A DNA stretch of 61,085 nt from Rhizaria sp. SCN 62-66. Its lineage: Eukaryota. The first letter of the stretch is position 1; each line of letters starts with the position of its first letter. The translations under genes were made by a program, and so were the position numbers. Below the pieces are notes generated by a model, which worked only from the letters and a program-made list of their open reading frames with translations, did not search any database and had not been told where the DNA came from. The stretch covers positions 124,001 through 185,085 of the forward strand of contig MEDY01000036.1 of assembly GCA_001724265.1 (NCBI GenBank), in the 5' to 3' direction. Shown here piece by piece: positions 1 through 61,085 of this stretch.

Positions 1-299
1 CAGTAACGCCGCGGGTGAAGCGGTTGATAAGCGTGGTCTTACCCACCATACCGTTACCAACAATCAAAACTTTGATGTTCAGCTCTGTGTCAAGCTCCTG
101 CAACGGGAAACACAAGTATTTGTGAATGAGAGGAGACAAACAGCATGACAGTGTCACAGCAGAAGGCGGCGTGCGCGAGCGAGTCGGAAAGTCGACAGAG
201 TGCAGTATGAGCATTAAACAAGAAAACAAGAAAGATTCATAACAAAATCATCAGAATATAATACTTAAGAATGCTTGGAGAGAGACTTACTTGCATCAT
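1..299 (-). CDS. RAB23: Rab23-like small GTPase, 5' part (exons 299-291 and 97-<1; runs off the window)
   Basis: Spliced translation MMQ|ELDTELNIKVLIVGNGMVGKTTLINRFTRGVT. P-loop GNGxVGKT with the Rab23-type 'IKxxxVGNG' context. Intron 98-290 has a GTAAGT donor and a TTGCAG acceptor. Confidence 0.75.
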
Positions 300-1478
300 T
301 GATGTACACGGGCGTTGAAGTACGCCTTAGGGTGTGATTGCGAACATGGGGCGCAGGGGCAAAAGTAAAATGCATCGTAACACACGGTTAGCCCAAACTG
401 TTTGAATTATTATTAAAACGGAGCGTATAAATTCACAATTAAAAATCAGTACTCACAGTAACAGAGGCTTTTGACGACTGAGGTGTTCAAATGCGCTTTG
501 CCCATATCCCGAAGCCAAGGCAGAATCGCATGCTGCAGCTAGCCACCCGTTGAGCACGATCTCGAAAAATTGCATTTCAACGCAATATAACCCAGAATCT
601 TCACAGCTCGCGAATCGTGAGCAGTGTTGGAGAATGACACAATGATAGTAGTGTATGATATATTGAAGAAAGTGCATTTAAGAAAAAACTCAACTCCCCA
701 CCTGCGTCAAAGAGCACCGTGGCGAGATTGCGGTGATGTCGACTGAGTGCAAGAGCGAGAAAAAAAGTCCGTGTTACGCTCCCCGCATGCTGCTGGCGTT
801 GCGCGCTACCGCTGTCAGTCGCGATGCAGTGAGGAACATCAGTGACAGCAGCAGCAGTCGCAGCAACAACAGCACACACGAGGAACATGACATGAAAATG
901 ATAACTGAAAAGTAGATGAAAGGAGGGCGTTGAAGAGGGGAAATGAGGTGCTTAGTGCATATCGCGCACCCCGAAGCGAAAAACGAGTCAGATTCCACTG
1001 CATCACGCACCACGAAGATCTAAGTACTCGAAGTGCTTTGGTATTTCGTCTCTCGAGAGGAGGATTGTTATGCAGGGAACGTGACGAAGGGGGATGGTTA
1101 TTAGGTAAGAGGGTAACAGCAGCACACGGTGCCAGTCGCAATATCATTGAGCCTACAGAGTCAATGTATTGGTGACAAAGCGTGTCAGCAGTGCCAACGT
1201 GCTAGTGCGCATGCTTGTGTAATAAATCGTCAAGTATCCACACACAACCCACACACACACACAACGTGCGATGAATAAATAACGGTAACATTACTTAAAA
1301 CAACAACTACTATGACTAAAACTCAACAACACACATACGAATTTTTTTTTCTCGGAATTATTTTAGAGAAACACGATGAAAGAAAAGAAAGTAAAAGAAA
1401 ATGAATTCGAACAACTGATCTAAGCTCACAGCAACCAACACGTCGGCACGGCTAAGCTTAAGTTAGACTTATTTTAGC

Positions 1479-4400
1479 TTACCGGGGCTGGCCGTTGGGC
1501 CCGCGCTGCTGCGGGTACTGCGCATTGGGCGCCCCATTGTTGTTGTTGTTTGCGTAGGGGCTGCCCATACCCATGCCCATCATGGGTCCGCCCATGGGTC
1601 CCATCGGGGAGCCCATGTGGCCGCCCATCGGCAGCATGCCCATGCCCATGCCAAGCCCCATCGGCGGCGCCGCGTAGTGCGGCGCGGCGTACTGGCCGTA
1701 CTGCGCGGGGTACACGTAGCCGGCGGGCACGGCGCCCGCGGCAGCCGCGGCGGCGGGCACAGCGCTGTTGTTGTTGGCATTGGCGCTCGCGTGCGATGAG
1801 TAGAGCACGTTGGAGGCGGTGGACACCGAGTAGCCGGTGTAGCCAGACGACAGCGCGGCGTAGGCGCCGCCGACGGGGATGCCCGACACGCCGGGCACAG
1901 GCGTCGCCATGGCGCCCGCCGCGCCCGCCAGGCCGCCCGCGGCGGCGGGCGCGGCGGGGGAACCGCCGGCGGCGTCGGCGGCGGCCAACATCTGGCGCAG
2001 GTTCGACACCACGCTGTGCCCCGGGCTCGTCATCGCGGCCGCGGCCGCGGCGGCGGTCACGGGGGCGGCGAAGCCGAGGGCCGAGAGAGGCACCTCGTGC
2101 TCATCGACCGCAGTCACGGGCTTCGCAGCGGCAGCGGCAGCAGCAGCGGGCGCGGGCTTAGCGGCGGCGGCGGGCTTAGAAGCGGGCTTGGCAGCAGCGG
2201 CAGCGGCGGGGGCGACGGCGGCAGGCTTCGCGGTAGCCTTGCCCTTAGGGGCAGCAGCGGAGACAGGAGCGTTGTCCTTCTGGCCCTTGGCGTTGTCGTT
2301 GCCCTTGGCAGCAGCAGGAGCAGCAGCGTCCTTGGCCTTATTGTCCTTAGCAGCAGCAGCAGGAGCAGCGTCTTTGGCCTTGTCCTGCTGGCCCTTGGCC
2401 TTGGCGCTGGCTTTGCCGCCCTTGGCCCCGCCCTTGCCGGCGCCCTCGGCCTCCATCGCGGCCAGCGCGGCGGCGACGAGGTCGTTGGCGCCCGCCACGG
2501 GCTGCGCCTTCTGCACCTGCGGTGTCTGCTTCGGCCCCTTCTGGCTGCCCTTGCGCTGTTCTGCGGCAGCCAGCGGCGCCTGGCCGGCGGCGGCGCGCGC
2601 CGCGTCCTCGGCCTGCTGCCGGCTCGCGGCGGCCTTGTCGCCCTCGTGGACGAGCACGGGGCGCGGGTCCGAGAGGTTCAGCAGCGAGTTGAGCGGGACC
2701 ATCTTGCCACGGCTCGTGAGGCACTTGCCGTTGAGCTGCGTGCCCGCCGCGAAGGCGTTGTCGAAGATGACCTCGACGAACTGGCTGTGGATGCCGACTA
2801 CGGTGCCGTGCGAGCGCAGCGGGACGCCGGAGTCGGAGCGCAGCGTCACCACGCGGTCGCCCAGCGAGACGAACTCGGACGACACGGCTGTGGTCTTGCC
2901 GCGCGGCGCCGTGGGCGACCACGCAGGGTCCGAGTTGGCCAGGTACACCTCCTCAGGCAGCGCGACGACAGTACTAGGCACGCCCGTCACGAGAGTCTCC
3001 TTGTCAGAGTCGAACGCGTCCGACGACGTGTGGCTCTCGCCCGTCAGCGTGTCGTGCAGCTTCACCACGTACTCGCGCGCGCGCGCCTCGACGAGGAGGC
3101 AGGAGCGCGCGGGCGCGACGACAGAGGTGCAGGGCACCGCGATGAGCGAGCCGATGGCCGTGCCCTTGAGGAACTTGACCACACGCGCCACGTAGTCCTC
3201 GGGCGCCACGTCCTTGGGTGCGAAGTGACGCGCGTTCAGCCTGGAGAGAGATAAAAGACACACGCAAAGAGAAATTATGAGATTGAGATTTCATCGGAAA
3301 AGAAAACTTCGTAAAAAATATTGAAATCATCACATTTGAAGAGTATTTATATGATATTTTAAGCAGTTTTGCGAGAACAACGTACTTGGCGTGGTAGGGA
3401 TTGGCGTTGAGGTGGCGGAAGATCTCCGGGAAGAGCGACATGAACTGCTCGAGCAACAGAACCGTAAGCTCGGAGTATTCCCACTGCTCGCCCGCGCCAC
3501 GCTCGGTCGTCGTGATGGCGCCGTGCTGCTCCAGCTCCTGCCGCGACACGTGCGCGTTCTGGCCGTGGCGGCGGGCCGCGCCGCGGCGCTGGCTCCGGTC
3601 GGCGAGCGCGTCGGCGTCGTAGCCGTCGTCATAGTCGTTGTCGTCGTAATCGCCGAACGTGCTCGCCTTGTTGCTGTTGCTCTTGCTGGCGGTGGCGAGC
3701 GCGTAGGCCTCCTGCTCTGAGTCAATCGCGGCCTGCCACGCGCGCACGCGGCGCGCGTAGTCGGGCACGCACAGCCCGTGGCGCGAGAAGGCCACGTTGA
3801 GCCCGATCTCCGCCGGCCCGGGCTCCAGCGTCAGCGACGAGCACAGGTTCACCAGCGCGTTGCCGTGGATGCCGAGCTGGCGAGCGACCTAAGGTCGGAT
3901 AAACAAATAATTTGTTGAGGAGGTATATGTGCATGTGAGAGAATTAACTCAATAAATGTTACTTCATAAAAGAGACATATATTTCAATACCGACGTATAT
4001 TAAGGTGAAAATGTTATACTGTGTGAGATATCTGCGTACTTGGTAGGAGGGGAAGTAGCGGAGCTCGCCCTGGGCCACGAAGCGGCGGAAGGCCGAGGCG
4101 GGCATGACGGGCCGCTTGGAGAGCTCGAGAGTGAGGCGGACCTCCTCCTTGGCGCCGTTGGTGACCACGTCGACGGAGCGGACGACGCCGGGCGAGCCGT
4201 AGTGCTGCGCGCCGATGTGCACGATCTGCGAGCCGACCGGGAAACGCTCCTGAGAGAGTGCGGAAAACAAGCAAATTAGAGAGAATATGAAGCATAATAT
4301 GAGTAAGCGTCAAAACAAAAAATACAATGTAGACATATAAATATACGTGAAACACACAGGTATATTCACGAGAACCCCTATATAAGTCATGTAATCAATT

Positions 4401-7400
4401 TTGCGTGTAAATACGGGGGAGATACGACGTACCTGGGGCGTGGGGGCGGGCGCCTCGACCCAGCGGGGGTCGGGCCTGCCCGTGGGGTGGGCGGCGAACA
4501 CGGTCTGCGCGGCAAATGCAAGCACGCGGTCCACGTTGGGGTTCGGCGCAGTCGCCGTGGCGCCCGACGAGTACTGGTTCTTGTTGCTGTTGTTGCTGTT
4601 GTTCTTGTGGTGCGAGGACTTGTCGTCGATGAAGTCCGACTCGTAGCCGGAGCTGGAGCCTGTGAGGGTGTCGCCGACGAAGAGCTTGCGCGTGGAGCCG
4701 TCGGCCGCACGCTGCATGCCGATCAGCGGCCGCACGAAGACGATCACGTGCGGCGCGCCCAGCTCCAGCGCCTGCTTGCGCGCCAGCCGGGTCGTCACGT
4801 CGCGGCGCGCGAGCACGTAGTCGGCCTTTTCACGGTCTATCAAGCAAACAAAAAGAAAGAGGAAATAAAAGCGTGTGAGTACGTGAGATAGTTCAGCTTT
4901 TTTTTTTCTTTTCTATTTCAACTCAAAATTTAAAAAATACAATTTCATGAAAGCGTTGAAGCATGACGTACGAGTGGGGACGCGTCCGTAGACCTTGCCC
5001 GAGTCGGAGGGCGGGATGTCCCAGACGGTGCTGTCGTCCTGCACGCGGACCACGAGCGCCTCGCGGAGGTGCGGGTAGTCGACAAAGACGCGCGACGACA
5101 CCGGGAAGAGCGACGCCACGCGGGGCCCGTCGACGTAGGTGACGGTGTAGTCCATCGAGCAGCTCACGGCCAGCGACGGCTTGAGCGAGTCGCGGCCGAA
5201 GAGGTTCACCTTGGTCGTCGCGACCGAGCCTGCACAGCCGGGCAGGAAGTACAACGATGGGAAGCCGACCGTGGGCCGCACGGCGCCGGGCAGCGCCACG
5301 GGCAGAAAACGGCCTTCGCCGATGAAGCGCGCCGCGCGGGCCGTGTCGGCGGCGCCGTAGTAGATGTTGAGCATGCGCGCGTCATCGTCGTTGAGCTTGG
5401 TGAGCGTCGCGCGCAGCGCGTCGTCGCTCCACGCGGGCTCGGCGGGGATCGCGGGCACCACGAAGGGACCCGCGCGCGAGCAGCACTTGCGAAGCGCGGG
5501 GAACAGCGTCGTGTTCGGGATGTACGTCACCGCGGGGTTGGCAGCGTTGTCAGCGCCTTCAGCGGCGAGGCTGAGGCTGCTGCCGTCGGCGAAGGTGGTG
5601 AAGCCCTGGGCGATGTTGTACGTGTCCTCGTTGTTGGGGTCATACTCGAACAGCCAGTCGGCCTGCACGTTGCGGTTGCGGTTGCGCTCCTGGTTCGAGA
5701 GCCGGTCGCCGGGGACGCTGTGGATGGCCGTCAGCAGGCGCGTCTCGTCGATGAAGGGGATCAGCGTGACGCCCTCCCACGGGTTGCGGCAGCCGTCCAT
5801 GTCTACCGCGAACTCGTCCGGGTAGAAGTCCTTGACTTCGCTGTGCGGGTCCGTCATGAAGTTGCGCCACGCGGGCGGCAGCAGCTTGGCTGAGCCGGGG
5901 GGCAGCACACCCCTGAGGCGGAGAACAAAAAGAAGGATATTTGGACATATATATAAGCGATGTTTCAATAAATATTTCACAAAAAGATACAGCGAGAGAA
6001 ATTAGTAGAAGGGATGCAAACGAGATATTAAATGAGCGGATCTCAAAGAGAGCTATTTGCACGTACATGAGCTGCTCGAGGGGCGTGAAGGGCGTGCCGA
6101 TGTCGAAGTTAAGCCGCACGGTGGTGAGGTCAACCTTGACAAGCGAGGAGGCGAGGGGCGCGTACCGGTACGGGTAATGCCAGCGCCAGGACTGGACGCC
6201 CGAATAGTAGTACTTAAGGCACCACATGAGGCCTTCGAAGTACGCCTCGCACAGGTGGTTGATGTGGCCCGCCAGCGAGCGCGCGCGCGCCTCGTCGGGC
6301 AGCGCGGCGTTCTCGGCGCTGTCGGCGTAGAACTCGGGGAACTTGCGGCGGTAGTAGTTGGTCACGTTGACGTCGCCGCTGGTGAGCTCGGCGAGTCGCA
6401 GCTCGGCCTCGGAGGAGTTTTCCTCGTCGACATCGATGCCCGAGGCGCGCAGCTGTGCAAACATCTTCTCGTTGTACTTGCGCAGGCGCGCGTCGGCGGC
6501 CTTGGCGGCCTTAGAGCTGGACGCGGCATCATCGCTCTCGTCGGAGTTGTCCTCGTCGTCAGCGTCGGCGTCCGCCTCATCGTCAGAGTCGGGGATCGTG
6601 GCGAGCTTCTTACCCTTGCTGCCCTTGCCCTTAGCGGGCTCACCGTCACCGTTGTCGTCGTTCGTGTCAGACTCGGGCGCCGCGTCGTCGCTGTCATCCT
6701 CGTTAGCATCGTCGTCATCCGACTCGGGGAGGGGGTTGCCGTCCTCGTCGATGGCACAGAAGACGCCGTTGACGAAGCCGAACGTCTTGGGCGCGGTGGC
6801 CTTGTCGTTGGTCTCCACCACCATGCCCGCCCCCTTCTGGCGCCGGTTGCTGTTGGCGCTGGGGGTCGGCGCGAAGGCGGAGGAGGCCGTGGACGAGGTG
6901 CTAGGACTGGGGCTGGGGCTCATGCCGGACTCGAGCGCAGTTAACGCCTGGCTCAGGGGCAGCCGTGACACCTTGTCGCTGCCCGAGGCGTTGCTGTTGG
7001 AGCTGCTGAAGTTGTTGGTGTGCATGCGGTTGTACTTGGCGGACTTCTCGGCCCACTTAGCGTTCTCCTCGGCGCGCTTGACGAAGACGCGCGACTCGGT
7101 GTTGGCGACGAAGCCCAGCAGCGCGCGGAAGCGCTTAACGTTAACGGTGCCCCAATGCGTGATGTAGCCGCCGAGGCGCGGGAGCAGCGTCTTGTAGGCG
7201 TCGATGAGCGTGTTGAGCCCGCCCTCGCCGATGTCGATGGCCGGGTTCGGCGGCAGGAAGTCGTTGCCGACGAGGAAGCAGATGAAGACCCAGTCGTCAA
7301 TGGCGCGCTCCAGGTCCCACTTGAACGGCATCGTGTCGTTGCGGAACTCGAGCTCCAAGTACTCGCGCAGCAGCGAGATGTGCAGGAAGTTGAACTCGTC

Positions 7401-8442
7401 GGGTTTGACGAGCGCCTTGCGCTTGAGGCCCTCCTTGGGCGGGCCGAAGACGACTTCCTCGCGCAGCAACGCGATGTGGTGCTCGTGGGTCACGAGCGAG
7501 AGCATGATGAGGTCGGCGTCGAGTCCGTAGAGGCAGTGGCGCAGGTTGGGGTCGTAGTCGGGCTGCATGCGCTGGTTGCGCAGGTACGACATGATCTTGT
7601 GCTCACCCTCGCCGACGACCTCGGCACCGGAGAAGATGACCTTGATGTTCTGCCAGTCGGCGTCGTCGCGGATCTTGGACCGCACGAAGTACTGCAGGTG
7701 CGCGGACAGGCGCTCCATAAAGGCCGTGCCGGGGGTGATGCAGTTCGAGTCGAAGGCGTCGTCCTTGACGACCACGCCCTCTGCCAGGGCCTTGTCGCGG
7801 GCCTCCTTGGCGGCCTATTATAAACAAGAAGCGCGAGTATTGAGACATAAAACGTGAGATATACTTACATATTTAAAACATGTTGCTAACTTGTCAGTTT
7901 TGTAGTGTTATCGTACCTGTGCAGAGCGGAAACGACGCTGGCGCTGCTGGTTCATCTTGGCACGAGGCGCGACACCATCAATGGCCATGTACATCAGCTT
8001 CTTGGGCTTGACGATCGAGAAAAGCTTGTCAATGTACTGGAAGATGCGGAGAAACATCTGGTCCTCGGTCATCTCCTCACTGATGCCGCCATTGGCGTGC
8101 GTGCAGTTGTGGACGATGCCGTTCATGTCGAGGTACATGCAGTCGAACTCAGCCTTCATGCCCATGCCTGTGGGCTGGTTCAGCAACGGGTACCGCTCGC
8201 TCAGCCAGCGGAAAAAACGAGGAACACCCACTGTGCGTGCAAAGCAAAAGACAGTGAAGCACGAGGGCGGACGAAATGTAACCAATGAGCAAGATGGAAC
8301 GAGTGTATGGTGTCATTTAAGATCAAAGGCGAGTGACAAGAGCGTGTTTGGATTCAATGGAGGCGAGATCTTTGGAGAGTACAAAGAAGTGGATCGCGAG
8401 CAGTGAGGGATACAGGAGTAAGGCTGGAGAATAAAACGTACT
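1479..8442 (-). CDS. XRN1: 5'-3' exoribonuclease 1. Exons 8442 (A of the ATG), 8230-7917, 7814-6067, 5912-4972, 4836-4433, 4249-4040, 3888-3386, 3240-1479; stop TAA
   Basis: XRN motifs MGVPRFFRW, YLDMNGIVH, AIDGVAPRAKMNQQR, FDSNCITPGT, GEGEHKIM, YGLDADLIML, GNDFLP, WHYPYRYAP. The C-terminal SH3-like block LGDRVV..VPL..GTVVGI..VEVIFD is typical of XRN1 rather than XRN2. All 7 GT-AG introns keep the frame. Confidence 0.95.
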
Positions 8443-9878
8443 TTAAAATAGAATCTAACCGACTTTTTGTCGTCTAAATTGGTATTTGAAAGGGGGGTTT
8501 AGCTACGTTTGAGGACGGCAGACGAAAGGTGATGAGATAAGAGAGGGAGGTCAGCTTGCAAGAGACACAACTTTGTCAAACAAGGACATGAAGTACCACA
8601 ACCAAAATATGCCAGAGGGTTACAAAGGTAGTCGCGCGTGTACGCGTTTTTTCATCGATGGACGGATCATAGCGGCGACAACACACGCGCTGAAGTAGCT
8701 GGGTTGGTGCACTGCGCGACCACAAGAGGGAAAGAGTGGGAATCCAGTTTAGTGTTTACAGTGGCCAAGATCTCCTTTTCCGCGCGCAAGGAAAAGCACA
8801 CCGTTGTTAAAACCACTCATAAAAGCCAGATTTAATCTTTCTGCGCCGCCACAGCACTCCTAGAGCCCACAATCGCACTCGCCAGATTCAAAAACAGTTC
8901 GTGGTTGTGACTGTGACCACAATTGATCATTGTAAAGCCGCGAGCGGACGATGGCTCACGGTCGGTCGAAAAGTGACCGGCGGCCGCTCGATTACAGTTG
9001 TGGTCGCTCCGTCATCAACGTTGACTCTCCTGAAGAGGTTTCAATAGCCGTGTATATGCGGTTATTAAGGGATGAAATGACAGATTAGAGGTATAGCAAG
9101 AGTGGTTCTAGCGGTTGGATGCTTAGTGTGTCTAATTCGTAGCAGTGTGCGATCTATCTTGGCTTTTCTAAACGTGCGCCCATTGCTCCTTTCTGTGCCT
9201 CCAACATGACGCCTAACAAGTCTATACCAAGCTTTATGTGCGCCACTGGTCACAGAGGACACATTTTTGTGCACCGATGGTCTTGATATACCTTGCTGAT
9301 AGCTTATGAAGCTTGACGGAGGTTAGGAGTGACTTGTGAGGACCTTCGTACCAGCTAGCGGTCGCACGTGCTGGACTTAACGACGATATTCACAGCCAAG
9401 ACGAGAGCCCTAAGTCAAATTGACAGCAACTCCGCAACGACACGATCTTCTTGTGTACTAGCACGTGGCGAATCTCCACGCGTCGCTTGGTAAAGACTTC
9501 ACCGAGTGTGTTATGTGAGAAGAAGGGGCCCATAACTGGGCGGCTTAGCTTTGGTCCGGATCGCTCGGCGGCTATAACCGAAGGAAACCAATTGTTTCGT
9601 GTCTGTTCCCACGCTTCCGCTCGTTGAACAGTTTGTTTGCGGGCTCCACAAGATTGACACATCACTATCATGCAAATACCAAAATTTACTTTTCTTTGGC
9701 ACGCCGCCTTTAACCCTTAAGTGACGATAAGCTCAGACTCCAATATCCAACTCTCACCCCCCACAAATCTTACTAACGATCGTTCCCATCCTCATGTCAC
9801 ACCTTCACTCACTCTGAATCGTATTCCCTACTTTATTTCATACCCACCACACCTCATTTTTGCTTTAGTCCGTTTACG

Positions 9879-12860
9879 ATGGGTGCAGGTTCATCAACGT
9901 TCGACTACGAGGCGTCGCTCTTCGCCGACACCACCCTCCAGTCCGTCGAGGTCGCCGAGGCGACGCAGGAGGCCTCTACCAGCGTCCCGCGTCGCTGCCA
10001 TTGGGCCGCCAAGCACGGCCTCACTCAGGGCTACCGTGCCAAGGACACGGACCCGTACTGCGTGACGCTGTGGGACCTCTTCGCGCTGGGCCACAAGATC
10101 AACCCACAGGGTAACTTCCTCGGCAACCGTTGCTTCACGGTTGCGACGGCGCAGCCCGAGCAGACGACTGAGGAGGCCGCTGCGGCCGCCGCGGCCAAGC
10201 CTAAGAACTACAAGTTCTCCGGCTACGTCGAGCGCAAGAACGGCTCTGTGCAGCGCGGCGAGTACAAGTTCGCGACTTACGCCGAGGCTCACGACGCCGC
10301 AATCAACTTCGGCCGCGGCCTCCTCACGCTCGGCGCCAAGACCAAGGACAACATCGGTATCTTTTCGGTGAACCGCGCCGAGTGGGTGGTTGCCTCGCTG
10401 GGCTTCTACTCGCAGAACATGCGCACTGTGTCGCTCTACGCGACGCTGGGCCCCACCGCCGTCGAGTACATCATCAACCACGCGGAGACGGCCGTCGTCG
10501 TTGTCAGCAAGGAGAACCTCCCCACGCTGCTCAAGAACCTCAAGAACATCAGCAACACCCTCAAGCACATCGTCGTCATGGACGCGCTGTTCGACGGCCG
10601 CTTCGGCAACACTCTCGACACGGTCAACCCGGCCGACGTGGCCGCCTGCGCCGAGCTCGACGTCAAGCTCCACGGCATGAGTACGTCCATTGCTTTACCT
10701 TAAACTTGACTGTTTTTACGCCATATGTATTCATTATTTTACAATCAATTTCAACCATAGTATGTTTACTGCTATATCTCTCTGTGTTTATTTTCACATC
10801 AAAACACTCACATGATATATCTTTGCTTGTTTGTTGTCTTTTAGGCGCCATCATCGCTGCGGGCGCTGCGACCCCCGAGGTGGAACTGACTCTGCCCGAG
10901 AAGGACGACCTGGCCTTTATCATGTACACGTCGGGCACGACGGGCGTGCCCAAGGGCGCGCTGCTGACGCACTTCAACATCGCGGCGACCATCGGCGCGC
11001 TGCCGATCCTCATCGGCGACGGCATCCCCGACCTGCCTACGCACTACCTCTCGTACCTCCCGCTCGCGCACATCTTCGAGACCGTGGTCCAGTGCTACAT
11101 CTGGGGTGCCGGCGGCGCCGTCTACTTCTCTCAGGTACGCGCTGTCGCAATTGCTTAGCAACAGCTTCACATGGGCGAGACATGTTTCATGTCAGTTAAG
11201 CGAGTTTGACATCGAAAGTCTTTCAATGCTTTTGCGAAGTTCGACTATCTTTGTTCTTCAATACCCCACATTGATCATTCACTCACACATTTGTTTATTT
11301 TGTTTATTTTGTTTCTTTCTTTTTGTAGGGTGACAACCGTTACCTGCTCGACGACATCCAGACGTGTCGCCCCAGCTTCATGGCGGGCGTGCCGCGCGTG
11401 TTCCTCAAGTTCTACCAGTCCATCTGGGACGCCGTCGGCAAGTACGGCTGCGTCAAGAAGTGGTTCATCGGCAAGGCCTACGCCTATCAGTGCAACCAGC
11501 TCCGCGAAGTACGTCCTAGTTTCGCTCTAAAAACAAAGATATCTACTTTAGCGCTAAATCAAGATTACATTCACAAGAAAATACCAATTCATCATACTAT
11601 ACTCCGCTTTTATCTGAATCAATATTCACCATTCATCCCAACACTTATGTTTCTTGTTGCTAACGTCGCGTCACAGGGCAAGCCCCTGGACCCCAGTTAC
11701 GACACCAAGGTCTTCTCGCTGATGCGGACCAAGATCGGCCTGGAGCGCTGCCGCGTCTTTATCACCGGCGCCTCGCCTTGCCCGCCCTACCTGGTCGAGT
11801 TCATGCGCGTCATGACGGCCGCCTGGTTCGCGCAGGGCTACGGCATGACCGAGGGCTCCGCGGGCTCGTCCGTCTCGCTGCAGAGCGACCCCCACGTCGG
11901 CGAGTGTGGCCCCCCGCTGCCGTGCAACGAGTTCAAGCTCTCGGACATCCCCGACATGGGTTACCTCAGCTCCAACCCCGTCCAGACCGGCGAGCTCCTC
12001 ATCTCGGGCCCTAACGTCTTCCAGGTGCGTTCCATACTCACGCTATCAACACAGAAAATGGCAAGCTTAACAGTCGAATATTATATTGCGGTGTTCTAAC
12101 AAAGGTTATTTTAACTACATACTTTCATTTTACTCACAAATCCTTGAATTTCTTTTCTATTTTCTCGTTTTACGTTGCTTTCAATCACCTATTATAACAG
12201 GGCTACTACAAGAACGACGAGGCGACCGCCGACGCTCTGTATGAGGACGCGCAGGGTAAGAAGTGGCTTCGCACGGGCGACGTCGGCCGCTGGAACCCCA
12301 ACGGCACGATCTCGATCATCGACCGCAAGAAGAACATGATCAAGCTGGCCCAGGGCGAGTACGTTGCGATGGAGAAGGTCGAGGACACCTACTCCAAGGC
12401 CGCGTGCGTGTGCCAGATCTGGGCGTACGGCAACTCGTACAAGCCCATGCTCGTGGCTGTGGTCGTTCCCAACGCCGTGCCGACCTACGACTACGCCATC
12501 AGCAAGGGTTACTGGAAGGCGAGCGACCTGCCGGCCCCGAACCCGGCCGGGCTGACGCCCGCGTTCATCGCGGCCTTCAAGGAGCTCTACAACGGCCCCC
12601 ACAAGGCGGACATGACTGAGTGGGTGATGGGCCAGCTTAAGGCCACCGAGGGGCTGCTGCTGGGCTTCGAGAAGATCAAGAAGATCTACATCGAGACCGA
12701 TATTACGGACCTTAACACCGCCTTCACCGAGGAGAACGACCTGATGACGCCGACGATGAAGAAGAAGCGCAAGCCGCTGGCGGAGAAGTACATCGAGGTG
12801 CTCAAGCAGATGTACACCGACCTGGGCGAGAGGCCCATGGAGGGCGAGACCTTCTACTAA
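9879..12860 (+). CDS. Long-chain acyl-CoA synthetase (ACSL/LACS family). Exons 9879-10680, 10845-11134, 11329-11508, 11677-12024, 12201-12860; stop TAA
   Basis: AMP-binding motif IMYTSGTTGVPKG, YLSYLPLAHIFE, QGYGMTE, WLRTGDVG, IIDRKKNMIKLAQGEYVA, LMTPTMKKKR. Four frame-preserving AT-rich introns. Confidence 0.95.
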
Positions 12861-13661
12861 GCAATCAACTTCTCGCATGTAGAGTAGTTGTCCCTGCGAG
12901 GCATTAATTTCTTTTTGTACTTCTTCTTCTTTTATTCTTTCGTTTCTTTGTGTGCGCGCGCTCATGCTCGTACTTGCGTTGTTGATGGGCAATATTGTAG
13001 CAGTTCGTAAGCTTGCTTAGCTTACTTAGCTTGACTTTGTGTATCTGTTCTGTCTCCATTCCATTGACAAGAGTGCTTGCTTGCGTGTATCAATCCTTTT
13101 CTTATTTTCGTCGTAGTCTTTGCTGTTGTGTTTTTGTGTTGTGATCAGAGCTTTTCTCTTCACACATCGTCTGTCTATGTGATGTTTTGCTGCCTTCATT
13201 CCTACTTTAACCAACTGTCACTGACAGCTTCTTATGTAACAGGTGAGCGTGCTTGATTGATCATTGACGATGGTGAGACAGAGCGATTGTACACGGAATA
13301 CCGGTGTATTTCATACATATTATTCAAAATTGGCCACTATTGCTTTATCGCATTTGCAAGAATTATTGCGTCCGCTGTTTGTTTCGCAATGCTATTCGAG
13401 TGGAATGAACGATTGGTTGCACATGACAGCCCTTGTACTGAGAGCGGGCGTTGGTCCAGTGGAGGAGGTAGCTCAAAAGCAGAGATACGTGCATCATAGA
13501 AGCAAACAGTTATTATGCAGTTTAAAATTCCAAGTATAATTTCTATCAGTTAATCTCAATTTATTTGTTATTTTCTTGTTGACGGATTTTATGCACCTGT
13601 GCAGAGCTTTTCGGCGCACTCCTTTTCCCTCTTTTCTCCTCAGAGCTCATTGGACGCGCTC

Positions 13662-15636
13662 ATGAGCTCCTCCCGCCCGGCCGGTCCCCATTCGGCGGGG
13701 GCATCCCTGCCCGCCCAACAGTACGTTTGGGTCTGGGGCACGCTCCCTCCCGCGCTATCTACGCTGCCAGAGAACACCCGCCTGCTCAACGGCGGCGTCA
13801 CGCTCCCCGGCTACCGCAACGTCGAGCCCGTCCCTGCCCCTGCCGCCGCCGCCGGTCCCGCTGCCGCGGCCACCGCGTCCGCCATTGCCACCGCCGCGCC
13901 CGCGGCCACCGCGACGGCGCCTCTCACGGCGCACAACACGACGTTTCACCCGGACATCGCGGTGGCGCACTACACGCCCGTGCTCGTGGACGTGCTTCCC
14001 AGCGACTGTGAGCGCGTCCGCAGCATCGACGCCGGCTACAACCACGTGTCACTGCTCTCGGCCACGGGTTCTATGTACGCGTGGGGTGACGGGCCGGCCA
14101 CGCTTGTGCCGCGCGCGTTGCAGACCACCAACACCGCAGCCTCAGGCTCTCGCGCGGCGAACACCAGCACCACGAACAGCTTGAACTCCTCCTCAAACAG
14201 TGCCGGTGCCAGTGCGAGTGGAGGTGCGTGTGGTGTTGTGAATGTGGAGGTTGCGCCCCCCAGCCTGACTTTCCGCCCCGTTGCAGGCCCCCTGCGGCCG
14301 AATCCGCACTACATAACACCTCAAAACACGCACGCTCACTCAGCCAGCACGAACAGTGGTGGTGCAAACAACAGCAACAGCAGCAGCAGCTACAACTTTG
14401 GTGTGAATACTAACCAAGCCAACTTAAGTGCGAATGCTAGTGCGACAGCAATGCTAACGACAACATCAACCACGACGACTACGACAACGACGACGACAAC
14501 GACGGTGTCAACACATGCTAATGCAGCGAATGCTCAGCCTTCGACTGCGAACGGCGCTGGCACTGGCGCCGTAGCTGGCGCTGTAACTGGCGGGCTGGTT
14601 GTCATTGGCCCCGCCGCGCCCCCTGCTGATGATCCGGGACAGCGGCATACTCAGTGGTGGCCAGCAGCCGTCTCTGCTGAGGCTCCTGCTAGCGTCGGTG
14701 TCGTCGCTGTCGGCATCCCTCCCTTCGCGACGCAGACTAACAACGCCAGTAAAAACTCAATTAGAAACAACGGTCATGATAGCAGTACGCATGACAACTC
14801 TCGTGCCAGCCCATCTGCAGGCGATCAGTACGACGATATGGACTCCGAGGCTGCCGCGGCCGCTGCCGTTGCCGCGGCGTATGAGGCTGCTGAGGCGGAG
14901 GCTGACGCTTCGATTAACGCCGAGTGGGCAATTGCCACTTCGCTTTCGGCCTCGTCGTGCGCGAATCACATTCACCCGAACAAGACTCCTGGCTTGAACA
15001 GTGCTGCGGCGACTGCTGCTGCTGGCAAGAGTGGGGAGACTGGGCCTGCAACCGGTATCACAACCACTGTGACGACGACGACAACGACGTCCGTAGCCCC
15101 CTCCAGCCATACAGTCTCGCAGCGCGGCCTTTTTTCGGTCCTGCCCCCGCTGCCCCTCGGCGCCGCGTCCTCCCAGTCCGACCCATCGCACGGTGGTCAC
15201 GGTGGCCATCATCAAGGCAATGCCGCGGCTGCGAGCGCTGTCGTGCACGTGGCGTCTTCGCGCCTCAAGCAGATGGCTGTGCTGGCCTCCGGCGTGCTGC
15301 TGGAGTGGAGTCTAGCCAGAGACAGCGCCATCGACGACAACAACTTCAACCGCGACATCCACGTCCCCACGGCAACAACAACAGCAGCGTCACCGCAGCA
15401 TCCGCAGCAGCAGTTGCAGGGCGTGTTGGGCCAGCTGCAGCCGCCGATGCTCGGCTACGATAACTCCAACAACAGCAGCGGCGGCGCCAACAGCAGGATG
15501 GGCCGATCCAGTTCTGGATCTGGCTCAACGCTGCTGCGCAGCCCTGCGACCGCGGGCGCCTTTGCCGGCGGCGCTGTCACGGGTACAGGCATGGGTACCG
15601 GTGGCGCGAGCACTGGCGCCACGAGTAGCAGTGCAA

Positions 15637-15672
<36 letters not shown>

Positions 15673-18600
15673 TGGACTCGGTGGTGAGCCTGGTCAAGAA
15701 GCCCGTCTCCGCGCTGGCCGCGATCGCGGTCTCGCTCGGCCTGCGCGCTCCGTCCCCGTCACCCTCCGGTCAGCAGCAGCAGCAGCAGAACGGCGACGCA
15801 GCGGACGACGACGACGACGATGACAACGGTGTTGTGTATAACCCCTTTGCGGACGACGAAAACGCTGTTAATAGCGGAGGTGGCGCTGTAGACGATGACG
15901 GAAATCGTGTAAGTACCCCCTTAGAGCCGGGACTTAGTACCCCGACCAAGCGGCATCTAGACGTCTCCGCGCCCGCAACTCCCCCGCTGCCGCACCTCAG
16001 CCCCCTGCCTCAGCAGCAAGGGCAAAGTCAGGGCGAAGCCGTGTTGCACACGCAGCCCCTGTCGCTGTCGCAGGTACAGTCACGGGCGGGCTCCCGCCCG
16101 CAGTCTCGCTTCACCACGCCGCCGCTGTCCCCCATCGCCCTCTTTGACTCTAACAATCACACCAATAGCGCTGACCGGGCTCATGTCAGCAGTGGCGACG
16201 ACGCAGAGACGTCGGCGACGATGAGTACAGCGACTGCGACAGCGGAGAACAACACCCTCTCAGCGCGCAGCTCTCTGAGCCACAGCGCGTTCGTCCGCAG
16301 CAGCAGCAACAACAGCACCAGCACCGTCGGCCCGCAGTCGATCCAGTCGCTGTCGCAGTCCGCGCAGTCTGCGCTGCAGCCGTCGCAGTCTTCTGGCCGG
16401 TTGATCGGCCCGAGCGTACGCTCCACGGCACTCGCGCTGCCGGCCGGCGTCGAGGCCGCACACAGCCTCGTGCCAGCACCCGCCACGGTTCTTCTGCACT
16501 CGCAGAGCGCTTCCGTGAGCAATAACAATCGCAACGATGCTAGTGCAAAGACCGCGAAGAACACGAAGGCTTCCAAGAAGGACAACATCAAAGCCAACGT
16601 TCACACCCCTGTGTCCGCGACAGTAGCGCCAGGGCCAGCGCCAGCGCCAGTGCCGCTGCCCCCTCCGACCGCGGTGCCGCCGCTGCCGCCGCTGCCTGCG
16701 CCCGTGGCCTCCCTGGCGCGCCAGTCGATCTCGCGCGTGGCACTGGGGTCCGGTTTCGCGGTGGCCGTGACGACCGACGGGCACGTGCTGACCTGGGGCC
16801 GGCGTTCGCATGGACGCCTCGGCCACGGCAGCGAGCCCACGGCCGCGACCACGCGCACCATGCCGCGCTACCTCGTTATCCCCACAGACGCCTCCGACGC
16901 CGCCGCCGCGGCCGCGGCCGCGGAGGAGGATGCAGAGGCCGCGCGCCTCAAGCTCGCGCTCGCGGGGCTGCCGGCCTGGACGCGGGCCTCCGCCGCCGCC
17001 GCCGCTGCCGCCGCCACGGCCGCCGGCTCGAGCGCCGCCGCTGCCTCCGCGGTCGCAGCCGCGGTCGTCGCCGCGGCTGCCGCGGGCGGGGACGCCGCGG
17101 CGGCCTCGGCGAGCGCCAGCGCGATCGCGGCCGCCACCGGCAGTAGCGGTGGCGTTGCGGGCGGCGTGCTGTCGGCGGTGTCGAGGCCGCTGAACCGCGT
17201 GCGCGTGACTGCGGCGGCGTGCGGGTGGGGCCACACGCTGCTGCTGACGGACCGCGGCCACGTCTACGCCTTCGGCTGCGGGCTCGCGGGCCGGCTGGGG
17301 CTGGGAACCGTGTTCGACACCTCAGTGCCCGCGCTTGTGAACATCTCACACGACAACAACACGATGTCGTCCTCGTCATCGTCCTCTATGGGCGACAACG
17401 GCAGCGGCGGCAGCGAGCCTGTGGTGATCGTGGCGGTCGCGTGCGGCTACGCGCACTCGCTGGCGCTCGACGCCGCGGGCGCCGTCTGGGCCTGGGGCAG
17501 CAACGAGACGGGCCAGCTGGGCACCGGCGACCGGCGGACCGCGCTGGTGCCCGTGCGCACCGACTTCGCGCCGGCCGCGGAGGAGGCCGAGGCTGAGGCC
17601 AGGGCCGAGGAGCGCGCGGCGAAGCGCCAGGAGCTCCGCACACTGCGCAGCAAGGCCGCACGGCGGGCGCGCAAGATTGCGCTGTACAGCAGCAGCAGCG
17701 GCAAGGCTGGCCGGGGCGCTGCGCTCGATCACGCGCACAACGACGATGGGAGCAGTAGCTACGACTCCGACAACCATGGCGGCGATGATGACGACTACGA
17801 AGACGAAGAGGACATCGGCGAGAGCGATGACGGCACAGACAGCGAGTACCACACCGACTTCGCCGACGTGCCCCCCGCCTTCCCCGTAGTAGACCCGCCG
17901 TACATCGTGTCTATCCACGCGGGTCCGTTCCACTGCGCGGCCGTCAGCGCGGAGGGCTGCGTGTACACGTGGGGCAGCAACGCACACGGCCAGCTGGGAC
18001 TGGGCACGCAGTTCCACCCGCTCGGCGCGCGCTACCGGCCCAACGCGCCCCATTCCAGCAGCCACAAGCGCACCCGCAAACCTCGCAAGCCTCGCAAGCA
18101 GCAGCAGCTGCAGAACCGCGAGCTGGAGCAGCCGGGCCAGCAGAATCAGCCGCCGCAGCACGTGGAGGGCCGCGACTGGGACCGGTTCTGGGGCGAGGAA
18201 GGCAGTAGGCAGGGCGGGCACTGCGAGTTCGGGTCCGACTCCGACTCGGTGGCGTCCTCCGTCTCCGCCGCGTACAGTGAGGCGCACTATGCTCACGGCC
18301 ACGGGCACGGCCACGGGCGGAGGTACTCGAGTGTTGACTCCGCTAGTGCCAGTCACCGCGCTGGCGACACCGAGTCGCGGTCGCAGTTACTGCATTCGCA
18401 GGCTGTTGGCAGTGGCGGCGTGAGTCAGGCTCTTGCGATCAAGACGGGGACGCGGGCGATGCGCACCGCCACGATTCCAGGCTACAACAGCAACAGCAAC
18501 AGCCAGGGCGATGACGTGAGCGTCAACGTGACTGGTGACGGCGAGTTTGACTGCGACTACGACTATAACGACAATGACGTCGAGAGCAATATGAGCGACG

Positions 18601-21600
18601 TCTGCGTTTGCGCTCATCATGACACTGATGGTGATTATAACGGAGACGGCGAAGGCAATAATATGGCACACAACATGCTGCCGCTCATGCCATCAGTGGC
18701 CCCAAGTGTTGTCTCTAGCAACAGCAACAACAACAGCAGCGCCGTTCGCGGCAATGCGGCTGCAAACGCTAGCTCTACGTACAATCGCAGTCGCCATGCG
18801 TACCAGCAGCAGCTGTCGAAGCAGTCTCACCCGCGCTCGCGCTCGCAGTCGCCCTCCGCAGCCAACTCTCGCTCGCGCTCAGACTCACAACAGTCGCGGT
18901 CGCAGCTGTCGCTGTCGCGCTCGCGGTCTCAGTCACGGTCGCGCTCACGCTCGCGGTCGCGCCGCGCTAGCCCTACCGCCGCTGCCGCGGCGCGCACCCG
19001 CATTTCTGCCCCCGTGCGCTCTCCAACCAATAACAGTAACGACAGCGGATATCTCTACAATAGTCACGGGGGCGGTCACGGCGGCAATGTTGCTCACGGC
19101 CACTTTACTCTCTCGAACAACAACGGCGCTGCTGCCACGACCAAGGCCGCTAAGACTGCATCAAACAAGCAGAGCACGAGCACCGGCCTCAGCTCACAGC
19201 TGCATTCTCAGTCCCGCGGCCGCGCGGCCGCCCTCTTGGCCGCCCAGCACCGCGCGACGGCTCGGTCCGTGGCCCGCGCCGCGGCGCGCGCGCAGGACGA
19301 CAGTGCGTTGCTGTGGCTCGCGGTGGGCGCGCCGCTGTTGTCCCCGCTCACGGTCACGCCCGCCCTCACGCGCACGCTGTTCCCGCCGTCTACACAGTCG
19401 AGCAATGCGGACGCTGTCGTGACGATGACGACAACGACAACAACGACTACGACGACGACGACTGTGGTCGGCCCTATCCCGGCCGTGACCGCGCCGGGCG
19501 ACGGCGGCGCTGGCCGGCGCCGGCGCGGGCCCCTGGGGCTCAACCTTGGTCTGCCGCGCCTGAGCCTTTCGCTGCAACTGCCGTCATTCCGCCGCGGCAG
19601 CGACACGACCGGCCTCGACTCATCGACCTCGGCCTCCGCCGCCGCTGCCGCTGCTGCCGCCGCCGCCGCGACCGCCACCGTGAACGCCGCGGGCAGCGGC
19701 GGCGCGTTCGGGGCTGACGCCACGACGACCGCTGTTGCCGCCGCGGCCGCGGCCGCTGCCGAGGCCGCTGACGCCGCCGCGACGGCGGCCGAGCTGGCTC
19801 TCTCTGCGGGCGGCAGCGCCAGCGGCAAGGGCAAGCGGGCCGCTGCGCCTGCGCGCCGCAGTGTGTTGTCCGTGATCACCAACAGCGGCCACAGCGGCAA
19901 CAACAATGGCAGCAGCCGAAACACCAGCGGACTCGGACGTGGCAGCATCAGCGGCGCCACCGGCACTAGCTCTGGTTCGGTGTTGTCGCCGCTGCACACG
20001 CCGACAGCCCGCTCCGCACTCGCCGCCGCCGCCGCTGCCGCCCACGCCGCCACTGCCAGCGCCGCAGCTAGTGCGAGTAGTAATCCTGCGGCAGCGGCTG
20101 CGGCAGCGGTTCCAGCAATTGTGACGGTGCCGGCGCTGCTGGCCCCCGCGGCGCCGGGCCCCGCGTTCGGACACTCTGGCCACTTCATCACCGACACGGA
20201 TGCCACCGCGGCGCGCCTGCCGTCGCACCCCTATTCGCTCGTGCCGCAGCGCGTCGCTGCGCTCGCCATCGCCGCCGACGTTGCCGCGGTTGCGTGCGGC
20301 GGCGCCTACACCGTCGCCGTCACCGGCGGGTTCCGCGCCCACGGTCACTCCGCCGCCTCGGCGGCCCACAGCCACAAGGGCGGCGCGACGGCGGGGCTCG
20401 GCGCCGGCGTCTCGAGCGCGCTCGCACAGGTGTACCCCGACTACTTCAAGCCGCCGCGCGCGCGCGACCGCACTGCGCGGACAGCGGGGGTGGCGTCACC
20501 CCTCGAAGCTGCTGCTGCGGCGACTGCGGTCACTGCGGTCGTGAACGTGGTGGTGGGCTCTCCCGGTGCGGCGCGGAACGCGGAAGTGAAGCCGCACGCG
20601 CTGGAAGTCAGGCCGCCCGGTTCGCGGGGGCTCAGGTCACACTCGGACGCTGCTGCTGCTGCAAGCAACAACAGCAATACTGCTGTTGTCGCTGTTGGTG
20701 GTGATGCACGCGCACTTGTGGCAAGGGCGCCAAGGATCTGTCGCCAGTGTGGCCGTCGACGTCTTCGTCACGGCGCTGCAAGTCGCGCTGCAAACACGAT
20801 CAACGCCGACCGGATTACGCACGAGAGCGACGCGGATGCGAGGCCACAGTCTGACGATGTGAAGTCACCCGAAGACGACGAGACGAATGACAGCAACGAC
20901 GTTGTTGTTGCACCTGACACTGACGAAAACGACACCGTTTCCCCTGACGCCATTGGGGCTGGTGCTGGCGCCGGCGCAGCGGCTGAGGCTGCCCTGTCTG
21001 TTGTCTCCGTCCCCGTGAGCGTGACTGCGAGCGTCGCCGAGAGCAGCGTCAGCGCCAGCGCCAGCGTCAGCGCGAGTGTAACCTTGAGTTCCACCAGTGC
21101 CAGCGCCGGTGTCGGTGCGAGCGGGCCACCGAAGCCGCACAGGCTACCGCGCCTGATGCAGTCGCACCGGGGCCAGCGCGGCAGCGTTACGATCGACGCC
21201 AACAGCGGCAGCAAGCCCAACGTCGCCGGTGTCGCAACCGGCGCTGATGCCATTGTCGCTGCGTCTACTGGTACTGACGCTGTTTGCCCGTCACCTTCAC
21301 CGACACTCTCTGTAACAAGCGCAAATACGGGTACAAATGTGACCAGCGTGAATGTCAAGAACAGTAATCCTGTCGCGAGCGCGAGTGTAAGTGCTCTCAG
21401 CGCGTTTGAGTCTCGTCGTCTAAGGGTGCCCGACTGGGTTTTCAGTCGACGCACGCTCACGCTCTTTAACTCAGTCATGAGCGCTCTCGACGACCCTATG
21501 ACGCAGCCGCATCAGTCACAACAACAGTCGCTGCAGTCTGGGACGCCTGCTGGGCCGAACACCGATGCCGCACACGGTCACGGCCACGGCGCTCAGACCC

Positions 21601-24068
21601 CCGTGGTGCCGCTGCAGCTGTTCGCGTCCGACTCTAGCGACGCCAACGCGGCCGAGTCTGCCGGGAGTGCACAGAGCCCGGGCATGACTGCGGTCACTCT
21701 GCTGTCGCCTATGTCCCGTCGCCTGGACCCCACCGGCGGCCCCTACGGCCCCACTGCGCAGCAAAGCGCGCAGTTGCAGTCGCAAACCGCAACGGGCTCT
21801 CAATCTGCCGGAACTGCTGCCGCCAGCGCGGCCAGTGCGGCCAGCGCCGCGAGCGCGAGCGTGTGCAGCGTGGAGACCGCGGCGGCGCTGGTGGCGCGCG
21901 AGCTCGCGAAGGCCGGCGCCGCGGAGGAGGATGCGCCCCTGCACAGCAGCGCGGGATTCAAGTACTTACAGTCCAACTACATCCAGTCGAAGTACCTCAA
22001 CAGCATCATTAACAACAACAGCGTCAGTCATCTGTACTCCAGTGCGAACGGCGTTGTGTCCATCGCCAGCCCCACGAGCCCCGCGTCCGGTCTAAGTACC
22101 CCCGCTGGCGGTGTAAGTACCGCGCGCGCGGTGACCGCAGGTGTCGTGGCCGCGATGCAATGCTTATTGGTGCCCGGCTCCCGCGACCCGCTGCTGCTGC
22201 TGCAGTCGCAGGCCTCCCCGGCGTCGCCGGCAATCGCCGTCGCTAACCCCGCGAGCAACATCAAGGGTGACTCTGCCTCTGCTGCCGGACAAGTGGGTGC
22301 AGGCGCGGGCGATGTTGCCGGTGCCGGTGTCAACGGGACATCCGAGGCCGAGGCGAATCTCATCCGCTTCATGAAGCACGCGCCCCACGCCACCGCCAAC
22401 GCCGCTGCGAACGGAGCTGGAGTAGGCCCGAGCGCGGAGACCGGTGCGCAGGCACTGCTCGCCGCCGCCAACGCCGCCGCCGCCGCAGTCGTCGCCGCCG
22501 CTGTCGCCACTCCAGGGTCTTCAGCAGGAGCTGCAACGGTAGCGTCGTTGTCGCAGTCTGCCTCAGCGTTCCCGGCTCTGGGCTCTGGCGCTGTCAGCGC
22601 TAACGGTGGCTTTGCCAACACCATGGCGACACCAGAAACCGGGTTTGGCGGGGCGGTCAAGTGGCGTTCTCGTCTCCCCGCTTCGTACAACGTTGCCAAC
22701 AGCGTTGGCAACAACAGCAGCGGCAACGGTAGCGGCAACGGGTACGCCTCGCAGTCGTTGTTGTCGCACGCGGGCAACGACAGCGGTGCGGGCGGCTCCG
22801 GCTCCGGTGGCGGTGTGGCGCTGACTCCGTCGCAGCGCGCGGCGCTGGCCCCCGCGGCGCTGGCGGCGGGCGGCGTGGGCGGGCTCTCGACGGACGAGGC
22901 CGACGTCGTGCTACGCCAGTACCGCGCCAAGATCCTCGCCGACGCGCGTGAGCGCGCCCGCGTGGCGCAGTCTGCGCTGCAGGAGGAGCGGTCCGTGGCG
23001 CGCGCGCGCGAGGCCGTGGCCGCCAAGGCCGGCGAGCGCGACCGGCGCATGGCCGAGGTCGAGGCGCTGTGGGCCGACACGGTCGTCGCCAAGTGGGGGC
23101 GACCCGGCACGCTCGCGCACGCGCGCAAGCTCGTGCTCGTGCACGGCGTCCCGCCGCGGCAGCGCTCGGTGCTGTGGCCGTTGGCCGTGGCGACGCTCGC
23201 GGGCGCGGCGGGCATGGGCAACACGATGAGCGAGGAGCAGTTCGCGCTCGTGCAGGACGTGGCGACGATGGCGCGCGACGAGTACCAGGCCAAGGAGGCC
23301 GCGGCGCGCGCGCTCGCCGACGGAGACCCCGCGGCCGCGGCCGCGGCGGCCATGTCCGCGGGCGACGAGTTGCTGCGGCGTACGGATAAGTCGCAGACGT
23401 TCAAGGACGTCGATATTGACCTTGCCCGCACGTTCCCGCACCTGGCCTTTTTCCAGGACGGGTGCCCGATGAAGCTGCAGATGCGCGGCGTGCTCGACGC
23501 CATGTGTTTCGCGCGCCCTGACGTGGGCTACGTGCAGGGCATGTCATACCTGGTCGGGAAGCTGCTGCTGTACTTGAACGAGTACGACACGTTCCGCTGC
23601 CTGGCATGCCTTCTTGAGTCGTCCTTCTTCAAGGCACTCTACACTATGGACACGGATGCGCTGTACCGCCGCTACGCGCTGTTCGAGGCTGTGCTCAAAG
23701 ACGCCGCGCCGGCCGTGTACGCGCACATGGCGAGCGAGGACGTGTTCGCGCACGGGCCGACGCTCTTCTTCGTAGAGTGGGGTATGACGCTCTTCTCTAA
23801 GCGCGTCGATCTGGACGTTGCGAGCCGCATCTGGGATTGCTACTTCCTCTACGGCGAGGAGATCGTGTACCGCGCCGCCGCCGCGCTGCTCGTCTGCCTC
23901 AAGGCCGAGATCGTGGGGCAGCCCTTCGAGGGAATCCTGCGCGCACTCACGCGCGGCTCGGGCAAGGTCAGCGAGGAGCGGCTCATCGCTGCCTTGGCGG
24001 GCGTGCGCTGGCGCAAGCGGTACCAGGCACAGCTCGACCTCATCCTGAACCCGCAGGAGAGCGACTAA
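13662..24068 (+). CDS. Giant (~3468 aa) single-ORF protein with RCC1/BLIP-II repeats and a C-terminal TBC Rab-GAP domain (TBC1D12/14-like); stop TAA
   Basis: About seven RCC1 blades (e.g. VTAAACGWGHTLLLTDRGHVYAFGCGLAGRLGLG, VACGYAHSLALDAAGAVWAWGSNETGQLGTGD). TBC motifs GVPPRQRSVLW, DIDLARTFP (Arg finger), PDVGYVQGMSY (Gln finger), RIWDCYF. The start ATG at 13662 is inferred; an upstream exon is possible (CCTCAG acceptor near 13643). Confidence 0.85.
15639..15671 (+). repeat. Coding (GGC)11 trinucleotide tract (poly-Gly)
   Basis: Direct reading: 33 nt of pure GGC inside the RCC1-TBC ORF. Confidence 0.9.
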
Positions 24069-24587
24069 AATTGTGCAGTTAACTGACTAGGTGAGTGTTC
24101 AAGTGTAAGACGTGTACGTCTGTGACTGAGAGAATTAAGATTCCGAAATTTGCTTGTATTATCACTAAACAATGCTATACATTAGTTTTTTTTTTCTTCT
24201 GAAATACGTTCCGTGGAAACGTTGCGTGTATCTACCAGAGTTTCATGATGAGTGCCGTTGCTTTGTCGTTTTGATCACAATTATGTATTCATTTGAGGAG
24301 CGAATAGATAGACTAGATAAGGAGAGTACAAAAAAGCATATATGAAGAGGCCCCATCTATTTCACACAGCATAACGAGTGCTGATTCAGGGTCAATGAAA
24401 TTTTGATGCCATCGACCTTCAACTGCTACATGCAATCTTGCACTTTACGCACTGAGATCGCAGTGAAGAGTGACATCAAAGCGGGAATAAGCTCGAACCG
24501 ACAGCAACATAGCACGATAACAATGAATCCGGAAAAACCACCACATGTGAGCTGTTGTTGCACAGTTTTGCGGTGTTTTCCACAATC

Positions 24588-24980
24588 TCACTGACTCTCA
24601 GGAACAGCGGTCTCGTCCTTCTTCTTGGGGATCGAGGAAGCCAAGACCTTGACCGAGACAATGTCCGCCATCGCGGCAAACATTGCTGGCGCGCGCAGCA
24701 CCCCGCGCGGGTTGTCCTCGGGCGGCACAACGCGGTGGTACTCAGTAATCATGACGTTGGCGAGGTTGTCGATGCAGTACAAGACGCCCTCGTATGTGCG
24801 GCCGTCCGTGACAGCGATGCGAACGCGCGAGCCAAGCAGGGATTGAAGATGCGCCTCACGGGCCTGCTGCGCGGGGTCAGTGCTAACACGCGGCGGGACG
24901 TATTCGTGAACAGTGAGAGGCGGGAGATCGGTGAAGAGGGCCGGGGAAGGCACAGTGCCGGAGTAGGGCAGCGTGGACAT
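24588..24980 (-). CDS. NAA38: Sm-like (LSm) domain protein, most like the NatC auxiliary subunit NAA38/LSMD1/Mak31; stop TGA
   Basis: LQSLLGSRVRIAVTDGRTYEGVLYCIDNLANVMITE (Sm1) and IVSVKV (Sm2). The pattern resembles NAA38 as recalled. ATG at 24980 chosen because the sequence upstream is AT-rich. Confidence 0.65.
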   Translation of the reverse strand: MSTLPYSGTVPSPALFTDLPPLTVHEYVPPRVSTDPAQQAREAHLQSLLGSRVRIAVTDGRTYEGVLYCIDNLANVMITEYHRVVPPEDNPRGVLRAPAMFAAMADIVSVKVLASSIPKKKDETAVPESQ

Positions 24981-26042
24981 CGCTCTGGACGTACTGCGAA
25001 GCGAAAACAAAAAATCAAGATATATAATAAAGGAAAAATAGAGATTGTAAGATATTATGTCCGTAAAGCACCGCGGCATTCCGTTTTAACGGATCTGGTA
25101 GCTCATAATAGTGCCGTTTATATCGCATCTTGGCTTCGTCATTGAACGCGAGCAACATTATGGATTTAAAGACAAGCACATATCTCGTTGTGTACACGTT
25201 GTTATGAAGATATCCAAGGGTTTGACATATGATTATGGTTTTAATGTGAATGTAACATATTATATTTCATTCAGGCAGCGCAGACGAATCTCCGTCTGTT
25301 TGTATTCAGACTGGCGAGCTTGCCAGTTGTGTGACGCTGTCTGTCACCATCATTGGTCCGAGTTGCTCACAGAGTGAAACAGCTGTCCTGCGTAGCTGTC
25401 CCCTATTGCTGCGGAACGAAATAGTTGCTGTGCACGCGACGAACAACGTCGTTTTTCTTGCTCTTCCAGTGCAGACGTTATGCAGACGGACTTGCGACAG
25501 CGTGACTGCTCTAAAGTGTGATGAAGACCCGCACGACATCACCGTTTACAACATGATAATTAAAGCACTTGACGTTAGATTATTTGTCAGCCAGGATGAT
25601 GATCGTCGCACATGCAATAGCAGACTTCGTTCACACCAATAAAGCTAAGATCAACACGAGCATACTTGTTTTTGTAGCAGTCCAAGTCGAACAAGGTCTT
25701 ATGTGAAATTCTTGCACTTACGAGCGACCTCAAACAACTTCTTCTACAATAGCGGCCAGTATGTGGTGTTCACATCTGGTTTTGACAGATATAAAACACG
25801 CTTATATTTCACAAAATGTTGTAGAAAATGACATATAAATAATTTATTACCTAACAGACCACTGGTTACGCCCGCGCCCAAACAGAAGATTGTGCGTGAT
25901 TTCTGAACACCGATCAAATGATATCAAGGGGACCCCAGATCACACAAAGCACAACTTTGAAGATGACAAGCAGATCGTCATAAAATCCCTGGACATTGTT
26001 GCGTCACTATTCGTCACTCTCGGTTGCTCACTAGCTGTCTGT

Positions 26043-28139
26043 TCACTTGCTGTCTTTGCTCACTGCCTTATCGAACGCTTTGACGCGGTCGCTGACCCAT
26101 GACTGCACGTCCATGAGCTCGTTGGTGCCCAGCCAGTGGCCCATCGGGGGCGAAAGCCGGACTGTGGGCTTGAGCCCCAGGCGGCCCAGGACGGACTTCT
26201 TGAGCTGCTCCCAGCGCGGCTCGGCGAATTCGGCCCACGACACGGCCTCGTCGCCGCCGCCGTGCACCACCAGCAGCGGGGCGCTCGCGTTCGGCACCGC
26301 CTCCGCGGGCGTCTTAGGCGCAGCCGCAGCGGTAGCCGAGGGTTCCGCAGAGCCGGCAACAGCGGCGTCGGCGACGGCAGCGGCGGCGATGGTATTTTCG
26401 GCCGTCTTGATCATGTGCTTGACGCTGGGGGGGAAGCCGCCGAAGCAGACCATGCCGCCCAGCTTGTGCGGGTACGTCAGCGCGCCGTGCAGCGCAAGCG
26501 CGCCGCCCTGCATTGCCAGTGGCAAACGAGAAATCACAAATAAAACACAAAGTCGAGGCAAAAGCAAGTGCGTCAGGTAAGCAATAAGTGAGATAACAAA
26601 AGCATTGCTTACTCATAGCTTGTGGAAGTTGAATCGCCAAATAAGCAAAGATAGCACCGTTTTCGACACATATCCAACGGTTTAAATGGGTGAGTGTGAC
26701 GAGCGGCGTACCTGGCCGAAGCCGCCGACGATCAGGCGCCGGGCGCCCGCGGCGCGCACGTCGGAGGCAGTGAGGCGGCGCGGGAACACGGAGCGCGGGT
26801 CCGGTGGGTACAACAGGCCGAGGCGGTCGCATTCGGAGTCGATAAGTTCGTGCAGGCGGGTCGTGGACTAAAAGTAAAACAAAAGCCGGACACAGAGGCA
26901 GAGAGCACAATATGTGTTGTTATGAGCAAAGATGGAGGTATTCTGAGACCCTGTCAGGTCTCATCACATATTTAGGATTTCAGCACTGAAAACTTGTTGT
27001 TTCAGGATATCAAGTGTTATGTAAACGACTTTTCAAAACGTTATATGTGGAGTATCAAATAGCACATCGGCGGCCATACCCTTTGTAGGCCCTTCTTGTC
27101 CTCGTCGAGCCCCTCGTTGTACTCGGGCGCAAAGACGTCAAACCAGGCACGCTCCATGAAGTCGTCCAGCGCTGTCACGGGGATCTTCGGTGGGTTCGGA
27201 ATCAGCAGGCGCACGTGCTGTGGTGCAAAGAGTGGTTGTGCGGTAAGCCAGGTTGAGTCAGGAAGAAGGAAAGATGGAGGTGTTTGGTGAGAAAGTTAAA
27301 AAATGAGGATATGTGCATTAAATAGGTAATACATCAAATATATCAAGGAAATGACATATAAGCACAAAATATATAGGTCATATCATATGCATATTACGAA
27401 AAACTAATCTAAGCGCGTTGATATCATTGACTAAGTGTTACAACGTACGTTGAGCTCGATGAACTCGAAAGGGGTCGAGGCGGCCTCGTGCGTGTCACCG
27501 AGGCCGATGAGCCACAGCAGAGTAGCCTTGTGCTCGATGGGCTCGCGGGTAAACATGTCCATATGTAGCGGGTCTGTACGAGAAGGAGGAGGGTCGTGTG
27601 CAAGTTAAGATTTAGACAGTGTTACGAATGCTGTGACGACAGAAACAGTAAGAAACATATTCAACGTAAAAAGAAGACATAGCGACAATGGAGGAAAATA
27701 TATTTGTTTAAGTAGTGTCAGCCGTACCGGTCTCGTCGTACATGTCGTCCCCGTCGCGCATCGCAGAACGCTTGATCTGTCCGGGGGTTTGCCCCGCCGC
27801 CGCGCTAGCCGCGGCTTCGGCCTCATAACGCGCCTTGGCTTCCGCAATCAGGTCAGTGGCGGCGCGCTCGGGGGCGGCACCCTGCGTGGGCTCCATCTTC
27901 TGCGCGCGCAAAATGGGACCGCCGGGCGCGGAAGGCGCAGCGGCGGCGGGCGCGGCAGCGGCAACGGCAGCGGTCGCAGCGGCGGCGGCTGCGTCAGTGT
28001 TCGATGACTCCGCGGACATCCACCGGGCATGAGAGATGGCAACAGAGGGCACAATAGTGCGCGGGAGTGTACGCAAAAGTGATGAGCGGGCCACAGAGAC
28101 GCCCGCCGATGCGGAGACGGAGACAAGGCGGCGCAGCAT
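26043..28139 (-). CDS. Phospholipase/carboxylesterase (acyl-protein thioesterase/LYPLA-like) protein with probable mitochondrial presequence; nucleophile Ser replaced by Gly. Exons 28139-27728, 27573-27449, 27217-27080, 26867-26712, 26507-26043; stop TGA
   Basis: Spliced motifs HKATLLWLIGLGDT, PNPPKIPVT, RAWFDV, LIVGGFGQ|GGALAL, LLVVHGGGDEAV, MGHW. Arg/Ser-rich, acid-free N-terminus MLRRLVSVSASAGVSVARSSLLRTLPR. Confidence 0.85.
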
Positions 28140-28522
28140 GCGTTAGCGCGACAGCCTATCGCGCCACACACCAACGAGACGAGACAACAGAGAGCGGAGC
28201 GAAATGATGCAGTGTGAGTGATAATGTGAATAATAGACGATGTAATTTCTCCCAAATACCAAAAATAACGAGTTTAATTTGAGTTGTATTACCACATTTG
28301 TAATGACGGTCAGTTGCGTTCCTAGCACCTTGTCGATATCGTTGCCGTTAGGCTCCTCTCCCCTTAGCCTACCTGTTGCTGATATCTTCTGGCCCTTCCC
28401 ACTCTTCACAGCCTTCATTCCTCGCTTCCAAATCAAGTTCTACAAAGTTTAATAACCCGCCATTGACACTTTAACTACATCAGAGCTTTGCATACAGCTT
28501 ACCGTGCGGTGTCCGAGTGAAA
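28140..28522. promoter_or_regulatory. Probable bidirectional promoter between the head-to-head thioesterase-like and OSCP1 genes
   Basis: Only 383 nt of AT-richer sequence between two divergent start codons. No specific element identified. Confidence 0.4.
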
Positions 28523-30682
28523 ATGAGCAGTGAGCTGACGATGCCCCTGATCCTCACCACGATGGGCGGTGAGATGCTCTACATCCTCCAGCAGCGTCTC
28601 CACGCGCAGAAGATCTCCGCTGACAAGGCCCGCACCGTGCTCGAGGACGTTATCTGCTCCATGTTTGATCCTTCGCTTCTGAACGAGCTGTTCCGCCGCG
28701 AGAAGGCCTACACGTCAGCCGGGACCCGCGCCCTGTTCGACCGGCTCGCGCACGTCTCGATCATGCGCCTCAACACGACGTCGATGGACAAGCTCTACGA
28801 CCTTATCTCGATGGGCTGCAAGCTCCAGCTTATGCGCGCTAGCCACCCCTCGCACCTGCTCCAGATCTGCCTCAACCACACCGACGAAGCCCGCGCCCTC
28901 CTCCACTCCAACCGCAGCTCCGCCAGCTCCACCACCAACGCGGTCCCCACGGTCTCCGCGGCTGCGGCGGCCGCGACGCCGGCGACGCCCGCCTCTGCGC
29001 TGCTGACGCACGCGGCGCGGCGGCTCGCGGCGCTGGCGCTGTCGGCGGCGCCCGAGGCACTGACGCTCGCGCGCCGGTCGACGCTGCGGCTGCTGCAAGA
29101 CAAGCACGTCAAGGTGTCGATCTTCCTCCAGGACGCGCTGCAAAGCAACCAGGGGCTGGTGTACTGCACGCCCAGCGGCGAGGCGCCCGTCGGCACCGAG
29201 CCCCCCGGCACCGTCCGCGTCTTCGCCAACCCCAGCAACATCAATTCCAATGCAACCGCCAGCTCTAACGCTAGCACTATCGCCAACAAAAGCGCTGCGA
29301 GCGTGAGCGGCGTGGTCAACGGCGTGCAGGCTCCCGCCGTCTTACTATCGGGCGTCGGCATCGCCGCGACGTCGCTCTTCGCGCCACCCGTCTTCCCCTC
29401 GGTCTCGGCCTCGTCCTTCACTGTCGCGTCACACGCCCACCGCGCCACGCTCAGCCCCACGGTCGCCGCGCTACTCCCCATCGCGCGCGACCAAGCGCGC
29501 ACGCTGCCCGCCGCGCTCACCGCCGCCGCCGCAGCCGCCGCAGCCGCCGCCACCGCCACATCGAGCTCTGGCAGCTCTAGCAGCTCTAGCAGTGCGAGTG
29601 ACTTTGTTGCGCACCCAGGCTCCTTCCTGGCCGCTCCCGTGCCCGCCGCTGTTGTCGTCAGCAGCAGCAAGCCCACGCCCGGCTTTCCCGCCCCCGTGCC
29701 TTCCCCCGCGTTCAACCCTATTGCCGCCACAACCAGCTCCAGCTCCAGCTCTAGTGCGAGTACGAGTGCGAGTATGGCCGCGGCGGTGTTCCCAGCCGTC
29801 AACGGCGCCCGCCCGAGCACCTACACCCCGCGGCCCTGCGCCGCGCCGCTCTCTGCGGCCACGGCAGCGGCGGCGGCTGCTGCTGCAGCTGGGTTAGTCC
29901 CTGGTCACGACGTGGTATCGATTCTGCACCCGCGCCGGCCATGTACTCTCGGCCGCAACCTCTACCAAACGGACCGCAAATCCGCCGCCGCCGCCGCGGC
30001 AACCGCCGCAACGCCCGCCACTGCCACTGTGAACGCGAGTGCGAGCGGGGCCGTGAGTGCGGCGAGCGTGGTCCGCGGCGTCGTCCCTGCGGTGGCGCCG
30101 TCACAGCCCACTGTGGCCTACGCATGCGCTGCGGCCGCCGCGGGCGCGTTCGCGGGCGTGTGGGGCGTGCGCGGCTGCGACAACAGCGGCAACGTCACCG
30201 GCGACGGCCTGCGCGCGTCCGCGCCCCTCCCCAGCAGCAGCGGCGGCGGCAGCAGCGGCGGGGCTGGGGGTAGTCATACCATCACCGTGGGGACGACCGT
30301 GAGCACGGTGGCGCTCGACGCCGAGGCGGCGGCGCTGTCGGCGATGCTCCGCGGCCGCAGTGCCGCCGCCGCGGCCGCGGCCGCGGGTGAGAGCGGCGTT
30401 CTGCTGACGCACCTGTTCGGCGACGATGCCGACCACGGTGGCGACGACGACGAGGGGCTCCGGGTCAAGAGCAAGAAAGAGGAGCGGGAGGAGGAGGAGG
30501 CGCGCAGCGTGCACGTTCATGCCAAGGGCGGCTACCGCGAAATGGTCAGCGGGCTTGCTGCAATCGGCCTTGGCAGCAGCGGCAGCAAGAATGCTGCCGC
30601 TTCCCCTGCAGCGGCGAGTGCTGACGACGGGGAGGGAGAGCTCGACTTGCTGGCGATGATGGATGAGGCGGTGGATTATTAA
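28523..30682 (+). CDS. OSCP1: OSCP1 (C1orf102/NOR1) family protein, ~719 aa, with Ala/Ser-rich insertions; stop TAA
   Basis: Family motifs MGGEMLYILQQRLHAQKI..DKA..VL.DVI..MF, LFDRLAHVSIMRLNTTSMDKLYDLISMGCKLQL, RLLQDKHVKVSIFLQ, LGRNLY, and C-terminal DLLAMMD. Confidence 0.9.
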   Translation: MSSELTMPLILTTMGGEMLYILQQRLHAQKISADKARTVLEDVICSMFDPSLLNELFRREKAYTSAGTRALFDRLAHVSIMRLNTTSMDKLYDLISMGCKLQLMRASHPSHLLQICLNHTDEARALLHSNRSSASSTTNAVPTVSAAAAAATPATPASALLTHAARRLAALALSAAPEALTLARRSTLRLLQDKHVKVSIFLQDALQSNQGLVYCTPSGEAPVGTEPPGTVRVFANPSNINSNATASSNASTIANKSAASVSGVVNGVQAPAVLLSGVGIAATSLFAPPVFPSVSASSFTVASHAHRATLSPTVAALLPIARDQARTLPAALTAAAAAAAAAATATSSSGSSSSSSSASDFVAHPGSFLAAPVPAAVVVSSSKPTPGFPAPVPSPAFNPIAATTSSSSSSSASTSASMAAAVFPAVNGARPSTYTPRPCAAPLSAATAAAAAAAAAGLVPGHDVVSILHPRRPCTLGRNLYQTDRKSAAAAAATAATPATATVNASASGAVSAASVVRGVVPAVAPSQPTVAYACAAAAAGAFAGVWGVRGCDNSGNVTGDGLRASAPLPSSSGGGSSGGAGGSHTITVGTTVSTVALDAEAAALSAMLRGRSAAAAAAAAGESGVLLTHLFGDDADHGGDDDEGLRVKSKKEEREEEEARSVHVHAKGGYREMVSGLAAIGLGSSGSKNAAASPAAASADDGEGELDLLAMMDEAVDY

Positions 30683-31169
30683 AAGTTGTAGCGTTTAACC
30701 TAGAAAATAATTGTCCATTTTGTTTGAACTTTGTTTTAGTCTTCTTTATTGGCAACCGCCTGTTACGTGTTGCACACCTGCCTTTGGTTCTCGCTTGCGA
30801 GATGTATAGGCACTTGAAATGATTCATGAATACATATGATTACTTGTGTTTGACTACAGAATATCAATTTACATATTACTACTAAACATTTCTCAGATTC
30901 ACGTCGATCTCGATGCTGTGCGTTGTGTCATGTGTAACTTCGAATGGTTTTGACCGACATCTCGCGAGCAGTTCGATTTTTGCCAGAACTCGAAAAGGTG
31001 AAGTTGCGTCTCCGCAAATGGTTCCGTACACACCCAATCGACTGTCAATTGCGATGCGAGTACATCACCATATAAAATAAGAAATATAAGCATTATAATT
31101 TATATTCACACTTCATGCATATGTGTTTATCCTTCTTGATTTGCCTTCGCGTGAGACAGCTTCCTGACC

Positions 31170-34100
31170 ATGGGCAAGAAGGCCAAGCAGGACGCCGAGA
31201 CCGTTCCCGCCGCCCCTGTCGCGGCGGACAACACTGTCACCAAGACCAAGGCCGACAAAAAAGCCTTGTCCACCACAGACGCCGCCGCTAAGAAGCCTGC
31301 TGCTGCCCCTGGCGCAGCCGCTGCTGCTTCCAAGAGTGCCGCCGCTGCCGCGCCCGCCGCCGAGACGCCTGCCGCCGCACCTTCCACCGGCTCCAAGAGC
31401 AGCAAGACCGCCGCCGCCGCCCGCGCCGCCGCGATGAAGGACGACGACACCGAGTCCGAGTCCGAGTCCGAGTCCGAGTCCGAGTCCGAGTCCGAGTCCG
31501 AGTCCGAGGCTGAGGCGGAGACTGAGGCGTCTGCTTCTGAGGACGACGATGATGATGAGAACGACGAGGAGCACAAGGAGAACGCCTCCAGCAGCGCCAA
31601 GCCCTCTACATCTGCCGCCGCTGACAACCTTAACGTGAAGCGCAGCTTTCGCCGCCCCCAGGTGTACCTGGACCTGCAGGCGGGCTCCGTCGCGCTGGGC
31701 CGCGTCGTGATCGAGCTCTTCACCGATGTGCCGCTGGCGTGCGAGAACTTCCGCGCTCTGTGCACGGGCGAGTTCCACCACCCGGAGACGGGGAAGCCGC
31801 TGTCGTACAAGAACGCGCAGTTCAACATGGTGCGTGAGGACTACATGATGGGCGGCGACGTCGACGATATCGGCGGACACGGCGCCATGTCAATCTACGG
31901 TGGCCCCTTCGAGGATGAGGCCGCGGGCCTCGAGCGGACGCACACGCTCGGCTCCGTGTCACTCTTTTCCACGAAGAAGAACAGCAACGACTCCAAGTTC
32001 GTCATCTGCCTCCGCAGGCACATGAACTTCATTGACGGACAATACGTCGTCTTCGGCCAGGTACGTTATGCACACAACAGAAACATCGCAACATTGATCG
32101 ACGCATGTGTCGAATTTCTTTTTCATCTCTCAGATTTCATATTATCTAATCCGTTTATTCCATACTCAATATTTTGGTTTTCTTTTTATCACTTACGCAG
32201 GTCATCAAGGGCCTGGGCGCGGCCTTCTCTGCGACGCAGTACGTGTCGAACCACGACGAAGGCACTCCCGACGTGCCTATCTTTATCTCGGACTGCGGCC
32301 GCCTGCGCAAGAAGGACATGGTCAAGACGGCCGAGGAGAAGCGCAAGGAGAACGACCCCGCCGCCAAGGCCGCGCGGCAAGCCAAGCTCGCGGCTGAGGC
32401 CGAGGCGGCGGCGGCTGCGGCGACCACGGCGGCCCCGCGCGCGGCGTGTCCTAAGTGCGGCGGCGCAGCGAGCTACGTGCGCCGCGCCGAGGGGTTGGGC
32501 GTGCGCATGAAGTGCAAGGACGAACAGTGCAAAGAGGCATTCTGGGCCCCCGACAATAAACCCAAGACCGATAAGGACGGCAAGGACAGCAAGGCTGACG
32601 CTGCGGCTGTCCCCGGCAAGAAGGCTGCCGCTGCCGCCGCTGCTGCGGCGGAGACACCCGCGGAGCGCGCCGAGCGTCTTGCGGCAGAGAAGGCGAAGCG
32701 CGCGGAGAAGCAGCAGGAGTGGCTGGCGCTGAAGGAGGCCAAGCGCGCCAAGGCGGCCGAGCTGGGGCTGAGCCTGGAGGAGTACGACGCGCAGCGCAAG
32801 GCGGAGAAGGCGCAGCGCGACGCCGCTAAGGCCAAGGAGCTGGGGCTCAAGCCCGCCAAGCCGCCGACTGCGGCCGAGCTCAAGGCCGAGGCCGAGAAGC
32901 GCGCCGCCGCCAAGGCCGCCAAACTCGCCGAGAAGCAGGGCAAGAAGCAGCGCGGCGGCGCCGACGACAGCGACGGCGACGATTCTGGCGACGACGACGG
33001 CGCGGACGACAACGAGGAGGAGGCCGAGGCGCGCGCCGCGGCCCGGCGCGCCAAGGTGCTGGCCAAGTTCACTGCGGCCAACCGCGCACGGTCGCTGGCG
33101 GGGCCGCACCTCAAGGCGCTGGCGCTGGCGGCCGCAGCGTCAGTCGCGGCGGCGAACGAGGTGCACCACAAGCGCAACAAGGAGAAGAGCGACCGGCGCA
33201 TCGCGGCCAAGAAGGCGGCGCACACAGAGGACAAGCTCCACAGTCGCTGGGAGAACCGCGACAAGGCGGCCGGCGGCGCGGGCACCAAGGAGGGCATCGC
33301 GCCCCAGGACCGCCGCGCCGCCGCGGGCAAGTCCGCCTACAACCACCTCCCGAAGAGCGGTGCTGGCCGCGAGCAGTCGACGCAGGCCGCGAGCAGTGCT
33401 GACGGCGGGTTTGCGGCCGCGTTCCAGCGCCACAGCGCTGAGAGCGGGCTCGACGGCCAGGGCTTCCGCGCCTTCATGGCGCCGCTGACAGAGGAAGAGC
33501 GCGCCGCGCGCGCGCAGCGCAAGGAGGGCGCGATGCGCCGCCTCAACAAGGGCGTCCCGCTGCCTTCCGCTTCCACCACTGCTGCTCCTGCTGCCGCGCC
33601 TGCTGCTGCTGCGCCTTCGTGGAAGCAGCAGTTCGCGCCCCGCGACTACCGTGAGCGCGAGCGCGGCGGCGACCGCGAGCACGAGCGCCCCGCGTTCGCC
33701 AAGAAGCCTTTCAACAAGGACGACAGCAACAACAGCAAGCACAACAACACTGAGCGCCGCTTCAACAAGGACGGCCACGGCGCGCGCGACCGCGACTCCT
33801 CGGCCACCCGCCCGCCGCGCCCCGCGGCCCCCGCGCCCGCGCCCGTGGCCAAGGCTCACGTCGGCCGCGACGACAGCGGCAAGAAGCTGCGTCACCGCGA
33901 CCTCGCTGCCGACGACCTCAAGAAGCACCAGGACGACAAGGCCAAGACGGCTGAGGTGTATCAGGAGCGCCGCGACAAGCGCCGCGCGGACGCTATTAAC
34001 CGCAAGCGTACCATTGAGGAGGGCGGCGACGCCTCCGCTGTTGGAGCTGGCGGCGACAAGCGCCCGCGCCCGGCCTTCACCGGCAAGGACAAGGACGGCA

Positions 34101-34240
34101 AGACCGGCGTGCGCGCGAGCGAGGGCGGCGTGGCCGACAAGGAGGTCGCGCAGAAGATCGCCGTCGCCGCGGGCACGGGCTCGGCCGCTGCGGCCGCCTG
34201 GGCCAAGCTCACCAAAAACGCCAACCGCAGCGCCAAGTGA
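31170..34240 (+). CDS. Cyclophilin-like domain protein (degenerate active site) with a C4 zinc ribbon and a long Lys/Arg/Ala-rich tail. Exons 31170-32060, 32201-34240; stop TGA
   Basis: VYLDL..LGRVVIELFTDVPLACENFRALCTGE, LSYKN, GGD, SIYGGPFEDE, YVVFGQ|VIKG. Intron 32061-32200 GTACGT...CAG in phase 0. CPKC...CKDEQC at 32447-32530. Confidence 0.85.
31452..31508 (+). repeat. Coding (GAGTCC)9 hexanucleotide microsatellite encoding (ES)9
   Basis: Direct reading of the perfect tandem repeat. Confidence 0.9.
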
Positions 34241-34533
34241 AGTGACGAGAGAGAAACAGTTAAAGTGAGAGCTTTAAGCAATGGGCGCTGCAATGGGTGC
34301 TGTATTGTTGACCAGACAAGTGGGCCATGTTGGCATGATGAAGAAACATTATTTTAAACGCGTATTATGATACAGTAGATTTCCTATTTGAGTCATGATA
34401 GCTTGTTGCAAATTGTTTTTTTTTTTATTTAAATGTATTGTTTGTGCAGTTGTTAATCAAATTATGGGTTCTTGTTGTACATATTGTAGATATAGCGATG
34501 GAGCTTCTCATCGCGTAGGTTAGAATCAATAGA

Positions 34534-37500
34534 TTAGATTCCCTCGTCAGCAGGGCTCGCTGCAGCAGCGGCGTCGTCCTTAGCTTGCGTCACAGGCTCA
34601 GGCTCCGCATTGTAAGCGCTGTCAGTCATATCGAGCGCAGCGCTGCTGTCGCTGCCTGGGTTGGCGAAGTGCTGCTGCTGCGGCTGGCCGTCTTCCTCGT
34701 CCTCAAACTCGTTGCCGTCCGCGACAGCAGCAGGGGCGGCAGCGGCGGGAGCAACTGTGTCGAAGGCGGCCGCGTCGTCGTTGCCGTCGTTCACGTTCTC
34801 CGTGTCGCCAGCGTTGTCGACGTCGTCGCCCACGCTGGACAGCGCGCCGAAGCCGGCGCCCGCGTCTGAGCGGCCCGTGAGCACGGCGGCGTCGCTGTCG
34901 TCGTCGAACTTGGGCAGCGGCGCGGCGGGCGCGGCGCTGTTGTTGCTGTTGGCGGTGAAGGGACGCGTGTAGGTGAGGTTGGCGGCGATCGCAGCGAGCT
35001 TGCTGTCGATGTCGCTCAGGTTGTTGTTCGCGCTCGCACTCGCCTCCGTGTCAGCAGCAGCCCCGGCGTTATTGGCGTTCACTGTGGCGCCGTTGCCGGT
35101 GCGGGGCGCGTGCGCGACGCGCGACGGGGACGAGCCCACGGCGTAGGGCCGAGAGCCAGAGCCAGCACCGGGGGCAGTGGTGTTGTGGTGCGTAGTGTTG
35201 TTCGCGGTGCCCGCCGCAGTGACCGTGATCGTGGGCTGCTGCTGCGTCAGGGTGACGTCAGAGAGACCGGAGAACGACGCGGCGCTGTCGTTGTCGTTGG
35301 TGAGGTTGCCGTCAGCACCGTTGCTGTTAGCGTTGTTGCTGATGAGGAAGTCGTTGCTGTCCGCGCCAAAACCCACCGTCTCCGTCGCCGGCTCAGCCGA
35401 GGGCACGCCAGTGACGGCGGCCGCAGGCGGGCTGTAGCTGTAGTAGCCGCCCGTGCCGCTGACGCTGCCGCTGCTGTTGCCGTCAGTCAGGCCGGAGCTC
35501 GAGCTCGCGCTGGTGGAGGAACTCACGTCGGCGAACGCGACGTGCGCTGGGGCAGCGGCAGGCGCCGCGCCGGCCGCGTGGGCAGCGGCACGGGAGCCCG
35601 CGGTCGCGGGGCGCGTCCCCGCACTGCTGTTGCCGGCTGCACTGGCGTGCGCGTGCGCGCTCGCGTGCGCGGCGCCGTACTGGTGGTGCGGGCGGGCGCT
35701 GGGGTGCGGCGCGGTGGCGTTGGCGAACGTGATGTCAAACGCGACGCCGTGGGGGCCCATGGCGGCGCGCGCGGGGATAAACGCGACGTCGTCCTTGTTG
35801 TCGTACGCGTTACCAGCGCTCTTAGACGAGCTCTTCGCAGCAGCAGTGCCCGCAGCGTCGGTGTTGGCGTCGGAGCTGTTCCCGCTGGACAGCGACGAGT
35901 CGTTGCTGCCCCCCGCAGAGACCTTGTTGTTGATTAGCAGGACGAGGTCGCGGACCGCGGCGACGACGGTGCCCAGCGGCGCGCGCTCGGTGAGGCGCAG
36001 CATGTCGCGCAGCAGCGCGAGCGCGACCTGGGTCTGCGAGGTGAAGAGGTACACCTCGTTGAGCTTGGGGATCACACCGCCCGGCGCGGTGACAGCGAAG
36101 AGCTGCTGCACGTGCGTCACGACGGCCGCCGCGTCCGCTGCCGAGAGCGCGCCTGCAGAGCCCGCCACGGTGGCGCGAACCGGGGACGTGAGCAGCGTGC
36201 CCACGGCGGCCAGCAGGTCAGTGGCGGTCCACGCGGCCACGGCGCCAGTGCCGAAGACGCGCTGCAGCTCGGCGTAAACCTTGCTGTAGACGTCCTCGAC
36301 CAGCGCGGCGCGGCCGCCTGGGCCGGTCACCGCGGTCGCAGGCGCAACAGCAGCTGGCACAGCGCTCGTGCTGATCATGTTAGCATTCGCATTGGCATTG
36401 CCGTTGGCGTTGGTGTTGAGAGTGACGGGGAGCGTCTTGCACTCGCAGCACGCGGCGTTGCTAGCGCGCGCCGTCGCCGAGAGCTCGCGGATCTTGCGTT
36501 GCAGCGCGGGGATCGCGGCGGCGAGGCGGGCCGCCGTGGGCGCGACAGCAGACGCGTCGTCGAGGCCGAGCGCGGCCGCGACGGAGCCCACGGTGGTGGC
36601 GAGCTCGCCCGCGCTGAGCCGCGCGACGGACGCCTGCAGCGCGGGGGAGCAGTTGCGCAGCGCCGCGACGTGGACGCCGTTACCGTCGCGCAGAGGAACA
36701 AAGAACGCCTCCGCGGGCTTGCGCGGGGCCAGCGGGGAGCCGCCGAGGCTGTTGCCCGCGGCGCCCGCGGGGACGCGGACCTCGACGACGTTGCCAGCAG
36801 TGGCCGCGGCGGCCGTGGCGGCGGCCGCCTGCGTGCGTGCGGCCGAGAGCGCAGCGTCGGTGCGCGCGCGGTACTCCTCGAAGGCGGCGCGCGTGCAGCC
36901 GAGCTCGCCCTCGCGTTCGGCGATGTTGCCGCGCAGCGTCGCAACCTCGGCGCGCAGCTTCGCGACCACTTCGTCGGCGAGCGCGACGTCTGCCATTGTG
37001 GGTCGTGACCTGAGCTCGTCCTCGGCCGCCAGCGCGCGCGCCAGCGCCGCGGCAGCGGCGTCCTGGGCTGCAGCCGCGCGGCCGGCGGCCTCAGCGGCTT
37101 CGGCAACGGCGGCGGCAAGCTTGCGGCGCGCGCGGGCCCACTCGCGCTCCGAGGGCAGGCGCGAGAGCTCCTCGGCGGCGCGTGCGCACTCGGCGTCGAC
37201 CTTGGTCAGCGCAGCGCGCAGCGCGGCGGCCTCTGCCTCGGCGTCGCGCGTCGCGGCCTCGGCGGCGGCGACGTCGGCGGCGCGCTCGGACCGCGCGCGG
37301 GCAACCTCACTGCGCAAGGCGGCAATCTCGTCGCTCATGGTAGTTACCAGCTCGCTCACCTCGCTGTCGCGCGCGGCGCGCGCGCGCTGGGCCGACTCGC
37401 GCTCACCGCGCAGCGCGGCGGCGTCCTCGCCGTGCGCCGCGGCCTCCTTTTTGGCGGCCGCCAGCGCCTCCACGCTCGCTGCGGCCTCGGCGTCGGCCTG

Positions 37501-40500
37501 CGCGAGGCGCGCGTGGAGCCCCGCGGCAACCTTCTTGAGGCGCGCCCAGTCCTCGGGCGTCGCGCGCGCGGCCAGCTCGGTCCGCAGCGCGCGCGCGTCG
37601 GCCTCGAACTTCTCCGTGCGCCGCACCACGCGCGCCAGATGCTCCTGCACGCCGTCGAACTGCGCGACGCGTGCGCGCAGGGCGGCGACCTCGCCGCGCG
37701 CCTGCTCCAGCTCCGCCGCGGTGGGCCGGCGCTCGAGTGCGGCGGCCTGAGCCGAGACGCGGGCCAGGCGGTCCGTCAGCGCCGCGGTCTCGGACGCGCG
37801 CGCCGTTGCCTCTGCGGCGGCCGCGGCCTCTGCGGCGGCAGCGCGGCGCTCGGTGGCCTGGAGGTGGTCGAGCAGCTCGTCAGCCTTGTCCCGCAGCTCC
37901 TGGCTCGCCGCGACCGAGGGCCGCTCGTCCAGTGCCGTCTGCAGCATCACCAGGCGCTCGCGCAGCGCGGCGACCTCCTCGCTCTCAGGCCGCTGCGGCT
38001 GCGCGGGCGACCTCGGACCCGGGCGGCCGACGAACTCGAGCAGACGCACCTCCAGCTCGTGCGCGCGCTTGCGCACGGCGGCCAGCTCGTCCGCGCTGGG
38101 CCGCTCGCTCAGCTGCCGCGCCAGCGCGCGATTCTCGCTCTCGAGCTGCTGCACGCGGGCCTCGGTGGCCGCGGCTTCGGCGGTGGCGCGCGACGAGTGC
38201 TGCAGCGCGGTCATGCGCGCTACGGCGGCCTCGTCCGCGGCGGCCGCCAGCTCGGCGCGGCGCTGCGCCCACTCCTCCTGCGACGGCCGCGACAAAAGGT
38301 CCTGCTTGAGCTCGAACACGGCCTGCTCCAGCTCGCGCACGCGCGTGCGGTCCTCCTTGAGTGCGGCCTCGAGCGTCGCCGTCTCCTCGGCGTGCGCGCT
38401 CACCCTCGACGCCGCAGCCTCCTTCTCGCGTGCCAGCGCGTCCTGGACGGCCTTAACGTCCTCGAGCGTCGGCCGCGTCGCCAGCCGCGACTCAAGCTCG
38501 GCTACGAGCCGCTCCTGCTGCCGCAGCCGCGCCGTGACGGCCGCCAGCTCGGCCTCGCGCCCTGCGCCCGTGCGCACCTGTTCGCGCAGCGCCTCCATCA
38601 CCGTCCGCTCCTGCTTGCGCGACGCCGCCTCCTCGCGGAGCAGCTTGACGTCGCCGGTCAGCGCGGCGGCGCGCTCCCGCGCCTCGGCCAGCTCGCTCGC
38701 CGCGCGCCGCGCCGCGGCGTCGGCCGCGTGGCGCGCCGCGTCGGTCTCGGCGCGCGCGTCGGCCAGCTCCTGCGCGGTCGGGCGCGCCGAGAGCTCGGCC
38801 CGGACGGCCGTGAGGTCGCTCGCCGCGCGCGCCAGGTCTGCCCGCAGCGACGCAGAGGTCGAGTCGACGGCATCGAGCCGCGCCGCGAGCGCAGTCTTGG
38901 CCTGCGCGGCGGCGGCTTTTGCCATGGCGACCTGGCTGCGGAGCGCCTCGACGGCGCTGGCCTCGGGCCGCGCGGCGAGCTGCACCTTGAGCGCCGTGGC
39001 CTCGGCCTCGGCGGCCTGTGCGCGGCGCTGCGCCTCGGCCACGGCGGCGGCCAGGCGCGCGCGCTCCGTCTCGGCGGCCGCGCGCTCAGCCGCTGAGGCG
39101 GCGCGGAGCTCTGTGATGATGTCGCCCACGTCGCCCATAGCGCCCGCGCCGCCAGAGGCGGCTAGGTCGGCGCGCAGCGCGGCGTTGTCAGCCTCGGCGA
39201 CGGCGAGCTTGCGGCGCAGCGCGTCCGTCTCCTCCTTGCCGTGGGCGCGCGCCTGCGCGGCCGAGAGCTGCGCGTCGCCGGCGTGTTTGTTGAGCGCGTG
39301 AACGACACTCGTGGCGACGGCCATGTCGCCCGCGCGCGGCCGCAGCGACAGCTCCGCCTCGGCGCGCGCGGCGCGGGCCTCAACCTCTGCGAAGCGCTCG
39401 GCCCAGCGCTGCTCCGCGGTGGCGAAGTCGGCCGCGACGGCGCAGAGCCCGCGGTCCGTGGCCGCGAAGTTCTCGCTCACGATGGCGAACTCCTTGGTCA
39501 GCGCGTCCAGCTCAGACTGCACGGCCGCGGCCGCGCGCCGGCCCTGGCGCTCGGCACGGGCTACTGCGCCGTCCAGCTCGCGCGACTCGGACTCAGTGGC
39601 GCGCAGCTGGGCTTCGAGCTCGACAGCGCGCGCCATCGCCACGGAAAGCGCGGTGCCGGCGTCGTTGCGCGCGTTGAGCTGCATCGTTAGCGACGCGATG
39701 CCCTCCTGCGCGCGCGTCCACTGCGTGACTGTGGGCAGCGACTCGAGCGCCGCGCGCTGCTGCTCACAGTCGCCCTGCGCACGCACGAGATCAGAGCGCA
39801 GTCGGGCGTTCTCGGTTGTCGCGAAGTTGAGCCGCGTGGCCAGTGTCGCTTCGCGCTGACGGGCGGCGTCAAAGGCGCGCTGCAGCGCGGCGTTGCCGGT
39901 GCTGGAGGTCGAGCTCGAGCTGCTGCTGTCGCCAGTAAACAGCGACGAAGACGAAGACGAGGACGGCGAGTAAGGCACACGGCTGGGACGCTTATTAGCA
40001 ACACTTGCAGCGTTGTTGCTGGTCTTTGCAGCGCTGGCAGGAGCACGGATGGAAGAGACTGCGGAGAAGCCCGACTGCGAGCTGTCACTGCTGCTCGTCT
40101 CAGCATCAACGCCGTTGCCATTGCCATTGATCTGGGCGCAGTTACCACAGTTGTTGCTGCCCTCGCCGGAGCTCGAGCTGCTGTTTTCGCAGTCGCAGTA
40201 GCCATTGTTGCCGGCGAAAGGTACGCTATCATCATCCTCGCTGCTGCTACTATTGTTGCCATTGTGACTCGGGTACTCAGCATTGGCAGCGCCGGTCGCG
40301 GCGTTCGCAGCCGCAACTGCAGCCGCCATGGTCGCAACGGCTGCGGCGACAACCGGGTCAGCGTGAGTGTCATCGCAATCGCTGAGACCGGAGACAGGAC
40401 CGTCGTCGTCGGGGTTGTTATTGTTGTTGTACTGCGCAAGCGATGCCTCAACTTCGCTGAGCGAGCTAGAGCTGTCGCTGTTGCCGCCGCCATTGCCATG

Positions 40501-41712
40501 AAGCTCACTGCCAGTCACGCCCACGGTGTCGGCGCCGTAGTGGGGGAGAAACGCGTTGCTGGCGGCCATCACAGCGGCAGCCGTGGCAGGCATTGACCGT
40601 GGGACAGACGAGGCCGCGGCCGAGACGTGGCTGCGCGGCGAGAGCGCGCGCGCGTGAGCGGTCACGGCGGCGGCGACGTCGGGGTTGGCGTGCAGCGCTG
40701 CGAGCGCGGCCGCGGTGTCGCCGGCGACGGAGACGGAGCCGTCGCCGGTGACGTCGTAGCCCCCGGCCGCAGCAGCGCCAGCAGCAGAGGCATCAATGAC
40801 GTTGTGAGCGGGCAGCGCGGGGACGGAGCTGGAGTCGGCGAGGGCGGCGGCGGCAGCGGCATCGAAGGCGTTGCGCGCCGCAATAGCAGAATCCTCGTCC
40901 TCCTCGTTATCAGCAGAACCAGCAGCAGCTCCAGCGCCAGCGGCGGTGTTGTTGGCATAGATGTTGGCGTAGCCGTACGCGTTGTTGTCGTCATCAGCGT
41001 CGTAGAAGGCAATGCCACTATAGTTTTCGCCTGAGCCAGTAGCATCGGCGCCGTTGCCAGTAAGCGCGACTGTGGGCTCGGCAGCGGACGTGGAGGTGGC
41101 GGCACCGGCGACGGCGCGCAAGCGAGACAACTCCAGGTCGGGCGAGCCGGGAGCCTCCGCAGCCACAGAGCCAGCGCGCGGGGGCGTGGTGGGGGCGACG
41201 CTGCTGCCGTTGCTCTGGTACTGTGACTCGGAGCGGGTGTTCGCCGCGTTGGTGTTGTTGCGGTTGATGTAGGTGTCGAACGAGGTCGACTCGTCGCTCG
41301 CGTAGCCGTGCGCAAATGTCGGCGACTGCAGCCCGTTAAACACGGCCGCCACAGGCAGCGACGGCATGTTGGCGGCACTGTTCGCGTTGACGCCTGCGTT
41401 CGCGGTGGCGTTTGTGGGGGCGAGATCGACGCTGACTTCGAAGGAGCGGTCAACGCCGGAGTGGGAGAAACTCACCTCTGCGTCCAGCGGGGTAGACGCG
41501 GCCTCACCGGGGGCAACCACAGTATCGGCGCCCGCGGGCTGTGGGTGAGCGTTGGCGGCGAGGGCCGGGTCCGCGGAGACCTCGTTGGAGGACGGGCGGG
41601 AGCGGCGCGCGGCCGCCAGAGAGGCGTCCATGGTCTCCACCATACGCTCGGTTTCACGGACGAGCTCGGAGAGAGACTCCATGCGCTTGCCTTGCGGCGT
41701 CTGGGAAGACAT
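34534..41712 (-). CDS. CEP70: Large (~2392 aa) intronless coiled-coil protein with a CEP70-like C-terminal domain; stop TAA
   Basis: Long heptad-rich region, then VVTHVQQLFAVTAPGGVIPKLNEVYLFTSQTQVALALLRDMLRL (about 35940-36130), which resembles the CEP70 C-terminal signature (HFQKLFDV..GV.P.MNEVY) as recalled. ATG at 41712 inferred. Confidence 0.65.
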   Translation of the reverse strand: MSSQTPQGKRMESLSELVRETERMVETMDASLAAARRSRPSSNEVSADPALAANAHPQPAGADTVVAPGEAASTPLDAEVSFSHSGVDRSFEVSVDLAPTNATANAGVNANSAANMPSLPVAAVFNGLQSPTFAHGYASDESTSFDTYINRNNTNAANTRSESQYQSNGSSVAPTTPPRAGSVAAEAPGSPDLELSRLRAVAGAATSTSAAEPTVALTGNGADATGSGENYSGIAFYDADDDNNAYGYANIYANNTAAGAGAAAGSADNEEDEDSAIAARNAFDAAAAAALADSSSVPALPAHNVIDASAAGAAAAGGYDVTGDGSVSVAGDTAAALAALHANPDVAAAVTAHARALSPRSHVSAAASSVPRSMPATAAAVMAASNAFLPHYGADTVGVTGSELHGNGGGNSDSSSSLSEVEASLAQYNNNNNPDDDGPVSGLSDCDDTHADPVVAAAVATMAAAVAAANAATGAANAEYPSHNGNNSSSSEDDDSVPFAGNNGYCDCENSSSSSGEGSNNCGNCAQINGNGNGVDAETSSSDSSQSGFSAVSSIRAPASAAKTSNNAASVANKRPSRVPYSPSSSSSSSLFTGDSSSSSSTSSTGNAALQRAFDAARQREATLATRLNFATTENARLRSDLVRAQGDCEQQRAALESLPTVTQWTRAQEGIASLTMQLNARNDAGTALSVAMARAVELEAQLRATESESRELDGAVARAERQGRRAAAAVQSELDALTKEFAIVSENFAATDRGLCAVAADFATAEQRWAERFAEVEARAARAEAELSLRPRAGDMAVATSVVHALNKHAGDAQLSAAQARAHGKEETDALRRKLAVAEADNAALRADLAASGGAGAMGDVGDIITELRAASAAERAAAETERARLAAAVAEAQRRAQAAEAEATALKVQLAARPEASAVEALRSQVAMAKAAAAQAKTALAARLDAVDSTSASLRADLARAASDLTAVRAELSARPTAQELADARAETDAARHAADAAARRAASELAEARERAAALTGDVKLLREEAASRKQERTVMEALREQVRTGAGREAELAAVTARLRQQERLVAELESRLATRPTLEDVKAVQDALAREKEAAASRVSAHAEETATLEAALKEDRTRVRELEQAVFELKQDLLSRPSQEEWAQRRAELAAAADEAAVARMTALQHSSRATAEAAATEARVQQLESENRALARQLSERPSADELAAVRKRAHELEVRLLEFVGRPGPRSPAQPQRPESEEVAALRERLVMLQTALDERPSVAASQELRDKADELLDHLQATERRAAAAEAAAAAEATARASETAALTDRLARVSAQAAALERRPTAAELEQARGEVAALRARVAQFDGVQEHLARVVRRTEKFEADARALRTELAARATPEDWARLKKVAAGLHARLAQADAEAAASVEALAAAKKEAAAHGEDAAALRGERESAQRARAARDSEVSELVTTMSDEIAALRSEVARARSERAADVAAAEAATRDAEAEAAALRAALTKVDAECARAAEELSRLPSEREWARARRKLAAAVAEAAEAAGRAAAAQDAAAAALARALAAEDELRSRPTMADVALADEVVAKLRAEVATLRGNIAEREGELGCTRAAFEEYRARTDAALSAARTQAAAATAAAATAGNVVEVRVPAGAAGNSLGGSPLAPRKPAEAFFVPLRDGNGVHVAALRNCSPALQASVARLSAGELATTVGSVAAALGLDDASAVAPTAARLAAAIPALQRKIRELSATARASNAACCECKTLPVTLNTNANGNANANANMISTSAVPAAVAPATAVTGPGGRAALVEDVYSKVYAELQRVFGTGAVAAWTATDLLAAVGTLLTSPVRATVAGSAGALSAADAAAVVTHVQQLFAVTAPGGVIPKLNEVYLFTSQTQVALALLRDMLRLTERAPLGTVVAAVRDLVLLINNKVSAGGSNDSSLSSGNSSDANTDAAGTAAAKSSSKSAGNAYDNKDDVAFIPARAAMGPHGVAFDITFANATAPHPSARPHHQYGAAHASAHAHASAAGNSSAGTRPATAGSRAAAHAAGAAPAAAPAHVAFADVSSSTSASSSSGLTDGNSSGSVSGTGGYYSYSPPAAAVTGVPSAEPATETVGFGADSNDFLISNNANSNGADGNLTNDNDSAASFSGLSDVTLTQQQPTITVTAAGTANNTTHHNTTAPGAGSGSRPYAVGSSPSRVAHAPRTGNGATVNANNAGAAADTEASASANNNLSDIDSKLAAIAANLTYTRPFTANSNNSAAPAAPLPKFDDDSDAAVLTGRSDAGAGFGALSSVGDDVDNAGDTENVNDGNDDAAAFDTVAPAAAAPAAVADGNEFEDEEDGQPQQQHFANPGSDSSAALDMTDSAYNAEPEPVTQAKDDAAAAASPADEGI

Positions 41713-42104
41713 AGTTTCGCAAGGACTGCCAAGGGGATGTGTGGGAGTGGAAGGTTCGAGTGGTCGGCAGACTGGAAAAGTGTCGAAGCTGAGAGGTTCA
41801 GCAAGAGGTGAAACGACCAGGAAAATATGAGCCCAACAATCTTTAATTGAAAAATTATAATAAATATAGCAGGCAATTTTGAAACATTCTGTGTGCATTC
41901 AAATTGATGATCAGATTGACGCATACTGGATCGAAACGAAGCGCCGTCGATCAGTCCACAACGGTCACTTTTCCATTTTTGCCGGTTCGTAAAAAACTGA
42001 TAGAGGAGCGAGCGACGGAGCGGCGGCGGAGAGAGATGAGGGTCCAAGTGCCGACTTGATCTCTTTTGCTCTTCGACTCAGGACATCCGTTGGCGCGATT
42101 GTAG
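41713..42104. promoter_or_regulatory. Probable bidirectional promoter between the CEP70-like and CK2 alpha genes
   Basis: 392 nt between divergent start codons. No specific element identified. Confidence 0.35.
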
Positions 42105-43554
42105 ATGGCCGACCTCGGTTTTGTGCGTCCTGTTTCTATCGCTCGCGTTCATGCAGCGGTCAACAAGCGTCGTCCTTCCTCCTACTGTACGTCTTAATTC
42201 CTTCTCTCGTCCCTCAGCAACCTCCACTCGTCTCTGCTTCTCTTGTACTACGTACTGTGCCATATCATCACCCTGCCTCAACAGAATGCATCGTTGCACC
42301 ACTTTATTACCCATCAATGATGCTACTCACATCTGCGGCTCCTTCATATCCGAACACTATCCTCGCTTTATCCCCATCCCGGCACTCGCGCCCTTGCCCA
42401 CTGTATTATCGCCCTTGCTCACAGGGGACTATGAGAACCACGTGATCGAGTGGCGCTCGCCGAACGACTACGAGACGGCGCGCAAGATTGGCCACGGGCG
42501 CTACAGCGAAGTGTTCGACTCGTACAACTGCACGACGCAGGAGCGCTGCGTGATCAAGGTCCTCAAGCCGATCAAGAAGCGCAAAATCCGTCGCGAGGTC
42601 AACATCCTGCGCAACCTCTGCGGCGGACCCAACATTATCCGCTTGCTGGACTGCGTGCGCGACCCGGTGACGAAGACGCCCGCGCTGGTGTTTGAGCACG
42701 TCGCCAACACGGCGTGGAAGACGGCCGTGGAGAAGATGACCGACAACGACATCCGCTTCTACATCCACGAAGTCGCGCGCGCGCTGGCCTACGCGCACTC
42801 GCAGGGCATCATGCACCGCGACGTCAAGCCACAGAACATCATGTTCGACCTCCCGCACCGCCGCGTGCGCCTGATCGACTGGGGGCTAGCCGAGTTCTAC
42901 CACGCGGGTGTCGAGTACAACGTGCGCGTGGCGTCGCGCTACTTCAAGGGCCCCGAGCTGCTGGTGAATCTGCGCGACTACGACTATTCGCTCGACACTT
43001 GGTCGCTGGGCTGCGTGCTTGCGGGGCTCATCTTCCGCCGCGACAACTTCTTCATGGGCAAGGACAACGTCGACCAGCTCGTCGAGATCGCCAAGGTGCT
43101 GGGCACTGAGGGTCTGACTAAGTACCTGCGTAAGTACTCGCTGGAGCTCGACCCCGACTTCAACGGGCTGCTGGGGGACTACCCGCGCAAGCCGTGGTCC
43201 AAGTACGTCGACGCGCAGAACGCGCACTTGGCGACAGCCGACGCGCTCGACCTGTTGTCCAAGATGCTGCGCTGGGACCACCAGCAGCGCCTCACCGCCG
43301 CCGAAGTTATGGCGCATCCCTACTTCGACCCGATCCGCGAGGAGGCCGCCGAGCGCGCGCGCGCCGTGGCCGCCGACGAGGCCGCGCGCGGCATGCCTGC
43401 GCTGGTACCCGCGCCCAAGGAGGCTGACGACGACTCGGAGGCCACGCTCGCCGCCGCCTTCGCGCGCGTTGCGGCGTCCAAGGCTGAGGACGAGGAGGAC
43501 GGCGACAACGGACAGACGGCGGCGGAGGACAACAACGGCGCCGAGGAGGCGTGA
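42105..43554 (+). CDS. CSNK2A: Casein kinase II catalytic (alpha) subunit. Exons 42105-42186, 42425-43554; stop TGA
   Basis: [55 protein letters not shown] (basic cluster), HRDVKPQN, the CK2-specific DWG, and [16 protein letters not shown]. Intron 42187-42424 GTACGT...CAG. Confidence 0.95.
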
Positions 43555-44360
43555 ACGAATGAAAACAAGCCTGATAGTACGCTATCATCTTAGTTTGTTC
43601 ATTGAATGATCTATTGAGTGTTTTTCTTGCTGGAAGGGTCGTGTATTTGTTTGCAGTGCGTCGGGCCAGGGCTCTTGTTATCTTTTCCGTCGAGGAAATG
43701 CATTGGTCAATGAATACATACGCTTTTATAACTAACGAGTTTAGACAAGCCAGTAGATGTATGTTTTTCCATTTGAAAATTGAACCAATTTGGTCTTGTT
43801 CATGTGCTGTTCGCATAATATATGTGTGGATTGTGTGACTGTGGTTGCTTTGTTTTTGTGGTGGTGGGCGAGGGGTACCAATCTACTGGTAACTCGGGGA
43901 TTCCCCGATCACTCTCGTGCACGCCGGGTACATCATAGTATAGTATAATTATACGTTGCAAGTAGACTAAGCATACTAACCAACTTCTTTTATGTGTTCA
44001 ACGCGCGAAGCAACTTGTATTTGTATCTGTAATAGTTCTATCCGTCTGACCCTCTTGCCTCAACGTCTTTGACCATCCTACTGCCCCTTTCTGATGGCTT
44101 TCTCTTGCATACTCTCTCTGTTTTCGTTTGCGACGCGTAGGACACTGTTTGTTAGGACTTGTACTACAACCTCACTTTGTTCACCTCCTTTGGAGGCCCT
44201 TTCATAACTTTCCACGGGGTTCCGCCCCCAACCCACTTGTCTTGTCCCACCGCAACTGGATCTCGCTTCTCGCTGCTCTGGGACCCCAGATCAGTTCAGT
44301 AACGTCAAACCTTTCACTCGCGCGTCTGTTTCTAGCTAACAGCCTGCACTAGACCGTTTT

Positions 44361-47300
44361 ATGCTGCGTCTTCGTCGTTTGAGTCGCAACGCGGCAGCTG
44401 CAACTGCAGTCAAGGCCACCGCAACAGTGCTCTCAACGACCACTGCCTCCACTGTCTCAAGCTCCAGCGGTATCTCCATCTCAACTGATGCATACAACAC
44501 AGCGGAGTCTGGTCCGAATGCGCACTATGCGCGCAGGGCTGGACTGTCCCGGGGCTATAGTCGTAGCTTGCAGTCTCAATCACTGATACTCCAGCACAAA
44601 CACCACTCGCACTCACTCTCACAGGCGCTTGCTCAGTCACCGTCGACGTCACAGGCACAGGAGCTGGAGCAGGTGCCGCTGTCGCAGCTGCACTTGCGCA
44701 TGCAGCGGCAATTGCAGCAGCAAGAGCTCCAACAATACCGCCATACTGCTCGCGCGAGCGTCAGTGACCCGACTGTTGCGGCGACGTGTTATGGCCCTGC
44801 ACTGCCCTCTGGTCCCGTGTCGGCAGCGACCGCATTCACAGCCAGTGCAAGCTCCAGTGTGGCAGTGAACAGCAATGGTAGTCGCAGGTTTGCGAGCACG
44901 TACGCGACCACCGACTCAGCCTCAGTCCCTGCTCAGACCTCCGCCGCTGCGGCTGGCGCTGCTGCTTCTGTCGCTTCCGGTAGTACTGCTTATCACCACA
45001 GCCACAGTCTCAGCCTGCACAGCCACAGCCACAGCATGAACACTCTCCACGGCACCCACAGCATCCACAGTCAAAGCGCCAGTCTTCACACCGGCCACAG
45101 TGGCCCCCCGTCTCCTTATTATAGCGACGCTGTGTTGCCGTCGCTGTCGCTGGCCGAGCGCCGCGCGCTGCTGCCGTACCTCGCCGCAGCGCTGTCTGCC
45201 CCTGCGCCCACTGCGGAGGCAGCCTTGTCTCCGATGTCGAGTGAGGATGGCTCAAGTCTAGCTGCTTCAAACAACAGCGACGCTCAAGCTAGCGCGATAG
45301 TTAATGATGAGTCTCACCTCTCACAACACGCGCTTGCAACCAGCAGTCGCCAACCAGACGCAACTGCTCGCGCCGATAGCCCCCACGGCCACCCCGTCAG
45401 CCACACTCACGACGACAACAAAGGCGACGGCGAGGACGAAAGCCACGACGCCGCCCACAGTCACGCGCGCAGCCACGGCTTCAGCAGCGGCGCGAGCAAG
45501 CGCGGCCGCCGCGTGCTTTCGCTGCCATTCTCCCCGCCGTCCCCGCGCCTCGCCACCGTGGCGCGCGCCGCCGCCACGTCCGTGAACCTGTACCTAAGTC
45601 AGGCCGCTTCGTACCCACTGCTGCCGCCGCTGCAGCGCAGCTCGCGCCGCCGCGCCCGCGCCCGCGCGCGGGCCAACGCGATTGCTGCGGCGGCAACTGA
45701 CGTGCTGTCGTTCCATCTCTTGCCACCGCTGCTGCCGCCTCTGTTCCCCCCTGCAACAACAACGGCGTCAACGGCGGCTGCTGCTGCGAATAGCAGCACT
45801 GCTGCTGGGTCGAGCGTCTCATCGGCTGTCGGCACTGCTACTGCCGGCGTTGGAGCTGCTGACGCCGCCGCGGCCAATACCGCCGCCATTGCTGCCGCCG
45901 CCGAGGCTGCTGCGCTGTGGGACGGCGGCGGCCGCGGACTGCCGCTGTCGCCGCGCCTGGTCCCCGAGGCCGCCGCCGACGCCGCCGCGGACGCTGTGGC
46001 CGTGCAGCGCGTGAACCGGCGTGTGGCGCGGCTGCTGCGGCGGGCGCGGCGCGCGCTCAGGACCGGCGGGCGCGCGGGGTAGCGCGCCGCGGCGGCGACG
46101 GCGGCGGCGGAGGCTGCGGAGGAAGAGGAGGAAGAGGAAGTCGCCGCCGAGGCCGAGGCTGAGGCGGAAGCTGAGGACGGTGGTGACCACAACGCCAGCG
46201 CTGCGACCGCTGCTGCTGCTCGTGAGGGCAACGCGCTGACCGCTACCGGCACTGCTGCTGGCGCTGCTGAGGGCGGTCTCGCTACTGCTGAGAAGGAGCA
46301 CTGGCAGGTGACGGAGGGCTACGACGAGCACGGTGAGCTGTCGCCTGATTCGCTCACGACCAGCGCACACAACAACGCTCAGACCAAGAAGAAGATTACC
46401 GAGGGCAGCACCGAGACCAAGACAGACCTTAGCACTGCTCGCAGTGACGACAATGCAGATGCTGCTTCTGGCGACTTAGCTGATGACGAGGCTGAGATTG
46501 CTGCTGTTTCGACGAAGAAGACGCAAGCTAATGGCAGCATTGCAGCGAGACTGAAGCCTCGTTTGGGTGCGGACGTTCAGCCGCACAAGAAACACGGCCA
46601 CACCCACAGCAACAGCCACCACGGGACTGCGCCGACACACGGCTCGATCCACAATCCCAGTCACGGCCACATTCACGGCCACAGCCACGGTGGTCATGGA
46701 CGCAATGTGCTGAAGGCCGACCGCGCCGCTGCCGCCGCCGCGGCTGCTGCAGTTGATCGTACCACCACCGCCGCGACTGCAGCGGGTACTGCGACCGCTG
46801 CGGATGCCGCTGCCACTAAGACTGCGGCCAACGTGGGCACAACGGCCCCCGCACCCCGCCGGCTCGCAGTCACGGTCAACAGCTTCCTTGAGCGCGCCAC
46901 CGCGGCCGCCGCAGCCTCCGCCTCCGCCGCGGCTGCCGCTTCGGCCTCCGCCGCCGCGGGCCGCGCGCGGTCCCGGGCCAGCGCCGCTACTGCCGCTGCT
47001 TCAGCCGCGGCGACGACCGCGACGAGCTCCCGCGCGCTTGCCAAGTCAGGCGTTGCGGGGGCTGCTAAGGAGGACGACAACGTGTCGACCTCGCCCTCAT
47101 CGTCTTCTAGGTACGGTTGATTGTTCTCAACATGATTTGTCATTTGATATCGATCTTTGTTATTTTCAATGTTTTCTTGAATTGATTTCTTAACACTCAC
47201 ACGTTTTTTGTCGCTTCGTTTTTTCTTGTATGATGTGTCACGAAACTCTTAGTTGGAGTTCAAGCAGCAGCAGCGACAGCGACGGCCCGTACTACTCTCT

Positions 47301-50300
47301 CGCCCGCCACCGCCGCTCATCTGTCGGCACACGCCGCGGCTACTTGCACGAGGCCCTCAAGCACTTACAGCCCTCCGGCGCCAATACTGCGACGTCTACG
47401 ATGACTGCGGCTAGGGCTGTGAATGGCTCGCGCCCGCCCCCGCTGGACCCGTGGGCGGTGGCCCCGCCGCTCGGCGCCGCGGCCACCGCGGCCGCGTCCT
47501 TCGCTGCAGCCGTGCTGTCCTCCGGCGCGTCCCCGCAAGACGTTGCTCTCCTCACGCACACGCCGCTGCCGCTGGGCGCGACGGCACCCGTGTCGTTGCG
47601 CGCCGCGCCCGCGCTGTTTCGCCGCGTGCGCTACAGCAACACGTCGCGCTCGGTGTACCTCTCCGGCGGCGGCACGCACGCGCACGCGCACGTGCAGCGC
47701 CGCCGCAACGCGCGCCGACTCCGCAACAGCAGCAGCAGCGCGAACATCAACGCTCACACCAACGCTGCGGTGCGGCTGCGCGGTGTCGGCGGCGGCGCGG
47801 CGGGGCTGGTGGCGAACCCGTACTCCGTGTACGACACGTCGGGCGTCTACCGCGGCGTCTCCGTCCTCAGTCCGAACAGAGACAAGGGCGCAAGCACACG
47901 CACTCGTGCCAGCTCCAGCGCTAGCAAGGCGAATCGTGGGGCTGCACCGAGTCATGGGGCCGCGGGTTGCTCGAGCGCTAACGGGTCCGTGGGCAGCAGC
48001 GGCAGCCGCGCGCCGTCTCTTTTCACACCGCGCTACCTCGGTCCGCTACACTCCGTCACTGGCGAGCTCGCGCCTCAGCCCTACATCACGCTCGCGCGCG
48101 CCGCCGCTGCTGCGGCCGTAGCGGCTGCGGCTGAGGCAGCGGCGCGCGCCCCGTCGCCGCGCGCGGACACGCTGTTCGGCTCGCTGTCGCCCAAGGCGTT
48201 CCCGCGCCTCAACATTCTGCAGTGGGGCAGCGACAGCAACGGCAACGACAACAGCAGCCACGCTAGCGCTACCGGTAACATGAGCAATACCAGTAGTCTT
48301 ATTGGCGGTCTTGTTGTCGACGACAAGGCTGCGAACGCGGGTCTGTCCTATGTGCAGCAGCATCTGCGCAACGAGGAGGCCAAGTATGATGCAGAGCAGC
48401 TGCAGAAGCAGCAACAACAGCAGCAGCGCGGCATTGCGACGGCCGCGCGGTCCGCAGTCACCGCGGCCCCCGCCGCGCTGTCTCTGACGCGCTCGCGCCC
48501 GCCTGCAGCCTCGTCGTCGAGCACCTCGGCCTGGGTGCGCCTCGGTCCCGGCTCTTCTTATGCGACGACGAACTGCGCCAGTGCGGAGACCGACGCAGAT
48601 GGCACTGGTCTCACTGCTGCTGCTGCCGCTCCTGCTGTTCACCGGAACAGCGCCACCACTGCGAACGGCCCCGCCTTCAGCTCTATCGCGGACGGCCGCG
48701 GCCGGCTGTCGCGCGCACGCTTTCTCTCCTCGGACCCCCGCGTGCGCGCGCGCCAGCAGGGCCGCTGGTACCGCGACCCCGAGACAGGTGCAATCGCACA
48801 GGCCGCGCCCTTTGAGCGCTGCATCGCCGCCGCTGCTGCGGACGCCGATGAGACGGCTGTGGCGGCGCCGTCGTCGTCCACCGCTACTACCACAGCTGCT
48901 GCGACGACCACCACCGTGACGGCGACGACGACGACCGCTGGCGGTGTCACTGCGAGCGCGACCGAGACGACACAGACTGCGCAGCAGCCGACTCATGCTG
49001 CAGCTGCGACAGCATCGACGGCCTTGGTGCCGCGCCGCACTGTGCACTACCCTCCGTCGCCGCCCCCGGCCTGGGTCGCCCCGTCCCCGCTGCTACCGCC
49101 GCCGCTGGTCAATGCCGCGGCCACGATCTACACGCACGGCACTGAGGCCTTTGCGGCCATGTGGCGCTCGATGGCCTCTGCGCAGCGCGAGATTCTGATC
49201 GAAACGTACGTGCTTGCGGCTGACGACACCGGCATGCGCACGCTGCAACTGCTCACGGCCGCCGCGGAGCGCGGCGTCGACGTCGTGCTGCTCTACGACG
49301 CATTCGGCTCTTCTTCTGAGCTCGTCGATTTCGCAGACTTCACCCCGCTGCTGCGCGCCGGTGGCCGCATCGTGTCATTCAACAGCGGCGTCACGCTCAC
49401 GCGGTCGCCCTTTTTCAGGAACCACCGCAAGAACCTAGTCGTGGACGCGCGTGTGGCCTTCACTGGCGGCATGAACACCAGCAACGAGTACAACTCGTGG
49501 ACTGCGGAGCACGGCAGCAGCTTCAATGACGTGCATCTCCGCGTCGTCGGTCCCTCGGCGCTCGATCTGCGCGCCAGTGTCATCGAGTCGCTCCGTGAGT
49601 GCGATTTCCCGACCGACTCTCTGATGCCGGCCGAAGCGGCTGCGGATCAGTCGATCGACGTATGGCGCGGGCCTGTGCCTGCGTTCGCGAAGAAGCAGAT
49701 CAAGGCGACCGGAAGCCGACTCGTCTGGCTACCGTCTTATACAGCCAGCAGCGCGATTAGTAGCTTAAGCAGCCCAGCGACTGATGCTGCGGCTGCTGCG
49801 AAAGCTGCACATTTGCTACCACAGTTGATCCCACCGTCGTCTCAGTTGCCGCCGGAGTTCGTGGTCGACATGGCGCTCCATGACGACCCGCGGCCCGTGT
49901 CGCACTGGCGCCGCGTCTGGGTGCGCGCGCCCCTCGCCGCCGCGCAGAAGGCCGCTCTCGACCAGCAGCTCGCGCTGCAGGTTGAGCAGGAGCGCGTTCA
50001 CAAGCAGCAGCGGCTGGCGCTGCTGCAGGCGCGCAGCTCCGGCGACCCCGCCGCGATCGCCGCCGCCAACGCCGCGCTGGCGACTGCGGCTGCGCACGCG
50101 GCACCGCACGCGCGCAACGCCAAGGAGGCGATCTCGCCGACGTGGGGCACGTTCTTCCGCTTCGAGCGCACGCTCAAGGAGCTGCGGTCCGTTTTCACCG
50201 GCAGAGGCCCGCTGGCGCTGGCGCGCGCCGCCGCCGACTGGCGCGCTCGGCGCCGGTCGGAGAAGCGGGCGCGGCAGCGCGTGGCGCGCGCGCAGGCTGA

Positions 50301-53300
50301 GATCGTGGCGAGCGCGCGCGCGCGGCAGCAGAGGCAGCAGCAGCAGTTGCTGCAGCAAGCGGTGCTGTCCGCTAATGCGGCCCCGACGACGACGACCCCC
50401 CCTGCGAATGCAAGCAGTCACACTGCGCAGAAGGTGACCGCTGCTGTTGACGCGAGCACGAACGTATCTGTGACTCCCGCGCCTGCTGTGGAAACTGCAT
50501 CGACACAAGTATTGACTTTGAGTCACGCGCCTCTGGCTCCAAGTGGCTCGAGAACCGTCGTGACTTCGACTGCGGCAGAACCTTCGCATCCGGCCGCAGC
50601 GACGCATGCGACGAGTGCTGGTGACTTGCCGTCTCGCGGTGCGCGCCCGCGTCGCGCCCCGCGACTGCTGCGTCTCTCGCCGTCGTCGCAGGCGCGTCTC
50701 CTGATTGGCAATGACTGCGAAAGCTTTGATGACCCTCATGATTCCAAGAGCATGGCTAGCTCAAGCACTGGGAACAGCGTCAAGGATGACAAGCATCGTC
50801 GAATCGTAATTGAGGACAGCGTGAGCCTCAATGTGCCGTCATCTGCTTCACATAACACTGACTTGTCTGTTTCTTCCACTCAGGCTCCTAAGGCTTCTGC
50901 TACTGCTGCTTCTAACGTCGTGCCTCAGACGACTGCCCCTGTTGCCTCCACAACAGCGTCAGCTGCAACGCAATCGACATCGATTCCTTCGGCTGCCCCC
51001 ACGAGCACGAACACGACTGGAGAGCTGCCGCAGCGCCACAAGCCTGCACAGCGCGCTTCGACTGCACTGCCCGTGGTCGCCACAAGTCCACCCAACGCGC
51101 TGCCCCCCGCTGTGCCCGCAACGGCAAAGCCCACGTTGACGCCTGACACTCCCACCGCTGCTGTCGCCCACTCCGCTCCGGTTGCTTCAGCAAGTTCTAC
51201 TGCTGCTGCGGCCACATCGTCTGTCACTCCTACGCACGCGACTGGGGCCGCACCCGCACACGCCTCTGTGCGCCAGCATCAGCCCGCACGTTCGCCCGCC
51301 CAGTCTTTATCGACTGTGTCCGCATCTGTGCACTCAGCTACACCTGCATCTACCCCTGCGCCAGCGCCTGCGCCCGCGCCCCGCGTGTGCTCCGCGTCCA
51401 CCCGCGCCCCCGCAGCGCCGGTCACCGTTGCCGACCAGCTCTTCTTTACCACCGGCATGACCAACGTGCGCGGCCTCGCCGGCAAGCCCCTGCGCGCGCT
51501 GCGCACCCTCGCGCCGGCGCCCGCGATCGCCGCCGTGGCCCTCGCCAGCGGCTGCGACGCCGCGGGCGTGGCCGTCACAGCCGCGGCGGTCGGCGCCGCG
51601 GTGGACGTGCTGCGCGCCGACGCCGACCTGGCGCGGCTGGAGGACCCCTCGGCGGCGGCGCAGCACGGCGGCGGCGCGGCGGGCCACGGCCCCGCGGTCG
51701 TCGTTTCCCCCGCGGCCGCGCAGTCGTCGCTGTCGCCCGCAGGCGGCGCGGTCGCGGGCTCCGCCGCCGCGGCCGCCGCCGCAGCCGCCGCGGCCGCCGC
51801 TGCCGAGGCCAAGCTGCCGCTGCCGCAGCGCGTGCGCCGCGCCGTGGGCCGCTGGGCCTCCGCGCGCGCCGTCGCGGTGACGCGGCTTTTCTTCGGCTCC
51901 ACCGGCGCCGCGCGGCCTCGGTACCCCGGGCGGCGTTACACCGCGCGCCGGCTCACGTACATCCTCACGGGACGCTTCGGCACCACCGCGCGCGGCAAGA
52001 ACAGCATCAGCAGCGCGAGCAAGAAGGGCGGCCCTTTGGGTGCGTCTGGCTCTGTTGCCGCCGTGTCACCTGGCGCTGTGGAGGCTGCGACAGCTGCTGT
52101 CTTGCGCGGCGCCGCCGACACGGGCAAGAGCAAGGGATTGTCCTCTCTGCGTGCGCGTGTGCACGAGTGCTACTCGGCGGCTCTGGCGACCGCGAAGTCG
52201 CGCGCCGTGGCTGCGGTCGCGCGCGGGGTTGCTGGCGCGTGGGCCGCGATGCCGCGCTGGGTGCGGGGCAGCAAGCTGGCTGCGAGCATGAAGGCGCGTG
52301 CCGATAAGACTGTCGCCGCGCTCGCCAAGTCCCGCTTCTGGGGCGATGGCTCGGACAAGTACACTGCCTCGCTTGGCGCATCTTGCTCTGGCCGCGATGG
52401 CGCGGCAGACTCTCTTGCCGCCGCAGCGCCGACCGGTGCTGCCGCGGCCGCCTTTGCCGAGGGCGTGCGCACCGCGGCCCTGCTCCCCGCAGCGCCGCTG
52501 ACGGCGATCAGCGTGCCACTGCAGACGCTGCAGTCGAACTCGGCGACGGGCGACCGCGCGATCCAGGCGTTCCTGCACCACGCCATCGCCATGGCGCGAG
52601 ACACGCTGTGCTTCACCAACCCGTATGTCGTGCCGCCAGAGTGGCTCAAGCAGGCGCTGTTTGACGCAGTCAAGCGCGGCGTCGAGGTCACGCTTCTCAC
52701 TGCAGGTACGCTTTTTATTTATTTATTTGAAATAACCATCCGTTTTTTTTTCTGTCTACATGTCATGTTATGTTTGATTTGATGTTCCTTCATTTCTATT
52801 CGTCATTTTCTCATGCGATCATTTGAGCTTTTCTTTTGATTTGACAGGCCCCTACTGCAGCGACGTGCCCGTGGTGCGCTGGGCGACGGTGCACACGTAC
52901 TCGCAGTACCTGGACAACGGCGTTCGAGTTTTTGAGTACAACGGCCCCCGCACTCTGCACGCTAAGACCCTCGTCATCGACGGCCAGATCGCCTGCGTCG
53001 GCTCCTTCAACCTGGATCTCTACTCGGCGCTGGTGAACCTCGAGACGATGGTCGTGATCCCGCCCACGGTCACCCCCGTCTCGCACCTGCATGCGCACCC
53101 GTCCGCGCATCCCGGCGGCGCCACCCACGCCGGCGGGCTCTCGGCCGCGGTGGCCACGGTCACCCCGCGCCCGCCCACGGTCACCAACCCCGTGGCGACA
53201 TACCTGCTGGAGAAGTTCCGGTCCGACCTGCACTCTTGCCACGAGGTCACCCGCACCGACCTGGCGGCGTGGCCGCTGTGGCAGCGCGCACTGGTCCGCA

Positions 53301-56254
53301 CTGCGCACTTCTCCGTCATCACCGTCTACCGCCTCGCCACCGTGTCCCCCCTGACGATCCTGCTGTCTGCCGTGGCCAAGGCGCGCGACGGCCTGCCCGC
53401 GCCGCCGGCCTCGGTCCGTCGCGCGCGCGCGCGCCGCCGCCGCGCTGAGCGGGTGCGTGCGCTCGGCCTCCGCTTCCGCCGCGGGCTGCTGCGCGCGTTG
53501 GGCACCGTCCACAGCGCCGCGGCGCGCATCCGCGCGGTTAGATCCTCGGTCGTGCCCCGCAGTGTCTCTGATGCCGAGGGCGGCGTCAGCGTCACCGATG
53601 GCGCTGCGGTTACGTCCGCGCCTGCCTCTGCGCTGGCGGGCGGCGCGGCCGCGTGGGTTGAGGGGCAGAGTAAGCGCATCCGCCGCGCTCTTGCCGCGGC
53701 TGCTGCGCTGGCGAAGAAGACCCGGTCGCACGCGTCTTCGTTCACCGCGAGCACCAGTGACGCCAGTAGTGTCGCTGTTGACGTTGCTGGTAGTGACAAG
53801 TCGGGGCACGGCCTCACGTTAAACAGCACGTCGTCGCAGCAGCACCAACATCAGCAGAGTCAGTCTGGCGCGGCCCCCATCACCGCTGCCGCCGCCGCGC
53901 TCGCCCGCGCATCCGCCGCCGTCGCCGCGCCGGCGCCCAGCAGCTCTCTCACCATCGACGGCGAGGAGGCCGCGCCCGTGGCATACGCGCCCCGCGTGCG
54001 GAACCACTTCTTCGCCGACATCTTCTCGCTGCTGGAGCTGGGCGCCATGCTGCGTGGGTCGCACCGCGCGCTCGAGTACGTGCTCTCGCTCTCGCAACAC
54101 AACGCGACCGGCCACGGCCGCAACAACGGCGGAAGCAACAGCAACAGCAGCAGCTCTTCTGCGGTTGTTGCGACCCCGCCCCCGCTGCGGTCCCCGCTAC
54201 CGCTGGTGCCCGCCCTCTCGATGTCGCTGTCCGCGCTCGCGCGCCTGGGGCTGCGCGGCGCGCGCGCCTCCGTGGTGGGGCCCGCAACGGTCGCCGGGCA
54301 TGGGCTCGGCCTAGTGTCAAACGTTGGCGTCGGCATGGGGCACGCGCGCGTCTGGCTGCCTGCTCCGAACGCGAGCTCTAGCGCGGTCGCTCATGCTCAA
54401 ACTAAAGCGGATAGCACGAACGCCGTGAATGCGAGCCAAAGTCAGAGTGCCAGTCCAGGTGCGAGTGCGCATACAGCTAGTGCGTTGGTGCCAGTGCGCG
54501 TGCCATATTTCCTGCCCCTGTCCGCGAACGCCATCTACCCCGCGGCGACAGTCACTCCCGTCCCCGCCTCCGCCGCGGCGGCCTCCGCTGCCGCGGCTCT
54601 CACCGCGGGCGGCGTTGTCCCCACTGGCTTCTCCCCCGCGCTGCCGCCGCCGCGCGCGCTGCCCATCGCCGCCGCGACCGCGGCCCCGCTCGTGGCGGCG
54701 TCATCGCTTGTCGCCGTCGTCGAGGCCGAGCTAGGCAAGGTGCACCGCGCCGCGTTCAAGGCCGCCGACGTCATCATCGCCACGCATAACAGGGCGCTGG
54801 CGGCGCACGCGCAGTCCCCGTACGCAGTCAGTGATGCCGGCGTCGGCGCCGCGTCGGCATGCGGGACCGTGGTGAGCGCCGCCGACTCTGCCGCAGCGCG
54901 CGCGCTCACCTGCAGCCAGGCGCCGTACGCGTCGGTCACGCGCGTGCTCGCGCTGGCCGCGGCGTCCCCGTCGCAGGCGCACTTCCTGCCCATGGCGCTC
55001 TCGTTGGCCGCGCCTATCGCGCCCGTGCTGGTGCCGGCGCCGCTGCTGCCGCGAGAGGCCAGGCCCGCGCGGGCGGTCTCCGGCAGCAATAGTACGGTCG
55101 CTGAAGGCAGTAACGGCTGCTGGACTGTCAACAGCTGCAAGCGCTCTGACACTGGCGCCGCCGCTGCGGGTGCGCTCGACTGCACCGCGGTCGCGGCTGC
55201 GACGATCGTGACTGACTGCGGCAGCGTCACCGCCGGTCTCGGCGGCAGTGGCGGCGAGGCAGGTTGCGTGACGGGCGGCGTGTTCCTCGTGACTGAGGAC
55301 GCGGTGGACCCCACGACGACGGCCGCAGTGGAGACGATCGCGCTGCCGTACGCGCTCGCAGCGACGCTCACGCACAACTCACAGCGCGCGCGCGCACTCG
55401 CGACGGCGCAGGCGGGCAGCAAGGCTAGCGGCCGGGATTCGAGCAAGACTCTTAGCGCTAGTGTAAGTACCTGCTTAGTCTATGGCCCCACGACCATGGA
55501 CGCTCTCGAGGCCGCAGTCGACGCTGCCGTCGTAATCACGCTCTCCGAGGCCAAGCCGTCGTCCAACGCGTCTGACGCGAAGGCATCTCCTTCACAGTCG
55601 CACACCGGCTTTGGCTCTGCAACCTCCGGCGCGGTGACTGTTGCGGAAGTTAGGCCACCCGCGAAGCGTGTGCTGCAGTCGCTGGCCTCACACCCCGGTC
55701 TGCGGGCCGCGGTGGCGGGTCAGGATGACGACGACGCCGAGGCCGGGGTTGGCGGCAAGCTCTGGACGCTCACCAAGCTCACAGGCAGAGTGATCGCACG
55801 CAAGGCAGGCCAGCTCTTCAGCACGCTTCTCGCCAGCGCCCGCTCCGGCTCCGGCTCTGGTAGCCGCGCCGGCGGTAGCTCGACCGAGTTGACTGTGGCC
55901 AGCGCGGCGGACCGCGAGGCAGACGCGGTTGGCGCGCAGGCCTACGAGCTCGCGGCCGACCTCGCGTGGCGGCTCGCCACAGCCTCGCAGCGGCAGCTCG
56001 ACCGCGCCAGATCGCGTGGGCGGCTGTGGGCGTACCGCACGACGCTCCCGCTGCGGCGCCAGCTCGCGCGTGCGGAGCGGCGCATCGTGCAGTGGCTACC
56101 TGTCGAGGAGCGCCAGGGGTACCGCAAGCAGCGGACGGACGCGCGCCGTCGCAAGGAGGAGGATGACGACGCCGCCGAGGAGGAGGAGGAAGCCCGTGAG
56201 GGCCGCGTCGGCAAGGGACGCATCGGCCCCAAGGAGAGCAAGTGGTTCTATTAA
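44361..56254 (+). CDS. PLD-superfamily (bacterial Cls-type) cardiolipin synthase-like protein, ~3869 aa, with probable mitochondrial presequence. Exons 44361-47110 (in-frame TAG at 46080-46082), 47253-52705, 52848-56254; stop TAA
   Basis: HKD1 RNHRKNLVVDARVAFTGGMN (49423-49446) preceded by AQREILIETY..D..G..L..AAERGVDVVLLYDAFGS. HKD2 TLHAKTLVIDGQIACVGSFNLD (52958-52981) preceded by FTNPYVVP..AVKRGVEV. Both introns join in frame. N-terminus MLRLRRLSRNAAAA is presequence-like. The 5' part of the model depends on reading through the TAG. Confidence 0.75.
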
Positions 56255-56715
56255 TGCTCAGCACGAGGTGATGCTGTGTTACAAGTTCCAACATGGACAA
56301 CTCTTGCTGTTTTCGTAATTTATTGAACGCGTCTAATGACGCACACAGTTATATATACCTTGATTATAATTTATTATTCACCAAATACATATCTACATCC
56401 GTGTTCAGTCTGTATTGTGCATTTTTTAATGTGAGCGTTATCCACGTATGCATGATTCACCCGCTTTCCCGGTGGCAAGGCAACGGTTGGCGAGCAACAA
56501 CTTTCGAAAGTTTGAAGTTTGAACACATGGGCTGCCTTGCAGAGTCGTCAAATAGTGATGCCACGGAGTAATAAGATGTGATCAATGGCATAAACATCGA
56601 GAATTAAATTATATTTTGAAATGACTTCTTATACATGCAGATATGCACCGAGGTAATTCGTGCCTCACTCACATCAATCCTGCCATTTCTCTCTCTTCCT
56701 TGTTGACAGCCCACG

Positions 56716-59700
56716 ATGTTCCCCGGAACCATGGGTCCCTCCCGCCCACCTACGACCTATCAAAACTATGGGGCTTCGGTGTCCGAGTCATCCGCAGCGA
56801 ACGAGCTGCTCGAGCAGGCCTTCGCGCTGCCGCTGACGCCGCACCACCTGGCTGTGGCGCTGCTTGTGCAGTCCTGCGGCGTCGACCGTACCATCGCGCG
56901 CACGCAGCTGCGCCGCCCACGCTCCGCGGACCGTGACCCCGCGACGGCCGTGGCTTTTGCCAAGCTCGCCGTCGCGCACCACCTCATCGCGCACGCGGAC
57001 TCGCTGCTCCTGCTCAACACCAACACCAACGCCAAGACCACTCAGAACATGAGCAGCTTTGCCAACACGGCGAACACGGAGGCGAGCGCGGGCAGTCGGG
57101 CGCGCGCCGGGATGACCTTTCTCCCTATTGCGGCGCACATGTTCCACACACTGCCACCGGCCTTCGCGGTGGCTGTGAGCCGCGTCATCTGCTCCGAGCT
57201 GGCCTCGCTCGCCGCGCCCTCGGCCGCCGCTCTGCCCCAGCTCGCGCTCGCGCCCCCGCCCACCGCCGAGCGCCCGCCCCCGCGCAACACCAACAGCAAC
57301 AGCAATGCCGCTGTGACTACTGCTCCGTCCGGGGCCCCGCTGGCGCTGCTGGTCTCCTCCCTCGTCGCCCTCACCGACGCCACCTCCTCGCTCTCCGCTC
57401 TCGGCGCGCAAGACGCCGTCACCGCCGCGGTCGCGCTGGCCGCGGTCCCCGCCGCCACCGCCGCCGCGCTGGCCGCGGGCGCGGTGCCGCCGCTTGCGGC
57501 GCACCCGTTCCATCTGCTGCGCGCCAACGCGCTTCACGCGCGCGCGCGCTCCGCCGCCTCCGTCGCCGCCTTCGGGGCCTCCGCGGCCGTGGCCGAGGCC
57601 GCCGCGGAGGACGTGGCCGCGGCGACGGCGACGCCCGTGCTCGTCCCGTTCGCGATGCCCTCTGTCTTCTCGGCATACTTGCGCGCGGTGGCGGCCCGGG
57701 CCGCGCGGCTGAGCCCCGCGTAGGCCGCGCTGCTCGCGGGCGCCCTGCGCGTCTACGCCGACGTTGACCTCGGCGTGGCGCGCGCGAGCGCCCACGGTCA
57801 CTCTGCTGCCCACGGTCAGTCTCAGTTGTGGAGTCTGCCTGAATTGTATCGCAACAGCACCACTGCGGCCACTGACTCTACGCGCAGCTCCAGCAGCGCT
57901 CGTTCCAGCTCGAGGACGAATTCGGCCAATGATGACGACGATGACGATGACGAAGAGTATGCGGAGTACAGCGGCTACGATGACTGCGGCAGCGACGACG
58001 ACGACGACTTGGACGGCGTCGCAGCCTGGCACGGCTCCCTCTTTCCCAGCACACTTGCACTGGGCAGCAGTCGCCCCACCGCCGCCGCTGTCGCCCCGCG
58101 GCTTCTGCGGACGCCGCTGCCGGTGTATCCGGCGCCGCACGCGCCGCAGTCGCTATGGCAGCTCCCCGTGCCCGCGCTTGCGCTCGCGCTGGCGGGGCTC
58201 GCCGCGCGCCCCGCGGCTCTGACCGGCCGCTGGTGCAGACACAGCAGCAGCACCACGAGCTGTGACTCCCGATCCCAGTTGCAGTCGCAGTCACTGCTCT
58301 CGTGTGTGCAGTTGGCGCTGGCGCAAGCCTTGCAGCCCCGGCGTCCGATGACGCAGGTCGCACTGCTCCGCAGTGAGGATCTTAACGACCTGCATGCAAC
58401 AACACACGCATGCGATGGCGGAAACAGTTGTGGTGGCAACAGCTCAGTGTACGCGTACTCGCCTCTAATCACACACCAACGCGCTCACACTTCATCGTCA
58501 CAGTTGCAGTCGCAGTCGCCGTCCGCAGCAGTGCTGCCTCCTGCGTTCGCCGCGTACATGGCCGCCGCCACCCACACGCACCGCCACCTCTCTGCCGCGT
58601 ACGCACGTGACTACGATTTCAACACCAGCAGCACCACACCAGTGGGCTCGTTCAACCGCAACACCGCCGCGCTGGTTCCGAGCCCAATCCCGTTCTCGCC
58701 CGCCGCGGCGCCCACCGTGCTGCTGCTGCTGGCGACGCTGCTGGGCCGGCGCCGGTCCCCGCGCGCGGCGCTCGCTAGGCTGGCCGCGCTCGCTCTCGCG
58801 CGCGCCAGCGAGGCGTCGCCGCTGTCGCAGGCCGCAGCGGCCGCCGCGTCCACCGCCGCCGCGGGCTTCCACAACAGCGACCTGCTCGCACACCGCCAGC
58901 TCGCGCTGTTGCTGCGCTCTGCGTCCAAGCAGCCCGCAGGCGCCGTTGCCGCGCTGCTGCGGGCCGCGGTCGCGCTGCGCGCCGGCGCCCCCGCCGCGGC
59001 CGCGGCCGACGCCGCGCTGGCCGTGGCGCTGGCCGACGCCTCGGTGCTGTCGACGCTGGGCACCGTCACCACGGCCGCCGCGGTGGGCGCCGCCGCGGGC
59101 GACCCTGCCGCGCGGCACTCGGGCGGCGCGTCCCCGGCGGGCGCCACGCCCGTGCTCGTCGCGGACCTGCCGCGGCTGTTGTCGGGCGCGCCGCCCGCGG
59201 CCGCGACGCCGCCCGCGCACCTGGCCGCGGCCGCGGGGGCGGGCGCCACGGCCGCGCGCGGCGGGCTGCGGCTGGGCTCGCTGGGCGGCGGCGTTCTGCC
59301 CGTCGTCGCGCTGCTGCCCGCGCTCGTCTCGCTCGCCACGCTCGCGCCCGTCACCGTCACGACGACGACCAACGCCAGTGCAGCCACATTCTCTGGCACC
59401 GGCGCTGCTGGCGCTGCTGGCGGAGGCGGCGGCGGCGGCGCGAAGGCGGCCGGGTACGCGCCCCCGCACGCGCACGGCGCGCGCGCGTTGCTGTCGCTCT
59501 CGGCGCTGCTCACGGTTTCCGCCGCGTCCACCGCCGTGGCGCTGCATTGGGCCGACCACCACCGGTGGACCGACGCGCTGGCCGCCAAGACCGCGCTGGC
59601 AGCGGCGGCGCAGCTAGCGGCCGAGGGGCTGGGCGCGGCTTTCGACCTCCTGCGCAGCAACGATGGCAAGACCGTCGCCGAGGCGATCACCGCCGTCACG

Positions 59701-61085
59701 GCCCGCGCCGCGCTGCCCGCCGTAATGGTCGCCGCCGCCACGGCCGCCGTTGCCTCGGCCACGAGTGCCGCGAGCGGCGGCCCTAGTGGCGGGGCGGGGG
59801 CGGTCGGCGCGGGCAGCGCTGCGGCAGGCGTGTCGTCACTGGGCACCGGCATCGCTACGACTGGCCCCGCCGCGGCCGCCGCGCTGGAGGCGCTGCTCGC
59901 GCTCGCGCGGCCCGCAACCGCCGCCGCCATCGCCTCGGTGCTGGCCGCCACTGCCGCCGCATCGACGGCAGCAGGAGTGCACACCAGCGCGACCCGGACG
60001 CGTGCCACGGCCGTGGCGGTCACGCGCGCGGTGTCCCTGGCGCTGGCCGTGGCCGATCGCGCCGCGCACGGGCACCGGCTCGCGCGCGCGGGCGCCGCAC
60101 TGGGGCCGGGGACCGCGCTCGCCGCGCCGCTGCCGGGCGCCGTCGCTGCGGCGGCGGACGACACGCTCGCCACTGCCGCGGCCGCTGCTGCTGTGGCCAT
60201 CAGCCAGGGCTCCGCAACGGCCGCAGTTGCCGCGCTGGCCGCAACGCGCGCTCTCTCTGATATCAGCGGCGGCGGCAGTGGCGGCGGCGGTAGCGCGCTG
60301 CTGCTGTCGCCGGTGCTGCCGCTGGGCGTCTACTCCCCGCTCGCGCTTGCCACAGTTGCCGCCGCGTCCCTCACCCCCGTCGGCGCTGCCGCTGCCACGG
60401 CCGCGACGGCGCCGCTGCGGCTGGCGCTGGCGCCGACGGCCACGACCACTCTGGCCACGCCCGCCGGCGCCCTGGAGGTGACCGTGGGCGCGGCGCTGGC
60501 GGCGCGGGCCGGCGCGCTCTGGCGCCTCGGCCACCGCGGGCCCGCGCTCGTGGCCGCCCGGCTCGCGCTCGGCGGCCGGCCCCTGCCGCTGCGCCTGCCC
60601 CGCGCCGCTCTCTGCAGTAACGGCGACGGCATGTTGCCGACTGCGACAGCGACAGCACCTAGTGTGCGCCTGCGCGTGCTCGCGCGCTGCTCGGCGCGGC
60701 CGACCGCTGCCGCGCGCGCCGCCGCCGCCGTCGCTGCATACGCGGCGGCAGCGACTCTGGCTGGCGGCACCGGCACTGGCCCCGCGGCTCCCGCCGCGTG
60801 CCGCGCTGTCCTCGCGACTGTGGGCAACGCTAGTGACCTAAGTACCCCCTTAGACCAGCTCGCGGCGCTCTCTGCACAGGGCAGCGCTGACGACGACGAC
60901 AACTCGGTTGTCAAGCAGCTTGTGCCTGCCACCGTTGCAACGCCGATCGTGACTCTGAGCAATGGCTACGATCTCGCCAGCAACAGCGCTAGCTCCGCGA
61001 CTGGTGATCAGATGTCGTCGGCGCTCGCACTTAGCGCCCTCGCCGCCCCGGCCGCGGCCCGCGCCCGCGCCAGCGCTGCCCCGGC
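56716..61085 (+). CDS. ANAPC5: Anaphase-promoting complex subunit 5-like protein, partial (runs off the window), in-frame TAG at 57721-57723
   Basis: LTPHHLAVALLV near the N-terminus, SVFSAYLRAVAARAARLSPA*AALLAGALRVY, and RAGALWRLGHRGPAL (about 60505-60550) resemble APC5 blocks as recalled (VTPYKIAVLVL; SVVGLFLR..KLSFSQVFKLYTALQQY; TAIWRLYGR). The frame appears stop-free from 57724 to the window end. Confidence 0.6.

Follow-up and report, generated by a model that had tools for sequence, protein, structure and literature searches.

We report that the organism represented by a 61,085-nucleotide stretch of contig MEDY01000036.1, assigned to Rhizaria sp. SCN 62-66 (hereafter, the window), may use UAG as a sense codon, with one UAG located inside each of two neighboring genes. 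TAG1 (46080-46082, plus strand) is codon 574 of a spliced cardiolipin-synthase-like gene, and TAG2 (57721-57723, plus strand) is codon 336 of an orphan gene, here denoted gene B; both had been placed at exactly these coordinates by an earlier, sequence-only reading of the window. The DNA does contain both UAGs, each in frame with coding-like sequence that is otherwise intact, and UAG terminates none of the window's genes. The explanation that we tentatively favor, at a confidence short of even, is that UAG is a genome-wide, very rarely used sense codon, with UAA and UGA remaining stops. Taken more broadly, translation through both UAGs by some means, site-specific routes included, appears fairly probable.

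A scan of the window for stop codons flanked on each side by 100 or more codons free of stops returned 49 candidates, only four of which had a positive coding score on both flanks, namely, TAG1, TAG2, and two minus-strand stops, TGA 4310-4312 and TAG 4913-4915. The latter two are located inside AT-rich in-frame introns of the XRN1 gene and were rejected as coding stops, leaving TAG1 and TAG2 as the sole in-frame stops in coding-like sequence outside such introns among the 49 candidates in the window. A laxer scan returned TAG2 along with a minus-strand TGA (57534-57536) opposite gene B. In 20-codon windows flanking the two TAGs, the TAG frame had positive codon-usage log-odds, whereas the values for the two other frames tested on the plus strand were negative; the one exception was a negative window immediately 5' of TAG1. 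In-frame coding signal is thus found beyond both stops, as expected of programmed readthrough, and the earlier claim that the frames stay open past the TAGs holds: the frame continues for 1,028 bases (~343 codons) from TAG1 to the next splice donor and for 1,120 codons from TAG2 to the window end.

The structure of both genes needs the TAGs to be read, given the length of the first frame, the lack of a nearby restart ATG, and the missing spacer after TAG2. The cardiolipin-synthase-like (PLD-type) gene (44361..56254; all features described here are on the plus strand) has a spliced coding sequence of 11,610 nt, from ATG 44361 to TAA 56252-56254, and, with two predicted introns taken out, comprises 3,869 codons in which TAG1 is the sole interruption. 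Predicted exon 1 (44361..47110), which is alanine-rich and of low complexity, with the N-terminus MLRLRRLSRN, carries TAG1 in frame 0; TAG1 itself apart, this frame is open from 44340 to 47120, and it offers no ATG in the stretch from TAG1 to the donor at 47111. Predicted intron 1 (47111..47252; GTACGG...TAG, 142 nt, 32% GC) links frame 0 to frame 1, that of the PLD open frame. Exon 2 (47253..52705) contains the first PLD/HKD domain, and exon 3 (52848..56254), beyond predicted intron 2 (52706..52847; GTACGC...CAG, 142 nt, 30% GC), contains the second one followed by the terminal TAA. Gene B (56716..61083), an alanine-rich open frame for which no Pfam family or homolog was found, begins with ATG 56716 after an AT-rich spacer and leaves the window at its 3' end. 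The first in-frame ATG past TAG2 comes 208 codons on, and there is no AT-rich spacer past TAG2, unlike between all other genes of the window.

The presence of the TAGs was checked in independent DNA: contigs of Illumina run X3 covering 45532-47296 and 55192-59020 show 0 differences from the window and carry TAG, not CAG or TGG, at both sites. An assembly error is unlikely because the X3 contigs are identical and because the 335-aa frame ending at TAG2 is likewise identical on six contigs in three collections (JGI/IMG, Logan, and ENA), although the depth of the organism in run X3 is only ~5-7x. More generally, an artifact or overlooked feature, be it an error common to the assemblies or consensus sequences, a GC-rich in-frame intron of unusual type, or coding mimicry by alanine repeats, appears very improbable. 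Alanine-rich repeats do obtain good scores from a codon model whose training genes were themselves rich in alanine, but GC3 on both sides of TAG2 (0.85-0.95) matches that of genes with known domains, and so long a frame as that of the cardiolipin-synthase-like gene is broken by TAG1 alone. With respect to splicing, the genome has long contigs of ~65-70% GC with AT-rich introns of roughly 135-230 nt, and the convincing introns are all 30-42% GC with GTACG-like donors. Seven in-frame GT..AG spans that begin with the weak donor GTGTGG can be drawn for TAG1, but, of the 88 in-frame GT..AG spans that enclose TAG2, not one opens with a donor-like sequence. No convincing intron removes TAG1 or TAG2, and, in agreement with the earlier description of both sites as free of intron signatures, neither an AT-rich segment nor a consensus donor occurs near them. 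In contigs of runs X4 and X8 that extend across the predicted intron at 47111-47252 or its 3' edge, the intron sequence is retained, as expected of DNA, and the polyA-RNA run X10 yielded contigs on both genes; among the X10 contigs listed (the longest pieces), none extends across a TAG or an intron.

All 10 complete genes in the window end in TAA (6) or TGA (4) and none in TAG, exactly as initially tallied, and the kinase gene of a close relative (L001) terminates with TGA. TAG is thus lacking at gene ends even though codons with G in the third position are ~7-11 times as common as those with A (CAG/CAA 204/30, GAG/GAA 318/37, AAG/AAA 149/13). Absence of UAG from true terminators is expected of a code in which UAG is sense; in this small sample, 0 of 10 has a chance of ~0.1 if the TAG share is set at ~20%, the share in other GC-rich eukaryotes rather than one measured in this genome. 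None of the checks run, for a sense codon in the DNA at the two sites, for removal of the TAGs by splicing, for an end of the in-frame coding signal at them, and for TAG terminators in the window, came out against the reading of UAG. The decoding machinery is not represented in the window, which contains no tRNA genes, Rfam matches, or eRF1 gene. No TAG occurs in the conserved domains (XRN, RCC1/TBC, kinase, PLD, AMP-binding, Oscp1, and cyclophilin), neither a homolog aligning over TAG1 or TAG2 nor an orthologous locus was found, and many in-frame UAGs at one consistent amino acid in conserved genes were not seen in this one 61-kb window, a small sample. Both TAGs also fall in two adjacent genes that account together for only 32% of the window's codons, which speaks against genome-wide sense use. 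No amino acid is assignable because both TAGs are in low-complexity, homolog-free regions. Thus, of the original proposal that UAG is sense, probably glutamine, with UAA and UGA as stops, the reality of the TAGs, the continuation of coding past them, and the lack of TAG terminators stand, whereas the assignment to glutamine has no support. Insertion of an amino acid at UAG, the identity of that amino acid, and a genome-wide extent of the insertion are inferred.

Alternatively, under the standard code, the two TAGs could be premature-stop alleles that arose recently, each through a single-base nonsense change (from CAG or TGG in the simplest case), and that truncate the long, low-complexity N-terminal parts of the two genes. 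The enzyme could then still start at the in-frame ATG 47401, which is located upstream of both PLD domains, and the predicted hairpin loops that hold the U and A of both TAGs unpaired (see below) could be the mutation sites because unpaired bases deaminate more readily. Of random single-base nonsense mutations here, ~70% were computed to produce TAG; two of two stops being TAG therefore has a probability of ~0.5 and is weak evidence. As in a nonsense polymorphism or a young pseudogene, each gene has a single early stop, located in a region that is homolog-free and under weak constraint, and the stop is of the commonest kind. The two genes are also adjacent, and the density of TAGs, 2 in the ~16,600 codons of 11 genes (~0.12 per 1,000), is far below that in real UAG codes, which have several per gene.

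We nevertheless consider such alleles somewhat unlikely. Two nulls among 11 genes are improbable when no frameshift or further in-frame stop besides TAG1 and TAG2 was found in the ~16,600 codons of the window, and frames of 3,504, 2,454, 1,862, and 1,158 codons are uninterrupted. The lack of TAG terminators also speaks against nonsense alleles under a standard code. Furthermore, the TAG2-terminated form, present on the six contigs, was the sole form found, with the word-index protein search covering proteins of at least 309 residues, and the organism's sequence occurs in 13 runs from nine wastewater or bioreactor studies dating from 2015 to 2025, with less than half of the sampled words in 10 of the 13 runs. 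Three single-base differences were detected in other runs, all downstream of TAG2 and all three synonymous at third positions in the TAG2 frame, which fits ongoing constraint (chance probability ~0.04). The hallmarks of pseudogenes, extra lesions and relaxed constraint downstream of the TAG, are thus not seen in this very small sample.

Both UAGs are embedded in predicted hairpins of similar layout, in which the U and A are the last two bases of the loop and the G opens the 3' arm of a 7-8-bp stem. Hairpin 1 (46069..46088, plus strand) has seven G-C pairs (46069-46075 with 46082-46088) and the loop GGGGUA; hairpin 2 (57703..57730, plus strand) has eight pairs (57703-57710 with 57723-57730), with GUA as the last three bases of its 12-nt loop. 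The 120-nt segment beginning at either TAG folds more stably than shuffled sequences (z = -2.09 for TAG1 and -2.03 for TAG2, with 6 and 7 of 200 shuffles, respectively, folding equally well). Values of z <= -2 were reached by 9 of 140 random coding windows and by 3 of 191 windows that began with an in-frame CAG, so that the joint chance of both TAGs reaching this level is ~0.001. Structure beyond chance is accordingly present on the 3' side of both stops, as in programmed readthrough, and the minimum of z within +/-360 nt falls in windows that open 30-60 nt upstream of each TAG, with the TAG still inside. The hairpin layout, which was defined after viewing the folds, recurs in 8 of 638 control sites and in 2 of 87 out-of-frame TAGs. 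The shared hairpins would fit hairpin-assisted readthrough, A-to-I correction of the stops, or a mutation hot spot, and a plain code change does not predict a hairpin context common to both TAGs.

These folds bring in site-specific recoding under an otherwise standard code, either hairpin-stimulated near-cognate readthrough or A-to-I editing of UAG to UGG (Trp), through which short and full-length products could be made conditionally. Besides the folds, their placement, and their common layout, this explanation can draw on the edited in-frame stops of Fusarium and on readthrough stimulated by 3' stem-loops as precedents (PMC4817773, PMC11156358, PMC3159437). We nonetheless judge it unlikely. 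By the published criterion, for which the A must lie in a hairpin loop when 30 + 30 nt are folded, 174 of 420 control sites qualify as well; under the strict version, TAG1 qualifies but TAG2 fails because of a 2-bp inner helix, passing only when that helix is ignored. Folds of 61 nt at the TAGs are no stabler than shuffles (z = -0.37 and +0.12). Neither stop, with C and G as the respective next base (UAG-C and UAG-G), fits the tobamovirus-type readthrough motif. Over the 17 kb compared, no A>G difference is listed in the RNA-labelled runs, among which no listed RNA contig spans either TAG. Site-specific recoding also leaves the 0 of 10 TAG terminators unexplained.

The editing route has its closest parallel in the "premature stop codon correction" of Fusarium graminearum and Neurospora, in which, as here, a few otherwise intact genes are cut only by UAG, with U at -1 and G at +1 of an A that is unpaired in a stable hairpin, a predicted one in the present case (PMC4817773). 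According to the same reports, the in-frame stops that editing corrects in Fusarium are UAG, in which the A has U at -1, and stable hairpin loops are preferred (PMC4817773; PMC11156358). However, the edited A is described as central, as in an anticodon loop, whereas here it is the last loop base, and such editing is known from filamentous ascomycetes alone, in their sexual stage (PMC4817773). The bacterial-type cardiolipin synthase, Oscp1, and AT-rich introns of the length given above do not point to an ascomycete. As for readthrough, extended 3' stem-loops are reported to stimulate it (PMC3159437; PMC13170385), and the present genes share two features with these cases: a long frame that shows coding signal follows the stop immediately, and the RNA around it has a local structure of unusual stability. 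By contrast, the cases described there are mostly viral or insect genes, often with UGA instead of UAG, and their stems follow a spacer (PMC3159437, PMC13170385), whereas the predicted stems here begin at the stop itself; the frames past the stop are also very long here, at ~3,300 and >1,100 codons.

Among nuclear codes with UAG reassigned alone, Iotanema spirale uses UAG for Gln (204 UAG in 126 genes; terminators 104 UAA and 15 UGA) and the rhizarian exLh uses it for Leu (384 UAG in 71 genes; terminators 56 UAA and 15 UGA), as reported in PMC5304391; UAG-only reassignment is also described in several phyllopharyngean ciliates (PMC11687900). Like Iotanema and exLh, the organism studied here has UAG as the sole in-frame stop codon and UAA as a commoner terminator than UGA. 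Unlike these two, in which many UAGs are reported at conserved Gln or Leu positions (PMC5304391), it has two in 11 genes, neither at an alignable position, and its long GC-rich contigs and intron lengths are unlike those of ciliates.

If UAG is sense genome-wide, it would not be a working terminator but would be decoded by a suppressor or near-cognate tRNA combined with weakened recognition by eRF1. Such rare sense usage would point to an early or inefficient stage of UAG-only reassignment. A more specific and distinctly unlikely scenario joins the code change to the hairpins: at an ambiguous stage, UAG would have been purged from gene ends and tolerated inside genes only at stable hairpins favoring its decoding or editing, so that the full-length forms of a mitochondrial-type cardiolipin synthase and of a giant orphan protein would depend on the reading of UAG with the help of a hairpin, and this in a GC-rich eukaryote that is not a ciliate.

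Should the TAGs prove to be null alleles, the finding would be an ordinary one and would serve as a caution: in a GC-rich genome, nonsense mutations yield TAG far more often than any other stop, so that a pair of in-frame TAGs is weak support for a code change. If editing or readthrough is directed by the hairpins, a new eukaryotic lineage would be added to those in which cellular genes undergo stop-correcting recoding, and the expression of a mitochondrial lipid enzyme would be tied to such recoding. Splits between UAG and UAA in nuclear codes are very rare, and the cases described in the published account are mature codes (PMC5304391). If UAG is indeed sense in this organism, a genome with almost no sense UAG and yet no UAG terminators would show the start of a reassignment, and the "codon capture" and "ambiguous intermediate" models would become directly testable.

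The gene content of the window, as annotated with Pfam and NCBIfam, and its large frames interrupted by introns show that it belongs to the nuclear genome of a microbial eukaryote rich in GC. The GC content ranges from 46 to 76% (2-kb windows), and large open frames on both strands are broken by AT-rich segments, ~135-230 nt long, whose donors are GTACG-like and whose acceptors are AG. About 20 such intron segments are strikingly alike, standing out as sharp AT-rich islands (30-42% GC within a 65-70% GC genome) with donors that are almost always GTACG(T/C); examples are found at 3241-3385, 4837-4971, 10681-10844, 32061-32200, 47111-47252, and 52706-52847. Pfam matches identify genes for an XRN1-like exonuclease, an AMP-binding enzyme, an LSM protein, an alpha/beta hydrolase, Oscp1, a cyclophilin, a CK2-like kinase, a cardiolipin-synthase-like protein with two PLD domains (44361-56254, plus strand), and an RCC1/RabGAP-TBC protein. 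The last is encoded by a single 3,504-codon frame without an intron (13554-24068, plus strand), with RCC1 repeats at residues ~1,050-1,340 and the RabGAP-TBC domain at the C terminus. Two very long alanine-rich frames have no Pfam family, namely, gene B, an orphan at 56716-61083 (plus strand, >1,455 codons), and a frame at 34534-41898 (minus strand, 2,454 codons). The window contains no dispersed repeats usable as a probe for other parts of the genome. Sequence from the organism was found in public runs of nine studies, labeled as bioreactor, wastewater, or activated-sludge metagenomes.

The PLD gene and gene B each carry an in-frame TAG, at 46080-46082 (TAG1) and 57721-57723 (TAG2), respectively, exactly where the sequence-only reading had placed them. 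Excision of a predicted intron at 47111-47252 (plus strand, 142 nt, 32% GC, donor GTACGG), which resembles the other introns, connects the TAG1 frame with the PLD frame, and excision of a second one at 52706-52847 (plus strand, 142 nt) connects both PLD halves. The resulting spliced model runs from ATG 44361 to TAA 56252-56254 (11,610 nt, 3,869 codons), with TAG1, at codon 574, as its sole internal stop. Both introns are predictions, with no spliced RNA contigs over them among the pieces listed; contigs from runs X4 and X8 cross the first intron or its 3' edge unspliced, as expected from DNA. There is no in-frame ATG from TAG1 to the donor at 47111, and the first one thereafter, at 47401, lies in exon 2. 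Gene B starts with ATG 56716 directly after an AT-rich spacer, TAG2 is its codon 336, and 208 codons separate TAG2 from the next in-frame ATG. An AT-rich spacer is present between all other gene pairs, and nothing similar occurs at TAG2. Given these gene models spanning the TAGs, the lack of a nearby in-frame ATG, and the lack of a spacer at TAG2, neither TAG can be an ordinary gene end. The PLD gene is swollen by low-complexity runs rich in alanine, serine, and histidine; its best NCBIfam matches are to bacterial-type cardiolipin synthase (TIGR04265, ClsB), both under the curated cut-offs, and the N terminus of its protein, MLRLRRLSRNAAAATAVKA, looks by eye like a mitochondrial presequence.

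We scored codon usage by log-odds, with training on the domain-bearing frames of the window, and applied the score to all stops flanked on each side by 100 or more stop-free codons. Only 4 of the 49 candidate stops had a coding score on both sides. Of the four, two minus-strand stops (TGA 4310-4312 and TAG 4913-4915) were rejected as internal stops, being located within AT-rich in-frame introns of the XRN1 gene (183 and 135 nt); the remaining two are TAG1 and TAG2, so that the claim of internal TAGs stands. A laxer scan, with 40 codons per side, yielded no extra plus-strand case. On either side of TAG2, GC3 in its frame is 0.85-0.95, the same as in genes with known domains; the GC3 signal is weaker at TAG1, where the codon score is positive over ~44,700-47,100 and the frame is the best of six in nearly all windows. 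The proposed lack of an intron signature also holds, with neither AT-rich segments nor consensus donors close to TAG1 or TAG2. Among the in-frame GT..AG spans that could hide an intron, 7 of 235 at TAG1 use one weak GTGTGG donor, and none of the 88 at TAG2 has a donor-like start.

All 10 complete genes end in either TAA (XRN1, AMP-binding, RCC1/TBC, Oscp1, the 34.5-41.7 kb minus-strand frame, and PLD; stops at 1479, 12858, 24066, 30680, 34534, and 56252) or TGA (LSM, hydrolase, cyclophilin, and kinase), in agreement with the initial tally of six TAA, four TGA, and no TAG, and in all 10 the coding-score segment extends to the first in-frame stop. The use of TAA in 6 of 10 genes, despite a ratio of G-ending to A-ending codons of ~7-11:1 in coding sequence, points to strong selection on terminator choice, whatever meaning UAG has.

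A genome-wide sense UAG is a reading that we favor only tentatively, with the density of TAG setting limits on its form. Only two TAGs are present per ~16,600 coding codons, both in two adjoining genes that hold 32% of the codons, and the conserved domains of the window contain none. By comparison, the data cited from PMC5304391 for two published UAG-only codes comprise 384 UAG codons across 71 genes for one and 204 across 126 genes for the other. Because CAG accounts for 204 of the 7,651 training codons, a settled reassignment to Gln under the GC bias of the genome would be expected to give dozens of TAGs. Thus, TAG density contradicts a mature reassignment of UAG, but does not contradict an early or inefficient one.

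Searches for homologs of gene B among proteins of 800-2,548 aa, proteins of 309-984 aa, and proteins of all lengths in 1.84 billion representatives recovered only P0002, the 335-residue protein from ATG 56716 to TAG2. PLD exon 1 had no match in a homolog search in which low-complexity words probably swamped the candidates, PLD exon 2 had none in a PDB sequence search, and no Pfam family flanks TAG1 or TAG2 on either side. With homolog coverage absent at both sites, no amino acid can be inferred for UAG. No gene B loci were detected in metagenome, genome, or viral contigs. The kinase retrieved 21 metagenomic loci, of which only one is close (84% identity), a 1.5-kb contig of 62% GC containing only a CK2-like kinase gene (34-1281) with the stop TGA; this is the only close relative of the organism in the collections searched. 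Another contig (61% identity, 52% GC) was rejected as a relative with an in-frame TAG, as it comes from a different eukaryote and its TAG sits 5' of a start codon. The seven kinase loci in genome contigs are bacterial or archaeal, and the Atlas matches are generic CMGC-kinase clusters only. Searches of the window for tRNA genes and Rfam families gave no matches.

Both TAGs are present in independently built contigs from run X3, which may be the sample that gave the window DNA; these contigs cover 45532-47296 and 55192-59020 with no differences. P0002 occurs in a protein collection, identical in sequence, on six contigs from JGI/IMG, Logan, and ENA, the longest measuring 187 kb, and no longer form was found in the protein searches, which for the word index covered proteins of 309 residues or more. 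Across the 17 kb compared, only three single-base differences are listed, all 3' of TAG2 and all synonymous third-position changes in its frame. An extra C at 50307, within a (GC)n run of the PLD frame, would be a frameshifting length variant, if real; however, the X4 and X10 contigs carrying it have depths of 33 and 10, well above the ~5 of the organism, and are therefore probably foreign GC-rich contigs placed at 90% likeness. Seven of the eight pieces listed for X10, a run labeled polyA RNA, map to the PLD gene and one to gene B; among the longest pieces, which are those listed, no X10 or X8 contig lies over either TAG and none from X10 crosses either intron, a gap in cover that is not evidence either way. 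Under an alternative reading, the two TAGs are premature-stop alleles, that is, null mutations in the PLD gene and gene B. As computed from the codon usage of the window, ~70% of single-base nonsense mutations would produce TAG, so the fact that both stops are TAG carries little weight. Two nulls in 2 of 11 genes without any other lesion would be improbable, and the synonymous changes 3' of TAG2, the single form on six contigs, and the lack of TAG terminators in the window likewise speak against such alleles, which we consider rather unlikely.

As a test for readthrough elements, we folded 120 nt from each TAG and compared the folds with those of 200 shuffles. The z-scores were -2.09 for TAG1 and -2.03 for TAG2, with equally good folds in 6/200 and 7/200 shuffles; z <= -2 was reached by 9/140 native coding windows and 3/191 windows from in-frame CAG, and the joint chance of both TAG folds is ~0.001. 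In a +/-360-nt scan, z was minimal in windows opening 30-60 nt 5' of each TAG, with the TAG still inside. Larger-window folds place both UAGs alike, U and A being the final two loop bases and G opening the 3' arm of a stem with seven G-C pairs at TAG1 and eight pairs at TAG2. This layout, defined after the folds were seen, occurs at 8/638 GC-rich control sites with the codon swapped to TAG and at 2/87 out-of-frame TAGs; a broader published criterion, that the A lie within a hairpin loop, is also passed by 174/420 controls, and TAG2 misses its strict form. By themselves, the 61-nt hairpins are no more stable than shuffles. Unpaired bases can be mutation hot spots; the shared fold fits such an origin, and it also fits readthrough or A-to-I correction. 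Readthrough can be stimulated by 3' structure, as outlined in PMC3159437, and the account of Fusarium A-to-I correction of in-frame UAG drawn on here (PMC4817773) describes a system in which the corrected stop is UAG, U occupies position -1, and stable hairpin loops are preferred. Site-specific recoding would account for the hairpins but not for the missing TAG terminators, and we regard it as unlikely.

An artifact or some other cause appears very improbable. Overall, whether through a genome-wide sense UAG at an early or inefficient stage or by another route, we consider it moderately probable that the UAGs are translated through. A full-text literature search found no description of a GC-rich wastewater eukaryote with a sense UAG. 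If real, this would be stop-codon recoding, a known kind of phenomenon, in a GC-rich eukaryote outside the ciliates.

What the first reader, a model, noticed from the sequence alone, without database searches (positions are those of the whole stretch)
57661..57760. In-frame TAG inside a conserved block of an APC5-like gene, at a position aligning with Gln
Seen: ...SVFSAYLRAVAARAARLSPA[TAG]AALLAGALRVY... with an uninterrupted frame downstream that includes another APC5-like block near 60520. From memory, human ANAPC5 reads SVVGLFLRHMILAYSKLSFS-Q-VFKLYTALQQY, which places Gln at the TAG in an ungapped alignment. APC5 is a core APC/C scaffold subunit, so a truncated 335-aa product is unlikely to be tolerated if this is the only copy. 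This is the best local clue to the amino acid encoded by UAG.
Basis: partly seen in the sequence, partly recalled or inferred. Interest (0 to 1): 0.8.

Follow-up and report, generated by a model that had tools for sequence, protein, structure and literature searches.

The report
In-frame TAG in two protist genes
A TAG stop codon really sits inside a long, otherwise intact gene of an uncultured wastewater protist, and a neighbouring gene shows the same thing, so this organism may read TAG as an amino acid; but the gene is not recognisably APC5 and the amino acid cannot be told.

Summary
Frame +1 is open from ATG 56716 to the window end, 1456 codons, with one stop: TAG at 57721-57723. Codon bias, GC3 and amino-acid make-up are the same on both sides, and there is no AT-rich spacer.

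No tool finds APC5: Pfam, PDB sequences, a 1.84-billion-protein phmmer search and the ESM Atlas all gave nothing, and the AlphaFold model was unusable. The Gln assignment therefore has no tested basis.

The window does hold a second case. TAG at 46080 lies in exon 1 of a three-exon phospholipase D gene (44361-56254). Its frame continues through a canonical intron into the conserved PLD exons.

Introns here are AT-rich and begin with GTACG. No such site lies upstream of either TAG where it could remove it.

None of 9 judged gene ends uses TAG (6 TAA, 3 TGA).

Against a settled reassignment, four large ORFs totalling 8902 codons hold no TAG, whereas known UAG-sense lineages use it in about 80-90% of genes.

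Best reading, about 0.45: UAG is decoded or read through at low usage in a GC-rich, possibly cercozoan protist. The main rival is recent nonsense alleles. Raw reads across the TAG, the rest of the genome, a tRNA(CUA) and eRF1 would decide.

The parts
56716..61085 (+). Coding frame of an alanine-rich, mostly helical orphan protein. It spans 1456 codons in the window and runs off the 3' end. There is no canonical intron in it.
   Evidence: Translation. Stops per frame. GC3 frame plot. Codon log-odds. Polymorphisms at 58236, 58947 and 60765 are all synonymous third-position changes. The parts before and after the TAG have the same composition.
57721..57723 (+). In-frame TAG, codon 336 of the gene. 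The context is gcg TAG gcc.
   Evidence: Present in the X1/X2 contig covering 55192-59020. The 335-aa ORF ending here was seen on 6 contigs. No GTACG 5' splice motif lies on the + strand between 55348 and 58449.
56255..56715 (.). AT-rich intergenic spacer between the PLD gene and this gene, given for contrast with the GC-rich DNA around the TAG.
   Evidence: GC is about 0.34-0.52 per codon position in the windows across 56200-56799. It is listed as a low-GC run.
44361..56254 (+). Phospholipase D gene model with three exons: 44361-47110, 47253-52705 and 52848-56254. It has 3869 codons and ends in TAA.
   Evidence: Two HKD/PLDc domains lie in exons 2 and 3. The splice junctions were read from the sequence. 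The joined CDS has a single internal stop.
46080..46082 (+). Second in-frame TAG, codon 574 of the PLD model. The context is ggg TAG cgc.
   Evidence: The downstream stretch 46083-47117 has 0 stops in frame against 4-19 in the other frames, and no in-frame ATG. The next Met is residue 967.
47111..47252 (+). Intron 1 of the PLD gene: 142 nt, AT-rich, with boundaries AG|GTACGG...CTCTTAG|T. The TGA at 47118 lies inside it.
   Evidence: Removing it keeps the reading frame.
52706..52847 (+). Intron 2 of the PLD gene: 142 nt, AT-rich, with boundaries CAG|GTACGC...TTTGACAG|G. It separates the two HKD halves.
   Evidence: An independent run, X4, covers 52653-52923 with 0 differences.

Best explanation
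56716 to beyond 61085 is one protein-coding gene for a long, alanine-rich, helical protein with no detectable relatives. It is not demonstrably APC5.

The TAG at codon 336 is a genuine base triplet in the DNA, inside the coding frame. The most likely reading is that ribosomes of this organism do not treat UAG as an efficient terminator. It would be decoded, by a suppressor or near-cognate tRNA, or read through at a useful rate, so the full-length protein is made. The TAG at codon 574 of the neighbouring PLD gene would behave the same way.

UAA and UGA remain the terminators. UAG use is very low and so far seen only in fast-evolving, low-complexity parts of genes. This fits an early or low-efficiency stage better than a settled reassignment.

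Shown: the TAGs, the frame continuity, the gene models and the intron rule. Inferred: that the TAGs are translated. Unknown: which amino acid is inserted.
For: 1. Two TAGs in GC-rich, coding-like DNA.
- A window-wide scan for stops whose own frame is the best of six on both 80-codon flanks gave 4 hits: TAG 46080, TAG 57721, TAA 7910(-) and TGA 4312(-). A run with 50-codon flanks added TAA 12195.
- The TAA and TGA hits all lie in AT-rich segments. Those at 7910 and 4312 are XRN1 introns.

2. The frames stay open downstream. 57724-61083 has 0 stops against 10, 24, 10, 10 and 23 in the other frames. 46083-47117 has 0 against 5, 19, 4, 6 and 12.

3. The downstream ORFs are not independent genes.
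- No in-frame ATG lies in 46083-47110, and the first ATG after 57721 is at 58348.
- There is no AT-rich spacer, although every intergenic stretch or intron seen in the window is AT-rich.

4. Splicing does not remove the TAGs.
- 7 of 7 introns found by eye in XRN1 and PLD start with GTACG and are AT-rich, roughly 130-220 nt.
- An eighth intron, at 47111, was found by searching for the motif.
- On the + strand, no GTACG lies between 55348 and 58449, and none lies between 44900 and 47111.

5. The frame after TAG 46080 runs to a canonical 5' splice site. It then joins in frame to the homology-supported PLD exons, giving 3869 codons with one internal stop.

6. TAG ends 0 of 9 judged genes. TAA ends six: 1479(-), 12858, 24066, 30680, 34534(-) and 56252. 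TGA ends three: 34238, 43552 and 26043(-), the last tentative.

7. All 3 of 3 variants seen downstream of TAG 57721 are synonymous. The probability is 0.045 if they were random transitions.

8. The base calls look reliable. Two JGI contigs of the same organism match the window at 3940 of 3940 bases. Run X4, from another study, matches every listed piece with 0 differences.

9. There is precedent. UAG-only sense codes with UAA and UGA as terminators are known in a cercozoan-related rhizarian, in Iotanema and in phyllopharyngean ciliates (abstracts and passages). The window's XRN1 groups with the cercozoan Mataza.
Against: 1. Usage is far below any known UAG-sense lineage.
- There are 0 TAGs in 8902 codons of four large ORFs and 2 in 13,176 codons of seven confident models. 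Only 2 of about 10 genes carry one.
- By contrast, 78-91% of genes carry UAG in reassigned ciliates, and I. spirale has 204 UAGs in 126 genes.
- Those four ORFs were chosen because they are open, but they do end at AT-rich borders.

2. Neither TAG lies in a conserved block, so there is no alignment evidence that either is translated.

3. There is no tRNA at all in the 61 kb, and eRF1 is not available.

4. The RNA evidence is silent. The listed polyA-RNA contigs of X5 cover 57387-57623 and 58764-59054 but not the TAG.

5. The only contig shown to span TAG 57721 comes from runs that may be the source sample, at about 6x depth.

6. The upstream flank of TAG 46080 scores weakly as coding: 0.12-0.26, with the next-best frame at 0.16.

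7. Zero of 9 TAG terminators is weak on its own, about 0.08 if TAG normally ended a quarter of genes.
Confidence: 0.45

Rival explanations
1. The code is standard, and both TAGs are recent nonsense mutations. They could be truncated or dying alleles, or one haplotype of a diploid or asexual organism. The products would end at codon 336 and codon 574, and PLD might still be made from an internal start.
For: - Both TAGs lie in non-conserved, low-complexity parts of the genes, and neither protein has a homologue.
- 8902 codons of other ORFs carry no TAG.
- In a genome with GC3 of about 0.9, most single-base nonsense changes would give TAG, because CAG, GAG, AAG, TCG and TGG are the common neighbouring codons (codon counts).
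- Met967 and Met1260 lie upstream of the first HKD domain, so a shorter PLD is conceivable.
Against: - Two such events in about 10 genes and 61 kb would imply an implausible load.
- Both would have to be very recent, because 1120 and 3295 codons downstream remain free of any further stop or frameshift, and the PLD introns are intact.
- The variants downstream are 3 of 3 synonymous.
- No alternative allele was listed at either site. Only 57721 lay in the stretch that was laid, and contigs can hide variants.
- This reading does not explain why TAG ends 0 of 9 genes.
Confidence: 0.27
2. The T of one or both TAGs is a base-calling or assembly error in very GC-rich, low-coverage DNA.
For: - Depth of the spanning contig is only about 6.5.
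- Both Ts are isolated in GC-only surroundings.
- X1 and X2 look like one data set filed twice.
Against: - The same 335-aa ORF is on record from 6 contigs in three sources.
- X1, X2 and X3 hold 0.99-1.00 of the sampled words of 56500-59000.
- 3940 of 3940 bases agree between the window and two JGI contigs.
- The listed X4 pieces have 0 differences.
- An error rate high enough to create two stops would show up elsewhere, and it does not.
Confidence: 0.08
3. TAG 57721 is the true end of a 335-aa gene. The open frame behind it is a separate gene, or is not coding.
For: - Gene callers recorded the 335-aa ORF as a protein.
- An in-frame ATG exists at 58348.
- GC-rich DNA gives long chance ORFs, as the many antisense ORFs show.
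Against: - The 208 codons between the TAG and ATG 58348 are open and have GC of about 0.65-0.75, which is unlike any spacer in the window. Within the 80- and 150-codon flanks they score as coding in the same frame.
- The frame has 0 stops in 1120 codons against 10-24 in the other frames.
- Both halves have the same amino-acid make-up.
Confidence: 0.07
4. The TAG is removed from the mRNA, either by an unusual GC-rich in-frame intron (for example GT at 57720 to AG at 57833, 114 nt) or by RNA editing.
For: - GT lies directly at both TAGs (g|gTAG).
- An AG in the right phase exists 114 nt downstream of 57720 (read).
Against: - The sites read GTAGGC and GTAGCG, whereas all 8 recognised introns start with GTACG, are AT-rich and run roughly 130-220 nt.
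- The candidate intron is coding-like, with GC3 of about 0.83 by my count.
- No joint at this place is among the 15 joints shown. A further 240 were not shown.
- Nuclear U-to-C editing is not known in such organisms (from general knowledge).
Confidence: 0.05

Closest known systems
Nuclear codes in which UAG alone is a sense codon and UAA and UGA terminate. Examples are Rhizaria sp. exLh (Leu) and Iotanema spirale (Gln) in PMC5304391, and phyllopharyngean ciliates (Leu or Gln) in PMC11687900.
   Same: - In-frame TAG lies in otherwise intact genes.
- Terminators seen here are TAA (6) and TGA (3) and never TAG, with TAA preferred, as in those lineages.
- The organism is possibly rhizarian.
   Different: - Usage is at least ten times lower: 2 TAGs in about 13,000 codons, and 2 of about 10 genes, against 78-91% of genes or 204 UAGs in 126 genes.
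- No TAG lies at a conserved position.
- No suppressor tRNA was seen and no eRF1 was examined.
- The amino acid is unknown.
Programmed stop-codon read-through giving C-terminally extended isoforms, such as retroviral gag-UAG-pol and the read-through genes of insects (from general knowledge; not checked in a paper here).
   Same: A single stop in an open frame, with a long coding-like extension behind it.
   Different: - The extensions here would be 1120 or more codons and 3295 codons, and would hold the main body of the proteins, including both PLD catalytic motifs.
- No known read-through context or downstream structure was looked for.
Amoebophrya sp. ex Karlodinium veneficum, in which reassigned stop codons are used unevenly (PMC6394959, passages seen).
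   Same: The reassigned codons are absent from about half of the transcripts. This is a precedent for patchy use.
   Different: All three stops are reassigned there, and the genome is AT-biased. Here only TAG is involved and use is rarer.
APC5 (ANAPC5), a scaffold subunit of the anaphase-promoting complex.
   Same: Both are long, predicted all-helical proteins (low confidence).
   Different: No profile, sequence or feature match was found by any tool. The protein is at least twice the usual APC5 length and is 28% alanine.

Membership tests
APC5 / ANAPC5 | Match to an APC5 family profile in Pfam | tested here: not met
hmmscan of the whole read-through protein at E up to 1 gave no APC5 hit. HMMER's filters can drop very weak, biased matches.
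APC5 / ANAPC5 | Sequence similarity to APC5 chains of solved APC/C structures | tested here: not met
   phmmer against 177,635 distinct PDB sequences at E up to 10 found no APC5 chain. Queries were the whole protein, residues 1-455, the 52-aa block and residues 22-100.
APC5 / ANAPC5 | N-terminal helical domain plus TPR superhelix fold | tested here: inconclusive
   The AlphaFold2 single-sequence model of residues 1-375 had mean pLDDT 40 and pTM 0.23, so no fold search was run. The Atlas model had pLDDT 0.41. The nearest feature clusters scored 0.82 or less and none was APC5.
APC5 / ANAPC5 | Single orthologue in a genome that encodes the other APC/C subunits | not testable with these tools
   No genome is held for this window.
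Nuclear code with UAG as a sense codon (UAA and UGA as stops) | In-frame UAG in intact genes, confirmed in the DNA | tested here: met
   Two cases, at 57721 and 46080. The first was confirmed in Logan contigs of possibly the source sample.
Nuclear code with UAG as a sense codon (UAA and UGA as stops) | UAG at conserved alignment positions with a consistent amino acid | tested here: not met
   Neither protein region has any homologue. The conserved genes of the window carry no TAG.
Nuclear code with UAG as a sense codon (UAA and UGA as stops) | UAG never used as a terminator | tested here: met
   0 of 9 judged gene ends use TAG (6 TAA, 3 TGA, one tentative). The sample is small.
Nuclear code with UAG as a sense codon (UAA and UGA as stops) | Widespread use of UAG across genes | tested here: not met
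   2 TAGs in 13,176 codons of seven models and 0 in 8902 codons of four large ORFs. Known cases carry UAG in 78-91% of genes.
Nuclear code with UAG as a sense codon (UAA and UGA as stops) | tRNA with anticodon CUA, or an altered eRF1 | not testable with these tools
   There are 0 tRNA genes and 0 Rfam matches in the window.
Phospholipase D (HKD superfamily), for the neighbouring gene | Two HKD (PLDc) motifs in one polypeptide | tested here: met
   PLDc_2 and PLDc match in exon 2 (E 2.5e-14) and in exon 3 (E 2.3e-11). They are joined in frame by removing intron 52706-52847.

The most novel reading that the evidence does not exclude
An uncultured, GC-rich, possibly cercozoan protist of wastewater reactors is caught at an early, low-usage stage of a UAG stop-to-sense change. 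UAG has already vanished as a terminator, yet it appears only rarely, in fast-evolving low-complexity parts of genes, including the N-terminal extension of a phospholipase D.
Probability: 0.3. Interest if true: 0.8.

Novelty: new member of a known kind. Interest (0 to 1): 0.5.

Why it matters
Changes of the nuclear code that affect UAG alone are known from only a few lineages, and all of those are seen after the new meaning is in wide use. A lineage in which UAG no longer ends genes but is still almost unused as a sense codon would show an intermediate state that models of codon reassignment predict but that is rarely observed.

There is also a practical consequence. Gene callers run with the standard code cut these genes. 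The public protein record holds only the 335-aa stump, so proteins of this organism are truncated in the databases.

If the TAGs turn out to be nonsense alleles or errors, the finding is ordinary.

Tried and rejected
Homologue searches that found nothing useful:
- The word-indexed search of residues 1-760 gave none among proteins of 800-2548 aa.
- Full phmmer of residues 1-1200 against 1.84 billion representatives found only the window's own 335-aa ORF.
- The read-through PLD exon 1 found none.

Locus searches with residues 290-640:
- Metagenome contigs, genome contigs and viral contigs each gave 0 confirmed loci.
- The XRN1 query found only two short contigs of the same organism that lie inside the window.

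Family and structure look-ups:
- Pfam, PDB and the Atlas gave nothing for APC5.
- AlphaFold2 gave pLDDT 40, so no fold search was made.

RNA and genome resources:
- There were no tRNA genes and no Rfam matches.
- No genome is held for the window.
- Earlier findings of the scan returned nothing in three look-ups.

Laid runs:
- The listed pieces of the independent runs X4 (unknown kind) and X5 (polyA RNA) do not cover 57721, so they say nothing about the TAG or about transcript ends there. 7494 pieces and 240 joints were not shown.
- All runs are contigs, so depth and absence carry no weight.

Scans and scoring:
- The first codon score, taken against base composition, could not separate sense from antisense frames and gave no hits when the best of six frames was required. 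It was replaced by a sense-versus-other-frames score.
- A scan with 30-codon flanks gave three further TAG hits on the minus strand (17266, 12589, 12391). These are antisense to plus-strand genes whose own frame scores higher, so they were rejected as artefacts.

Organism:
- Rosculus vilicus, a sainouroid with a genome, has 37.7% GC and so is not this organism.
- The searches for Rhogostoma and for Cercozoa genomes gave nothing on codes.

The supplements of the cited papers were not seen.
Full report
**What is there**

The window is eukaryotic DNA from bioreactor and wastewater metagenomes. Exons are GC-rich, with GC3 about 0.8-0.98. Spacers and introns are AT-rich.

In the frame that starts with ATG 56716, the sequence is open to the last base of the window, 1456 codons, with one stop: TAG at 57721-57723.
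- This frame has no other stop in 335 codons upstream and 1120 codons downstream.
- The other five frames have 1-8 stops upstream and 10-24 downstream.
- GC3 stays highest in this frame without a break across the TAG.
- A codon score trained on four long ORFs of the window, scoring sense against the other frames, is positive and best in this frame on both sides for flanks of 80-300 codons. At six true gene ends the downstream score is negative in every frame.
- The parts before and after the TAG have the same unusual make-up: Ala 26.9 and 28.4%, Leu 11.0 and 12.5%, Ser 9.0 and 9.5%.

**Is the TAG real DNA?**

- A 3829-base Logan contig of runs X1 and X2 covers 55192-59020 with no difference from the window. 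These runs may be the source sample, may be one data set filed twice, and have depth of only about 6.5.
- The exact 335-aa product ending at this TAG is on record from 6 contigs in three sources.
- Two JGI contigs of the same organism agree with the window at 3940 of 3940 bases.
- Every listed piece of the independent run X4 has 0 differences.
- No listed piece of X4 or of the polyA-RNA run X5 covers the TAG itself. X5 contigs lie on both sides of it, at 57387-57623 and 58764-59054.

The TAG is therefore probably real, but it has not been confirmed in a sample that is clearly independent.

**APC5**

Nothing supports it.
- Pfam gave no APC5 family for the whole protein at E up to 1, nor for six pieces at E up to 10.
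- phmmer against all PDB chains gave no APC5 chain at E up to 10, whether for the whole protein, the first 455 residues, the 52-residue block around the TAG or the N-terminal 79 residues.
- The best PDB match of the block was an unrelated formylmethanofuran dehydrogenase subunit (E 0.03). This illustrates how easily such Ala- and Leu-rich helices match by chance.
- A full phmmer search of 1.84 billion representatives found only the window's own stump.
- The Atlas gave only sub-threshold helical-repeat leads, the best at 0.82.
- The AlphaFold2 model had pLDDT 40.

The protein is best called an alanine-rich helical orphan. The Gln assignment rests on recall alone.

**The wider window changes the picture**

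Introns follow a strict rule in this organism.
- Six introns of the XRN1 gene and one in the PLD gene, all found by eye in AT-rich gaps of homology-supported genes, start with GTACG. They are roughly 130-220 nt long, AT-rich, and end in YAG.
- Searching for that motif showed an eighth intron at 47111-47252.

Removing introns 47111-47252 and 52706-52847 joins three exons into one frame of 3869 codons ending in TAA. This frame carries both HKD motifs of a phospholipase D.
- The frame has a single internal stop, TAG at 46080-46082, which is codon 574.
- The 345 codons between that TAG and the intron have no stop, against 4-19 in the other frames. They have no ATG, and they score as coding at 0.46-0.57.
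- The upstream flank of this TAG scores more weakly, at 0.12-0.26.

A window-wide scan found only these two stops in GC-rich, coding-like context. The other hits, TAA and TGA, lie in AT-rich segments; two of the three are seen XRN1 introns.

No GTACG lies on the plus strand between 55348 and 58449, or between 44900 and 47111. Canonical splicing therefore cannot remove either TAG.

**Terminators**

I judged gene ends as an ORF end that abuts AT-rich DNA with no preceding splice motif. Of nine such ends, six are TAA and three are TGA, one of them tentative. None is TAG.

**Weighing the explanations**

Two intact genes out of about ten each carry one TAG and nothing else wrong.
- Fresh nonsense mutations are hard to reconcile with this. 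Both would have to be very recent and the load would be very high.
- The three variants seen downstream of TAG 57721 are all synonymous (p 0.045).
- Sequencing error is made unlikely by the agreement between assemblies.

Against a settled reassignment:
- Known UAG-sense lineages carry UAG in 78-91% of genes (PMC11687900, section 10), or 204 times in 126 genes (PMC5304391, passages).
- Here 8902 codons of four large ORFs have none, and seven models with 13,176 codons have two.
- Patchy use has some precedent. [quoted passage not shown] The reassigned codons are absent from about half of Amoebophrya transcripts (PMC6394959).

I therefore favour, at about 0.45, that UAG is decoded or read through in this organism but is little used. 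Recent nonsense alleles follow at about 0.27, error at 0.08, separate genes at 0.07, and removal from the mRNA at 0.05. The residue inserted cannot be inferred from this window.

**The organism**

- The best named match of the XRN1 piece is Mataza sp. D1, a cercozoan, at 61% identity.
- I made a quick tree of 28 rows that I picked from the 120 listed hits, themselves drawn from 3000. It holds only one named rhizarian and was rooted at the midpoint.
- In that tree the window groups with an unnamed JGI protein (SH-aLRT 99). The pair sits inside a ten-row clade with Mataza (SH-aLRT 98).
- This is a single-gene hint, not a placement. It matters because the one known rhizarian with UAG as a sense codon is cercozoan-related.

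**Verdict**

The APC5 and Gln reading is not supported. The underlying phenomenon, in-frame TAG in intact genes of an uncultured protist, is real enough to deserve a genome-wide test.

Noticed in passing
window 44361-56254: The phospholipase D gene is much longer than the ORF list suggests. It has three exons joined by two 142-nt introns, giving 3869 codons. It also has a 1550-residue low-complexity N-terminal extension that carries the second in-frame TAG (46080).
   Followed up: yes
window 3150-8100 (minus strand), 47111, 52706: All recognised introns begin with GTACG (GTACGT, GTACGC, GTACGA or GTACGG), are AT-rich, run roughly 130-220 nt and end in YAG. An extended 5' splice consensus this strict is typical of intron-poor eukaryotes and is a handy signature for binning this organism.
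   Followed up: partly
window 24114 and 43577 (plus strand): GTACG followed by AT-rich DNA lies 46 and 23 nt after the TAA and TGA that end the RCC1-TBC gene and the kinase gene. These may be 3'-UTR introns or chance.
   Followed up: no
window 1479-8100 (minus strand): XRN1 gene with at least six introns. Its nearest named relative is the cercozoan Mataza sp. D1 (61% identity). The nearest relative overall is an unnamed JGI metagenome protein with a similarly odd composition.
   Followed up: partly
window 13599-24068: A single 3489-codon intronless ORF that combines RCC1 repeats with a C-terminal RabGAP-TBC domain. A second giant ORF of 2454 codons lies at 34534-41898 on the minus strand and has no family match.
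   Followed up: no
window 57634-57789: The 52-residue block around the TAG gives a chance phmmer hit (E 0.03) to formylmethanofuran dehydrogenase subunit C in the PDB. This is a warning about short alignments in this alanine-rich proteome.
   Followed up: yes
window 24500-28200: A poorly resolved region with short ORFs on both strands and several minus-strand GTACG sites (26711, 27448, 27727, 27741). It is probably a multi-exon minus-strand gene. No gene model was made.
   Followed up: no
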